Shown: positions 1 to 63,924, counted from the whole stretch's first letter. The stretch: DNA of 63,924 nt, filler included, from Aduncisulcus paluster (GCA_024181965.1; 46 parts of 46 records of this genome joined end to end with filler, not necessarily neighbours in it); one strand, 5' to 3'. A program made the numbers and translations. Notes: generated by a model not told the origin, from the letters alone.

Positions 1-221
1 AATAAACCATTCTCTTGTAATGTATTAAAAACTTTTAGATATTTTATTTGATTGTTTATGATATATTTTGATTCATCTTTAAATAGCAAACCAATTAAGC
101 TACTATGTATTTTATAATCTTTTGTACCAATTATATTTTCTACTTTCTCTTTTAGAACAGAACCGCTTAAAAAAGTGGTAAATAATATACTTGTTACAAT
201 AACTACAAAAAATCTAGACAT
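1..221 (-). CDS. Hypothetical exported protein, N-terminal part (Campylobacterota)
   Basis: ATG at 221 just after the rlmB stop; MSRFFVVIVTSILFTTFLSG looks like a signal peptide; open to the fragment edge. Confidence 0.6.
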   Translation of the reverse strand, partial: MSRFFVVIVTSILFTTFLSGSVLKEKVENIIGTKDYKIHSSLIGLLFKDESKYIINNQIKYLKVFNTLQENGL

Positions 222-223
222 TT

Positions 224-942
224 TTATTTTAGCTCATATATTAAAATACCAGCAGCAACTGATACATTTAAACTATCAAAATCATTTTCCATATTTATAG
301 AAACTTTTAGATCAAGTTTTTTCTTCAATTTATTTGACAATCCATCACCTTCATTTCCTAAAAATAAAGCTGTTTTTTGATTTTTTTCTCTTTGGATATC
401 TTTTACTTCATATCCTTCCATATCAGCTCCAACAAGTGAAAAACCAACTTGTTTTAACTCGTTGGCTAAGTCATAACTATTATATGAAATAGCTATTGGC
501 ATATCTAACATAGCACCAGAACTTGTACGAACAATAGGCGCTGCATAAAAGTTTTTTAAACCACAGATGATAACTGAATCTACACCCATAGCGTAACAGC
601 TTCTTACAATCGCACCGATATTTCCAACATCACTAAGACCATCTAAAACAACAATAAAGTCGCTTTTTTTCACATCTTTCATATGTGCAAATTCAAATTC
701 ATCGATATCCAGTAAAAATCCTTGATGATTTCCACCTTTTGCCAATGCTTGTGCTTTTTTATTATCAGGACGAACTATTTTTGCCCCAACATCCATAAAC
801 TTNNNNNNNNNNNNNNNNNNNNNNNNNNCATAAACTTATTAAAAAGTTTTTTATCTATCTCTTTTGTTAAAAAGATCTGTTTTATCATTTTTGGATGTTT
901 TTCCAAAATATAAAATACTATTTGTTTTCCATATACTATCAT
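224..942 (-). CDS. rlmB: 23S rRNA 2'-O-methyltransferase, TrmH/SpoU family (RlmB)
   Basis: MIVYGKQIV start at 942; motifs VLDGLSDVGNIGAIVRS, LGNEGDG, DSLNVSVAAGI; interrupted by an N gap. Confidence 0.9.
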
Positions 943-1045
943 GCTATTAGTATATCTAAAATTTACTTATTTTTAAAATAGGCTATTTTTACTTTTTAAA
1001 GTGTAAAGAGATAAGTTTTTCTAAANNNNNNNNNNNNNNNNNNNN

Positions 1046-1712
1046 TTACGATTAATTTTGCTGCATAAATAAGAAGTCTAGTAGATACCGCTTCTTGGAT
1101 ATCTGTATCGCTTAGATTTCTAATCTCTCCAGCGATTGCTACTAGTTTTGAAGCGATTTGCTCATCTACTCCTGATTCTTTTAAAATAACCTCTTTTTCA
1201 ATATCTGCTTTTGGATAGTTAAACTCCATAGAGATAAATCTTTGTTTTGTACTAGGTTTCATTCCCTTTAATACATTTTGATACCCTGGATTATAAGAAA
1301 CTACAAGCATAAAATCTGGATGCGCAACTATAACTTCCCCTGTTCTATCAATTGGTAATACTCGTCTATAATCTGCTAATGAGTGAAGTACAACTGTAGT
1401 ATCTTTTCTTGCTTCTATTATCTCATCTAAATAACAAATACCACCTTCTCTTACTGCTTTTGTTAGTGGACCGTCTTGCCAAAAAGTACCTGTTTCATCG
1501 ATAAGATGTCGACCTATTAAATCTGCACTGCTTAAATCATCATGACATACTACTGTGTATACTTTTCTGTTAAGTTTTTCACCCATATGTTCTATAAATC
1601 TTGTTTTACCACAACCTGTTGGTCCTTTTATCAGAACTGGTAAATCCATAGAAGCTGCTGCTTCAAATAATTCTACTTCATTTTCTTGTGCTAAATAATA
1701 TGTATCTGACAT
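1046..1712 (-). CDS. norQ: NorQ/CbbQ/NirQ-type AAA+ ATPase; C-terminus lost in the gap
   Basis: GPTGCGKT Walker A, YLDEIIEARKD, SYNPGYQ, STRLLIYAA; adjacent to a NorD-like tail. Confidence 0.85.
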
Positions 1713-1734
1713 TTTTATTCCTTCTTCTATTTAA

Positions 1735-1877
1735 TTATTTTGTTAAATTTATATATACTTCGGGTATCACTTTAGGTAATTTTTGACCATCTCTTACCAC
1801 TGCAAAACCATTTCTCCCAAATAAATAACTCAAGTACTCTTTTGCATCTACATCTACAGTAATACAAAAAGGTGTTA
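1735..1877 (-). CDS. norD: NorD/CbbO-type VWA activator, C-terminal fragment
   Basis: TPFCITVDVDAKEYLSYLFG...LPKVIPEVYINLTK* matches the typical NorD end; lies directly upstream of norQ. Confidence 0.75.
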
Positions 1878-1977
1878 NNNNNNNNNNNNNNNNNNNNNNN
1901 NNNNNNNNNNNNNNNNNNNNNTTAATTAATTAANNNNNNNNNNNNNNNNNNNNNNNNNNNNNNNNNNNNNNNNNNNN
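1878..1977. other. Artificial scaffold-joining spacer N44-TTAATTAATTAA-N44 (first of 45; others have cores at e.g. 3237, 5498, 7255 ... 62840)
   Basis: Identical 12-mer with stops in all six frames, flanked by N runs; GC content and apparent taxon switch abruptly across many of them. Confidence 0.98.
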
Positions 1978-2307
1978 ATAGGGGACGAGATACAGGGGTG
2001 CAAAAAGTGGCAAAAAAGGGTTTTTTTAGAATAACTTTAAGTCACTTGGGTTTTCTTATTGCTACATGAATATATAAATAAATCCTTCTATTTATATTTT
2101 AAATAATTAATCGACTCATGCGGTACAGGAGATTTTTGACAAAGCAATTTGGTGTCAGTATAGGTAACAATAATAATGGATTATCACGGTATGTAATACT
2201 TTAGCGGCTAATAATATAAATTTAACCTCGGAATTAAATTTTATGGATTTATTTAACCAAATATTCATCATTCTGATCATTCATTAGAAACTTTTACCGG
2301 GGAACTG

Positions 2308-2733
2308 GTGAAGACCCTAGGGAGATTTCTCCCTGGTAGTACCCCAATTTTGTCAACGGTAGAAAAAGCCGATTGTTTCTACCAGGCCTTATTGGTAGGG
2401 ATGGGCTACCCAAGTTCGATAATAGCGTATCTGGCCCCAGCCCTCAAGGCCAGGACGGTCCTGAACCTCTACGTGAGTGGACGTCTCAATGAGGAAGAAT
2501 TTGTGCACGATTGTCAACCGTCAACCCTGGCACACAATGCCCACTATATGCAGGCGGCAAAGGACGCAGGTATATGTCTTTGGTTCTTCTGCATGGCCGA
2601 CAAGGAGGTTGCCATCTACAACGCCACCGACGATGGACCCCATACCAGAGTATGCATCGGATGGCATGATCGGCACGTTCGCCCTCTCTCATTCCGCCGA
2701 CCTCCATCTGCGGGTGTATTAGTGTTGGTTTAA
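2308..2733 (+). CDS. Eukaryotic ORF with a possible OTU-like cysteine protease motif
   Basis: GC-richer island in AT-rich flanks; ADCFYQAL ... WHDRHVRPL spacing resembles the OTU Cys and His boxes. Confidence 0.35.
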   Translation: MKTLGRFLPGSTPILSTVEKADCFYQALLVGMGYPSSIIAYLAPALKARTVLNLYVSGRLNEEEFVHDCQPSTLAHNAHYMQAAKDAGICLWFFCMADKEVAIYNATDDGPHTRVCIGWHDRHVRPLSFRRPPSAGVLVLV

Positions 2734-3292
2734 TAACCTTTATAATGATGGTGGAGCAAATTTACTAGTTTGAGAATAAAAGAATGCGCGAAGAAAGGTA
2801 AAATATAGTCTGTAAAGAAACACAAAAACTTTCAAATATGATCTTCGGTAATAGGATGGTAATAGACATTCTGATATCGAAGTAAATATATTAATTAAAA
2901 TCGTATTATAAAATATATATTAAATATTCAATAATAATACTCCTTAAAGAAAATAATAAAAACGTCTGCTTTTGGCAACAGCCGTGTTATTCTAACACTG
3001 CCCCTCCTTTCAAAGGGATTAACAATAAATAATGCGGATGTTCCAAAACGTTATTTCTTCTTCCTGCCTCTTTTCTTGGAAGGACGTTCCCCACTCTGAA
3101 TCACCGCAGAAAAGATTTCGGGGTGTTGTAATAAGTAAATTTCAAATGGAATCAGCTCCAATACGTCTTTTAACGTGAGCCATTGTTCAGAGNNNNNNNN
3201 NNNNNNNNNNNNNNNNNNNNNNNNNNNNNNNNNNNNTTAATTAATTAANNNNNNNNNNNNNNNNNNNNNNNNNNNNNNNNNNNNNNNNNNNN

Positions 3293-3455
3293 CGGCACCG
3301 TGGGTCCCGTCGGCAGCGCGCAGGAACGAGGCCAGCTGGGCCGCATCCTGGGGCAACCGATCACCTCAGCGCAACAGCTGGTGCTCGGGCCTATCGCCCG
3401 GGGTGCCATCGTGACCCGCACCGAGGACCTGCAGGGTGAGGGAGGTGCTCGATGA
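3293..3455 (+). CDS. Mce family protein (MceA-like), C-terminus
   Basis: GTVGPVGSAQER...LVLGPIARG; stop overlaps the next ATG. Confidence 0.7.
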
Positions 3456-4584
3456 GAGGCACGGCAACGCGCGGCCCGGTGATCGGATTGGCGGTCTTCC
3501 TGGTGATCGCCACCGCACTGACCTGGCTCGTGTATGTCACGCTGCGCCGGGATGTCAAGGGCTCCACAGTGTCCTACGCAGCCATGTTCACCGACGTCTT
3601 CGGGCTGCGCGAGGGCGATGACGTGCGGATCGCCGGCGTGCGTGTCGGACGGATCCAGCACATCGAGCTCATCGGCACCACCGCCAAGGTGAGCTTCGCC
3701 ATCCAGGACAACCAGCGTCTGCCGGTCAGCACCACCGCATCGGTGACTTATCAGAACATCGTGGGTCAGCGTTATCTCGCGTTGGCACAGTCAAATTCGG
3801 GCCCGGCCGGACTGCTGGCCCCGGGCGCTGTCATTCCTGTCGAGCGCACCGAGCCCTCCTTCGATATCGGCACCCTGCTCAATGGATACGAGCCGCTCTT
3901 CGCGGTGCTGGATCCGGCGCAGGTGAACAACCTCACCCAGGCCGTCATCGGATCGCTGCAGGGGGATACCGCGTCTTTCGCCACCCTGGTGGACCAGACA
4001 TCGACATTGACAAAGACATTCACGGGGCGCGACGACGCACTGGATCATGTGATAGCGAGCCTGGACAACGTGGTGGGCAGTCTGGCGGCGCAGAACCGGG
4101 ACTTCGAGGATGCTATCCGCGCGACCCGTCAGGTGGTGGGCCAGTTCGACAGCCGCCGTCCCGAGCTGGTGTCGTCGGTGGGGAAGATGACCGAGGTGGT
4201 GAGGAGCCTGTCCCGGATCGCCCGGGATGTGGACCCGCCGGTGNNNNNNNNNNNNNNNNNNNNNNNNNNNNNNNNNNNNNNNNNNNNNNNNNNNNNNNNN
4301 NNNNNNNNNNNNNNNNNNNNNNNNNNNNNNNNGGTTACACCCGGCACATGCTGAACATCGAACCGCAGATCGCGTACACGGGACTCAACACACCGCTATT
4401 CCTCAAGGGACTGGCGCGCATGTTCGGTGAGGGCGCCTACATGAACGCGTACGCCTGCGATGTGAACCCCTACGGATTTTTCCCAGGGCTCAACGAGGTG
4501 GTCCCGATCATCGTGGACGCGGCCACGCCGGGAAACAAGGCCAAGCACACCGCACGGTGCCGGAACGCGGGAGATGGTGGCTGA
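3452..4584 (+). CDS. Mce family protein (MceB-like, MlaD domain), mycobacterial
   Basis: FTDVFGLREGDDVRIAGVRVG and YQNIVGQRYLAL; spans an N gap. Confidence 0.9.
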
Positions 4585-5453
4585 TGATCAGACCGCTGGA
4601 CTCCTACAACAAGACCTGGCTCGGTGTGATCGCCGTGGCCGTGATCGCCGCACTCATCGGTGGCCTGTTGCTGGTGAAGGACCTGGGAATCGGATACNNN
4701 NNNNNNNNNNNNNNNNNNNNNNNNNNNNNNNNNNNNNNNNNNNNNNNNNNNNNNNNNNNNNNNNNNNNNNNNNNNNNNNNNNNNNNNNNNNNNNNNNNNN
4801 NNNNNNNNNTGCAGGCGGCCGCGCTGCGACCGGGCAATATCGTCACCGTCGCCGGCGTGCAGGTCGGTTCGGTCACCGGTGTGCGATTGGCAGGTGACCG
4901 CGTGGAGGCCACCTTCCGAGTGCGCGACAACATGCCGGTCGGTGCCGAGTCGCGCGCCGCCATCAAGATCACCACCCTCTTCGGGTCCCGGTATGTCGAC
5001 CTGCGACCGGCCGGCAGTGGCATGCCGGCAGATCGCCGGATCGACCTGCAACACACGGAGGTTCCGTACGACTTGCAAGCCGCGCTGGCCGACTCCACCC
5101 GCACCTTCGAACAGGTGGACGCCGATCGGATTGCCTCGTCGCTCAACGTGCTGGGTACCCAGCTTGACGGGCTACCCGACGTGGTACCGCAGGCCATGGA
5201 GAACGTGCGCGCCCTGTCCTCGGTCATCGCGCAACGGCGCGACCAGTTGGGCACCCTGCTGACGAGCACCGAAAGCGTCACCAGCATGCTGCGCCGCCAG
5301 CAGTCCGATATCGGCACGTTCATCCACCAGGGGCAGGAGCTGGTGGGGGAGTTCGTGGCCCGCTCGGCTGCCTTCCACGCCATGATGCGCTCGCTGCAGA
5401 GCATCGTGGCATCCCTGCGCACCATCGTGGTCGGTGATCACCGCGCGCTCGAC
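4584..5453 (+). CDS. Mce family protein (MceC-like), partial
   Basis: AAALRPGNIVTVAGVQVGSV, IKITTLFGSRYVDL, TEVPYDLQ; TGATG overlap with the upstream gene. Confidence 0.9.
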
Positions 5454-5553
5454 NNNNNNNNNNNNNNNNNNNNNNNNNNNNNNNNNNNNNNNNNNNNTTA
5501 ATTAATTAANNNNNNNNNNNNNNNNNNNNNNNNNNNNNNNNNNNNNNNNNNNN

Positions 5554-7210
5554 CAACGACCCGACCCTGATGTTCACCAATGCCGGCATGGTGCAGTTCA
5601 AGAACGTCTTCACCGGCGTCGAGAAGCGCGGCTATCAGCGCGCCACGACCTCGCAGAAATGCGTCCGCGCCGGCGGCAAGCACAACGACCTCGACAATGT
5701 CGGCTACACCGCGCGCCATCTCACCTTCTTCGAGATGCTCGGCAACTTCTCGTTCGGCGACTACTTCAAGGAACGCGCGATCGAGCTCGCCTGGAATCTG
5801 ATTACCAGGGATTTCGGGCTGAAGAAGGACAAGCTGCTCGTCACCGTCTACCACACCGACGACGAGGCGGCCGGCTACTGGAAGAAGATCGCGGGCTTCT
5901 CGGACGATCGCATCATCCGCATCCCGACCTCGGACAATTTCTGGGCGATGGGCGACACCGGCCCGTGCGGTCCGTGCTCCGAGATCTTCATCGATCGCGG
6001 CGAGCACATCTGGGGCGGACCTCCCGGCAGCCCGGAAGAGGATGGCGATCGGTTCCTCGAATTCTGGAACCTGGTGTTCATGCAGTACGAGCAGGTGACG
6101 AAGGAGGAGCGCGTGGCGCTGCCGCGTCCCTCGATCGACACCGGCATGGGCCTGGAGCGTATGGCCTGCATCCTGCAGGGCGTCGAGAGCGTGTTCGAGA
6201 CCGATCTGTTCCGCCATCTGATCGATGCGGCTTCCTCGGCGCTCGGTCATGGGCCGAACGCGCAGAACGTCGCGTCGTACCGGGTGATCGCCGACCATCT
6301 GCGTTCGTCGGCGTTCCTGATCGCCGACGGCGTGCTGCCCTCGAACGAGGGCCGCGGCTACGTGCTGCGCCGGATCATGCGCCGCGCGATGCGCCATGCG
6401 CAGCTGCTCGGCGCGAGCGAGCCGCTGATGCATCNNNNNNNNNNNNNNNNNNNNNNNNNNNNNNNNNNNNNNNNNNNNNNNNNNTGCATCGCCTGGTCTG
6501 GGCGCTGGTCCGCGAGATGGGCCAGGCCTATCCGGACCTGGTGCGCGCGGAGAAGCTGATCGAGGAGACGCTGCAGCTCGAAGAGACCCGCTTCCGCAAG
6601 ACGCTGGTGCGGGGCCTGTCGATCCTCGACGAGAAGAGCGCCGGCCTCAAGAAGGGCGACATGTTCGACGGCGACACCGCGTTCACGCTGTACGACACCT
6701 ACGGCTTCCCGCTGGATTTGACACAGGACGCGTTGAAGTCGCGCGGCATCAGCGTCGACCAGGCATCGTTCACCGATGCAATGAACCGCCAGCGCGAGAA
6801 GGCGCGCGCCTCCTGGGCCGGATCGGGCGAGGCGGCAACCGAGACGATCTGGTTTCCGCTGCGCGAGAAGCTCGGCGCAACGGAGTTTTTGGGCTATGAG
6901 ACCGAGAGCGCGGAAGGCGCGGTGACGGCGCTGGTCAAGGACGGCGCCGAGGTCGATAGCCTCAAGGCCGGCGAGAGCGGCGCGATCGTGCTGAACCAGA
7001 CGCCGTTCTACGCGGAGTCCGGCGGCCAGGTCGGCGATATCGGCGTGCTCACGGGCGAGGGCGTCAAATTCCGCGTCACCGACATGCAGAAGAAGGCCGG
7101 CGATCTGTTCGTGCATGTCGGCACGGTGGAGCAGGGCACGCTGAAGGCCGGCACGGCGCTGCAGCTCGAGGTCGACCACGCCAGGCGTTCGTCGATCCGC
7201 GCCAACCATT
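5554..7210 (+). CDS. alaS: Alanine--tRNA ligase, internal fragment (Bradyrhizobium-like)
   Basis: [66 protein letters not shown]; the frame change falls at an N gap. Confidence 0.97.
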
Positions 7211-7310
7211 NNNNNNNNNNNNNNNNNNNNNNNNNNNNNNNNNNNNNNNNNNNNTTAATTAATTAANNNNNNNNNNNNNNNNNNNNNNNNNNNNNNNNNN
7301 NNNNNNNNNN

Positions 7311-8084
7311 CAGAAAAAATTGGATGAGTCTTATCTGAAGTGTGTTTATGAATTTGTGTATTTAAAAGATACACTATCATATAAAAAATCAGATGGGGAT
7401 ATGTTGTATCTTCAAATTGGGCATAGTTGTTCTAAATGTTATAGCTATTACTCATACCAGGTTGACTCTTTACTATGCACTCCGGATTACGAAAAAAAAA
7501 TTTGGAAGATCTTCAATCATGTAATAGATAAGGAAGGGAGTACATCTTCTAATTATCCACACAAGCGAATGAAGACTTATGTGTATAAAAATTACCCTGA
7601 GGGAAAAATTACCGTTACCGATGGACTTTCCTTACAGGATTATATTTATGAAGATGAACTGAATGCACAAAACTGGGAAATTTTGGATAGTACCAAAACA
7701 ATTCTGGATAATCCATGTCAGCTGGCTAGTTGTACTTTCCGTGGCAGACAATGGATGGCATGGTTTACACCTGAAATCCCTATAAGTGATGGGCCATGGA
7801 AATTTGGAGGTTTGCCCGGTTTAATTTTGGAGGTTCATGACATAGGTAAGCAATACAATTTTGTGATAATAGGAATAGAAAAAAAAGAAGAGCCAATTTT
7901 CTTTAGTAAGACATACGTAGGGAGTAAGAAGTTTGGAAAAACAAAACGACTTGAATTCCTAAAAGCAAAAAAATCTTACTTAATGAATATGAGTGGTTAT
8001 ATTGAAATGGAAAGTGGTATTGATCTAGGAAGTAATTCTTCACAAAAAATTATGCGCTACGATTTAATTGAGCGTGATTATTAG
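7311..8084 (+). CDS. GLPGLI family protein (Bacteroidota)
   Basis: FRGRQWMAWFTPEIPISDGPWKFGGLPGLILE. Confidence 0.92.
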   Translation, partial: QKKLDESYLKCVYEFVYLKDTLSYKKSDGDMLYLQIGHSCSKCYSYYSYQVDSLLCTPDYEKKIWKIFNHVIDKEGSTSSNYPHKRMKTYVYKNYPEGKITVTDGLSLQDYIYEDELNAQNWEILDSTKTILDNPCQLASCTFRGRQWMAWFTPEIPISDGPWKFGGLPGLILEVHDIGKQYNFVIIGIEKKEEPIFFSKTYVGSKKFGKTKRLEFLKAKKSYLMNMSGYIEMESGIDLGSNSSQKIMRYDLIERDY

Positions 8085-8094
8085 TTAAATATAC

Positions 8095-8602
8095 ATGGAA
8101 ACAGGTAATTATTTTATATCACTACTTTTATACCATTTTCGCTTACTGGGTATAAAGTGTAGCCCTTGGCAATTGGAGTTAGTACTGAAATCTTCGCCAT
8201 CTTATCCTTCTTTATTGTCTATTATACAGGTATATACTTATTTTGGATTAAAGACGAGCGCATATCGGGCCGATTATATTGCTCTCAAAAAAATATCACA
8301 GCCTGTTATTGTCCAAATCAATAATGACGATTCCCATAAATTTGTTTTGGTTTATGCTATTTCAGATCTTAAGGTAAGATATTATGATGCTTCTATTTCT
8401 AAAGAAATGGTGATTTCTAGAGATGATTTTCTTGCTATGTGGACAGGAGTATTATTGAAGGCTGAACAGATAGAACAAGTAAGTAATAAGGTAATTGTTA
8501 AAGCTTCGAATAAAATAAAAGAATATGTATTAGTACCTTTTATTTTTCTGAGTTTAGTTCTTTTAAGTGTTGTGAATATAGAGGAGTTAAAGCCTTTATT
8601 AC
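8095..8602 (+). CDS. Peptidase C39-like domain membrane protein (probably C39-VKOR-thioredoxin type), N-terminal part
   Basis: SSPSYPSLLSI, HKFVLV, ISRDDFLAMWTGVLL, then a TM helix; no QxxxxDCG catalytic Cys box. Confidence 0.7.
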
Positions 8603-8702
8603 NNNNNNNNNNNNNNNNNNNNNNNNNNNNNNNNNNNNNNNNNNNNTTAATTAATTAANNNNNNNNNNNNNNNNNNNNNNNNNNNNNNNNNNNNNNNNNN
8701 NN

Positions 8703-9309
8703 AATCAACAATAAATTTTCCCTTACAGGAACTATTTAGTCTTTCAACAACTTCTATGATATTTAATACACCTTTTTCAGGAATAATCCTTGAAATAAAA
8801 ACAAATCTTTTTATTGTATCAGTCCCGCTCCTCTTTTGTGGCAAATAATTGATTGGCTTAAAATTAGGTAGATACATAGCATTTTTTAAACCAAATTTAT
8901 TGAAGGCTTCCACCATTATTCTACCTTCTAGTACTATCTTATCCAGATTCTTATAATACTTTGGGTTAAACTCTTTACCTAACATCTTTTCAACAGCCCC
9001 TCCTATAACCCAATAAACAGCTTTTTGACTGATTTTTAATTTATTTAGAATGCGTATTAAGTTATAAGCACTTACAGCTGAGCACGAGATTATAATCCTA
9101 TCCAGTCTATATGAGAAAAGCAAGTTAATTACTAATTTCAATAAACAGATTGGATCTCTTTTCCAAGAAAGTGTATCAATTATAATAAGCTTTTTTAAAT
9201 ATTCCTTTTCTAAGTGTTTAATTAACATTTGATTTTTCATTGCAGCCCCATTCTTTGGGGTTTTTCCCATACCAACAGGTCCAACAAATAAAATATTACT
9301 CTTTTTCAT
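8703..9309 (-). CDS. Glycosyltransferase family 4, N-terminal part
   Basis: LPNFKP and FVFISRIIPEKGV motifs. Confidence 0.85.
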
Positions 9310-10015
9310 TATAATCTGTCTTTAAGTAATTGATTTATTTTTTGCATATGTACGTCTACACTGTAGTATTCATTAAATATTTTAGAATATTCAGTAAATA
9401 TGCTTTCAGGGGACTGGCTTTGTTCTTCCAAACGTTTAATTAATTTTTTATCATTATTATCATATGGGATGAGATACTTAAATTGATCTGCTAGCGCTTT
9501 AAAATCATATATACAGTCACTAAATATTGGAATTATGCCATTGGATAAATATGAAGATAATTTCGTGGGAGTTGCTATTCTATTTAATACAATATCCTCT
9601 CTAATTATAAAACCAAATTTACACTCGGATAACGTCTCAGGCAGTTTATTCACTGCTACAAAATCGATCGTGTAGTTTGAGATATTATGAGAATTTAAAA
9701 TCTTCTCAGCTTTCTCTTTTTCCTTTGTTAAAACCTTAAACTTCATGTTAGGAAGTCCACTACTCTGAATGCTTTTATAAAGTAGAACAGTTTCCTCAAA
9801 ACATTGCCATAAATCTAAAGATCCCACATAACAAAAGACATTTTCCTCATACTTCCCTTTTGTAAAAAATATTTCCTCATTAATCTGAGTGTTAAAGCAT
9901 GGCATCACATAATAATTTGACTCATCTAACTTTGTTTTATAATTCTTGATATAAAACTCTTTCTGTGCATTGGAAACGCAGAAAGTTAAAATTGAATTAT
10001 CAATAGCAAATTTTT
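9309..10015 (-). CDS. GT-B-like polysaccharide biosynthesis protein, C-terminal part
   Basis: FCYVGSLDLWQC, FGFIIRED...NRIATPTKLSSYLSNG. Confidence 0.7.
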
Positions 10016-10114
10016 NNNNNNNNNNNNNNNNNNNNNNNNNNNNNNNNNNNNNNNNNNNNTTAATTAATTAANNNNNNNNNNNNNNNNNNNNNNNNNNNNN
10101 NNNNNNNNNNNNNN

Positions 10115-10249
10115 NTAGTGAAAGTAGGTGATACTTTAGGAAAAATCGCCTCTAATCACAACATCAAGTTTAAAAAACTTATGAAAGATAATAATTTAAA
10201 AACAAGTAGAATCAATATAGGAGATAAACTTGTTATTAAATTTAAATAA
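10115..10249 (+). CDS. LysM domain C-terminus (lytic transglycosylase MltD-like)
   Basis: VKVGDTLGKIASNHNI...NNLKTSRINIGDKLVI is a LysM; lies upstream of rlpA. Confidence 0.75.
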   Translation, partial: XVKVGDTLGKIASNHNIKFKKLMKDNNLKTSRINIGDKLVIKFK

Positions 10250-11155
10250 AAAATATATCTTTATTTTTTTAATAGCTATTTTGTTTATGGGATGTAGTTC
10301 CACAAATAGATATGGGTATGTCAATAAAAGTTATTATGAGCCAAATAGTTATTCATCAAGTTATAACAGCACTAATAGTAAGCGTTCATCTGTTAAAGCT
10401 AGCACTTCACAATATACTTCTACTTCAAAAATAAGAAATAGTAAAGCGATGCATAGAGCAACAATGCGTCCTTATGAAGTTTTTGGTAAGAAGTACTATC
10501 CAACAGTTGCTCGAATAAACGATCAGTTAAGAGGAATTGCTTCTTGGTACGGCCCAAAATTTCATGCAAAAAAAACAAGCAACGGTGAGCTTTATAATAT
10601 GTATGCAAATACAGCGGCACATAAAACACTTCCTATGAATACAATGGTAAAAGTGCAGAATTTAGAAAATGGAAAATCTACAATTGTGCGGATCAATGAT
10701 AGAGGACCTTTTGTAAGTGGAAGGATTATAGATCTTTCAAATAAAGCTGCTCATGCTATTGATATGGTAAAAAAAGGTACAGCAAGAGTTCGAGTAACTG
10801 TTATTGGATTTAATGGAAAAATTGCTAGAACAAAAGAGGAAAAGAAAGCTGTACGAAGTATGTCAAATTATTATGTACAAGTTGGAGTATTTGCTAAAAT
10901 TGCAGGTGCAAATGTAACAAAACGAAAATTTGATTTAGTGCTAGANNNNNNNNNNNNNNNNNNNNNNNNNNNNNNNNNNNNNNNNNNNNNNNNNNNNNNN
11001 NNNNNNNNNNNNNNNNNNNNNNNNNNNNNNNNNNNNNNNNNNNNNNNNNNNNNNNNNNNNNNNNNGTTTGGATTAGTGGGTTTAGAAGTGAACAAGAAGC
11101 AGAAGATTTTAAAAAGAATTATAATCTAAAAAAAGCTATGATAATAGCTGAATAA
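10230..11155 (+). CDS. rlpA: Septal ring lytic transglycosylase RlpA lipoprotein
   Basis: Lipobox FMGC, GIASWYGPKFH, AAHKTLP, VRINDRGPF, IDLS; SPOR tail after the gap. Confidence 0.93.
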
Positions 11156-11164
11156 GGAGTAAAG

Positions 11165-11444
11165 ATGCAAGAGTTAAATAGAGTTACTAAAGAAACAAAA
11201 ATTACTTGTGCTATCGATATACAAGGAACAGGAAAGTCAACAATTAAAACGGGAATAGGTTTTTTTGATCATATGTTAGAAGCTTTTAGTAAACATAGTG
11301 CAATTGACTTGGATCTTAATTGTGAAGGCGATTTACATGTTGACTATCATCATAGTGTAGAAGATTGTGGAATCGTAATAGGACAATTACTAAAAAAAGA
11401 GATATTTCCTATAGAAAATGTTGAAAGATATGGAAATGCTACAG
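11165..11444 (+). CDS. hisB: Imidazoleglycerol-phosphate dehydratase, N-terminal part
   Basis: RVTKETKI, TGIGFFDHML, GDLHVDYHHSVED. Confidence 0.95.
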
Positions 11445-11544
11445 NNNNNNNNNNNNNNNNNNNNNNNNNNNNNNNNNNNNNNNNNNNNTTAATTAATTAA
11501 NNNNNNNNNNNNNNNNNNNNNNNNNNNNNNNNNNNNNNNNNNNN

Positions 11545-12762
11545 TAACCCAGTTGATCCACGGCATCAATAGCTGCTTTTGCATTGGCAACCAGCTGCTT
11601 CCTGAACGAATCGTTGGGCTCTTCATCCCCCTCACCAATAATTGGAAACGAAGCGCCGTCGAGAATGGCAAAACCACGGGCAACCCAAAAAATTGGTGAT
11701 CCGTAATTGGGCGATGTAAATGTATGCGGCGAAGTGGTAACCTGGCTGGCGCTGGCTATGTCTTTGTATTCACGCGGGTATGCCCAGAGTAACATGGGGA
11801 GTTTCTCTTTCTTTTCGCGGTTGTAACCGGCAGGTAAATACAACGTTCCCGATAATTCCACTCCGTCGTCGCGTTTGTATATTATTACTTCTTTGTAGAC
11901 GTTTTGCAGGCTTTCAAAAGGATTTTCAAAAAAGGTGATTTGTTGGGGGGCAATTCGTTTTATGGTGTTTCGAATAAAATAATTCGGGACTATGGTTTGA
12001 GATTCAACACGGGTTAAAAGAACACCTTTCTTGGCATCAAGCACTTCTGAAATCTGTTCCAGGTTTTCTTTCCCGTCGGCACGCCAAAGTTCCTTTGTTT
12101 CTTTGGTTTTTAAATTTAATGATCGAAAAAACGGGCGCATACCTTCAGGTGAATGTCCACGTCCGGTGAGGTATAAATTATTTTTATCGATGGTCAGAAT
12201 ATTTTCGCCCCATTCATTTTTTTCGGTTACAAAACGTCCGGGGTCGTTGTAATTATCCTGGTAATTCACATCAAAAATTATCTCCGGTTTTTGTTCCGGG
12301 TTGGAAGGATTAAACCAATAGGTTTTTGAATTTCTGGTACTCCACCACCTGTCGGAAGCAACGGCAATTTTATCATTTCCCCATTGGATGTTGGCCAACC
12401 GCTGTTGAACTTTTACCAACGATTTTGGAGAGCCGTTAAACGGTGCTTCCAGTTCAGATATTTCATCGCGGAATTCAGCTTCAATCGCAGGATCTCCCTC
12501 ATCCAGAGCTTGCACATAAAAAATGGTTGCCGGTTTATCAGCACGCCAGTTGATACTCCTTTTCCCTTTGGTTGTAGAGTTGAAACCCTGTGGCATTACT
12601 TCGGTTAACGGCGATTCTTCAATCATTTGTACTTTGTTTCCGTTGATATCGTAAACCATCGTTTTTGAAGGGAAACGATAATATGTTACAATGTAAGAAA
12701 AAGGTTTCTCCAAATAGTTAACCAGCACATATTCTCCGTTGGGCGACACATCCAGACGTGTA
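11545..12762 (-). CDS. Peptidase S9 family (prolyl oligopeptidase/glutamyl endopeptidase-like), internal fragment
   Basis: YKRDDGVELSGTLYLP, WAYPREY, PIIGEGDEEPND. Confidence 0.88.
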
Positions 12763-12862
12763 NNNNNNNNNNNNNNNNNNNNNNNNNNNNNNNNNNNNNN
12801 NNNNNNTTAATTAATTAANNNNNNNNNNNNNNNNNNNNNNNNNNNNNNNNNNNNNNNNNNNN

Positions 12863-13023
12863 CCAGTTGTTTTGAAAGTAAAACCAGTTGGAACATCCAA
12901 ATTTAAAAATTGTAATTCGTCTGCTCCTGGATCGGGATCATCTTCAATTTTAGATGAATTTGAACAGGAAATGCCAATCAGAAATAAAGACAAAAATAAC
13001 AATGGATTGAAAATCTTATTCAT
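12863..13023 (-). CDS. Lipoprotein N-terminus (LruC-domain-like)
   Basis: Lipobox GISC followed by LDVPTGFTFKTT. Confidence 0.55.
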
Positions 13024-13144
13024 AGTAGGTTTATTTTTAATTTATAGTCGATTTGTGGTGTAAAGTATCTCTTACGTAAATAAGTAACAATTGTTTAAAC
13101 AAAATGTTCAATTATGAAAGAAATTAACTAGCAATAGTTGAGAA

Positions 13145-13528
13145 TTGATCTTCTATTCACTTTTTCGTAACTTATGTGAACGCAATTCCATAAACCAAGA
13201 TTCTATGAACTCAACAGAAATGATAAACATTATTACCAAAGGCAACTGGCGTAATATTGAAACACAAGAAATCTGCTCCTTCTCATGGTCAGATTCCAAT
13301 CAATCCATTAACATTCATTTTAAATCAGGCAATAAAGCTGGACGTGGCGATTCTCATAAATTTGTGAAACTGTATAACAGCAAAAAAGATATGGAAGATT
13401 GTACCGTTCTCCGATTTCAGAGTAACCTTTTTACCAGTGAATTTAGATTGTGTTCCGAGAATGGTCCTATGGCGGTTGCTTCTGCCGTATTTGGCAAAAT
13501 GGATTTGGAAAGAGTCGAAGAACTCTAG
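13145..13528 (+). CDS. Hypothetical protein
   Basis: 127-codon ORF; true start may be the Met at 13205; no motif recognised. Confidence 0.5.
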   Translation: MIFYSLFRNLCERNSINQDSMNSTEMINIITKGNWRNIETQEICSFSWSDSNQSINIHFKSGNKAGRGDSHKFVKLYNSKKDMEDCTVLRFQSNLFTSEFRLCSENGPMAVASAVFGKMDLERVEEL

Positions 13529-13568
13529 GTAAAGGCTATAATTTTAAAACCTGCAGTAGTAAATTGCG

Positions 13569-13598
13569 AAAAAAAGCCACAAGCACGGAACTTGTGGC
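13569..13598 (-). terminator. Intrinsic terminator between convergent genes
   Basis: GCCACAAG-N7-CTTGTGGC stem with a 7-A run (U tract on the minus strand). Confidence 0.7.
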
Positions 13599-13615
13599 GA
13601 TTGAACTTCTTCTAA

Positions 13616-14118
13616 TTATTTTTGAGTAAACTCGAGTACTGTTGCATTCTCATCTTTCAGGATGTCTTGCTCTTTTCGATTCAATTCCAACTCGTTTATT
13701 ACTTTTTCTTTTGTAGGGAAATAGGTAGCAAACAGCACCATTATCATACCAGCAAATCCTATTAATAGGTAGCTTCCTGTTATTAAAAAGGTAACAATAG
13801 CAAAAAATGCAGGTCCTTCCATAATTGCAAACTTCACAATTTGGGTAGCTCTATACGAATCCAGTTTCGAACTTAAGTCTTTTTCTTTTCTATCTTTCTC
13901 TAGCCTTTTGGGAATCAAAATATAATTAGCTACAAAACTTCCAAGAAAAAAAAGTGGCACCATTACCAAAAAGATATTCTCCATTTCAGCATCCTTCTGC
14001 GCTATTCCATTCGTTTGATTCAAAAATAAGGTCATTGCAGCAAATAATACTGCTCCTAACAGCAAAGCAGCGTGCACAATATTTAATGCTTTTAAGTACT
14101 GTTTAAAGTTTTGTTTGA
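13616..14118 (-). CDS. Four-TM hypothetical membrane protein (Bacteroidota)
   Basis: Hydrophobic helices; YRATQIVKFAIMEGPAFF and FPTKEKVINEL. Confidence 0.7.
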
Positions 14119-14218
14119 NNNNNNNNNNNNNNNNNNNNNNNNNNNNNNNNNNNNNNNNNNNNTTAATTAATTAANNNNNNNNNNNNNNNNNNNNNNNNNN
14201 NNNNNNNNNNNNNNNNNN

Positions 14219-14305
14219 CTTTTCCTAGAGCTTCTTTTCTGTCATCCTCGATTGTAAGTGATGATAATTTAGCTAATTTATCTATTGTTGTATTATCAAT
14301 TGTCA

Positions 14306-14306
<1 letters not shown>
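14219..14306 (-). CDS. gatC: Asp/Glu-tRNA amidotransferase subunit C, N-terminus
   Basis: MTIDNTTIDKLAKLSSL; TAATG overlap with the tgt stop. Confidence 0.8.
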
Positions 14307-15293
<987 letters not shown>

Positions 15294-15393
15294 NNNNNNN
15301 NNNNNNNNNNNNNNNNNNNNNNNNNNNNNNNNNNNNNTTAATTAATTAANNNNNNNNNNNNNNNNNNNNNNNNNNNNNNNNNNNNNNNNNNNN

Positions 15394-15814
15394 TGGGTTG
15401 CACGACGTCAGGAGACACATCATCGGGGAAAGTGAGATCACCACTGGCCTGATCACTCGACCCATCCGAGGTGCTATCAGACGAACTGTCAGACTCACAC
15501 AATCCCGTGGAAGAGTTGTACGTCTCCTTTGAGCCCAAGTACTTTGTGCTGCAATCAACAGCATCACACACACCTGTCGTAGAGTTGAACGTCTGATCCT
15601 TCGTGCAAACACTCACACAAAATTGGACACCATCGGGGTCGACATAGTAATTGTTGGGCGAAATACAATCAGATGGCGACAAGATTTCAACAGAGATCGT
15701 GGAAACGAATGGAAGAGTAATAAAGGGAAATAATATCACGAGAGATATGCATGCGATGCATGGAAGAAAAGTGGAAATGTGATAATTCATGAGATAATAA
15801 ATAAGATGATTCAA
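15394..15814 (-). CDS. Eukaryotic Cys-rich secreted or surface protein fragment
   Basis: Hydrophobic N-terminal segment, repeated (F/Y)NS(T/S)TG(V/L)C motif, Ser/Asp-rich linker. Confidence 0.5.
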
Positions 15815-16609
15815 ATTATCAGAACAATCGTATTAAAAGATGGAAATATCGCACGTGATAATATGAACAATGTAAAAATAAGCAACAAGAACACATTCAA
15901 TGATCACAGACACGACCAGGGAGAGGGGTAAAAAAAAAAAAATGTCAAATTTTGGGTGATGGAAAGACAAAAAATTTGGAAATTTCAAAATTTGGAGATT
16001 CGAGTGAAGTGATGTGCACGTGGGATTCATGAATAGAATATAAATAACGATTCTATGCAAAACCATGTGATATGCGGGGTATGGTGGTATTATGAACATG
16101 GTCCAGGAATAAAGATGGAGAAACGCGGATCTGTGAAATATCCGGGATAGATGGATGATATCAGGAATGAAACATAAAACGATAGTTAAAGAAATGAAAT
16201 GTATTATTCTTGTATAACCACAAATCGAACGTGAAACGCATCACTTTGGTTATAGCACGAATGCGGACGGTGGCATGGGAGATAAAGTGGAAAGATCTCA
16301 ACCTTACATAAGATAATGGATCCTCGCGGGGAGTATGTCTGTAGTGATATCCAGCAATGCCTGCCAGAAGTGGTTTTTGGATAATCATCATCATGATGAT
16401 CATCGAGCATGATTATGTCCACTCAGTGAGCAGAAACATCAATTATTCCTTCCATGCACACAGGTATGGCGATCGGATAAGCACAGATATATTTTATTTT
16501 TGATGAACTNNNNNNNNNNNNNNNNNNNNNNNNNNNNNNNNNNNNNNNNNNNNTTAATTAATTAANNNNNNNNNNNNNNNNNNNNNNNNNNNNNNNNNNN
16601 NNNNNNNNN

Positions 16610-17511
16610 ATCATAGAAAGCATTGCACCCATTCTAGCTAGTCGTGATTGGTGTAACATAGCTCTATCTTTCTTTTTTACTTCATTGATTGCTTTTGTGA
16701 TTCTTTTCTCAAGATTTTTATTTATATCTTGAAGTTCAAACTCTTTTTTCTCGACACTTTGCTTATAATTTGAAAATACATTATTAATCTTTTGTGATAT
16801 GAGAAATGATAAAATTCCTGTAATAAGTATAATTAAACTAGAAATCAATAAAACTTGTGTGATATATTTGTCAATTCTTTTTTCAAGTATTTTTTTGTTT
16901 TGCCTAATAGAAGCTTCAATATCGTCTATGTAAAGACCAGCTCCTATGACCCAGTTGAATTTTTTGTAAAGTCGAAAAAAACCAAGTTTATTTGAAAAAT
17001 GTAGCTCTTTAGGTTTTTGCCAAGAATATTCTATAAATACTCCATTTGGTTCTTTTAGTGTTTTATCAATAAACTTTTTGGTGATTTGTGTTCCTCTTGC
17101 ATCTTCGAGTTTACTATCTTCAAGACCTATTTGATTTTGCCTAAAAGGGTGAGCTATCAAATAATAATTTGTATCGTGTATCCAAACATATCCATGTTTT
17201 TCATATCTGATAGTTTCTATATAATCTATTAATCTTTTTTTTACTTCTTTTTCACTTAGATTTTGATTACTTTTGGTGTGATGTTCTATGTAGTTGATAA
17301 TATGATTTATCTCTTTTTTAAGAATATTTTTTTGTTTTTGGAGATACTCCATTTCTACTCGAAGACTCTCATCTTCAAAGTAATCATGTTGTTGTTTAAC
17401 AAAGAAATAAATCGTAAAAAAAGCCCCAAGCAGCACTGTGATAACGGGTGTTAAAATGATAAGTCTTGGGATATTTTTTTCAGTAAACACAAGTTCTCCT
17501 TCAATTATCAC
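16610..17511 (-). CDS. Cache-domain sensor histidine kinase, N-terminal part
   Basis: TM-Cache (IRYEKHGYVWI...WVIGAGLYIDD)-TM, then QSRLARMGAMLSM leading into the H-box. Confidence 0.88.
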
Positions 17512-17535
17512 ATAGTTTACTCAAAAAAAGTGAGT

Positions 17536-17808
17536 TTAGGGTGAGTTTTTAATAGTATGTTTTTCTTTATAATTTTTATATATACCATAGAGTGTAATAA
17601 ATATCCAAAAAACCTCGATGATAAAAGAACCAAGATTAAAATGAACACATAAAGAGATCAGTAGTAGAACTGCACCTATTAGGTTTATGAGTTGAAATTT
17701 TAATGACTGAGTATCGTAAGTACCTGTTTGAAGTAAGAAGTAAGCGAAAACGATAAAAATCATCCCCACAAACCCTATAACTTGAAATATATCTAAACTA
17801 TCTAGCAT
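17536..17808 (-). CDS. Small membrane protein (CBU_0592-like)
   Basis: AYFLLQ...NLIGAVLLLISL...FIIEVFWI. Confidence 0.75.
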   Translation of the reverse strand: MLDSLDIFQVIGFVGMIFIVFAYFLLQTGTYDTQSLKFQLINLIGAVLLLISLCVHFNLGSFIIEVFWIFITLYGIYKNYKEKHTIKNSP

Positions 17809-17823
17809 GAAAATTTCTACAAA

Positions 17824-17913
17824 TTATACAATAGCTGTGATGGTAACAGTAAAGTCTAGATCACATCCAGCAAGAGGGTGATTATAATCTACAGTAACCT
17901 CTTCACCAGTCAC
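17824..17913 (-). CDS. FKBP-type PPIase (SlyD/FkpB-like), C-terminus
   Basis: VTVDYNHPLAGCDLDFTV. Confidence 0.85.
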   Translation of the reverse strand: MTGEEVTVDYNHPLAGCDLDFTVTITAIV

Positions 17914-18013
17914 NNNNNNNNNNNNNNNNNNNNNNNNNNNNNNNNNNNNNNNNNNNNTTAATTAATTAANNNNNNNNNNNNNNNNNNNNNNNNNNNNNNN
18001 NNNNNNNNNNNNN

Positions 18014-19225
18014 AAGATTTTTTATGAAATAATTGTTTATAGATATATTTTTCATTAGTAGTAATATCAAAAACTAATTTTACACCATATTTTTTCAGTT
18101 GAAATTCTATCCCTTTCCATAAAAACATAAACCTATCTTGTGTAATAATTTTGAGGGTTAAACCATTTAGTAACTTTTTAATTTTCTCTGAAGAGAGTCT
18201 ATTTTGTGGGTATTCTTTTTTATTAGCTATTTTGTGAACTATTTTGTAGTTTATAGATGTTGCGAAGGGCGAAATTTTCCCCTCTTTTTTATATACAAAG
18301 TTTAATAGGTTTTCTTGATTAAGTGCTTGATTAAGAGCTTGTCTAACTTCTTGATTTTTTAATTCTTTATTTCCATTGATAATATTAAAATATATGATAA
18401 AATTATTTGTTGATTCTCGAATTACCAATTTTGCATGATTTGAAAGGATAGTATCTATTTTTTTATTAAAAGCTATAGGTGTAATATCGAGTTTTCCTTC
18501 ATAGTTTGTTACATAGTCTAAAGCTTTATTCATATTAAGTTGGGTGTATACTGTTATTTTTTTTATTTTAGGATATCTTTTATCCCAATAATAAGGATTT
18601 GCAACTAGTTCTATTTTTTCTGATTGTTTTTCACCTAAAGCATAACCACTTTTTAAAATATATGGTCCAGTTCCAAATGTCCCAGCAACACTAGTTGCAG
18701 AACCTGTCTCTTCACCTTTTGGAGAATAGTTTTTTAAGTACTCATCTGTATAGAAATATATTCTAGCAAGGTCTAAAAAAAACATCTCGTATTTTTGTTT
18801 TAATTTTATTTGAAATTTGTGCTTACTGATTTTTGTTACAGTAAAATCTATTTTGTCGATATTTGTATAAAGAAAAGGATTTTTTTTGAAGTGATTTAGA
18901 TTTTTTATCACAGAATGTATATCCAAAGGTGAACCATCTTGAAATTTTAAATTTTTTCTAAGTTCAAAGATATAAGTAAAATCATCAATTCTTTCATGAG
19001 ATACAGCCAAGTCATAAACCCAACCTTGTTCATTATCATCAGAACGAATGAGTCCTGCATTTGTATTTTTGGCAATGTAAGAGTAGGGGATACTTGGTAG
19101 AAAAACTTTTATATGTGAGTTTTTATGTAGTTTAGAAGCGACCCTTGATAAAGAGTCATCATCTTTAAATTGTATTGGTTTTATCTCGTTTGAAAATAAA
19201 AAAATAAATAATAAGTTAAAAGCTA
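18014..19225 (-). CDS. Family-5-like solute-binding protein, partial
   Basis: YDLAVSH..IDDFTYIFELRKNLKFQDGSP, GTGPY, VRQALNQA; frame stays open into the gap. Confidence 0.75.
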
Positions 19226-19433
19226 NNNNNNNNNNNNNNNNNNNNNNNNNNNNNNNNNNNNNNNNNNNNNNNNNNNNNNNNNNNNNNNNNNNNNNNNNNN
19301 NNNNNNNNNNNNNNNNNNNNNNNNNNNNNNNNNNNNNNNNNNNNNNNNNNNNNNNNNNNNNNNNNNNNNNNNNNNNNNNNNNNNNNNNNNNNNNNNNNNN
19401 NNNNNNNNNNNNNNNNNNNNNNNNNNNNNNNNN

Positions 19434-19737
19434 CTAAACAAGTCGATACCCAATGCCTGAGAGATTAAACATAATATCTGTGGGTAATTTTTTTCTCAAA
19501 TTTCTCACAAGTGATCTAAGTGCACTATCTGTCATGACATCATCACCCCAAACATACTCTTGCAACTCTTCATATGTAGTCATTTTATCTTGATTTGATA
19601 TCAGTCGTTCAAAAAAACAAATCTCTTTTTTATTTAATATTACAATGTTATTTTGATAAGATAACTCTTTTTTATCATAGTCATAAACATAATCTTTATC
19701 AACTTTTAAAACCTCAATATTGTTTACATCAATAATA
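19434..19737 (-). CDS. OmpR-family response regulator, C-terminal DNA-binding domain
   Basis: LNKKE...YVWGDD...ALRSLVRNLRKKL...GIGYRLV*. Confidence 0.88.
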
Positions 19738-19837
19738 NNNNNNNNNNNNNNNNNNNNNNNNNNNNNNNNNNNNNNNNNNNNTTAATTAATTAANNNNNNN
19801 NNNNNNNNNNNNNNNNNNNNNNNNNNNNNNNNNNNNN

Positions 19838-20189
19838 ATTAACAATGCATCATTTACTAATGATGATTTCATAGTATCATCTATTGACCATCCAACAACT
19901 TTTCTGGAATAAATATCAATAACAGTTGCAAGATATTCTGAATTTTTCTTCGTGAAACTACAACCCCATATTTTTGTACTAAATAAGATTTTAATCGTCT
20001 TGTTCCATAAGTATTATATGATTGTTTAAAAGCATTTTTTATAAGTGTATTTAATGAACTATCAATCTTATTGATTACACAACCATTATTTATCCATCTA
20101 TAATAACAACTTCTTGTTATTTGAAATACTTTACACATTAAAGTAACAGAGAAACTCTCTTCATGTTGTTTTATCCAGGCATACCTTAT
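19838..20189 (-). pseudogene. IS3 transposase OrfB, internally deleted and frameshifted
   Basis: MCKVFQITRSCYYRW...TYGTRRL..VSRRKI joins directly to [30 protein letters not shown] in shifted frames; the WxxDIT catalytic segment is absent. Confidence 0.8.
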
Positions 20190-20482
20190 AGAGTTTCTTT
20201 TGCGAAATATGCCGCTGCCTTTTTTAATATTTCACGTTCTTGCTTTACCTGTATGAGCTCTTTTCTAAGTCGTTTGTTTTCGTCTTCTAATGTTTCTTTT
20301 GTGGAGTTGATTATGTTATGATTTCCAATATTATTGGATTTTTTATATTCTCGTATCCACAAAGATAATGTTTTATCATTCATTCCTAAATCATTTGCAA
20401 TCTTCTTTGTAGAATCTTCACTATTCATCACTAGTTGAATTGCTGAATCCTTAAATTCTTTAGTGTATTTACTTTTTCTCAT
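20186..20482 (-). CDS. IS3 transposase OrfA
   Basis: KYTKEFKDSAIQL...TLSLWIR...ENKRLRKEL...EREILKKAAAYFAKE. Confidence 0.92.
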   Translation of the reverse strand: MRKSKYTKEFKDSAIQLVMNSEDSTKKIANDLGMNDKTLSLWIREYKKSNNIGNHNIINSTKETLEDENKRLRKELIQVKQEREILKKAAAYFAKETL

Positions 20483-20624
20483 TCTATCTCACTTTTAATA
20501 ATTGTAACATAGAATTACTATTAATTTTATGTCCTATTTACTGTAGCCAGATCATGTTGATAATCCAATTGTTCCAGAAGTTATACTTACAAAATTTTTA
20601 AGAACGTTTGCTGTTAAAATAATT

Positions 20625-20828
20625 TCATTGTTTATCATACTTCAATTTAAAAAATAATATTATTATTCCAAATAAAACTATTATTATTCCAAAATAAATA
20701 TTTTCAGGATAATATAATACCATTNNNNNNNNNNNNNNNNNNNNCATTTTACCATCTAAAGCATTTGGATTGAAAATAATATAAATTCCTGATAATAAAA
20801 GACCTATTATTAAATTATAAATTTTCAT
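20625..20828 (-). CDS. Putative two-TM immunity protein for the upstream Rhs C-terminus
   Basis: Small hydrophobic ORF with ATGA overlap on the toxin stop. Confidence 0.6.
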   Translation of the reverse strand: MKIYNLIIGLLLSGIYIIFNPNALDGKMXXXXXXXMVLYYPENIYFGIIIVLFGIIILFFKLKYDKQ

Positions 20829-21496
20829 AACTCACTCGATATATAAGATTTTTCTTCATATACTTCTTTGGTAAACTTAGATAACCATCCTGTCATACTG
20901 GTAGGAGTTGTATCAAAACTCGTTCCTGAAATAATATCATATGTCATACTAGCAGTACCAGACAACCCACTTGTCAACGCAAGCTCTGTACCAGTCATAG
21001 CAATATTTAGCATATATCTTGGAATTGTTGGTGCATTATCCCGAACATCACGATAACCATTAATCCCACCTTGCAATGCTATGGGTATATCAGAACTCAC
21101 TTTATCATAAATATTACCTGCCCCATTCATCACTCTACCCATTTGTGCATTATTTTGTTCTATTCTTGTACTAATTGTATCTACTGTACTTGATATATTA
21201 TCACTTACTTCATTCCACATCGCTTCTCGTTCAGAAGATATATTCTGAGAATATTGCATCTGTGCTTGTGTCATAGTTGTATGCGTTGTCCCCATAGGAT
21301 CAAGATACCTAAGCGGATTATTCATAACATAAGCATAAAGATTCATACCATCTACATATCCTTTGGGGTCTCTTTGCATAAATCTTCCTAGAGTTGGGCT
21401 ATACATTCTATTTCTATAGTAATACAGTTCTGATTCTTGGTCATATCTTCTTCCTGTGTATGTAATTGTCGTAATATTTTTTAGTTTTTTAGTTTT
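20825..21496 (-). CDS. Orphan Rhs core-terminal plus variable C-terminal toxin module
   Basis: YTGRRYDQESELYYYRNRMYSPTLGRFMQRDP..DGMNLYAYVMNNPLRYLDPMG; frame closed by TAA at 21497-21499 with no upstream Rhs body. Confidence 0.85.
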   Translation of the reverse strand, partial: KTKKLKNITTITYTGRRYDQESELYYYRNRMYSPTLGRFMQRDPKGYVDGMNLYAYVMNNPLRYLDPMGTTHTTMTQAQMQYSQNISSEREAMWNEVSDNISSTVDTISTRIEQNNAQMGRVMNGAGNIYDKVSSDIPIALQGGINGYRDVRDNAPTIPRYMLNIAMTGTELALTSGLSGTASMTYDIISGTSFDTTPTSMTGWLSKFTKEVYEEKSYISSEL

Positions 21497-21584
21497 TTAC
21501 TTATAAAAATAAATATAACTCCTGATAATAACCATATACTAGCTTCTATACTTGATACTTGATGCCAATGTCTAACATAAACTT
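21481..21584 (-). CDS. C-terminus of a preceding small membrane protein (possible immunity gene)
   Basis: ...SIEASIWLLSGVIFIFISKKLKN*; TM helix plus basic tail like the downstream small ORF. Confidence 0.45.
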
Positions 21585-21861
21585 NNNNNNNNNNNNNNNN
21601 NNNNNNNNNNNNNNNNNNNNNNNNNNNNTTAATTAATTAANNNNNNNNNNNNNNNNNNNNNNNNNNNNNNNNNNNNNNNNNNNNCAAATAAGTTCTTCCA
21701 GTACCATTACTATAATGTTTCATTCTAATTTTATCTCTCAGTATTTCTAGTCATTTCTTAGCCATAATAACTGTCCTTAAATAAAATGTCTGTTAATGCC
21801 TCAATACTAAATTAAATCTTTATTTGGTACAATATATAAAATTCTTAGCAAAGGATAGAGT

Positions 21862-22134
21862 ATGAACTTAAGTCAAGACATAAAACCTATTAGTTATCTA
21901 AAAGCAAAAACAGCCGATGTTATTAATAATGTAAATGACACGCAAAGAACAGTCATCATCACACAAAATGGTGAAGCAAAAGCTGTAATACAAGATATTA
22001 AAAGTTATGAAAATATGCAAAACTCTCTAAACTTACTTAAACTCATTGTTCAAAGTGAAAATGATATTGTAAAAGATGATATTGTAAAACAAGATGAAAT
22101 GTTTGATAACTTAGAACAAAAACTATTTGGATAA
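21862..22134 (+). CDS. Phd/YefM family antitoxin
   Basis: DIKPISYLKA..VIITQNGEAKAVIQD; RBS AAGGA. Confidence 0.92.
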   Translation: MNLSQDIKPISYLKAKTADVINNVNDTQRTVIITQNGEAKAVIQDIKSYENMQNSLNLLKLIVQSENDIVKDDIVKQDEMFDNLEQKLFG

Positions 22135-22140
22135 AATCAA

Positions 22141-22464
22141 ATGAAAGATTTTAAAGTTATATGGACTAATAACGCTCAGTATGATTTAGAATCAATAATT
22201 GAATATATCAAAATAGACAGTCTAAATACTGCAAAAAAGATATTCGTTGAAATTAAAAAAGAGTGTGATTGTTTATACTATTTTCCTGAAAGAAAAAGAG
22301 TCGTACCAGAACTACAACAAATTGGAATCTTAAAATATAGAGAAATTATTCATAAAAGATGGAGAATCATATTTAAAATAGATGATAAAAAAGTGTATAT
22401 TTTACTAGTAGTAGATTCAAGTAGAAACTTAGAAGATATATTGTTTCAAAGAATGATGAAATAA
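22141..22464 (+). CDS. RelE/ParE family toxin
   Basis: VIWTNNAQYDLESIIEYI...VPEL...YREII..WRIIF; follows the antitoxin after 6 bp. Confidence 0.9.
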   Translation: MKDFKVIWTNNAQYDLESIIEYIKIDSLNTAKKIFVEIKKECDCLYYFPERKRVVPELQQIGILKYREIIHKRWRIIFKIDDKKVYILLVVDSSRNLEDILFQRMMK

Positions 22465-22484
22465 AAACTAAAAAAGGAGAAATA

Positions 22485-22589
22485 ATGGAATTACTATACA
22501 AAACATTCGAAATAGCAATAGGTTTATTTTTCATATTTATGATTTATAGATTTCTCAAATGTAGATTTGGAAAATGTGACTTAAAATAG
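22485..22589 (+). CDS. 34-aa single-TM small protein
   Basis: AAGGAG RBS; MELLYKTFEIAIGLFFIFMIYRFLKCRFGKCDLK*. Confidence 0.55.
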   Translation: MELLYKTFEIAIGLFFIFMIYRFLKCRFGKCDLK

Positions 22590-22656
22590 AGAACTTTAAG
22601 TCCATATTACCTAAAATAAGGATAGAAAATAAACTTATATTTTAGGAGAAAATAAA

Positions 22657-22777
22657 ATGAAAACTACTACCCTATTTCCAAATCGTTATGTACAAGGTGC
22701 AGATATTTTAAAAGATTTAGGTACAAATGTATCTAAACTTGGAAATCATGCTTTTATGATTTGTGATCCATTCGCTC
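22657..22777 (+). CDS. gldA: Glycerol dehydrogenase, N-terminus
   Basis: MKTTTLFPNRYVQGADIL...MICDPF; AGGAG RBS. Confidence 0.75.
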
Positions 22778-23979
22778 NNNNNNNNNNNNNNNNNNNNNNN
22801 NNNNNNNNNNNNNNNNNNNNNTTAATTAATTAANNNNNNNNNNNNNNNNNNNNNNNNNNNNNNNNNNNNNNNNNNNNAAGAGAAATCTTATATATATGAC
22901 TGGAAGCAGAAGAAGGAATACAAAAAAGGAACGCTTGGGAAGACTGAGCAATCGAAAAGATAAAACACAACAGGAAGAAATCAATCATCCTCCAAATATT
23001 GCAAATTGATTATAAGGCATGCTCCAAACAACAGAAACACCTCTGATATACCATTATGTGATAAACCCAGTGAGATACCAGTGATATCTTTGTCATGAAA
23101 TGGCAATAAATTTGTTAACGCCATCCTCAAATCCAGAAATGTCATATATTACCAAGAACAATCACAAAAACTAAAACCATCAAAAAAACGGTGGTACAAA
23201 AGAATCATAGAATTCATCATTCATATACTGATTATAACATACCGAATTAATAAAAAACACGAAGCAAAATATGAGAATATTTCATAAGAACATGAAAAAA
23301 AAAGAAAGAAAGAATAGCTGGCAAACAACAGTTGCAAAACAATCGTGTCAGGGCAAACACGATCAAATTGCAACGAAAAACATTTTTCGGGCCCTAATCG
23401 AAAAATGAATTTCTACTGCTGTTCAAAAAAAAAAAATTCATTCCGTTTTTCAAAAATTTCAGTAAATCCAAAACTCACATTAGTATTGTGATAATATTCC
23501 AAAGTATAATACATCATACAAATTAATTACAAGCACAATTATCCACCAATAATCCAATATCATGCTTTAAGCCATAGCTCTCGAAATAATATATTCTATA
23601 GAACTATTCAATAAAAAATAATATTAATGTTATAAGTTTAAGTGTATTATCATATTAAAATAAGAATTTTAGTTGAATCAATGCACCTAATGAAAGATCA
23701 AAGATTTTGGATGGTTGGAGATATTTATGGTTAGAATTTCATCTTCTCGTGATACTAGACCCGATATCCCAGGAGAAAGAGGCATTGAATCGGCTCCTGA
23801 AAGTCATTCCAGTGATCCATCAGCCAATCGAACATTGGGCCCAACAGATGAAACTAGATTGACTCTTGTGCTGGATCATNNNNNNNNNNNNNNNNNNNNN
23901 NNNNNNNNNNNNNNNNNNNNNNNTTAATTAATTAANNNNNNNNNNNNNNNNNNNNNNNNNNNNNNNNNNNNNNNNNNNN

Positions 23980-24798
23980 TTAATTGATTATACCATTGCT
24001 AAATTTGAAGATGGAGATAAAAATAGAGATAAATTTTTCCCTTATTCTACAGATGATGAATTAAAAAACAATATTCAAAAAAATGTTAAATATGAAGATT
24101 TAAGAAAAGGAAACTATGCTTTTAATAAGCAAGGTCAATATTCATATAATGAAATTAATGAGATGCCACCTTATGATGAACTTGTTGAAAAAGGTGAAGA
24201 GTTATATGAAGATAATAAAGCTTTACAAAAATGTTTTCCAGATGTAACTGTTGCTGGAGATTATCCATATTTCGATGAAGAAAAGAAAGAAGTAGTAAGT
24301 TTAACTGGTGCTATAAACAAATGTTTAACTGATGCAGGTCAAAAAGCATGGAATGAGAAAAAAGGGAAAATGGCATTTTTCCAATCATACATAGCTTCAG
24401 AAACAAAAGATGCAGAGAAAAAAGTAAATATTCAAATTAATAGTGCAGAAGCAGCTGCTGCTTATGAAAGAGGGAAAGAGTTTTATTATACTCAAAGAGG
24501 ATATTTAAAATTATCATGTGCTACTTGTCATGTACAAGGTGCAGGAAAACGAGTTAGAAATGAAAGTTTATCTCAGTTAGCAGGACATACTACGCATTTT
24601 CCAGTTTTTAGATTAAAATGGGGAAAAGATAAAGTAGAAAATGGACTAGGAACATTGGAAAGAAGAATGGCTGGATGTGTAAAAGATCAAGGTCAAGTTC
24701 CTCCAAAAACAAATAGTAAAGAGATGAAAGAGTTACTTTATTTCATGGCATATATGTCAAATGGAATGAATGTTGACGGTCCAGATGTAAGAAAGTAA
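23980..24798 (+). CDS. soxA: Sulfur oxidation c-type cytochrome SoxA
   Basis: MPPYDELVEKGEELY, YYTQRGYLKLSCATCH, FPVFRLKW, ERRMAGC, GPDVRK. Confidence 0.92.
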   Translation, partial: LIDYTIAKFEDGDKNRDKFFPYSTDDELKNNIQKNVKYEDLRKGNYAFNKQGQYSYNEINEMPPYDELVEKGEELYEDNKALQKCFPDVTVAGDYPYFDEEKKEVVSLTGAINKCLTDAGQKAWNEKKGKMAFFQSYIASETKDAEKKVNIQINSAEAAAAYERGKEFYYTQRGYLKLSCATCHVQGAGKRVRNESLSQLAGHTTHFPVFRLKWGKDKVENGLGTLERRMAGCVKDQGQVPPKTNSKEMKELLYFMAYMSNGMNVDGPDVRK

Positions 24799-24810
24799 GG
24801 GTTAGATATT

Positions 24811-25114
24811 ATGAAAAAATTATATAGCGTAATCGCAGCAACTAGTTTAGCATTAGCGATAACAGGATGTTCAAATAATCAAGTTACTACACCAACTTAT
24901 GACAATCTAGATGAAAGAAAACTTTGTAATGTAAGTACAAATGGAATCGATTCAGTGTTAAAAGTAGCGCAGAAGTACAATAAAATTGCCAAAGAACATG
25001 GTGTTGAATTTAAAAGACTAGGTATGACAAATACTCAGTATATAGATGAATCAATAAAATCAATTAATGCAGGTGAAAAAAAAGTAGTACTTTTAAATAA
25101 AAAAGGAAAACCTA
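24811..25114 (+). CDS. Hypothetical lipoprotein downstream of soxA
   Basis: Lipobox ITGC; starts 12 bp after the soxA stop. Confidence 0.75.
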
Positions 25115-25214
25115 NNNNNNNNNNNNNNNNNNNNNNNNNNNNNNNNNNNNNNNNNNNNTTAATTAATTAANNNNNNNNNNNNNNNNNNNNNNNNNNNNNN
25201 NNNNNNNNNNNNNN

Positions 25215-25696
25215 TTTCTGCTATTCAAATTATTGGTGATCTTATTGGATATGCGACTGCATTATCTATGGCAAATATGTTTGATCCAGCTACTGGTACG
25301 CAACAAGGTGTAGTAAGTAGATTGCTATATATGGTTATTTTAGTGATCTATTTAGAATCAGGGATGTATGAAGTGACCCTTTATATGCTCGCAGTTAGTT
25401 TTGATCAGATATCTTTGGGAACTTTTAATATATTTAGTTATGATGGTATATTATATGCTTCTCAAGAGATAAATAGAATGTTTGCATTTGCATTCGCATT
25501 TGCATTTCCTTTGTTTTTTATAGGTTTTATTCTTGATGTTTATTATGCTTATGGAACAAAATCTATGCCAGCATTTTCCCCTTTTGTAATCACTTTTCAA
25601 ATTAAATTTGCTTTGATTTTTATTTTTATGATGTTTGGTTTTGAGATATTTGTTGATAATTTTAATAATTATTTTATAAGTAAGTTTGAGTATTAA
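25215..25696 (+). CDS. fliR: Flagellar export protein FliR, C-terminal part
   Basis: Hydrophobic; MANMFDPATG, KSMPAFSPFVITFQIK; precedes flhB. Confidence 0.85.
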
Positions 25697-25705
25697 AGGT
25701 TTTTT

Positions 25706-26405
25706 ATGGCTGATGAAGAAGAAAAAACAGAAGAACCCACGGGTAAAAAGATTGATGATTCCAAAGCAGAAGGGAATGTCCCTAAATCTGCTGAAGTACC
25801 AGGGGCTGCAATTTTATTTTTCTCATCTATATATTTACTTTTTTTTGCAGGATCTTTTTTTCGTGATATAGAAAAACTTATGATATATATCTATTCATTT
25901 ATAGGCACAGAAGTAAATGGACATACCTATTTTGAGATAACAAGTAGTATTATTTATACTATGTTAGTTGGTATGTTTCCTTTATTTTTTTTGATATTGT
26001 TTTTAGGTGTTATATTCAATACGATGCAATTTGGTTTTGTTTTTACACCTTTAAAAATAAAGCTAGATAAAATTAATCCAATAAGTGGATTTAAAAATAT
26101 TTTTAGTGCTAAAAAAGCACTTGAAGCGCTGAAACTTACAGCAAAACTAATTTTGATTTTTATTGTTATGTTAATAATTTTAGCTATTATTTGGGATAGT
26201 ATTTTAGCGATGATGGATAAAGAGATACACGCATCTCTTGATGCTATGATGACATTGACTATATACTTTTTATTGACAATTCTTTTAATTATAATCATTT
26301 TTGCTATAATAGATTTCTTTTTTACAAGACATTATTATTTCAAACAATTAAGAATGTCAAAACAAGAGATTAAAGATGAACATAAACAGATGGAGGGAGA
26401 TCCCT
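25706..26405 (+). CDS. flhB: Flagellar export protein FlhB, partial
   Basis: EKTEEPTGKK, INPISGFKNIFS, LRMSKQEIKDEHKQMEGDP. Confidence 0.96.
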
Positions 26406-26505
26406 NNNNNNNNNNNNNNNNNNNNNNNNNNNNNNNNNNNNNNNNNNNNTTAATTAATTAANNNNNNNNNNNNNNNNNNNNNNNNNNNNNNNNNNNNNNN
26501 NNNNN

Positions 26506-27516
26506 ACGACTGCACAGGAGGCTATAGTAGAGGTATATCACAATGCTCTATTCTCTGGCCATTACGGTCGGTCGTATACAGTGAAAAGGATTAAGGAGAA
26601 CGGTTTTACTTGGAGAACTCTGAAAGAAACGGTAGACAAGGTGATAGACTCATGTTTGATCTGCCAGAAAACGACTCCAAAACCCGATCCATCCATTATG
26701 GGAACTTTAGTTCAGAAAGCTCCATTCGATCAGCTCTCAGTGGATCTGTTTGGTCCTATTGATCCAGATGCACAGCTAGGATACAAGTACCTCACAGTCT
26801 TTGTGGATAACTTCAGCAGATTTGTTGAGCTCGTCCCAAGTGAAAGTACTACAGTGCTGGAAGCCAAACAGGCCTTATTACAGGTGATAGGGAGGCATGG
26901 TTCACCTAAAACAATTCGAACAGATGGAGGATCACAGTTTACTTCCTCTATGTGGAGGGAATTGATGACGACGCTGGGAATTGAGCACATAGTAACTACT
27001 CCAGATCACCATCAAGAAAATGGTCAAGTAGAGAGAGTCAACCGAGAGATATTGAGGCAGCTTAGGCTCCATTTTGCGGCTGGATGCTCAAAACCGACTG
27101 GGTCAAGTTAGTCCCCATCATTATGGGTACTATAAACTCTCGGGTATCAGAAAGAACAGGTAGAAGCCCAATGGAAATCCTGTATGGCCAGAAAAGGAAA
27201 CCTCATAAGCTGTTTAAAGAATCTTCTGGTGCAACCCCGGAGATATGGGAAAAGATTCTGAGTTACAGAGAGGATGTGAGGGATGATGTTGAGTCTGAGG
27301 TTCGAACATCGGATGAAAAGGTCGTCTCGCAGAGAGAACAGTCTCAGACAGATTTTATACCCTTCAAACCTGGGGAGAAAGTACTTTTGAGCCGGAGGAA
27401 ACCCGGAAAGAAGACAGACACCATCAATCTTGGTCCTTTTGTGGTGCTTGAGAAGACAAGCAGTTTTTATTACAGAGTAGAGTCTGTTAATGGAGGAAAG
27501 AAACAAAAGGTACATG
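26506..27516 (+). mobile_element. Ty3/Gypsy LTR retrotransposon integrase, with a frameshift near 27070-27090
   Basis: H..GH..CLIC zinc finger, SVDLFGP, VDNFSRF, RTDGGSQF, NGQVERVN, then a GPF (GPY/F) module in the second frame. Confidence 0.9.
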
Positions 27517-27616
27517 NNNNNNNNNNNNNNNNNNNNNNNNNNNNNNNNNNNNNNNNNNNNTTAATTAATTAANNNNNNNNNNNNNNNNNNNNNNNNNNNN
27601 NNNNNNNNNNNNNNNN

Positions 27617-28641
27617 CTTTACAACCTATTTTATTAGAGGCAATCAATCATATCAAAATGCACCATGATGAAGAAGCAATGATAGATATTTTTGCAGAAG
27701 AATTTATGGCTTTTAACCAAGGTGTCTTAACAGAAACAGTAAAAATAAATAACATAGACCCTGCAAAACTGACAACAACACAAAAAATAGATAATATTCT
27801 TATTCATCCTTTTTTTGGTATTCCTATTTTTTTATTTTTGATGTGGGGATTGTTCCAATTAACTTTTGAAATTGGTTCTATCCCTATGGACTGGATAGAT
27901 GGATTTTTTGGATGGCTTGGAAATACTGTAGGAGAGAGTATATCAAATCAAGATATTCGTTCACTTGTTGTAGATGGATTGATTGCAGGGGTTGGGGCTG
28001 TTGTATTATTTATACCCAATATTATCATCCTTTTTATAGGAATTGCTTTACTTGAAAGTACTGGGTATATGTCAAGAATAGCATATCTTTTAGATGGTTT
28101 TTTTCATAAGTTTGGTTTACATGGACAATCTTTTATCCCTTTAGTTACTGGATTTGGTTGTTCTATTCCTGCTTATATGAGTGCTAGGATACTTAAAAAT
28201 GATAGAGATAGATTACTCACTTTATTTATCATTGGGTTTATGAGTTGTGGAGCACGACTTCCTGTATATGTATTGTTTGTAGGAGCGTTTTTCTCCCCTG
28301 AATCTTCAGGAAATATCTTATTTATTATTTATATAAGTGGTGCAATTATAGGAATACTTATGGCAAAATTACTAAAAATGACTGCTTTTAAGGGTGAAAG
28401 TGAACCTTTTGTAATGGAGATGCCTAAATATAGACTCCCTTCTGTTGTTTTAATTTGGCATACTGTAAAGTCAAAAACTTGGATGTACTTAAAAAAAGCA
28501 GGTACTTTTATAGCAGCTGCTTCGATGCTGATTTGGTTTTTAAGTAACTATCCTCATAGCGATACACTTAATATAAAGTATGAAACAAAAATAGAACAAA
28601 GCACCAATATAGAAGAAAAAAATATATTGTCAAATGAATTA
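27617..28641 (+). CDS. feoB: Ferrous iron transporter FeoB, membrane part
   Basis: LESTGYMSR, FIPLVTGFGCSIPA, FMSCGARLPVY, PFVMEMPKYRLP. Confidence 0.96.
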
Positions 28642-28742
28642 NNNNNNNNNNNNNNNNNNNNNNNNNNNNNNNNNNNNNNNNNNNNTTAATTAATTAANNN
28701 NNNNNNNNNNNNNNNNNNNNNNNNNNNNNNNNNNNNNNNNNT

Positions 28743-29147
28743 CACAAAGTCTGTGATACGGTTGTATCAAGCCTTCATAAGATATCTCCCTCCTTACCTC
28801 TCCTCAGAGAGCAATACTCCTCCACAGAACATCGTCCGGATATTATGGTTGACTTTTCCCCCCCTATCTACATCGAAATCACCATAACATACGCTGACGC
28901 CAGGATATCATCTCTCGAAACCGCCACCAGAAAGAAGAGGGAGAAATACCGTGAGCTCGACGATCTTATTGTAATTACACTATCTCACGATGGAATCTAC
29001 ATGCCTTCTCTTACCAGAGAATTGTCTGAATACTTGTCAATATCGGAAAGACAAGCCCTAAGAACATTAAATGATGCAGCTCAAGCAGCACTCCGCGAGA
29101 GCTGCAGAATATTGCGCAAACGATACGCAAGATCTCGCAACATGTGA
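28743..29147 (+). mobile_element. C-terminal restriction-like endonuclease (RLE) of a non-LTR retrotransposon ORF (element A)
   Basis: Frame open from the fragment edge: HKVCD...REQ...HRPDIMV...YIEITIT...KKREKY, i.e. RPD..(D/E)..KxxKY. Confidence 0.7.
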
Positions 29148-29687
29148 ATGAATATACTCTCTCTATCTACTTCTCTTAAGTTATAAACATATCAGTGTTT
29201 AATAACACTATCTCTATTATTATTGATCTTAATTTACAATGAGTGTTTAGAAACACTACTTTTATTTTACTTTTATCATATATCTTTCCCAAAAAAAAAA
29301 AACAAAACAAAAACAAAAACAAAACATCCACCTCTTCTATTAATTCTGACTCTCTTCTATTTTTACTACTCTATCTCCCCTTCTTGCAATAACTTATCTA
29401 TTTTTACTTTATTATTCTCCTCTTTTACTCCCTAATCCTATTTACTTCTCCCTCCTCTATTAATTCCATAAAACCTCTACAGTGATACCTTCCGAACCTC
29501 TCAAGACCCGATGAACTTCGGTGAAGGTGAATGAGAGCGAAGGAGAAGGTATCTCCGCAAGTTTCCTCCGCCCTCCCCCTGCCATTAAGTGGTCACGTTG
29601 CCTTCTTCCCAGCAGGGAATGGCTGTTAAGGGTATTCTTTTTCCCGTGAGGGTTTTTTCTTATCGTTAATAAACTACTACTATACTA

Positions 29688-29839
29688 TTCTTTGTGACTA
29701 TATTATTCTTTGTGACTATATTATTCTTTGTGACTATATTATTCTTTGTGACTATATTATTCTTTGTGACTATATTATTCTTTGTGACTATATTATTCTT
29801 TGTGACTATATTATTCTTTGTGACTATATTATTCTTTGT
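29688..29839 (+). repeat. Perfect tandem repeat (TTCTTTGTGACTATATTA) x8 plus 8 bp
   Basis: Read directly; no spacers. Confidence 0.97.
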
Positions 29840-30006
29840 CATTTTAATTTTGACAAATATAACATAGGCATCTCCAGAATATGTATATTTCTGTTCTTAA
29901 TTTACCNNNNNNNNNNNNNNNNNNNNNNNNNNNNNNNNNNNNNNNNNNNNTTAATTAATTAANNNNNNNNNNNNNNNNNNNNNNNNNNNNNNNNNNNNNN
30001 NNNNNN

Positions 30007-30297
30007 AATGCACAGCCCGATCACGTCCACCTCGGAATACGTATCGCGCACAAGGTCGTTGAGCCGCTGACCGAGCAGCGTGCGCGGCCGGTGCAGCCCC
30101 GGGGTGTCGACGAGCACGATCTGGAAATTCTCGCGGTGCACAATCCCGCGGATCGTGTGCCGGGTGGTCTGCGGCCGGTTCGAGGTGATCGCCACCTTCT
30201 GGCCGACCAGCGCATTGGTCAGCGTCGACTTGCCGGTGTTCGGCCGCCCGACGAAACAGACGAATCCTGACTTAAATTCCGGAGAAGATCCGCTCAC
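30007..30297 (-). CDS. era: GTPase Era, N-terminus
   Basis: GRPNTGKST, PQTTR, DTPG. Confidence 0.95.
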
Positions 30298-30620
30298 AAT
30301 TGCCCCGCAGGTACGCCGGTGCGATCGGTCACGATGACGGTCGCCGACGGCGACAGTTCCCGCACAGCGGCGATACCCGGGTCTTCATGTGAACCGCCGA
30401 CCAGTACGGCTGCCTCGATGGCCGACGCGCCACTGGACACCGCCGCCGCGACGGCCGCCTGCAGGGCGGTCAGTGACAGCACCGAAAGCGCCACCGGCGC
30501 ACCGGCATAGGTGCGGCCATCGCCGTCGCGCACCGCGGCACCCGACTTCGCCTCGGCACGGCCCATCGCTCCACGGGCCAGCACGACGAGCTTGTTATCT
30601 TCCGCGTCCAACTCAGTCAT
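30294..30620 (-). CDS. Actinobacterial cytidine-deaminase-like protein
   Basis: [30 protein letters not shown]; lies between the hemolysin-family gene and era; lacks HAE/PCxxC. Confidence 0.8.
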
Positions 30621-31342
30621 CTCTTTCCTCCGCTTTCTCGTCGTCTGTCGCATCCGGGTCGGGCTGCACCAGAATCGTGCCGATGCGCACCCGGCCACGC
30701 GTGTTCGGACCACCCTCAGCCTGCAACAAAAGTCCATGCGAGGCGACCTTGACGCCCGGCAGCGGCACGCGGCCGAGGTCGAGCGCCAACAGTCCGCCCA
30801 CCGTCTCGACGTCGAGATCCTCGTCGAATTCGATCCCGTACAGCTCCCCCAGGTCCTCGATCGGCAACCTGGCAGAGACGCGGAACGTCTTGTCGCCCAA
30901 TTCCTCCACCGGAGCGACCTCATCCTGNNNNNNNNNNNNNNNNNNNNGTTGCATCTCACGCAGCAACTCGTCCAGCGGCTTGGAGTCCGGGACGAACACC
31001 GCCGGCCTCATCACCTGCGCCACGGTGACGTCACGTCCACCGTTCACCGAGTAGTACGTCTGCTGCACAAGGTCTTTGAGGAAGACCACACCGACGACAT
31101 CATCGACGTTCTCCCCCACCACCGGAATGCGCGAGTGCCCGCTGCGCACCGCGAGCGAGGTGGCTTGACCGGCTGTTTTGTCGGATTCGATCCACACCAT
31201 CTCGGTGCGCGGCACCATCACCTCGCGGGCGGGGGTGTCACCCAGCTCGAAAACCGACTGAATCATCCGGCGTTCGTTATCGGCCACCACACCGCGCTGC
31301 TGCGCCATGTCGACGACCTCGCGCAGCTCGATTTCGGAAGCG
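30613..31342 (-). CDS. Hemolysin/CorC family CBS-domain protein, C-terminal part
   Basis: [32 protein letters not shown]. Confidence 0.9.
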
Positions 31343-31443
31343 ANNNNNNNNNNNNNNNNNNNNNNNNNNNNNNNNNNNNNNNNNNNNTTAATTAATTAAN
31401 NNNNNNNNNNNNNNNNNNNNNNNNNNNNNNNNNNNNNNNNNNN

Positions 31444-33240
31444 TGCCGCCGGCGGGCTTGTAAGTACGGAAGCCATTCACCGCGATGCTGCGTGCACCCG
31501 CGATGGTCACCGGCCCTGCCGCATCGATCGCCACGTCGTTGGCGCCGTCGCCGCTGCCGCCCGCGCCGCCGAGCCGCGGCGCGCTCAACTCGATCGTGCC
31601 GCGCGCGACATTGTCCGCCGAGCGCACGTCGATCCGCGCGCCGGGAGAGAGAGCGAGCCGGCCCTGCGTCGTGGTCAGTTCCACCACCGCCCGGTTCGGC
31701 GCATCGATCGGCTGGCCATAGCTGTCGACGCGAAGCACCGTGCCGTGGGCATCGAGCACCGAGCCGCTGCCCAACGTCAGTCCGTCGCGTGCAGCGAGCC
31801 GGATGGTGCCGACGCGCTCGCCGCTGGCATCGATGCGGCCATTGACGGTCAGGCGGCCGCCATCCACCGACACGCTGATGCTGCTGGCCACCAGTTCGTC
31901 ACCGATGGCGAGGTCGCCCTGCTTGAGCTGGAAGTTGCGCGCCCCGGTCACGCCGGCGAGCGTGAGCCGCTGGTTCAGCCCGGCGAAATCGTCGATCGTC
32001 TGCGCGCGCACGTCGATGCTGCCGGCAAGGAACGGCACCATCGTGCCACCGGCGTCGTAGTGCCCCGAGGCGCTGCCGCGGAGCGAGCCGCCCAGCACCA
32101 CGTGCCCGGCTGCGGCATCGAGCGCCGTCGCCGACAATGATCCGGCGCGATTGTTCACCGCCGAGACGTCGATGACCGATCCGGCCGCCTGGGTGATGTT
32201 GCCATGCGCGCTTTCCAACGCGACGTCGCCGCCCCAGCTGTAGCGCACCGCGTCGAGCAGGCTGACGGTTCGCCCTGCCATGTCGATGCGCGCCGCATCG
32301 CTCAGCGCGATGTCGCCGTTCGCGGAGACGGTCAGCTTGCCGCTCGGCAGCACGACGGCGCTGGNNNNNNNNNNNNNNNNNNNNNNNNNNNNNNNNNNNN
32401 NNNNNNNNNNNNNNNNNNNNNNNNNNNNNNNNNNNNNNNNNNNNNNNNNNNNNNNNNNNNNNNNNNNNNNNNNNNNNNNNNNNNNNNNNNNNNNNNNNNN
32501 NNNATCAGATTGAGGTTGCCACCGCTGTAGCTGTATCCCACGCCGGTCTGGTACGCGCCCTGACTCTCATACACAGACAATGTATTGCGGTTGTTCGCGG
32601 TGATCCGGCCGCGCGCCGTCACGTTGACCGTGGAGAAGCCGAGCGCCAGGCGGTCGAGCGTCACCTGGGTGTCCGGCCTCGCCTCGCTGGGATAACCGAA
32701 CACCACTTCATCGGCGACGATATTGAGTGTGCCGTGGCCGGTGCCGGCGCCGCGCGTGATCACCGCGCCGGGCGGCAGGCTGCGCGGTTCGTTTCTGCCG
32801 GTGCGCAGGACGCAANNNNNNNNNNNNNNNNNNNNNNNNNNNNNNNNNNNNNNNNNNNNNNNNNNNNNNNNNNNNNNNNNNNNNNNNNNNNNNNNNNNNC
32901 TGGACTGGCCAGTCACCGGATCAATGGTCGAGAGATTCAGCGAGCCGTAGAAATTGATCGACGACTGCGCCGTCAGGATCAGGCTCTCCAGCTTGGGAGC
33001 ACCGATCACGGCGTTGCCGGCCAGCAGGCGGCCGAACACGTCCTGGTTCAGCACCAGACCGTCGGGCAGCACACCGGCGCTCCGCGCCGCGGCGATCGCC
33101 GTCGCGTCGCCGATATTCACATTCGGCGTGATCAGCGAAAGATAGCGCGCGCCGTAACGCATGCCATCGGCGATCGACAGCGCTCCCTTCTGGACACCAA
33201 AGGCAAGCATGCCTTCGGTCGCGATGGTGGCGGCGCCGAT
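31444..33240 (-). CDS. Large filamentous haemagglutinin-family exoprotein, internal fragment (Alphaproteobacteria)
   Basis: Gly/Ala-rich beta-helix-like repeats, e.g. LTVNGRIDASG, LRVDSYGQPIDAPNRA. Confidence 0.8.
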
Positions 33241-33340
33241 NNNNNNNNNNNNNNNNNNNNNNNNNNNNNNNNNNNNNNNNNNNNTTAATTAATTAANNNN
33301 NNNNNNNNNNNNNNNNNNNNNNNNNNNNNNNNNNNNNNNN

Positions 33341-33726
33341 TCCTTGGGTTCTCCTTGTACACAGCGACTTTCGTTTGTGAGACGCTGCGCTCAGGTTTCA
33401 ACACCGTCCCCCTGGGCCAGGCGGAGGCGGCCAGGTCCCTCGGGTTGTCTTTTACGCGGGTGTTGTCTCTCATCGTGTTGCCGCAGGCCATCCGATCGGT
33501 CCTGGCTCCGATGGGCAGTGTGCTGATCGCGCTCGTCAAGAACACCTCGATCGCCTCCGCGATCGGTGTCGCCGAGGCCGCCCTGTTGATGCGTTCGGAG
33601 ATTGAGCTGTTCGCCGATCAGATCCTGTGGATCTTCCTCATCATCGCGGCGGGATACATGGTGATCACCTTGACGATCGGGCTGACATTCGGGTACTTCG
33701 CGAAGCGGTTGGCGGTGAAGCGATGA
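33341..33726 (+). CDS. Glutamate ABC transporter permease (GluC-like), C-terminal part
   Basis: ETLRSGFNTVPLGQAEAARSLGL EAA loop; LVKNTSIA. Confidence 0.88.
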
Positions 33727-34608
33727 CCGGCAGCGCCACCGTCATGTACGACGCCCCCGGACCGAAAGCACGTGCTCTCCATCGGATTATCGCCGTCGCG
33801 TTCGCCGTCGTGGTGGGCGCGGTGGCGGCGTGGATAATCTGGACTTTGGTCGCCAACGAGCAGCTCACCGCGGAAAAATGGTCACCCTTCCTGCGCCTGA
33901 ACACATGGACGACATACATCCTGCCGGGCCTGTTCGGCACCATCAGCGCGGCCGCGTTGTCGATCGTCTTCGCGCTGGCGCTCGGGGCGGTGCTCGGCAT
34001 CGGCCGGCTTTCCGAACACCGTGCGGTGCGCTGGATTTCCAGCGCACTCGTGGAGTTTTTCCGCGCTATCCCCGTGCTGATTTTGATGGTGTTTTCGTAC
34101 TACCTGTACGGCCAGCAGGCAGTTTTCCCGTCNNNNNNNNNNNNNNNNNNNNTCCGAGTACCTGGCGTTCGCCGCCGTGGTGACGGGATTGTCGCTGTAC
34201 AACGGTTCGGTCATCGCCGAGATCCTGCGTTCTGGTATCCAGTCGCTGCCGAAGGGACAGTCCGAGGCTGCCGTGGCGCTAGGCATGCGCAAGTCGCAGA
34301 TGATGCGACTCATCCTGCTCCCCCAATCGATTGCCGCGATGCTGCCGGCACTGATTTCGCAGATGGTCATCGCCCTGAAGGACTCGGCGCTGGGCTATGC
34401 CTTCGGCTATATCGAGGTGGTGCGCTCGGGTATCCGATCCGCGTCCTACTACGGCAACTACCTGCCCGCCCTCGTCGTGGTCGCGGTCATCATGATCGTC
34501 ATCAACTTCGCACTGTCCTCGCTGGCCACCAAGGTCGAGCGCCAGCTGCGCGAGGGCTGGAGGAAAAAGAACCTCGGTAAGGATCTGCGCCAGGACTACG
34601 GCGAGTAG
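33723..34608 (+). CDS. Glutamate ABC transporter permease (GluD-like)
   Basis: [38 protein letters not shown]. Confidence 0.88.
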
Positions 34609-34853
34609 TCAGCGGATCGGCAACGGCGATTCGTCGCCGTCGGGCCGCGGGCCGAAGATACGGCGTTCTGTGTCGGCGATCGGGGTGTCGTTGATGCTGG
34701 CCTCGCGCCGGGACATCAAGCCCTCTGGGGTGAATTCCCACAGCTCGTTGCCGTAACTGCGCCACCACTGTCCGGCCTCGTCGTGCCACTCGTACTGGAA
34801 GCGCACGGCCATCCGGTTCTCCCGGAATCCCCAGAGCTCCTTGCGCAACACAT
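34609..34853 (-). CDS. DUF1348 / SnoaL-like protein, C-terminal part
   Basis: [37 protein letters not shown]. Confidence 0.88.
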
Positions 34854-34953
34854 NNNNNNNNNNNNNNNNNNNNNNNNNNNNNNNNNNNNNNNNNNNNTTA
34901 ATTAATTAANNNNNNNNNNNNNNNNNNNNNNNNNNNNNNNNNNNNNNNNNNNN

Positions 34954-35102
34954 ACAAGAAAAGCTACAGTACAAGAAAAGCTACAGTACAAGAAAAGCTA
35001 CAGTACAAGAAAAGCTACAGTACAAGAAAAGCTACAGTACAAGAAAAGCTACAGTACAAGAAAAGCTACAGTACAAGAAAAGCTACAGTACAAGAAAAGC
35101 TA
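34954..35102 (-). repeat. Perfect tandem repeat (ACAAGAAAAGCTACAGT on +) x8 plus 13 bp, running to the fragment edge
   Basis: Read directly; no spacers. Confidence 0.97.
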
Positions 35103-35267
35103 GTAGTAACAGTTTATTTGTAATAACATAATAGACCGGCCTAGAGCGAGAGCTCCTGGGGCGAGTTTGAGGCGCACTGCCCGTCATTGGAAGCTGAGAG
35201 GTCTTCTCTTCCCTCATCTTCACACCCACTCACACCAATACTTGACAGAGCGAAGGTGTTTTTCTTA

Positions 35268-36276
35268 AGATGGATGTGGGTGGTTCAGAAGGAAGAGAAG
35301 ACGTCAGTAAAGGAAGGAAGAAAGTTATGCAGAGTTGGAGAGTAGTAGAGGGAGGATATTTAAAACGATGTTATAAAGTAAAATAAAATAAAGTTAAATA
35401 GAGGAAAGAAGAATATGAAACCCTGTGCTTATATAGGATTGAGGAGATGTTGATGGGATAGTGTTGCAGATAGTATTTTTTGTTGTTTTTTTTTTTTTTG
35501 GGAAAAATATTATTAGAAAGTAGTGTTTCTTAACACTAATTTTAATTTAAGATATAAAATAACAAGTAAATAGCAATAGAAAATAGTGTTGTTTGGCACT
35601 GAACTCATGGAAGGGTGTTTTGAATATGATATATTCAAGTCTAGCATATGGGATCATCCGTTTATATATGCAGCCATTATTCTTGCTGTATGCTTCAGGA
35701 CAATTGCTCCCAGAGTGAAGGCCGTTTGTTCAGCTTTTCTCTTCGACATGCCGATCTCGTTNNNNNNNNNNNNNNNNNNNNAGATGGATGTGGGTGGTTC
35801 AGAAGGAAGAGAAGACGTCAGTAAAGGAAGGAAGAAAGTTATGCAGAGTTGGAGAGTAGTAGAGGGAGGATATTTAAAACGATGTTATAAAGTAAAATAA
35901 AATAAAGTTAAATAGAGGAAAGAAGAATATGAAACCCTGTGCTTATATAGGATTGAGGAGATGTTGATGGGATAGTGTTGCAGATAGTATTTTTTGTTGT
36001 TTTTTTTTTTTTTTGGGAAAAATATTATTAGAAAGTAGTGTTTCTTAACACTAATTTTAATTTAAGATATAAAATAACAAGTAAATAGCAATAGAAAATA
36101 GTGTTGTTTGGCACTGAACTCATGGAAGGGTGTTTTGAATATGATATATTCAAGTCTAGCATATGGGATCATCCGTTTATATATGCAGCCATTATTCTTG
36201 CTGTATGCTTCAGGACAATTGCTCCCAGAGTGAAGGCCGTTTGTTCAGCTTTTCTCTTCGACATGCCGATCTCGTT
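35268..36276. repeat. Direct duplication 35268-35761 / 35782-36276 across a 20-N gap
   Basis: Identical except T14 versus T15; probably an unmerged assembly overlap. Confidence 0.9.
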
Positions 36277-36611
36277 CAAGAAGTTCATTGATTTTTTATG
36301 CATAATGCCAGAATGACCAATGATTATGCCAGCTCCATCTGGTCCATACTTGCTCTGTTTTTCATTGAATCTTTTTTCGATAGAGAATAAGGTGGCATCT
36401 TCATAGGTAATTGAGACATCCACCCACCACTTGTGCGTTGGAGTTTTAATTTCAATGTCAGGTCTCAATCCTTCAGTATCTTCATGTTCCATAGTAATCT
36501 CCCACTCTTCGTTGTGGGCCATTAGAACATCAGCCAGTCTATCACGAACTTCGTTGTGTCTCCCTCTATACAGGGGCATTAAAGTTTCACATCCTCCCAA
36601 GACATGGGTCT
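36169..36611 (-). mobile_element. Zinc-knuckle end plus RLE domain of a non-LTR retrotransposon ORF (element B)
   Basis: THVLGGC (H-x4-C end of CCHC), RHNEV, EH..GLRPDI, WVDVSIT, KQSKY. Confidence 0.85.
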
Positions 36612-36711
36612 NNNNNNNNNNNNNNNNNNNNNNNNNNNNNNNNNNNNNNNNNNNNTTAATTAATTAANNNNNNNNNNNNNNNNNNNNNNNNNNNNNNNNN
36701 NNNNNNNNNNN

Positions 36712-37947
36712 CCATGACCATAAGAATCAGTAGCTTTGAAGATATTGTCTTCATTTTTATCTTCCCCTGCTCTGTATTGGTAGAGTTTATGGATAATACC
36801 TCTGGCTTCATAAGGAAGATCAATACCTGTTTTCACAGACAAACCAAACCTTTTATATCCATCATAAAACTCTTGTGCACTTAGTCTGTTTGCTATCATA
36901 AGAGTTCCTATGTTACTAGAAAAAATAACTATATCTTCGAGTGTTAAATAGTTTTTATCAAATCGATGATCATCATGGATAGTGTGTCTTTTTATCTTAT
37001 ATCTTCCGCGTGGAAATTCCCCTTTTTTATTTCTTTTCCCCTTATTGTGTGCAAAGAACAGTTCGTTTTCTTTTATCAGTCCTTTATCCATAGCCAAAGA
37101 GATTGCCAGAGGTTTTATGATAGAACCTGGTTCAAAGTTGTATTCAATCGCATTTATTCTTAGGTCTTCAATATCTTCTTGTCTAATTTTTTGAGGATTG
37201 TATCTATTTGATGATGCTAAAGATAAAATTTTTCCTGTTTTACTATCCATCACTGAAACAATGATCTCTTTTGCTTGGAGCTTTTCTTTGTATCGATCTA
37301 GCATAAGCTCAATATTTCTTTGCAATTTCAGAGGTATAGTAAGTTTGATATCTGCACCATCTTCTCTTTTAATGATTTCAGAGTTTTTGTTAAACAATAT
37401 ATAAGACAATATATCTCTTTCTCCTCTTAATACACCATCTTCTGTGTTATTAAGGAGCTTGTCGAAAGCTTTTTCTAAACCATTGACACCTATTACTTTT
37501 TGCGTACCATTGGTTTTGTTGTCTTTTTTAATAAATCCAATAACAGGGGTCAAACTATCTTTATATGGATAAAGTCTCTCTTCTCCTGTTTCATATATAT
37601 TTAGACCNNNNNNNNNNNNNNNNNNNNNNNNNNNNNNNNNNNAGACCATATAACACCGTTCTACCGTTTAGTTTGATAGATTTAAAGACATCGAGTCGTC
37701 TCAATTTGTAAGCAAGTGACTTAAGCTCTTTTGCATCACGCTGATTGATTGTACGAGAGATAATCACATATCCCTTTTTAGAAATTTTTTTTAGTATTTT
37801 TGATTTTGGAATATTGCTATAAAGAGAAAATAGCGTCACAAACAAATCTGTTTTGTTTGTATCTAAACATCGAGTATCAATAGAAGCAGAAAATATTTTT
37901 TGAGAAGTACCGATTTTAAAATTATCTGCACTATAGATATCACCACG
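36712..37947 (-). CDS. Class B penicillin-binding protein (FtsI-like), internal fragment
   Basis: RGDIYSAD, RLYPY, GLEK, FEPGSIIKP (SxxK), SSN, TGIDLP. Confidence 0.9.
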
Positions 37948-38047
37948 NNNNNNNNNNNNNNNNNNNNNNNNNNNNNNNNNNNNNNNNNNNNTTAATTAAT
38001 TAANNNNNNNNNNNNNNNNNNNNNNNNNNNNNNNNNNNNNNNNNNNN

Positions 38048-38177
38048 CATCTAAATCATCAAGTTTACACTCATAATAAATTTTATTTGCATAATCAATT
38101 TTTTTAATATTTGTAAAGTTCTCTAAAAGAGGAGTAATTTCCTCTTCCATAGCGCCCATAATAGCTAATTTAGTCAT
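38048..38177 (-). CDS. mtnN: MTA/SAH nucleosidase, N-terminus
   Basis: KLAIMGAMEEEI; follows fabD. Confidence 0.88.
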
Positions 38178-39135
38178 TTAATTTTTCCATTGTATCTTCT
38201 AAAGATTTCATATCAGAAACATTTAGTGTAGGAACTGATTTAATAATTTTTCTATTCATACCTTTTAACACAGCACCATTTCCAAATTCAATCATCATAT
38301 CTAACTCTTCTGCATGCTCTACAATAGAATGTTTATATTTTACAGGAGATACTAACTGAGAACTTAATAGTTCAATAGCATCCGCTTTTGTATTATAAGG
38401 ATTTGTTGATACATTAGAAATTACAGAAGTTGTAAAATCATCTTTGATATATTCTTTTAAATATGGCTGTAATTTTTCTACTGCACTAGTTAAAAGTTCA
38501 CAATGGCTAGCAACACTCATATCTAGAACTAAAGCTCTTTTAGCCCCTGCTTCTTTAAATGTATCTACTAAAGATTCTAAATCAGCTTTTAAACCAGCAA
38601 CAACAATTTGGCCATCCATATTGTAATTTGCAGCCCATACTTTTTTACCATTTAATCTTTGTTCTTCAGTCATTTTTTCAACTGTCGCATCATCCAGACC
38701 AACAAGAGCCATCATTCCAGCACCAGCGCCAGCACAAGCTTCATTCATAAATAAACCTCTTTTATGCACAAGTTCAATTGCATCTAAATAATCAATTGCA
38801 CCACTTGCNNNNNNNNNNNNNNNNNNNNNNNNACTTGCAACTAATGCAGAAAACTCACCTAAAGAGTGACCCATTACAAACTCTGGTGTAATATCATTTT
38901 TCTCTTTAAAAATAGCAAGCGCAATACAACTTACTAATAAAATTGCAGGTTGTGTAAATTCAGTCTTTCCCAAATTTTCACTTTCATTAAATAATAAATC
39001 TTCAAAATCAAAACCTAATCTATCACTTGCATTTTTAATCATATCTTTTGCAATATCGCTATTTTCAAAAAAATCTTTTCCCATACCATTTGTTTGACTT
39101 CCTTGACCTGGAAATATAAAAGCTACTTTTTTCAT
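38170..39135 (-). CDS. fabD: ACP S-malonyltransferase
   Basis: FPGQGSQ, TQPAIL, GHSLGE, SVASH. Confidence 0.96.
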   Translation of the reverse strand: MKKVAFIFPGQGSQTNGMGKDFFENSDIAKDMIKNASDRLGFDFEDLLFNESENLGKTEFTQPAILLVSCIALAIFKEKNDITPEFVMGHSLGEFSALVASXXXXXXXXASGAIDYLDAIELVHKRGLFMNEACAGAGAGMMALVGLDDATVEKMTEEQRLNGKKVWAANYNMDGQIVVAGLKADLESLVDTFKEAGAKRALVLDMSVASHCELLTSAVEKLQPYLKEYIKDDFTTSVISNVSTNPYNTKADAIELLSSQLVSPVKYKHSIVEHAEELDMMIEFGNGAVLKGMNRKIIKSVPTLNVSDMKSLEDTMEKLND

Positions 39136-39166
39136 TTTTCTTCCTTATATAAAATTTGTATATAAA

Positions 39167-39205
39167 CTAAAAACTCCCATTTCAAAAGAAATAGGAGTTT
39201 TTTAG
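39167..39205 (-). terminator. Probable terminator hairpin upstream of fabD
   Basis: AAAAACTCC..ATTTC / GAAAT..GGAGTTTTT inverted repeat after a gene end. Confidence 0.6.
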
Positions 39206-39223
39206 ACAATGTTAAAACATTAT

Positions 39224-39268
39224 TTAGTGTGAACAACATCCACCTGAAGATTGTTCAGCAGGTTCAGA
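39224..39268 (-). CDS. SlyD-like Cys/His tail
   Basis: SEPAEQSSGGCCSH*; position upstream of fabD. Confidence 0.5.
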   Translation of the reverse strand, partial: SEPAEQSSGGCCSH

Positions 39269-39368
39269 NNNNNNNNNNNNNNNNNNNNNNNNNNNNNNNN
39301 NNNNNNNNNNNNTTAATTAATTAANNNNNNNNNNNNNNNNNNNNNNNNNNNNNNNNNNNNNNNNNNNN

Positions 39369-39543
39369 GTGTCTTAATGGTGCAGCTGCTAGAAAAGTGG
39401 AAATAGGTGATAAAATCATTGTTATTGCTTATGCATCATACTCAGAAAAAGAGTTAGAATCATACAAACCAATAGTTGTGCATGTAAATGAAAAAAATGA
39501 TATCATTGAAATAACGAATGAACTTATAGGAAGCGATAAATAA
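39369..39543 (+). CDS. panD: Aspartate 1-decarboxylase, C-terminal part
   Basis: CLNGAAARKVEIGDKIIVIAY. Confidence 0.92.
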
Positions 39544-39860
39544 TGCTAGATGGAATAGACTTAAGTAAAATCAATCTTAACGAGATGATGGGACAGGTTC
39601 AAGAGATGGCTGCCAAAGCTAAAGAAGATGGAAAAAATCAAGTTTTTACATCAAAAGTTGGTGGAGGAATGATAGAATTATCTATAAATGGTAACTCAGA
39701 GGTTACAGACTTACAAATAGATGATTCTTTACTTGAAGATAAAGACTCTTTACAAATATTACTTATTAGTGCTATGAATGATGTGATTAAACAAAGTGAT
39801 GATGCTAAAAAATCAATGGCTATGAATATGATGGGTGGGATGAATCCATTTGCAAAATAA
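39543..39860 (+). CDS. YbaB/EbfC nucleoid-associated protein
   Basis: GGGMIELSING, DSLQILLISAMND. Confidence 0.92.
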   Translation: MLDGIDLSKINLNEMMGQVQEMAAKAKEDGKNQVFTSKVGGGMIELSINGNSEVTDLQIDDSLLEDKDSLQILLISAMNDVIKQSDDAKKSMAMNMMGGMNPFAK

Positions 39861-40487
39861 ACAACTATTAGAATTATTTGAAGATTATCTAAAGGCAAAT
39901 TTACCCACATCAGATAGTTTTCATCCTATTTTTGAAAATGCTTTGCAAAAAATGCTTTATGCTGGTGGAAAAAGGTTTCGTCCAGTACTGCTTCTTTCTG
40001 TAGTGAATTCGGTAGAACCTTTACTTACAGACAACGCACTCCCTGTTGCTCTGGGAGTANNNNNNNNNNNNNNNNNNNNNNNNNNNNNNNNNNNNNNNNN
40101 NNNNNNNNNNNNNNNNNNNNNNNNNNNNNNNNNNNNNNNNNNNNTTCCTTGATCCATGATGATTTGCCAAGTATGGATGATGCTGATTTACGAAGAGGCA
40201 ATCCTACTCTACATAAAACTTATGATGAAGTGACAGCTATATTAGTTGGTGATGCTTTAAATACACATAGCTTTAATCTGGTAGCAAATGCTCCATTAAG
40301 TAACGATGTTAAAATCGAATTAATAAAAGTTTTAAGTAGTGATGGTGGAATTGATGGAATGATTATCGGTCAGGCTATTGATTGTTATTTTGAAAATCAA
40401 ACATTAGAACTTTCTCAATTAGAGTTTTTACATATTCATAAAACGGCAAAACTTATTGCAGGAAGTTTAAAAATGGGTGCAATAATT
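39850..40487 (+). CDS. ispA: Polyprenyl (farnesyl diphosphate) synthase
   Basis: GGKRFRP, IHDDLPSMDDADLRRG, GQAID, KTA. Confidence 0.92.
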
Positions 40488-40781
40488 NNNNNNNNNNNNN
40501 NNNNNNNNNNNNNNNNNNNNNNNNNNNNNNNTTAATTAATTAANNNNNNNNNNNNNNNNNNNNNNNNNNNNNNNNNNNNNNNNNNNNCATCATCTCTGTA
40601 GTTTTTAATAAGTCGATGCCAGAGTTATAATTTATTCCTATAATACCACACATAAAGATTACCCTTTTTAATTATCATCATAAGCTTTATTAATTTAAAA
40701 TTTAATTACTATGTAATAAATTATATAGTTCAATTTTAGATACGCTTAATCCTAATTATAGCATAATTTCACATCAGATAA

Positions 40782-41195
40782 ATGGAGTTTACTATGGAAC
40801 TTATAAACAATGAATACATCTTGAAAGAGAAATCTTTCCTTGTATCAGAAACAGATGAAAAAGGAATAATTCGATTTGCAAATGATGAATTTTGTCAATT
40901 TGCAGGATACAATCTAAACGAACTCATAGGACAGCCACATAGTATTGTACGAGATCCAGATATGCCAAAAGCAGCTTTTAAAGATCTATGGGAAACGGTA
41001 AAAAAAGGAAATAGATGGAAAGGTTTTGTTAAAAATAGAACCAAAAATGGGAAATTTTATTGGGTATTTGCAACAGTTTTTCCCTTTACTTCAAATGATA
41101 ATCAAAAAGGCTATATATCTTGTAGACGACGAGCTTCAAGAAAAGAGATAAAAAAATATACAGCAATTTATAAACAAATGAAAGAAAGAGAATAA
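40782..41195 (+). CDS. Stand-alone Aer-like PAS protein
   Basis: SETDEKGII.FAN, HSIVRDPDMPKAAFKDLW, KNRTKNGKFYWV. Confidence 0.9.
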   Translation: MEFTMELINNEYILKEKSFLVSETDEKGIIRFANDEFCQFAGYNLNELIGQPHSIVRDPDMPKAAFKDLWETVKKGNRWKGFVKNRTKNGKFYWVFATVFPFTSNDNQKGYISCRRRASRKEIKKYTAIYKQMKERE

Positions 41196-41198
41196 AAT

Positions 41199-41691
41199 TT
41201 GAAAAATATTTTACACTATACCCCTAAATTTTTAAATAATATTACTATTAAATCAAAACTTATTTTACTAGTAATAATCCCAATGACTATAATGTTTATA
41301 CTCTTAAGCATATCTGTTTATGAGGTCTATAAAGAGAAAAATGAATACGAAAAACTCAATGGTATTATGAAACTTTCTTCAAAAATTTCACAGTTAGTAC
41401 ATGAAACACAAATAGAGAGAGGTATGACATCAGCTTATATGGGAAGTAAAGGGAAAAACTTTACTACTGAACTACCCAAACAAAGAGAAGCTACGGATAA
41501 AAAGATCAAAGAATTTCAAGTTACTTTCAATAGTTTAGCACACAATACTTTGGATAATAAGCTTCAAGTAAAAGTAAGCACTATTTTAACTCAAATAGAT
41601 AAACTTCAAAATTTAAGAACAGATATAACAAATTTAACAATCCCTGTATCTCAAGCATTAAAATTCTATACAGAGATAAATGCACAACTTA
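41199..41691 (+). CDS. Membrane sensor/chemoreceptor with a NIT (nitrate/nitrite-sensing)-like domain, N-terminal part
   Basis: TM helix, then LVHETQIERGMT..QREATD..LR..FYTEIN. Confidence 0.8.
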
Positions 41692-41791
41692 NNNNNNNNN
41701 NNNNNNNNNNNNNNNNNNNNNNNNNNNNNNNNNNNTTAATTAATTAANNNNNNNNNNNNNNNNNNNNNNNNNNNNNNNNNNNNNNNNNNNN

Positions 41792-42914
41792 GACCTCGAT
41801 GCCCGAGCTGGTCGCCGCGTTCCACTCGCTGGTCGGCATGGCCGCGGTGCTGGTCGCCGCCGGCGCGTTCTACGCGCCCGAGGCCTTCGATATCGGTACG
41901 CCCGGCAACATCCATCCGCAGAGCCTGGTCGAGATGTCGCTCGGCGTCGCGATCGGCGCGCTGACCTTCACCGGCTCGGTGATCGCGTTCCTGAAGCTGT
42001 CGGCGCGGATGAGCGGCGCGCCGATCATCCTGCCGTTCCGCCACGTCATCAACATCGTGCTGGCGCTGGCGCTGGTGTTCTTCATCGTCGGCCTCGTGCT
42101 TTCGGGCAGCGCGTTCGACTTCTGGATGATCACGATCCTGGCGCTGGCGCTCGGCGTCTTGATGATCATCCCGATCGGCGGCGCCGACATGCCGGTCGTG
42201 ATCTCGATGCTGAACTCCTATTCCGGCTGGGCCGCGGCCGGCATCGGCTTCACGCTCGGCAATTCGGCGCTGATCATCACCGGCGCGCTGGTCGGCTCGT
42301 CGGGCGCGATCCTGTCCTACATCATGTGCCACGCGATGAACCGCTCGTTCATTTCGGTGATCCTCGGCGGCTTCGGCGGTGAGACCGCGGCGGCCGGCGG
42401 CGGCTCGGGCGAGCAGAAGCCCGCCAAGCTCGGCTCGGCTGACGATGCCGCCTTCATCATGAAGAACGCCTCCAAGGTCATCATCGTACCGGGCTACGGC
42501 ATGGCGGTGGCGCAGGCCCAGCACGCGCTGCGCGAGATGGCCGACCNNNNNNNNNNNNNNNNNNNNGAAGGCGTCGAGGTGAAATACGCCATCCACCCGG
42601 TGGCGGGCCGCATGCCCGGCCACATGAACGTGCTGCTCGCCGAAGCCAACGTGCCCTATGACGAGGTGTTCGAGCTCGAGGACATCAACTCGGAGTTCGC
42701 CCAGGCCGACATCGCCTTCGTGATCGGCGCCAACGACGTCACCAACCCGGCGGCGGAGGAGGACAAGACCTCGCCGATCTACGGCATGCCGGTGCTGCAG
42801 GTCTGGAAGGCCNNNNNNNNNNNNNNNNNNNNTCCGCTGTTCTACCGCGACAACACCATGATGCTGCTCGGCGACGCCAAGAAGGTCACCGAGAACATCG
42901 TCAAGGCGATGTAG
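41792..42914 (+). CDS. pntB: NAD(P) transhydrogenase beta subunit (Alphaproteobacteria)
   Basis: [47 protein letters not shown]. Confidence 0.97.
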
Positions 42915-43247
42915 GCGGGCGGCGAGTGGCACTGAACCGGGAGTGGCATCGAGACCATCGCATGCCGCCCCGGGCGACGCGCGAGCAGCGCATCAGGTGG
43001 CATGTGGCGCATGCGAATGTTTGCGCGTGCCGGCCCGTTCCGGACAGCGTCAGGCTCGAGGTCGAAAAGCTGCTCGTTTCCAGGCGCAGGCCTGTCTCGC
43101 CGACCACCAAGAATCAGGGGCGGGACGAAAAACCGCGAAAACAACCCNNNNNNNNNNNNNNNNNNNNNNNNNNNNNNNNNNNNNNNNNNNNTTAATTAAT
43201 TAANNNNNNNNNNNNNNNNNNNNNNNNNNNNNNNNNNNNNNNNNNNN

Positions 43248-43864
43248 CCATAAAAGAGTTTTTGGAAGAACTTGATTTTGAGGTAAATGATTTCGACAAT
43301 GGTGATGAAGCACTTGATGCTATCTATGACAATAAATACAATCTTCTTCTTTTAGACATAAGAGTACCAGGAATAGATGGATTTACTCTTATAGAAAATA
43401 TTAGAAAAAATGGTATAACCACACCAGTGATTATTCTTACTTCACTAACAGATATGTCAAACTTAAGTAAAGGGTATGAACTTGGTTGTAATGACTATTT
43501 GAAAAAACCTTTTGACCTTATAGAGCTACGCTATAGAATCGACCAACTCATAAAAAGTAAATGCTTTGATTCTCTTGAAAATATGATTTCATTACTTGAT
43601 AATTTTACATTTGATATACAAAAAAGTATTTTATACAAAAAACAAAAACCAATTGATTTGACTCAAAAAGAGAGTGAAGTGATAAGTTTCTTGATACAAA
43701 ATAGAGGTTTTTATGTTTCTATTGAATCACTCCATGAAAATATTTGGAACAATAAAGATATCCAATATGCAGATATACGCATGTGCATCAAAAGAATACG
43801 AGATAAAACAAATAAAAATTTTATTATTACAAAAAGATTTGTAGGATATAAAATTGATAACTAA
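43248..43864 (+). CDS. OmpR-family response regulator
   Basis: LLDIRVPGIDG, NDYLKKPF, winged helix ending VGYK. Confidence 0.92.
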
Positions 43865-44487
43865 AAAAAATGAGATTAGAAGTATAGTTATACAAGTTAT
43901 TCTAACTTTATCCATAGCCTTTATACCCTTATTTTTTTATCTTCAAACCTCTTTTGAAAATCAGAATATCAAAGATAAAATNNNNNNNNNNNNNNNNNNN
44001 NNNNNNNNNNNNNNNNNNNNNNNNNNNNNNNNNNNNNNNNNNNNNNNNNNNNCTTCTGTAGTTTCAAAAATACGACTTTTTGAAGATGAAAATAGTGATT
44101 TTTTTTACTATCCTAGATCCAATATCTTCACATCTGCTATTTTTGATGAAAAAAATAAAGAAATATTTTCTCTTTTTAAGACAAATACAAACTTTATATT
44201 TGAGAGTGAATTTTTTAATGATAACGATAAAATATGTTATAAGCAGTATTTACAAAATAATATATTTGAAGCAAAATATATCATAGTATGTAAAAATATC
44301 GATAACTCTCAAGTGATTTACAATACTATTATTCTTATTATTACGATGACTTGTTTGATATTTTTATCTTCATTTTTTACTATCAAACAAAGTACTGAAC
44401 CATACAAAAAACTCAATCATTTTCTTGATGATTTTTTAAAAGATGCTATGCATGAGCTTAAAACACCTATAGGCGTTGCTAGAATAA
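43854..44487 (+). CDS. Sensor histidine kinase, N-terminal part
   Basis: Two TMs and H-box AMHELKTP. Confidence 0.9.
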
Positions 44488-44587
44488 NNNNNNNNNNNNN
44501 NNNNNNNNNNNNNNNNNNNNNNNNNNNNNNNTTAATTAATTAANNNNNNNNNNNNNNNNNNNNNNNNNNNNNNNNNNNNNNNNNNNN

Positions 44588-44987
44588 TATTAAAAAAGAG
44601 GAAGAGATTGTTGAGTTTATATCAACTCTTATGTTAGAAAACTATAATGAAAAATCGCTATTTACAACAAGTATTTTGTTTTGTGATATTAAGTTATATA
44701 TAGATAAAAATATAGGTTTAAATCTTAGTTTAGAAGAGATTTCAAATCAGTTTTTAATTACACCTTTTCATTTAATTAGAATATTTAAAAAAGAGTTAGA
44801 ACTTACACCTTATCAGTATATCTTAAACCAAAAAGTAAATTTTGCAAAAGAATTACTTCTAGAAAATCTATCGATATCAGAAGTAGCAATAAGTGCTGGA
44901 TTTAATGATCAAAGTCACCTTTACAAATATTTTAAAAAAATATTTTCATATTCTCCTAAAGAATACCAAGATAGCTTTATAAAATAA
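44588..44987 (+). CDS. AraC family regulator, C-terminal part
   Basis: HLIRIFKKE..TPYQY, AGFNDQSH..SPKEY. Confidence 0.92.
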
Positions 44988-45071
44988 ACTCTTCTTAAAT
45001 AAGTCAATTTTTTACAATACATATTTTTCCAAATTACCTAAAATACTCATAGATGAATTAAAGGAAAAACA

Positions 45072-45592
45072 ATGAAAAAAGCATTAATAATTATAGATTT
45101 ACAAAACGATTATTTTAAAGATGGAGCGAATGAACTTCAAAATATAGATGAGGTACTAATCCAAACAAATAAACTTATAAAGTTTGCAAGAGAAAAAAGT
45201 TATAAAATTTATTTTATACAACATTTTTCACAAAAAAAGGGTNNNNNNNNNNNNNNNNNNNNCATAAAGATTTAGAGATAAATGATGATATGGTTATAAA
45301 AAAGAACTATCCAAATAGTTTTCGAGATACAATTTTAAAAAAAGAGTTAGACAAAGAAAATATAAATGAGTTGATTATTTGCGGTGCGATGACTCATATG
45401 TGTATAGATACAACTGTAAGAGCCGGTTTTGATATGGGATATAAAATAGAACTAGTAAGTGACGCTTGCGCTACAAAAGATTTAGTATTTCAAGATACTA
45501 TTATAAAAGCAAAAGATGTGCAAGCTTCATTTATGAGTGCTTTAAATGGCATATTTTGTGAAGTAAAAGATGTGACAAATATCTGTCTGTAA
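45072..45592 (+). CDS. Isochorismatase-family cysteine hydrolase
   Basis: ALIIIDLQNDYF, KNYPNSF, GAMTHMCIDTT; spans an N gap. Confidence 0.92.
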
Positions 45593-45595
45593 CTC

Positions 45596-45936
45596 TTATG
45601 ATTGTTGTTTGGTTTGGTTATGCAAATCTTCTAATTCTAAATTTAGAGCATTTGAAGAGATATAAACCTCCCACAATGAGATGATCAGAGATAAACACAT
45701 CGTTAATAAACTTAATCCAAATATATTTTTACCAAAAGGGTAGTATCCTAAAAAGAGTGAAAACATAGATATGGTACACATAAGCATCGATACTACTCCA
45801 AAAAACTGCATCCATTTTGTAAGTTCTAGTCGTCTTTTTAAATTTTCGATTTGCCCTGAAAGGTCTTGGTTCTTTTGCTCTTTTGCTTGTCTACTAATAG
45901 AACGAATAAGTTGTCCCGTTGTAAGAAATCTGTTTG
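45596..45936 (-). CDS. DUF2721-like membrane protein, C-terminal part
   Basis: NRF...QIENLKRRL...MQFFGV...SLWEVYISSNAL. Confidence 0.7.
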
Positions 45937-46036
45937 NNNNNNNNNNNNNNNNNNNNNNNNNNNNNNNNNNNNNNNNNNNNTTAATTAATTAANNNNNNNN
46001 NNNNNNNNNNNNNNNNNNNNNNNNNNNNNNNNNNNN

Positions 46037-46182
46037 ATAGTAAATCTACTGAACAAACTTACTATTATTGGGCTAAGAGTTATATACTATTTCATAATAA
46101 AAAACATCCAAAAGATATAAAAATTTCTTACTCTTATTTTTTCTCCAAAGATTTAAACCATAATAAACATAAATTTTTATAA
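46037..46182 (+). pseudogene. Truncated integron-integrase-like N-terminal SAM-domain fragment
   Basis: (Y)SKSTEQTYYYWAKSYILFHNKKHPKD resembles the IntI N-terminus; similarity ends near 46120 and a stop follows. Confidence 0.6.
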
Positions 46183-47052
46183 ATGATTTTATATGAGTTT
46201 AGTTTATCTATATCATTTATCCTACTTTTTTGAAAATATGTTTTTAAAAGGAGTATTTCCTCTTTTTTAGATAGCTTGAATTCACAACACAAACTTGCTA
46301 GGTCAAAAAAGAGGTCGTTAACTCCTGCGTACTCCCAATCGATTATTTTGATACTGTTTATAGTAAATATTATGTTTTTTGGATTTAAGTCATGATGTGT
46401 CAAAACAAGCTCTTTTTTAAATCGTTTTAATTTTACTAGTTCTTTAAAAGATTGATTTATAATATAGTGAGAGTTTTTATCTTGTAATAGTTGACTATAG
46501 TAGTTAAAATCTTTTTTTAGATTATATTCTTTTCTATTTACTTTTATAGAGTGAAATTTTTTTACAGTTNNNNNNNNNNNNNNNNNNNNNNNNNNNNNNN
46601 NNNNNNNNNNNNNNNNNNNNNNNNNNNNNNNNNNNNNNNNNNNNNNNNNNNNNNNNNNNNNNNNNNNNNNNNNNNNNNNNNNNNNNNNNNNNNNNNNNNN
46701 NNNNNNNNNNNNNNNNNNNNNNNNNNNNNNNNNNNNNNNNNNACTCAAGATTGTGAAGTTTTGATTTATGGATGCCTTTTGTGAATTCAGTAATCATAAA
46801 AGAGTTCTTTTTATCTAAAAGAAAAGGTGTCGGTGCTATATTTTTTATAGCGACCTGCTTTTGTGTACGAAACTCAAAACTACGACTTATATTTACAGTA
46901 TCGTTACTTTTAAATTTTCTTACTAAATAATCTGATTGTGTAGTATGTAGCTTATAGTTTATATTACAGTAGCCTTGATTTGGAAGTAAATCAAGACTTA
47001 GTAACTTTTGATTTTTAAAAAAATCTAATTGTTTAAGTATTTGGATTTGCAT
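46134..47052 (-). CDS. Choline/thiamine kinase-like phosphotransferase
   Basis: QGYCNINY, HHDLNPKN, IIDWEYA, FDLA. Confidence 0.85.
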
Positions 47053-47268
47053 TGAAAATAAATTCTTTTTTCCATGTGAAGTATGCTACTATTGCCAATA
47101 TAGTGTATAGTACAAATAAAATAGCTGTTAGATAAAACTCTTTTTGAATATAGATATAAATAGATACTGTATCTATAATAACCCAATACAACCAGTTTTC
47201 TAAAACTTTTTGAGCTAACATAAAAGTTGCAAAAAGAGCAAAGACTGTTGTAAAAGAATCTATATATG
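47033..47268 (-). CDS. PnuC-family vitamin transporter, C-terminal part
   Basis: DSFTTVFS/AL..MLAQKVLENWLYWVIID. Confidence 0.88.
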
Positions 47269-47368
47269 NNNNNNNNNNNNNNNNNNNNNNNNNNNNNNNN
47301 NNNNNNNNNNNNTTAATTAATTAANNNNNNNNNNNNNNNNNNNNNNNNNNNNNNNNNNNNNNNNNNNN

Positions 47369-47659
47369 TTTATAGTTTTCATCAACACGATCTATAAAGT
47401 TATTATTAGTATTAAATATTTTTTCTACATCTATTTCATCTATTGTAGATTGAATATAATGACTATTTGATTCTTGAATAGTACGAATAACATCAGCATA
47501 ACCAATAAGAAGTTTAGAAGGAACACAACCTCTATTGGCACAGGTTCCCCCTAAACTTGACTTTTCGATAAGTGCAACTTTTTTACCAGACTTACCAACT
47601 TTAGAGGCTAAATTAGAGGCTCTTCCTCCCCCTATTATAATTAAATCATATTCTTTCAT
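47369..47659 (-). CDS. Class I pyridine nucleotide-disulfide oxidoreductase, N-terminus
   Basis: YDLIIIGGG, GGTCANRGCVPSK. Confidence 0.9.
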
Positions 47660-47779
47660 TATCTAGCCTTTCAAATAATTGGTTTCGTATTTATTATACT
47701 ATGAAAACTTTGAAAATGCAGACTTTATTGCATTTTCCATTTTAAATCCTTTGTTATTTTTTAATTTTTATCTAATCTG

Positions 47780-48040
47780 TTATTTTAAACTATCTTTCAC
47801 ATTTTTATAAGTATCGTTAATACCATCTTTTACCTTATCAATTGCATCTTCTGCTTTATCAGCTGTATTTTCAATAATATCTTCTCCACCATCAGCAACA
47901 TCTTCTGTCTTATCAGACACATCTTCAACTTTATCTTCAACCTCATTCTGTACGCTATTGATATTGTCTTCTACTGTATTTTCTGTACACCCTTGGAACA
48001 TAAAAACCATAAACCCTATCACTAATAATATTTTTTTCAT
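47780..48040 (-). CDS. Small acidic lipoprotein (LEA/CsbD-like repeats)
   Basis: Lipobox FQGC; ED-rich amphipathic repeats. Confidence 0.7.
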   Translation of the reverse strand: MKKILLVIGFMVFMFQGCTENTVEDNINSVQNEVEDKVEDVSDKTEDVADGGEDIIENTADKAEDAIDKVKDGINDTYKNVKDSLK

Positions 48041-48075
48041 TTTCTATCCTTTTTATCTATTTTAAATTTGAATTC

Positions 48076-48178
48076 TTAAGGGGTTTTCCCTCTTAATGCT
48101 TTTGAAACTGCTGAAACTATAAGTAATACTAAAAAAATAAAAAATAAAATTTTTGCTATACTTGCAGCAGTCCCTGCA
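48076..48178 (-). CDS. DUF1328 small membrane protein, C-terminal part
   Basis: [22 protein letters not shown]. Confidence 0.8.
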
Positions 48179-48292
48179 NNNNNNNNNNNNNNNNNNNNNN
48201 NNNNNNNNNNNNNNNNNNNNNNNNNNNNNNNNNNNNNNNNNNNNNNNNNNNNNNNNNNNNNNNNNNNNTACTCCTTTTAATATATTTAATAA

Positions 48293-48579
48293 TTATTTTT
48301 TACTATTTAGCCTTGATTGATACTCTTGTGGATGGTCACAGACAGGACATTTTTTTAATGCTTTTTTCCCTCTATGAATATGTCCACATACTTCACAAAT
48401 CCACTCTTCATTTTCATCATTACTTTCAAATTCTTTATTGTTTTCAAGTCTTTCTAGAAGTTCCTTGTACATATTTTCGTGCTCTATTTCAACATCTCCG
48501 ATTAAAGAAAGTTTTTTTGCTATCTTATCATATCCTTCATCTTTAGCAATTTTTGCAAAATCTGGATACATTGTAGTAT
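48293..48579 (-). CDS. Rubrerythrin, C-terminal part
   Basis: MYPDFAKIAKDEG, EIEH, WICEVCGH..CPVC. Confidence 0.92.
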
Positions 48580-48679
48580 NNNNNNNNNNNNNNNNNNNNN
48601 NNNNNNNNNNNNNNNNNNNNNNNTTAATTAATTAANNNNNNNNNNNNNNNNNNNNNNNNNNNNNNNNNNNNNNNNNNNN

Positions 48680-48841
48680 CGTGGCAAGCCACTATACACC
48701 TGTGGATAAGCACCCTGTACACTCTAACTTTTATAATGAGCTTATCGCAGTTTCGTGTTCACCGAGGTGATCACTTGAACTAGACTTGCATGGCTTAATC
48801 TTTGAAAGAAGCATATCACTACTGGCAGGATCAACCAGGTA
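48680..48841 (-). rRNA. Eukaryotic 18S rRNA, 5' end (divergent)
   Basis: TACCTGGTTGATCCTGCCAGTAGT..CAAAGATTAAGCCATGCAAGTCT on the minus strand. Confidence 0.95.
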
Positions 48842-49697
48842 ACCAAATAATAAAAAAGCATACGCACTACCTTTTGAGTAACGGGTATACAAGTTCTACT
48901 ATCCAGCTTTCCCAGAACACACCAAAAGGCATGCACAGGAAATAGAATTTAATTTGCGTCCACACAAAACAAAACAACAGTATGAAATATTCCACACTGT
49001 ATTTCAATTCCATATGAACGGAAACTCGATGTATTAGAAAAATAATAAATTAAGATTCAATGTACAATCGATATTCACCATAAGTTGAAAGATTAAAGAG
49101 GGAGATCATATTGCATACATCCGAAGTTAAATAACAACAGAAGTAAACTCAAGCCCCGACTCTTTTCCAGTATGATCTAAATTAACACATCGTGTGTTTC
49201 ACAGAGCCAAAATGAAATAAATTCCATTCAAACACTGCAAACTCGAAATGTCATTTGAATAGACAAACAATAGACAAAAGAGAATAAAGTCGAGTCATTT
49301 ATAAACCCAACAATAGTTCCCAATCACCTGAACCTCAGAAGAGGATGGCTATACAAATATACCAGAGACAATTCATGATTAGTACAGGTTCTTACATATA
49401 TACACTGCCCCAAACCCCAACCCCTGGGCATCCCAGGCACATTGAATACAGGTTTAAGCCGACCTTATAGTACTTCATGAGTCCTTCACCACCTTAAAAA
49501 TAGGCAGAAAGGATAACGAATATTTTCTACAGAAGGGTAAAATCATTTATGTTATGATTTCTCTGCGTCCTTGCGGACACAATGAAAAGTATTCAGACTA
49601 CTACTTTGTTGCCAAAGCCTCGTAAAAATAATTCATCTTACACAGAGAGCTACAAAAGTATGCTAAACTCAAAGAGTTCATCACAATAAAATGGATT
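48842..49697 (-). other. rDNA 5' external transcribed spacer
   Basis: Immediately upstream of 18S; 49226-49697 recurs at 55233-55704. Confidence 0.8.
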
Positions 49698-49797
49698 NNN
49701 NNNNNNNNNNNNNNNNNNNNNNNNNNNNNNNNNNNNNNNNNTTAATTAATTAANNNNNNNNNNNNNNNNNNNNNNNNNNNNNNNNNNNNNNNNNNNN

Positions 49798-50748
49798 GCC
49801 GCCATCGGAGGCCGAGGTCGCTCGCCTGCGCGAGGGGCAGACCCTCATCGGCTTCCTGGCGCCGCGCAATGCCGACAACAGCATCGGGGCGTTGAAGAGT
49901 GCCGGCGTGCAAGCCTTTGCGGTGGAAGCCATTCCGCGTATCTCTCGCGCACAGGTGATGGACGCGTTGTCGTCGCAGGCCAATGTCGCCGGTTACAAGT
50001 CCGTGCTCGTAGCGGCTTCCGAATCGACCCGTTTCTTCCCGATGCTCACCACCGCCGCCGGGACCGTGAAGCCCGCGCTGTTGTTGGTCCTCGGCGTCGG
50101 TGTGGCCGGCCTCCAGGCTCTGGCCACCGCCAAGCGCCTCGGTGCCCGCACCACCGGCTACGACGTGCGCCCCGAGGTGGCCGATCAGGTTCGTTCGGTC
50201 GGCGCCCAGTGGCTTGATCTCGGGATCGATGCGGCCGGCGAGGGCGGCTACGCCCGCGAGCTGACCGACGAGGAGCGTCAGAAGCAGCAGCAGGCACTCG
50301 AAGATGCCATCAAAGGATTCGATGTCGTCATCACCACCGCGCTGGTTCCGGGACGCCCCGCCCCGCGCCTGGTGACCGCCGCCGCCGTTCAAGGGATGAA
50401 GCCGNNNNNNNNNNNNNNNNNNNNNNNNNNNNNNNNNNNNNNNNNNNNNNNNNNNNNNNNNNNNNNNNNNNNNNNNNNNNNNNNNNNNNNNNNNNNNNNN
50501 NNNNNNNNNNNNNNNNNNNNNNNNNNNNNNNNNNNNNNNNNNNNNNNNNNNNNNNNNNNNNNNNNNNNNNNNNNNNNNNNNNNNNNNNNNNNNNNNNNNN
50601 NNNNNNNNNNNTGCCCGAACACGCCAGCGAGCTGTATGCCAAGAACATCACGTCCGTCCTCGAACTCCTCATCAAGGACGGTGCCCTGGCGCCGGACTTC
50701 GATGACGAGATCGTCGCGGGTTCCTGCGTTACCCGGGAGGTCTCCTAG
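49798..50748 (+). CDS. pntA: NAD(P) transhydrogenase alpha-1 subunit (mycobacterial), partial
   Basis: PRISRAQVMDALSSQAN, GVGVAGLQA, GGYA, ITTALVPGRPAP. Confidence 0.95.
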
Positions 50749-50750
50749 TC

Positions 50751-50921
50751 ATGTATGGACAGCTGCTGGCCAACATCGCGATCCTGGTGCTTGCCGGGTT
50801 CGTCGGGTTCGCCGTTATCTCCAAGGTGCCCAACACCTTGCACACCCCGCTGATGTCGGGCACCAACGCCATTCACGGCATCGTCGTGCTGGGTGCGTTG
50901 ATCGTGCTGGGCAATCTGCCC
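50751..50921 (+). CDS. NAD(P) transhydrogenase alpha-2 subunit, partial
   Basis: SKVPNTLHTPLMSGTNAIHG. Confidence 0.93.
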
Positions 50922-51094
50922 NNNNNNNNNNNNNNNNNNNNNNNNNNNNNNNNNNNNNNNNNNNNNNNNNNNNNNNNNNNNNNNNNNNNNNNNNNNNNNN
51001 NNNNNNNNNNNNNNNNNNNNNNNNNNNNNNNNNNNNNNNNNNNNNNNNNNNNNNNNNNNNNNNNNNNNNNNNNNNNNNNNNNNNNNNNNNNNNN

Positions 51095-51431
51095 CGGTAC
51101 GCGGTAACTGGATCGCCGCCGTCGGTATGGGTATCGCGGTGCTCGCCACGCTGATCAAGGTCAGCGAGACCGCTACCACGTTGGACTGGATTCTCATCGG
51201 CGCCGGTCTGGGAATCGGTGTCGCGCTGGGTATCCCGCCCGCGCTCAAGACCAAGATGACCGCCATGCCGCAGCTGGTGGCGCTGTTCAACGGCGTCGGC
51301 GGTGGCACCGTGGCACTTATCGCCTGGTCGGAATTCATTGAAACCAAGGGTTTCTCGGAGTTCAAGCCGGACCAGTCGCCGACCGTCGCGCTGGTGGTGG
51401 GGTCGCTGTTCGCCGCGGTCATCGGCTCGGT
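51095..51431 (+). CDS. pntB: NAD(P) transhydrogenase beta subunit, partial (mycobacterial)
   Basis: RGNWIAAVGM, KMTAMPQLVALFNGVGG. Confidence 0.93.
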
Positions 51432-51531
51432 NNNNNNNNNNNNNNNNNNNNNNNNNNNNNNNNNNNNNNNNNNNNTTAATTAATTAANNNNNNNNNNNNN
51501 NNNNNNNNNNNNNNNNNNNNNNNNNNNNNNN

Positions 51532-52728
51532 TCTCGATGCTTGATGTCCGCGCGTTCAAGTTGTGGGCGGCCTTGTCGGGGGTCGTGCCGCGGATCTCTG
51601 TGGTCAAGGGCAGGTGTTTCGCGGGCAACGCCGTCATCGCGGGTTGCTCTGACCTGATCGTGGCGACCAAGGACACCTCGATCGGGATGGGCGGTCCCGC
51701 GATGATCGCCGGTGGTGGACTCGGCGATGTGCATCCAGACGAGGTCGGGCCACTTACGGTCCAGTCCCCAAACGGTGTCGTCGACGTGGTGGTGGATGAC
51801 GAGCAGCAGGCCGTCGCGGTGGCCAAACGGCTTATCGGCTACTTCCAGGGCACGGTAGAGACCGGCGACTCGGCCGACCAAACTACTTTGCGGACAATGA
51901 TTCCCGAGCGTGCCCGGCGTGCGTATCCGGTGGGACCCATCATCGAGACGCTCGCCGACGCGGGATCGGTGACCTTTCTGCGAGAGAAGTTCGCCCCCGA
52001 GATGGTGACCGCGCTCGCCCGCATCGAAGGNNNNNNNNNNNNNNNNNNNNNNNNNNNNNNNNNNNNNNNNNNNNNNNNNNNNNNNNNNNNNNNNNNNNNN
52101 NNNNNNNNNNNNNNNNNNNNNNNNNNNNNNNNNNNNNNNNNNNNNNNNNAACAATTCGATGGTGATGGCGGGGGCGATCACCGCCGCCGCCGCGGACAAG
52201 GCCGCGCGGTTCTTGCAGCTCTGCGATGCCTTCGGATTGCCGGTACTCTCGCTGGTCGACTGCCCGGGGTACATGGTGGGTCCGGCCGCGGAGGCCGACG
52301 CGTTGGTTCGACGCGCATCACGCATGCTCGTCGCCGGGGCCGCATTGCGCGTTCCACTGGTCGCGGTCATCCTGCGCCGCGGGTATGGCCTTGGCGCACA
52401 AGCCATGACCGGCGGCAGCCTGCACGAACCGCTACTCACCGTGGCATGGCCGAACGCGCATCTGGGTCCGATGGGCCTGGAGGGCGCGGTGCGCCTGGGG
52501 CTGCGCAAGGAATTGGAGGCAATTCCCGACGAGGCCGCCCGAGAGGAGGCAGTGCGTCACGCAACCGCCGCGGCACAGGAGAATGCCAAGGCGCTCAACG
52601 CCGCTCAGATCTTCGAGATCGACGACGTAATCGATCCGGCCGAGACGCGTGCACTGGTCGCCTCCACTTTCGCCGCCGCGATGCGGGAACCGCTGCCGCC
52701 GCGCCGCCCCGTCGTCGATACCTGGTAG
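51532..52728 (+). CDS. Acyl-CoA carboxylase carboxyltransferase domain, C-terminal part
   Basis: GRCFAGNA, GMGGPAMI, ARFLQLCDAFGLP, VDCPGYMVG, EIDDVIDP. Confidence 0.92.
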
Positions 52729-52898
52729 CAGCTCGGCCATACCGATCCGGTTTCTTCGGGATTTGATCTCAAGTGCGCTTGAGATTCTAGGTTGTGGANN
52801 NNNNNNNNNNNNNNNNNNNNNNNNNNNNNNNNNNNNNNNNNNTTAATTAATTAANNNNNNNNNNNNNNNNNNNNNNNNNNNNNNNNNNNNNNNNNNNN

Positions 52899-53636
52899 TG
52901 GGGAGGATTGGAACTGAGGAACTTACTGCTTGTTTCCCTTGGGTTATAAGCGAGTCATCGTGAGCGGTGTTCTATGACCCGTCTTGAAACACGGACCAAG
53001 GAGTCGTACTCTGCTGCAAGTCGGCGGGTGGTTAAAACCCTGTTTGGCGCAGTGAAAACAAAATTTCTCCAAGCTGTGATGTCCAGGCCTCCGTGCCTCG
53101 TCAAATATGGACTGCAACAGTGCCCGCAATCTTATACCTAAGGGTTTGATTGATGAGGTGGAGCAGTAGCGTACGGACCCGAAAGGCTGTGATCTTTGCC
53201 TGTCCGCGATGAAGCCAGGGGAAACCCTGGTGGAAGTCGTGAGTGTTCTTGGCCTGCGAACCAGTCACATGAGATGGGCAAAGGGGCGAAATACCCATCG
53301 AACAGCCTCGTAGCTGGTTCCCTCCGAAATTTGCCTAAGCAAAGCTGCCGGCGAAACGAGTTATGTCGGGTAAAGATAATGATTGGAAGTAACGGGGAAG
53401 CATCTTCCTTGTCTTACTCTCAAACTCTGAACTGGCATGAACCCTGGGTTGCATAATTGAACCTTTGAATGGGATTGAATCGCGGAAGACGGTTAGTGGG
53501 CCCCTCTTGGTAAGCAGGATGGGCAATGCGGGATGAACCGAACGTTCGAGTTAAGGTGCCTAACTCCACGCTCACAGATTACATAAATGGTGTAGGTTGA
53601 TTAAGACAGCAGGACGGTTACCATGGAAGTCGGGAT

Positions 53637-53670
<34 letters not shown>

Positions 53671-53955
53671 TTAACTTGCCCAGAAAATGGATGGCGCTGA
53701 AGCGTGGTACTTACAATGACCTATACTCGACCATTACTCTGTAGCGGAGTAATGAGTAGGAGGGCGTGGGGGTTGGATTGAAGCGTAGCCCGTAAGGGCG
53801 CGTGGACCGATTCCTCCAGTGCAGATCTTGGTAGTAGTAGCAGATATTCGAGTGAGAACCTCGAAGGCCGATGTGGAGAAGGGTTCCGCGACAACTGTGT
53901 TTGGTAGCGGGTTACTCGGTCCTAAGAGACAAGCAAACGCTCTTTGCAGGTGTGT
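52899..53955 (+). rRNA. Eukaryotic 28S rRNA fragment (5' half)
   Basis: GACCCGTCTTGAAACACGGACCAAGGAG, TAGCTGGTTCCCTCCGAA, GCTAAGGAGTGTGTAACAACTCACCTGCCG, GCAGATCTTGGT. Confidence 0.95.
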
Positions 53956-54055
53956 NNNNNNNNNNNNNNNNNNNNNNNNNNNNNNNNNNNNNNNNNNNNT
54001 TAATTAATTAANNNNNNNNNNNNNNNNNNNNNNNNNNNNNNNNNNNNNNNNNNNN

Positions 54056-54607
54056 GAATCGAGCACAAAGACTCTCTTACTTGTACACTGTGGTTGCAAC
54101 ATCTTGTCGTCTTCAAGAAGGCTTCAAAGCAATACCGCTAGTAAACTAACAGCACCGCTACAGATTGATTATAAACAGCCACCAATCCCCGGAGAGAAAG
54201 GTAACCAGGAGGACAGTTTCTATTACTATTCAAATGCCGGCCATCAGCAATATAATCATCACCAATGACCATTGACATAAACGCATAGTGCCCCACGAAG
54301 ATGGCCCGAAGACCAACCCTATCATTGAGCTACTCTGTCCCGTAACGGCACTTGGTAGAAATCAAACGGCATAACACATCCGAGGACATGAAACGCACAT
54401 TCAACCCCCCAAGGCACAACCAACCCGAAACACGGATATCTCCAGCATGATTTCCGGCTTAGAGGCGTTCAGCCGTACTTCAAATCAAGATTCACACGCT
54501 GCATCGCGGCACTGTTTGATCAAACAACCGCTTACACAGGAGGTGTGTCGCACCTGTTCCTCTCGTACTAAAGTGCACTACTGTGTCCGTATTTTGCATC
54601 AGTAGGA

Positions 54608-54655
<48 letters not shown>

Positions 54656-54757
54656 TAAATGGGTGAACAATCCAACGCTTGCAGTATTGTGCTACTGCGG
54701 GATAGGAAGAGCCGACATCGAAGAATCAAAAGGCAACGTCGCTATGAACGCTTGGCT

Positions 54758-54795
<38 letters not shown>

Positions 54796-55132
54796 TCTCA
54801 AGCTTAGAAAACCTTTAATCAAAGTCGCTTGAGGTTCGATAGGCCACGCTTTCACGGCTGTGATGATTACTGGGCACCACAGTCAAGCGAGCTTTTACCC
54901 TTTTGCTCTACACGAAGTTTCTGTCTCCGCTGAGCTCGCCTTTGGACAACTACGCTGCCATTTCGTAGTTGTGCCGCCCCAGCCAAACTTCCCACCTGAA
55001 CATGTCCTCAGTATAGCTCGGTACAGACAAGCTGTACCTTCGTTCATGAGATAAGAGTCATACCTGACGGCACAACCCTGCTAGATCACTGAGTGAGCAG
55101 ATTGATACTAAGAGTGGAAGTGTTTCATCGAT
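54056..55132 (-). rRNA. Eukaryotic 28S rRNA 3' region (PTC, sarcin-ricin loop); the lowest-coordinate part may be 3' spacer
   Basis: CAGGGATAACTGGCTTGTGGCAGCCAAG, GAGCTGGGTTTAGACCGTCGTGAGACAGG, AGTACGAGAGGAAC (54555-54568), CTGAACGCCTCTAAG. Confidence 0.93.
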
Positions 55133-55232
55133 NNNNNNNNNNNNNNNNNNNNNNNNNNNNNNNNNNNNNNNNNNNNTTAATTAATTAANNNNNNNNNNNN
55201 NNNNNNNNNNNNNNNNNNNNNNNNNNNNNNNN

Positions 55233-56326
55233 ATTCAAACACTGCAAACTCGAAATGTCATTTGAATAGCCAAACAATAGACAAAAGAGAATAAAGTCGA
55301 GTCATTTATAAACCCAACAATAGTTCCCAATCACCTGAACCTCAGAAGAGGATGGCTATACAAATATACCAGAGACAATTCATGATTAGTACAGGTTCTT
55401 ACATATATACACTGCCCCAAACCCCAACCCCTGGGCATCCCAGGCACATTGAATACAGGTTTAAGCCGACCTTATAGTACTTCATGAGTCCTTCACCACC
55501 TTAAAAATAGGCAGAAAGGATAACGAATATTTTCTACAGAAGGGTAAAATCATTTATGTTATGATTTCTCTGCGTCCTTGCGGACACAATGAAAAGTATT
55601 CAGACTACTACTTTGTTGCCAAAGCCTCGTAAAAATAATTCATCTTACACAGAGAGCTACAAAAGTATGCTAAACTCAAAGAGTTCATCACAATAAAATG
55701 GATTTTGTTTACATGCAAGCGCATTTCGTGAAGACACAAAAACACACTCACACATCTTTTTTTTGGAGGCGTCCCACTGTGTAAAAGCGATTACTCACTT
55801 TTCACAATGCACAGGCCAAAAAAATCTTGAAGTCGCCTTTCTGAGACAAAAAAAAAATTTTTGCGGATTTACACCCGAAAGACAAAAAGCATAATTGAAA
55901 TCCTAGTGAGAAGCGATGATCAAAAAAAAATGTGACATTTCAGACTGGAATTTTTCACCAGCTGAAGTGACTTTTTTTTTTTTTCACCCCCTCTCATATA
56001 TATGGTATCCGGGGGTCCGGCACTTTAGCGCGACCCCCCGGAACATAAAATGCGTTTTTGGAGCTTTTTCTATTTTTGGACATATTTTTGAGAAGCTTGT
56101 CTTCTGGTGGTATTCTAAAGGAGGGGCAAAATTCGTTCTAAAAATAGCTTCCCTGAGATAAAGTTGTGTTTTTACAAGCATCCAGGTGACTTTTCATCAT
56201 TGTGAAAGCTGTGTTGTTCTGAGCTATTTTTAGACCCAATTCTTCTCAATAAGTACCCTATACTTTGTGTAGGATATCTCATTGGTTTTGACTTTTATTG
56301 ACCTAAACATCTATAATTGAGCAATA
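55233..56326 (-). other. rDNA 5' ETS and upstream intergenic spacer
   Basis: First 472 bp match 49226-49697 except one substitution, then the sequence continues upstream. Confidence 0.8.
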
Positions 56327-56426
56327 NNNNNNNNNNNNNNNNNNNNNNNNNNNNNNNNNNNNNNNNNNNNTTAATTAATTAANNNNNNNNNNNNNNNNNN
56401 NNNNNNNNNNNNNNNNNNNNNNNNNN

Positions 56427-57612
56427 ATTTTTTCTGGAGACTTAGACCAAAGAAAAGACTTTGCAGCAGGAACTTGTAAGAGTTCTAGTTACTGTGTCCC
56501 AACTACTACAATTAATTGTACAAATGATGGGCAATGTGTAGGGGCTGGTGATTCTACTGCCCCAACCCTATCCTCAGTAAGTTCAGCAAATGTAGCAGAA
56601 ACAACAGTAGATGTAAAAGGTACTTCAAATGAAGCTGGTACTATGTACTATGTTATTGCTACAAGTTCTTCTACCCCTACTCATGATCAAGTTGCAGGAA
56701 ATACAGTTACAAATAGTGTTAAAAATGGTAGTAGTGCCGTAAGTGCATCCACCGCAAAAACATTTTCTGTTACAGGTTTAACTGCTGGTACAACATATTA
56801 TTTTTATATAGTTGCAAAAGATGCAGCTAATAATGAAAGTAGTGTATCAAATGGAACTTTTACAACAGTATCTTCCAACACCGTACCAACCATAACAGGA
56901 GCAACAGCAAGCCAAGCAGTAAACGACAACGCAACTATCTCCCCATTTAGTGGAATCACATTAGCAGATACAGACAATGATAACATCTCAGTAACTATAT
57001 CTTTAGATGATAATGCCAAAGGTACACTTTCAGCTACAACTATATCAAGNNNNNNNNNNNNNNNNNNNNNNNNNNNNNNNNNNNNNNNNNNNNNNNNNNN
57101 NNNNNNNNNTAGCAGCAGCACAAACAGCACTAAGAGCTATCACATTTAATCCAACAGATAATAGAGTAGCTCCATCTTCAACAGAAACAACAACATTTAC
57201 TATTACCGTAAATGATGGAACTACAAACTCAACACCAAATAACACAACAACAGTAATAAGTACAAGTGTAAATGACGCCCCAACAGATATAACTCTTAGT
57301 AGTGCAACGGTAGGACAAAGTGGTGGTGCAAATGCTACAGTTGGTACAATCAGTTCTACAGATGCAGATACAGGTGATACTGCAACTTACACTTTAGTAG
57401 CAGGAACAGATGATACTAATAATGGAAGTTTTAATATAAGTGGTACAACATTAAGAGCCAATGATTCTGGAGCATTAGCAGCAGGAGCTTATAAAATAAG
57501 AGTAAATGTAAATGATGGGGATGCAAACTTTGAAAAAGCATTTACTATAACAGTAAGTGATGATGTAGTACCAATATTATCAGCTGTAAGTAGTGCAAAT
57601 GTGCTAGGCACA
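56427..57612 (+). CDS. Large repetitive surface protein/adhesin (FN3- and cadherin-like repeats), internal fragment
   Basis: VTGLTAGTTYYFYIVAKDAANN, NDAPTDITLS, STDADTGD..YTLV; PTLSSVSSANV recurs as PILSAVSSANV. Confidence 0.85.
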
Positions 57613-57801
57613 NNNNNNNNNNNNNNNNNNNNNNNNNNNNNNNNNNNNNNNNNNNNTTAATTAATTAANNNNNNNNNNNNNNNNNNNNNNNNNNNNNNNN
57701 NNNNNNNNNNNNAGCTACTGATCCGCCTCGGTCTGGAGGCAGCACAGAATCAGGTACATGCCTGGGGTTAGACGCCCGGATGTGCCCGCTATGGTCTCCT
57801 C

Positions 57802-58757
57802 ATGACCGATATCGCGGAGATCACCGGCCCCAACAAGATCGGCCTCCTCAGCCTGGGCGCGTACCGCCCCGAACGCGTCGTCACCAATGAAGAGATCTGC
57901 GAGCACATCGAGTCCTCCGATGAGTGGATCTACACCCGCACCGGCATCAAAAGCCGTCGGTTTGCCGCCGACGATGAGTCCGCTCAGACCCTGGCCATTG
58001 AGGCGGGGCGTAAGGCCATCGCCAATGCCCTGCTCACCGGTGCCGAGATCGACGCGGTGATCGTCGGCACCAGCACTCACTACTTGCAGACGCCGGCATC
58101 CGCCCCGGCCGTCGCCACCGCACTGGGCGCCCAGGGTGTCCCTGCCTTCGATCTGTCGGCCGGCTGTGCCGGGTTCGGGTACGCGGTGGGCGTGGCGGGC
58201 GACATGATCCGCGGCGGCAGCGCCAGCAAGGTGCTGGTCATCGGTTCGGAGAAGCTCTCCCCCGCATTGGATATGACCGACCGCGGCAACTGCTTCATCT
58301 TCGGCGACGGGGCCGGCGCGGTGGTCGTCGGCGAGACCGCCGAACAAGGCATCGGCCCCACCGTGTGGGGCAGCGACGGCAGTCAGTCCAACGCCATCCG
58401 TCAGGACATCGACTGGATGNNNNNNNNNNNNNNNNNNNNCTGACGGCCCGCGCCCCTACCTGCGCATCGAAGGTACTTCGGTATTCCGTTGGGCTGCTTT
58501 CGAAATGGGCAAGGTTGGGCAGCGAGCCATGGAGGCCGCCAAGGTGGGGCCCGAACAGATCGACGTCTTCGTGCCGCATCAGGCCAACACGCGCATCAAC
58601 GAACTGTTGGCCAAGAATCTGCATCTGCGTCCGGATGCCGTCATTGCCAACGACATTGAGCACACCGGCAACACCTCGGCGGCATCGGTACCGCTGGCCA
58701 TGGAGACGCTACTGTCCACCGGTGCGGCCAAGCCCGGTGACCTGGCACTGCTCATCG
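57802..58757 (+). CDS. fabH: Beta-ketoacyl-ACP synthase III (mycobacterial)
   Basis: [38 protein letters not shown]. Confidence 0.95.
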
Positions 58758-58857
58758 NNNNNNNNNNNNNNNNNNNNNNNNNNNNNNNNNNNNNNNNNNN
58801 NTTAATTAATTAANNNNNNNNNNNNNNNNNNNNNNNNNNNNNNNNNNNNNNNNNNNN

Positions 58858-59973
58858 ATTGGACGAGATGGTATGTCTGCCATGAAAATCAAACTTGGAA
58901 TCGTGGATGTGCGTGGTTATCGTGAAAGAAGTGTACAGAACAGTGAAATCAAGTCAGTGTTACGTCGACTAGTGGACTGTGTGAAGCCAAACCGTGAAGA
59001 GAAGTCTGTTTATGCTGTCGTGCAAGACACTGTGAAGCGTGCTGTGAGTGAAACAAAGGAAAAAGACGAAGAATCTGAGTCAGATGACGTGAAACCGAGT
59101 AAGTTTGGTTTCCCTGACATTGCAGACATGAAAGATCTGTGCCATCGTGGTATTCCTTTACCGAAGCCTGGTGAGAAACGTGATCGTGTGTCTGTGTCTA
59201 AACCTAGTGTTTCAGTACCTGAGAAAGGGGTGTGGAGTTCTGCTAAGAAGCCCTCTGTTGAAGATTTGGTGAATGATGAAAGAATTAATGCTGTGTTTAC
59301 TGTGATGGGTGAAGATGTAACGGATGGAATTAGTGAAGCCCTTCAAAGTGTAGACAAAGTCACTATTGTAGATAAAGAACGTTTCGGTGGCTCTATTGCT
59401 AGAGTAAACGAAACTAAATGTTATTTTGATGTGATTGTGTCTATGTTGAAAGTGGTAAGTGGTTTATTCAGTGGTCTGGACGAAACTCCAGCAAATGTGG
59501 GAAAGTTTCGAATAGAACTTAGTGATCCTAGTGTTGTGATTAGTGAACCATATCGAAGAATTCGTCGTGATTGGGCCCAAGACATTTACAGCCAGCTGCT
59601 GGAAATGGAAAAGAAGAAAGTGATTCGGCCTAGTGTGACAGAACACCATTGTGCAACAGTGATCGTGCCTAAAAAGAATGGTAAATTGCGTCTGTGTGTG
59701 GATTATCGTCCCTTGAATCGTGTTACTAAAGGAATGGGACAAGTGTTACCATTGATAGATGATTTATTCCAGTTGATGGGTGGTACAAGATTCTATGCCG
59801 TGCTAGATTTGACGAGTGGATACTGGCAAGTGGAAGTGGAGGAGAGCAGCAAGAAATATACCAGTTTTGTTACTCAATTCGGCCAGTATGAGTTCAATCG
59901 ACTTCCTTTTGGATTGAAGAATGCGCCTCCATTCTTCCAGGAATGCATGAATCGTGTGTTGTATGGCCTCATT
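58858..59973 (+). mobile_element. Ty3/Gypsy LTR retrotransposon pol fragment (protease end, linker, RT N-terminal half)
   Basis: IGRDGM, VIVPKKNGKLRLCVDYRPLN, LPLIDDL, LDLTSGYWQV, FNRLPFGLKNAPPFFQ. Confidence 0.93.
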
Positions 59974-60073
59974 NNNNNNNNNNNNNNNNNNNNNNNNNNN
60001 NNNNNNNNNNNNNNNNNTTAATTAATTAANNNNNNNNNNNNNNNNNNNNNNNNNNNNNNNNNNNNNNNNNNNN

Positions 60074-61126
60074 TATATAGAAGCCGATAATATTTCTAGG
60101 ATATTCAGAGCAACTTATCTCCAATTGTTCCTGATCGTATCGGAATATCTTGCCCTTTATCACGGTGGATGACACGGATGACTTAAATTGCACAATTACC
60201 ATCTCATTATCAAAGAAGTAATATCTATCCTCTTTGAAGTTGATATCTGGGTAAGTTATCCTGGGCTGTTTAAGATGCAAGAATGGCAGTACTTCAGCGG
60301 CCAATTTGTGCTTTTGAGGGGTTGTGAGGAGCTTAGAATATACAGCCTTCACGTTCTTATTCAACCTTTCACCCACTTGAGCAGAATAATGGGACATTCT
60401 TCCACAGTCCTGGATCCATGACTTAAGATGAACAGGCAAATGAGGTGTCAACTTGCTGATCACCTTCCCAGCTGTAAAGGAGTTAGCCAAGACACAAAGC
60501 GGAGCCCAAACAGAACGATGGAGCCGGATAAGATGGAGAAGATCAGCAACTCCTTCAACATTATCAAGAACAGACATCGTGAGAACATACTCATCCAGTG
60601 CTGCCAAAGAAAAAAGAACATCAATAAACCTAAGATGATCATACTTAGATACCTTAACTGGCTTGACATCCTTTCTGCCTTGGCAAAGAGTGGGGGACAA
60701 CTTCGTGAGTGTTACAGGAAGCACATGTGCACGAGAAGCATTTGCAGAATGACGAGTAAAAGAACTACAACTACTACTACTGCTACTACTGCTAGTACTG
60801 CTACTACTGCTACTGCTTTTGTCACTGCCTGCTGAAGAACGTGAACTGGAAGAATAACCAGTGACAGTTGTATCCAAACTACTTGAATCAACATCACACT
60901 CTCCCACACGATGGAGTAAAGAGTCGACGTGAGCAGCATACCCCGTTGATGATCTTCCTCTACGCTGAGATGGCTTGTAAAGGAACGCAAAGGTATGGTT
61001 CTGCCGAGGAGGATGATGATCAAGTTCCCACATACAAGCAAGAGCATGGGTCCGAAACTCAGCGCAGTCGCTACCTGTCCTCCCACCCTTAGCCCTGGAC
61101 GAAGCACTTCGAAGACGAACTGAACA
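60074..61126 (-). CDS. Eukaryotic ORF, possible Plavaka/CMC-like DNA transposase C-terminal region with a poly-Ser insert
   Basis: Frame open across the fragment; HLPVHLKSWIQDCG...SAQVGERLNKNVKAVY fits H..H...I...G.....S....E..N...K..Y. Confidence 0.45.
60763..60815. repeat. Imperfect trinucleotide (CTA/CTG) microsatellite encoding poly-Ser on the minus strand
   Basis: Read directly. Confidence 0.85.
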
Positions 61127-61228
61127 CTNNNNNNNNNNNNNNNNNNNNNNNNNNNNNNNNNNNNNNNNNNNNTTAATTAATTAANNNNNNNNNNNNNNNN
61201 NNNNNNNNNNNNNNNNNNNNNNNNNNNN

Positions 61229-62226
61229 GAATCGCCGAAGTGATCGATGAGACCGCCGACTCCCGGTCCCTGGTCTTCGAGATTCCCGAGGATGCGGCCG
61301 ACAAGTTCGCGTACGCACCCGGCCAGTACCTCACATTGCGCATTCCGTCCGATCGCACTGGTTCCGTGGCGCGCTGCTACTCGCTGTCCAGTTCCCCGCA
61401 TATCGATGATCGGTTGACCGTCACGATCAAGCGCACCGCCAACGGCTACGGGTCCAATTGGATCTGCGATAACGCCCACGCCGGTATGCACATGCATGTC
61501 CTGGCACCGTCCGGGGTTTTCGTCCCTCGAGAGCTCGATCGCGATTTCCTGCTGCTGGCCGGTGGCAGCGGTATCACCCCGATGATGGCGATCTGCAAGT
61601 CCGCACTCTCGCAGGGCAGCGGCAAGGTAGTGCTGATCTACGCCAACCGCGATGAACAGTCGGTGATCTTCGGGGCGGCATTGCGTGAGCTGGCGGCCAA
61701 GTACCCCGATCGGCTGACTGTCATCCACTGGCTCGAATCGGTGCAGGGATTGCCGTCGCTACAGTCCCTGGCCACCCTGGCCGCGCCGTTCGCCGGCCAC
61801 GAGGCCTTCATCTGCGGTCCCGGGCCGTTCATGGATGCCGCGCAGGCCGCGCTCACGGGCAATGGCATGGCCGACGATCGCGTGCACGTCGAGGTTTTCC
61901 GTTNNNNNNNNNNNNNNNNNNNNNNNNNNNNNNNNNNNNNNNNNNNNNNNNNNNNNNNGGCCACCGTGGAACTGGACGGTGAGACTCACGAGGTCAGTTG
62001 GCCGCGCAGCACCGTGCTGCTGGACGTGCTGCTCGCCAAGGGCCTGGACGCGCCGTTCTCCTGCCGCGAGGGCCACTGCATGACCTGTGCCTGCATCCTC
62101 AAGAACGGCAAGGTCCGCATGCTGGTCAACGACGCGTTGTCCCAGAATGACATCGACGACGGGTACATCCTGGCGTGCCAGGCGGTTCCGGAGACCGACG
62201 ATGTCAACGTAACCTTCGACGAGTGA
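61229..62226 (+). CDS. Ferredoxin reductase with C-terminal 2Fe-2S domain (KshB-like), mycobacterial
   Basis: PGQYLTL, RCYSLSS, AGGSGITP, FICGPGPFM, CREGHCxxC. Confidence 0.9.
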
Positions 62227-62234
62227 GAGACCGC

Positions 62235-62672
62235 ATGGCTCGCGTCGTATGTGCCGCCGCACTGCTGATGACCGCCACAACCCTGATCACCCCGGTGCCC
62301 GCCAACGCCGAGGTCAAAACGGTCGACGTCAGCACTCCCGTCGACGATGGCCGCCAGCTGGAGGTTCACACCACCGCCGACTGCCGCAAGGCCGAGNNNN
62401 NNNNNNNNNNNNNNNNCCTATGGGTGCAGTGGGCCGACAACCCGAACACGGTGGAACACAACGGCGGTAGCACCTGGCTGCTCACCACCGTCTACTTCGG
62501 GGGCGGTGACACCGACCGCTTCCGCATCACCGGAACCACCCAACCCACCGACTGGGCGACCGGGCAACCCAAGCTCGACGCCGACTACATCGTGTGCAGC
62601 CACGTCGAAGCCAGTATCGGTGGCCGCAGCGTGATTTCACCCGATGCCTGCGCGCAGGCCCGATTCAGCTAG
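62235..62672 (+). CDS. Secreted hypothetical mycobacterial protein
   Basis: Signal peptide ending PVPANA; frame continues across the gap. Confidence 0.7.
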   Translation: MARVVCAAALLMTATTLITPVPANAEVKTVDVSTPVDDGRQLEVHTTADCRKAEXXXXXXXLWVQWADNPNTVEHNGGSTWLLTTVYFGGGDTDRFRITGTTQPTDWATGQPKLDADYIVCSHVEASIGGRSVISPDACAQARFS

Positions 62673-62680
62673 GCGTTTCG

Positions 62681-62756
62681 GTACGCATATGCGTACTGCC
62701 CGCCTCTATGCGACAACTCGTGGCCCGCGGCGGCCGCGCGCAAGTTGTCGCATAGA
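62681..62756. repeat. Perfect 16-bp palindrome plus a 14-bp-stem inverted repeat
   Basis: GTACGCATATGCGTAC (62681-62696); TCTATGCGACAACT / AGTTGTCGCATAGA (62705-62718 / 62743-62756). Confidence 0.85.
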
Positions 62757-62895
62757 CGTGGGCACTAGGTGTATGTGGCCCACGGGCCGTCCGAGNNNNN
62801 NNNNNNNNNNNNNNNNNNNNNNNNNNNNNNNNNNNNNNNTTAATTAATTAANNNNNNNNNNNNNNNNNNNNNNNNNNNNNNNNNNNNNNNNNNNN

Positions 62896-63924
62896 CCCCG
62901 TAGACATTGTCGTATCGTATTGGTGAGCTGGTCTGAGAGTAGCGTAGCTTGAGAGTGTTACGTGAATATGGGAGGTGAACCTCTTCCAAGGCTAAATATT
63001 AGTGTGAGACCGATAGAGTACGAGTAGCATGAGCGAAAGACACACGACGTTGAAAAAAGCGTCATCAATGAATCTGAAACCGTTATGGTGGAAGCGTAGA
63101 ACAGTGCGGGATTATTGTACTGCTTGGTGGGAGATGTGACTTTTTACGTCCTCACCTTGTGGGAACACGATGGGAGTTTCAGCTTCTTCGGTGGAGATAG
63201 ACAAGGTACCTAGAGGTGATCGTTGCTTGCAACATTATGTTCATCTTTGGGACTTATAGGTCTTTCTTTCATGGGGAGGATTGGAACTGAGGAACTTACT
63301 GCTTGTTTCCCTTGGGTTATAAGCGAGTCATCGTGAGCGGTGTTCTATGCCCCGTCTTGAAACACGGACCAAGGAGTCGTACTCTGCTGCAAGTCGGCGG
63401 GTGGTTAAAACCCTGTTTGGCGCAGTGAAAACAAAATTTCTCCAAGCTGTGATGTCCAGGCCTCCGTGCCTCGTCAAATATGGACTGCAACAGTGCCCGC
63501 AATCTTATACCTAAGGGTTTGATTGATGAGGTGGAGCAGTAGCGTACGGACCCGAAAGGCTGTGATCTTTGCCTGTCCGCGATGAAGCCAGGGGAAACCC
63601 TGGTGGAAGTCGTGAGTGTTCTTGGCCTGCGAACCAGTCACATGAGATGGGCAAAGGGGCGAAATACCCATCGAACAGCCTCGTAGCTGGTTCCCTCCGA
63701 AATTTGCCTAAGCAAAGCTGCCGTCGAAACGAGTTATGTCGGGTAAAGATAATGATTGGAAGTAACGGGGAAGCATCTTCCTTGTCTTACTCTCAAACTC
63801 TGAACTGGCATGAACCCTGGGTTGCATAATTGAACCTTTGAATGGGATTGAATCGCGGAAGACGGTTAGTGGGCCCCTCTTGGTAAGCAGGATGGGCAAT
63901 GCGGGATGAACCGAACGTTCGAGT
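62896..63924 (+). rRNA. Eukaryotic 28S rRNA fragment (D2 region onward), overlapping the 52899 fragment
   Basis: CAAGGCTAAATA..GAGACCGATAG; 63272-63924 matches 52899-53551 except two substitutions. Confidence 0.95.

Follow-up and report, generated by a model that had tools for sequence, protein, structure and literature searches.

Two short scaffolds of the protist Aduncisulcus paluster each close an open reading frame (ORF) with a nuclease motif and then run through similarly ordered non-coding DNA into a short tandem array. They raise the questions of what kind of element these ORFs belong to and where that element ends. Scaffold A (28742-29906, plus strand, 1165 nt) carries the end of a family A element, and scaffold B (34954-36611, minus strand, 1658 nt as given) carries the end of a family B element. 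An earlier note, made from the DNA alone, had taken both for RLE retroelements of an apparently undescribed clade. It had left two alternatives for the DNA downstream of the stop codon: a 3' UTR ending in a minisatellite, or an oligo(A) 3' end followed by the 5' UTR of the next tandem copy.

Origin of the Scaffolds

The window, by which we mean the whole 63,924-base stretch of DNA that was analysed, is no single locus; it consists of about 50 scaffolds of 1-1.7 kb chained by N...TTAATTAATTAA...N linkers. These are short scaffolds of the A. paluster draft assembly together with bacterial contaminants, and they fall into three composition classes (GC of about 0.25-0.33, about 0.62-0.71, and 0.36-0.51). 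Rfam analysis of the whole window identified eukaryotic LSU rRNA pieces at 52995-53832 and 62667-63924 and a bacterial piece at 54380-55073. According to the genome announcement, the assembly is an Illumina draft made with MaSuRCA; it comprises 25,863 contigs, derives from a culture that also contained food bacteria, and is presented with no mention of transposable elements (PMC9933649). The best protein matches to B are A. paluster records, in agreement with the protist host that had been proposed, and no paper naming both "Aduncisulcus" and "retrotransposon" was found among those searched. A CTACTACTG repeat at 60764-60814 appears, by eye, to lie in a coding region and to be unrelated to the elements.

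Scaffold B consists of two unmerged contigs. The segment 35782..36276 (minus strand) repeats 35268-35761 across 20 N at 35762-35781, with 494 of 495 nt identical and, as the sole difference, one A in a homopolymer (A15 versus A14). The duplication arose in assembly and does not represent another copy of the element. Without the 494-nt overlap, scaffold B measures about 1.14 kb.

The C-Terminal Nuclease Domain

In scaffold A, the last 134 codons of the ORF and its TGA stop occupy 28743..29147 on the plus strand (stop at 29145-29147) and contain the RLE motifs RH, RPD, E and KxxKY. In scaffold B, the last 146 codons and the stop occupy 36609-36169 on the minus strand (codons to 36172, stop at 36171-36169) and contain H-x4-C, RHN, RPD, D and KxxKY; the stop is present again at 35656-35654, in the second contig of the assembly duplicate. 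Read from the sequence together with the alignment, the motifs are RH(K), RPD, IEI and KKREKY in A, and H-x4-C, RHN, RPD, VDV and KQSKY in B, which bears out the nuclease of the form RPD..(D/E)..KxxKY that had been reported at both ORF ends, with H-x4-C and RHN in B. In both families the stop codon follows the domain. The accompanying statement that the two proteins share little beyond these motifs was wrong: their ends are 29% identical over 95 aa (E 4e-10), a clear homology that spans the whole domain.

Neither protein fragment matched a Pfam family. An exhaustive phmmer search with B identified 21 proteins, and of the 16 whose source was checked, 13 were A. paluster gene models and three were ENA/Logan records. 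The alignment of 16 relatives displays C-x2-C...H-x4-C, RH(N/H/D), (R/K)PD, (D/E) and K-x2-KY, and the relatives include no fewer than eight RLE variants that are 25-66% identical. A profile built from these 16 sequences matched the C-terminal RLE of solved R2 structures (9nl3, E 6.8e-27; 9dou, E 1e-26; 9nl2, E 9.7e-20; 8gh6, E 4.3e-16; 8ibw, E 1.7e-14), and the profile and the R2 RLE could be aligned residue by residue. The identification as an RLE therefore holds, with E values against R2 of 6.8e-27 to 1.7e-14. Searched alone against the PDB, B matched R2 at E 0.011, with Prp8 next, and A had no match. Scaffold A is instead tied to the family through P0015 (E 6.6e-34, 44% identity over 134 aa) and through B (E 4e-10).

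The region just before the domain could be read in relatives. P0008 shares its last 42 aa with B at 100% identity and has a complete CCHC motif (C-x2-C-x7-H-x4-C), as does the A-like P0019; scaffold A begins downstream of the CCHC position. On these comparisons, the lineage of A and B has its RLE at the C-terminus of the ORF, with a CCHC knuckle just before it.

Link to a Reverse Transcriptase

A reverse transcriptase (RT) and the RLE never occur together on A or B, because each scaffold breaks off within the RLE domain. It is through two other gene models that an RT is connected with them. P0015 (691 aa) has a Pfam RVT_1 match (E 4.7e-17) and the A-like RLE C-terminus noted above, which is only 28.6% identical to the RLE of B. 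It is the only gene model in which RT and RLE were found together, and it is chimeric. The model also has a duplicated RT piece and a weak match to the Phage_integrase C-end (residues 133-180, E 0.019). The second, P0028, is a 413-aa BRAKER gene model on a 1767-nt contig. It matches RVT_1 at E 4.4e-30 and the RTs of L1 ORF2p and R2 at about 1e-12, as a non-LTR-type RT, and it shares 70% identity with P0015 in the RT.

All of the best 14 of the 44 long RT matches to P0028 have a C-terminal RLE as judged with the 16-relative profile, whereas APE-type matches score lower and have none. A neighbor-joining tree of 45 RT regions, drawn from a biased sample and with neither support values nor reference names, placed the P0028 RT next to, but outside, the sampled group of 22 RLE-bearing RTs and away from the APE types. 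Word-based protein searches were thin (2 matches; 44 long matches, with 0 from A. paluster; 1 short match). In the ESM Atlas the nearest clusters were arthropod entries labelled "reverse transcriptase/hypothetical" (0.94-0.95), which we regard as a lead only. The original description as RLE retroelements thus stands in part: an RT is linked to the lineage via P0015 and P0028, and scaffolds A and B themselves end before an RT would be reached.

Shared Architecture Downstream of the ORFs

In family A (plus strand), the stop codon is followed by a G-poor proximal 3' UTR (29148..29290) that holds two AGTG-N8-CACT hairpins, located by motif match at 29194-29209 and 29242-29257, and a 46-nt block conserved with B (29217-29262). 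Next come TTTCCC, A12 and an A-rich CAAAA(A)C run (29285..29325, with TTCCC-A12 at 29286-29302), and a CT-rich, G-poor spacer of 77% pyrimidine with the motif CCTCYTCTATTAATTC at both ends (29326..29483). A long nested hairpin, located by folding, lies at 29484..29553, and a segment of 52% GC at 29554..29667. The sequence AATAAACTACTACTA (29668..29682, with AATAAAC at 29668-29674) is conserved with B and is our proposed 3' boundary. An 18-nt minisatellite of 8.9 copies with the unit ACTATATTATTCTTTGTG follows at 29679..29839, a position at which other copies carry other arrays, and a flank at 29840..29906 completes the scaffold.

Family B (minus strand) has the same parts. Its proximal 3' UTR (35500..35653) contains two AGTG-N8-CACT hairpins, again by motif match (35600-35585 and 35537-35522), and the conserved block (35562-35517). 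It is followed by TTTCCC, A14 (A15 in the other contig) and an A-rich run (35472..35505, with TTCCC-A14 at 35504-35486), a CT-rich spacer of 71% pyrimidine (35306..35471), a 108-nt long hairpin (35198..35305), a segment of 58% GC (35119..35197), and AATAAACTGTTACTA (35104..35118, with AATAAAC at 35118-35112). A 17-nt minisatellite of 8.8 copies with the unit ACTGTAGCTTTTCTTGT (34954..35102) is cut by the scaffold end. Stop codon and array are separated by 531 nt in scaffold A and by 551 nt in scaffold B, close to the 540 and 550 nt first estimated.

The order common to both scaffolds is therefore two hairpins, TTTCCC-A12/14, CT-rich spacer, long hairpin, GC-rich segment, AATAAAC and array. All parts of the six-part order that had been claimed could be located in A and in B, including the paired AGTG-N8-CACT motifs and TTCCC-A12/A14-15, the A14 and A15 forms belonging to the two contigs of B. 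The GC-rich segments stand out at 52% and 58% against 24-33% around them. The window has six matches to AGTG-N8-CACT, every one of them in A or B, compared to 0.42 expected, and 0 of 100 shuffles reached six; both window matches of AATAAACTNNTACTA are also in A or B (0.09 expected). A 21-nt stem-loop block has three matches in the window, in A and B only, two of them in the duplicated part of B. Its sole metagenome match, L001, has neither an RLE context nor another shared motif, and was taken as chance. The array motifs of A and B were found nowhere else in the window; by eye, the 18-nt and 17-nt units resemble each other.

Segment-wise local alignment of A against B, with 500 shuffles per segment, separated the conserved parts from the others. 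The 46-nt block of the proximal 3' UTR has 38 identities, a score that 0 of 500 shuffles reached, while the alignments of the A-tract and of AATAAAC with the first repeat units were matched by one and two of 500 shuffles, respectively. The hairpin and GC-rich segment could not be aligned (113 of 500 shuffles were as good). Sequence is thus conserved in the 46-nt block, the A-tract and AATAAACTnnTACTA, and the hairpin and GC-rich part is alike only in kind. The conserved cis-module of the earlier note consequently survives for the first three of these parts and fails for the hairpin and GC-rich segment.

Significant folding was limited to hairpins taken alone. The long hairpin of B, at -43.9 kcal/mol (z -5.1), is more stable than all 200 of its shuffles; that of A, folded as 81 nt, reaches -24.8 kcal/mol (z -2.3) and is equalled by 6 of 200. 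The small hairpins are weak (z -0.1 to -3.6). No significant structure was found in the proximal UTRs of A and B folded whole (z -0.4 and -0.9) or in the 211-nt distal region of A folded whole (z -0.7).

These results bear on whether the shared order could be due to chance, or to an artefact of assembling low-complexity DNA. B does contain an assembly artefact and the small hairpins are weak. However, the alignment score of the 46-nt block in shuffles, the concentration of all six AGTG-N8-CACT motifs in A or B, the identical order on two scaffolds, and the coverage of A by independent contigs of a DNA run (X1) all argue against this explanation, and we consider it highly improbable.

Candidate ribozymes were rejected. 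An Rfam gathering scan of the window, together with a search of A and B at E up to 10, found no ribozyme, R2 element, snRNA or SL RNA and only microRNA-like noise. A loose descriptor of our own for HDV-like ribozymes gave no match in B and two overlapping matches in A that run into the array; the same descriptor gave matches in 7 of 50 and 10 of 50 shuffles. A hammerhead-like CCGAUGA...GAA in the hairpin of A was seen by eye only; its stem II is 2 bp long, the conserved U is missing, and Rfam did not report it.

Copies and Genomic Context

Run X1 placed 337 contigs on the 1165 nt of A, 199 at ≥99% identity, 112 at 95-99% and 26 at 90-95%; the range of identities indicates that many diverged copies exist. 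Word depths from single contigs of this run were 15,856 for the ORF end, 15,439-16,000 for the spacer (with a variant at about 3,000), 18,090 for the hairpin and 7,594-27,388 for the flank after the array of A; word depth is not copy number, and we use these values only as a sign that the parts, including the flank, are repeated to a similar degree. In a second run (X2), whose RNA nature is a guess, two contigs covered 28742-28830 and 29335-29650 at a depth of 4-6 and the rest of A was uncovered. A transcript start at 29329, where an X2 contig begins, was rejected since DNA contigs break there too. The GT-AG "intron" of the gene models P0004 and P0025 (...TLGAI to KNTFALSS...) is not supported by any joint on A.

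The surroundings of the module vary among copies. Past AATAAACTACTACTATA, other A copies continue into other short-unit arrays or into unrelated sequence (one contig each). One contig has array-like repeats directly before 29452, another has other array-like repeats before the last two 18-mers, and some contigs have array-like repeats before as well as after the hairpin-GC unit. Among the contigs placed on A, no target-site duplication or empty site was seen. The best match of the 67-nt flank of A to either A or B was 17 of 20 positions, which 17 of 300 shuffles reached and which is not meaningful.

One way to account for this setting is that the module and array are a host repeat, whether a satellite or a subtelomeric repeat, with the element inserted at a fixed site, or that the block as a whole was multiplied by unequal crossing-over. 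As PMC4640811 describes, most RLE elements are target-specific for repeats, including microsatellites, and both the element-like depth of the flank and the array-like repeats on either side of the hairpin-GC unit would fit such an origin. However, the hairpin and GC-rich parts of A and B are too different to align. P0004, a copy that is 96% identical to B, has a module that is 95% identical to that of B, so the module diverges with its element, unlike a shared host target. In addition, no empty repeat unit was seen in the contigs. We consider such an origin, by host repeat or by unequal crossing-over, unlikely.

Position of the 3' End

New evidence on the position of the 3' end comes from the contig of P0028. 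Residues 2-53 of this gene model are the translation of DNA homologous to B 35274-35118, that is, to the 3' half of the long hairpin and the GC-rich segment (E 4e-9 and 1e-3; one frameshift is needed). This likeness breaks off at AATAAAC, with Q-I-N in B opposite Q-A-I-N in P0028, and is followed by the RT ORF. A B-like module, with no likeness to the module of A, therefore lies directly upstream of the RT ORF, on the same strand and within the 1767-nt contig. The same module occurs on two more small contigs (P0073 and P0074), which break at about AATAAAC.

The RT that follows this B-like module appears to belong to the other family. In a calibration drawn from mostly animal elements, the RT identities of 19 full-length RT+RLE proteins (171 pairs) exceeded their RLE identities by a mean of 6.8 and a maximum of 19.7 points, with r = 0.83. 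With 70% identity between the RTs of P0028 and P0015, the RLE of P0028 would be expected to be at least about 50% identical to the RLE of P0015, and so not B-like. A B-like module would then stand before an RT of the A-like family, which implies that module and ORF come from different elements joined at AATAAAC. On this comparison the two do seem to be of different origin, and this mismatch, with the stop of homology at AATAAAC, favors a reading in which the module belongs to the element upstream.

The reading that we favor, and to which we give about an even chance, is that A and B represent the 3' portions of elements from two diverged families within a single RLE non-LTR lineage, that the approximately 540 nt downstream of the stop are all 3' UTR, and that the element finishes at AATAAAC or immediately beyond it. 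From the stop codon onwards it would consist of a G-poor proximal UTR of about 145 nt that includes a conserved stem-loop of 6-7 bp, an internal TTTCCC-oligo(A), a spacer of about 160 nt that is rich in C and T, a family-specific long hairpin and GC-rich segment, and the conserved end AATAAACTnnTACTA. Beyond AATAAAC one would find a minisatellite of 10-18-nt units or, alternatively, the 5' end of a further element, so that elements would lie head to tail in mixed-family clusters. The array-like repeats that one contig has immediately ahead of 29452 are what a 5'-truncated copy with its distal 3' end intact would show, and P0007, a single gene model in which an A-like and a B-like RLE are joined, also fits this reading. 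Together, P0028 and P0007 seem to indicate a head-to-tail tandem setting. With respect to the alternatives left by the earlier note, the evidence thus leans to the first, that of a single long 3' UTR, and the head-to-tail setting that had been tied to the second seems to be true as well.

In that second alternative, the oligo(A) is the real 3' end, and the spacer, hairpin, GC-rich segment and AATAAAC form the 5' UTR of the next tandem copy, with the minisatellite as a variable insert in that 5' UTR. TTTCCC-A12/14/15 lies 143-154 nt past the stop and is immediately preceded by the only strongly conserved non-coding block, with its stem-loop, as would be expected of a true poly(A) end and as counts against the reading we favor; the difference of A14 and A15 between the contigs of B also resembles such an end. 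The module does lie upstream of an RT ORF, with the frame of P0028 open from an ATG inside the hairpin region, and word depths are alike for ORF end, spacer and hairpin. However, open frames across CT-rich DNA are expected from composition alone, as in P0074, and in A and B it is an array, and no ORF, that comes after the module. The array-like repeats before 29452 fit a 5'-truncated copy rather than a 3'-truncated 5' UTR. Module and ORF also do not co-vary, since the P0028 module is B-like and its RT is 70% identical to that of an A-like element. The P0028 evidence has weakened this alternative, and we regard it as rather doubtful, though it is the foremost competitor.

Some features of the evidence temper our preference for an end at AATAAAC. 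The key adjacency is that of one gene model, P0028, in which an intron or a chimeric contig is possible, and the collinearity of Q-(A)-I-N covers two residues only. The loose ends past A come from single contigs, and P0015 is a chimeric model.

By analogy with R2, we infer that elements ending at AATAAAC would move by target-primed reverse transcription. The protein would recognise its own RNA through the structured distal 3' UTR, the nick made by the RLE would fall in a repeated target, probably the minisatellite or the junction beside an earlier copy, and reverse transcription would then start from the AATAAAC end. The presence of different arrays behind the end of one family leads us to lean towards the minisatellite as a target and not a self-made tail; that the repeat units of A and B are alike and start at the same homologous point leans the other way. 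A more elaborate version of the self-made tail would place the elements in clusters at chromosome ends or in subtelomeres, like those of GilM and GilT, with the RT writing the 10-18-nt arrays in the manner of telomerase, later copies homing to them, and the oligo(A) a relic of an older 3' end. We think this improbable. If it were true, each family would write its own minisatellite by repeated copying of a short 3'-terminal template, and read-through past an older 3' end would have left the oligo(A) inside the element.

Significance and Comparison with Known Elements

The elements are of a known kind, RLE non-LTR, and have an uncommon 3' layout. Among non-LTR retrotransposons, those that carry an RLE are considered the most ancient, with the Giardia elements usually cited as deep-branching cases. 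For how such elements choose targets and define their ends, a diverse lineage in a relative of Giardia that is free-living would provide a second sampling point within the Fornicata. The conserved layout also offers candidate RNA elements for RT binding, namely the stem-loop, the internal oligo(A), the structured distal module and the sharp AATAAAC boundary beside a minisatellite. In practical terms, the finding accounts for the fragmentation of these parts of the draft assembly into scaffolds of about 1 kb and for the chimeric gene models that occur there.

The A/B lineage resembles R2 in its C-terminal CCHC knuckle and PD-(D/E)xK RLE, in the non-LTR-type RT seen in its relatives, and in an ORF that apparently starts without ATG, as judged from P0028 and P0015. 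In R2 the structured 3' UTR is the handle for the RT, and by analogy the structured 3' UTR of the A/B elements is likely to serve in the same way. Unlike R2, only about 40 residues precede RT motif 0 in P0028 and P0015, with no N-terminal zinc-finger or Myb domain seen; no rDNA target was seen for A/B elements; and the A/B elements have an internal oligo(A) and a minisatellite beyond the proposed end. R2 and some other elements have an HDV-like self-cleaving ribozyme, a nested double pseudoknot, upstream of the ORF, and neither Rfam nor our descriptor found one in A or B; the position of the P0028 RT outside the sampled RLE-bearing RTs is a further difference.

A parallel by host is that of the Giardia elements GilM and GilT (Genie), which are also RLE-type non-LTR elements of a fornicate and lie in telomere-associated head-to-tail arrays joined at oligo(A). 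In contrast, telomeric repeats were found on neither A nor B, whose homologous downstream module ends in a 17/18-nt minisatellite. None of the 16 source-checked proteins among the 21 matches of the exhaustive RLE search was from Giardia. GilM and GilT are described as tandem or site-specific insertions in repeats (PMC1950533), and are grouped with the CRE clade by RT (PMC10088271).

Further comparisons come from RLE elements that insert into repeats. Utopia, a NeSL-related element, occupies U2 snRNA gene arrays in tandem with its repeated target (PMC4640811); unlike Utopia, A and B have no snRNA or other Rfam family downstream. Dong, Togen and some HERO families are RLE elements that insert into simple tandem repeats, with the repeat following the 3' end (PMC4640811). 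The A/B elements are similar in having a tandem repeat after the proposed 3' end, and differ in that their units are 10-18 nt long and vary between families and copies.

Composition of the Window

The window (1–63924) is composed of about 50 short scaffolds chained by N...TTAATTAATTAA...N linkers, and three composition classes were distinguished among these scaffolds. The low-GC and high-GC scaffolds probably derive from food bacteria and are interspersed with the protist's own scaffolds. "Genes" on either side of a linker are adjacent in no genome. Three pieces of LSU rRNA were identified by Rfam gathering matches, two of them eukaryotic (52995–53832 and 62667–63924) and one bacterial (54380–55073).

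An CTACTACTG / ACTACT repeat was also observed at 60764–60814, on a scaffold other than those carrying the two RLE families. Judged by eye, the repeat seems to lie within coding sequence, probably Ser-rich and read from the minus strand, and it appears to be unrelated to the minisatellite arrays of families A and B.

Contig Overlap, Gene Models and Spacer Ends

Scaffold B contains a 494-nt contig overlap that had been left unmerged, its two sides (35268–35761 and 35782–36276) being separated by a 20-N gap (35762–35781) and differing by one homopolymer A. The deposited gene models P0004 and P0025 (35701–35264, minus strand) have a GT-AG splice that joins ...TLGAI, in the RLE ORF, to KNTFALSS..., which lies inside the long hairpin, and thereby leaves out the stop codon, proximal UTR, oligo(A) and spacer. 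We consider this splice to be probably a prediction artefact.

In family A, the sequence CCTC(T/C)TCTATTAATTC is present at both ends of the CT-rich spacer (29324–29346 and 29444–29466), with 19 of 23 positions identical between the copies. The second copy begins where one DNA contig changes to array-like repeats (29452).

Fused and Multi-RLE Gene Models

The A. paluster model P0015, from a 17-kb contig, merges several pieces into one, including a non-LTR RT with an RLE, and an RT piece in it is duplicated. It also includes what was judged by eye to be the start of an LTR/DIRS-like RT, and a C-end that weakly matches tyrosine recombinases (Phage_integrase, E 0.019, residues 133–180). This make-up suggests that a DIRS-like element adjoins the non-LTR element.

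Two or three RLE domains were found within single gene models in both A. paluster (P0007) and an ENA record from a 1.5-Mb contig (P0011). Because each of these models carries two or three such domains, RLE elements appear to occur in tandem both in A. paluster and in another organism.
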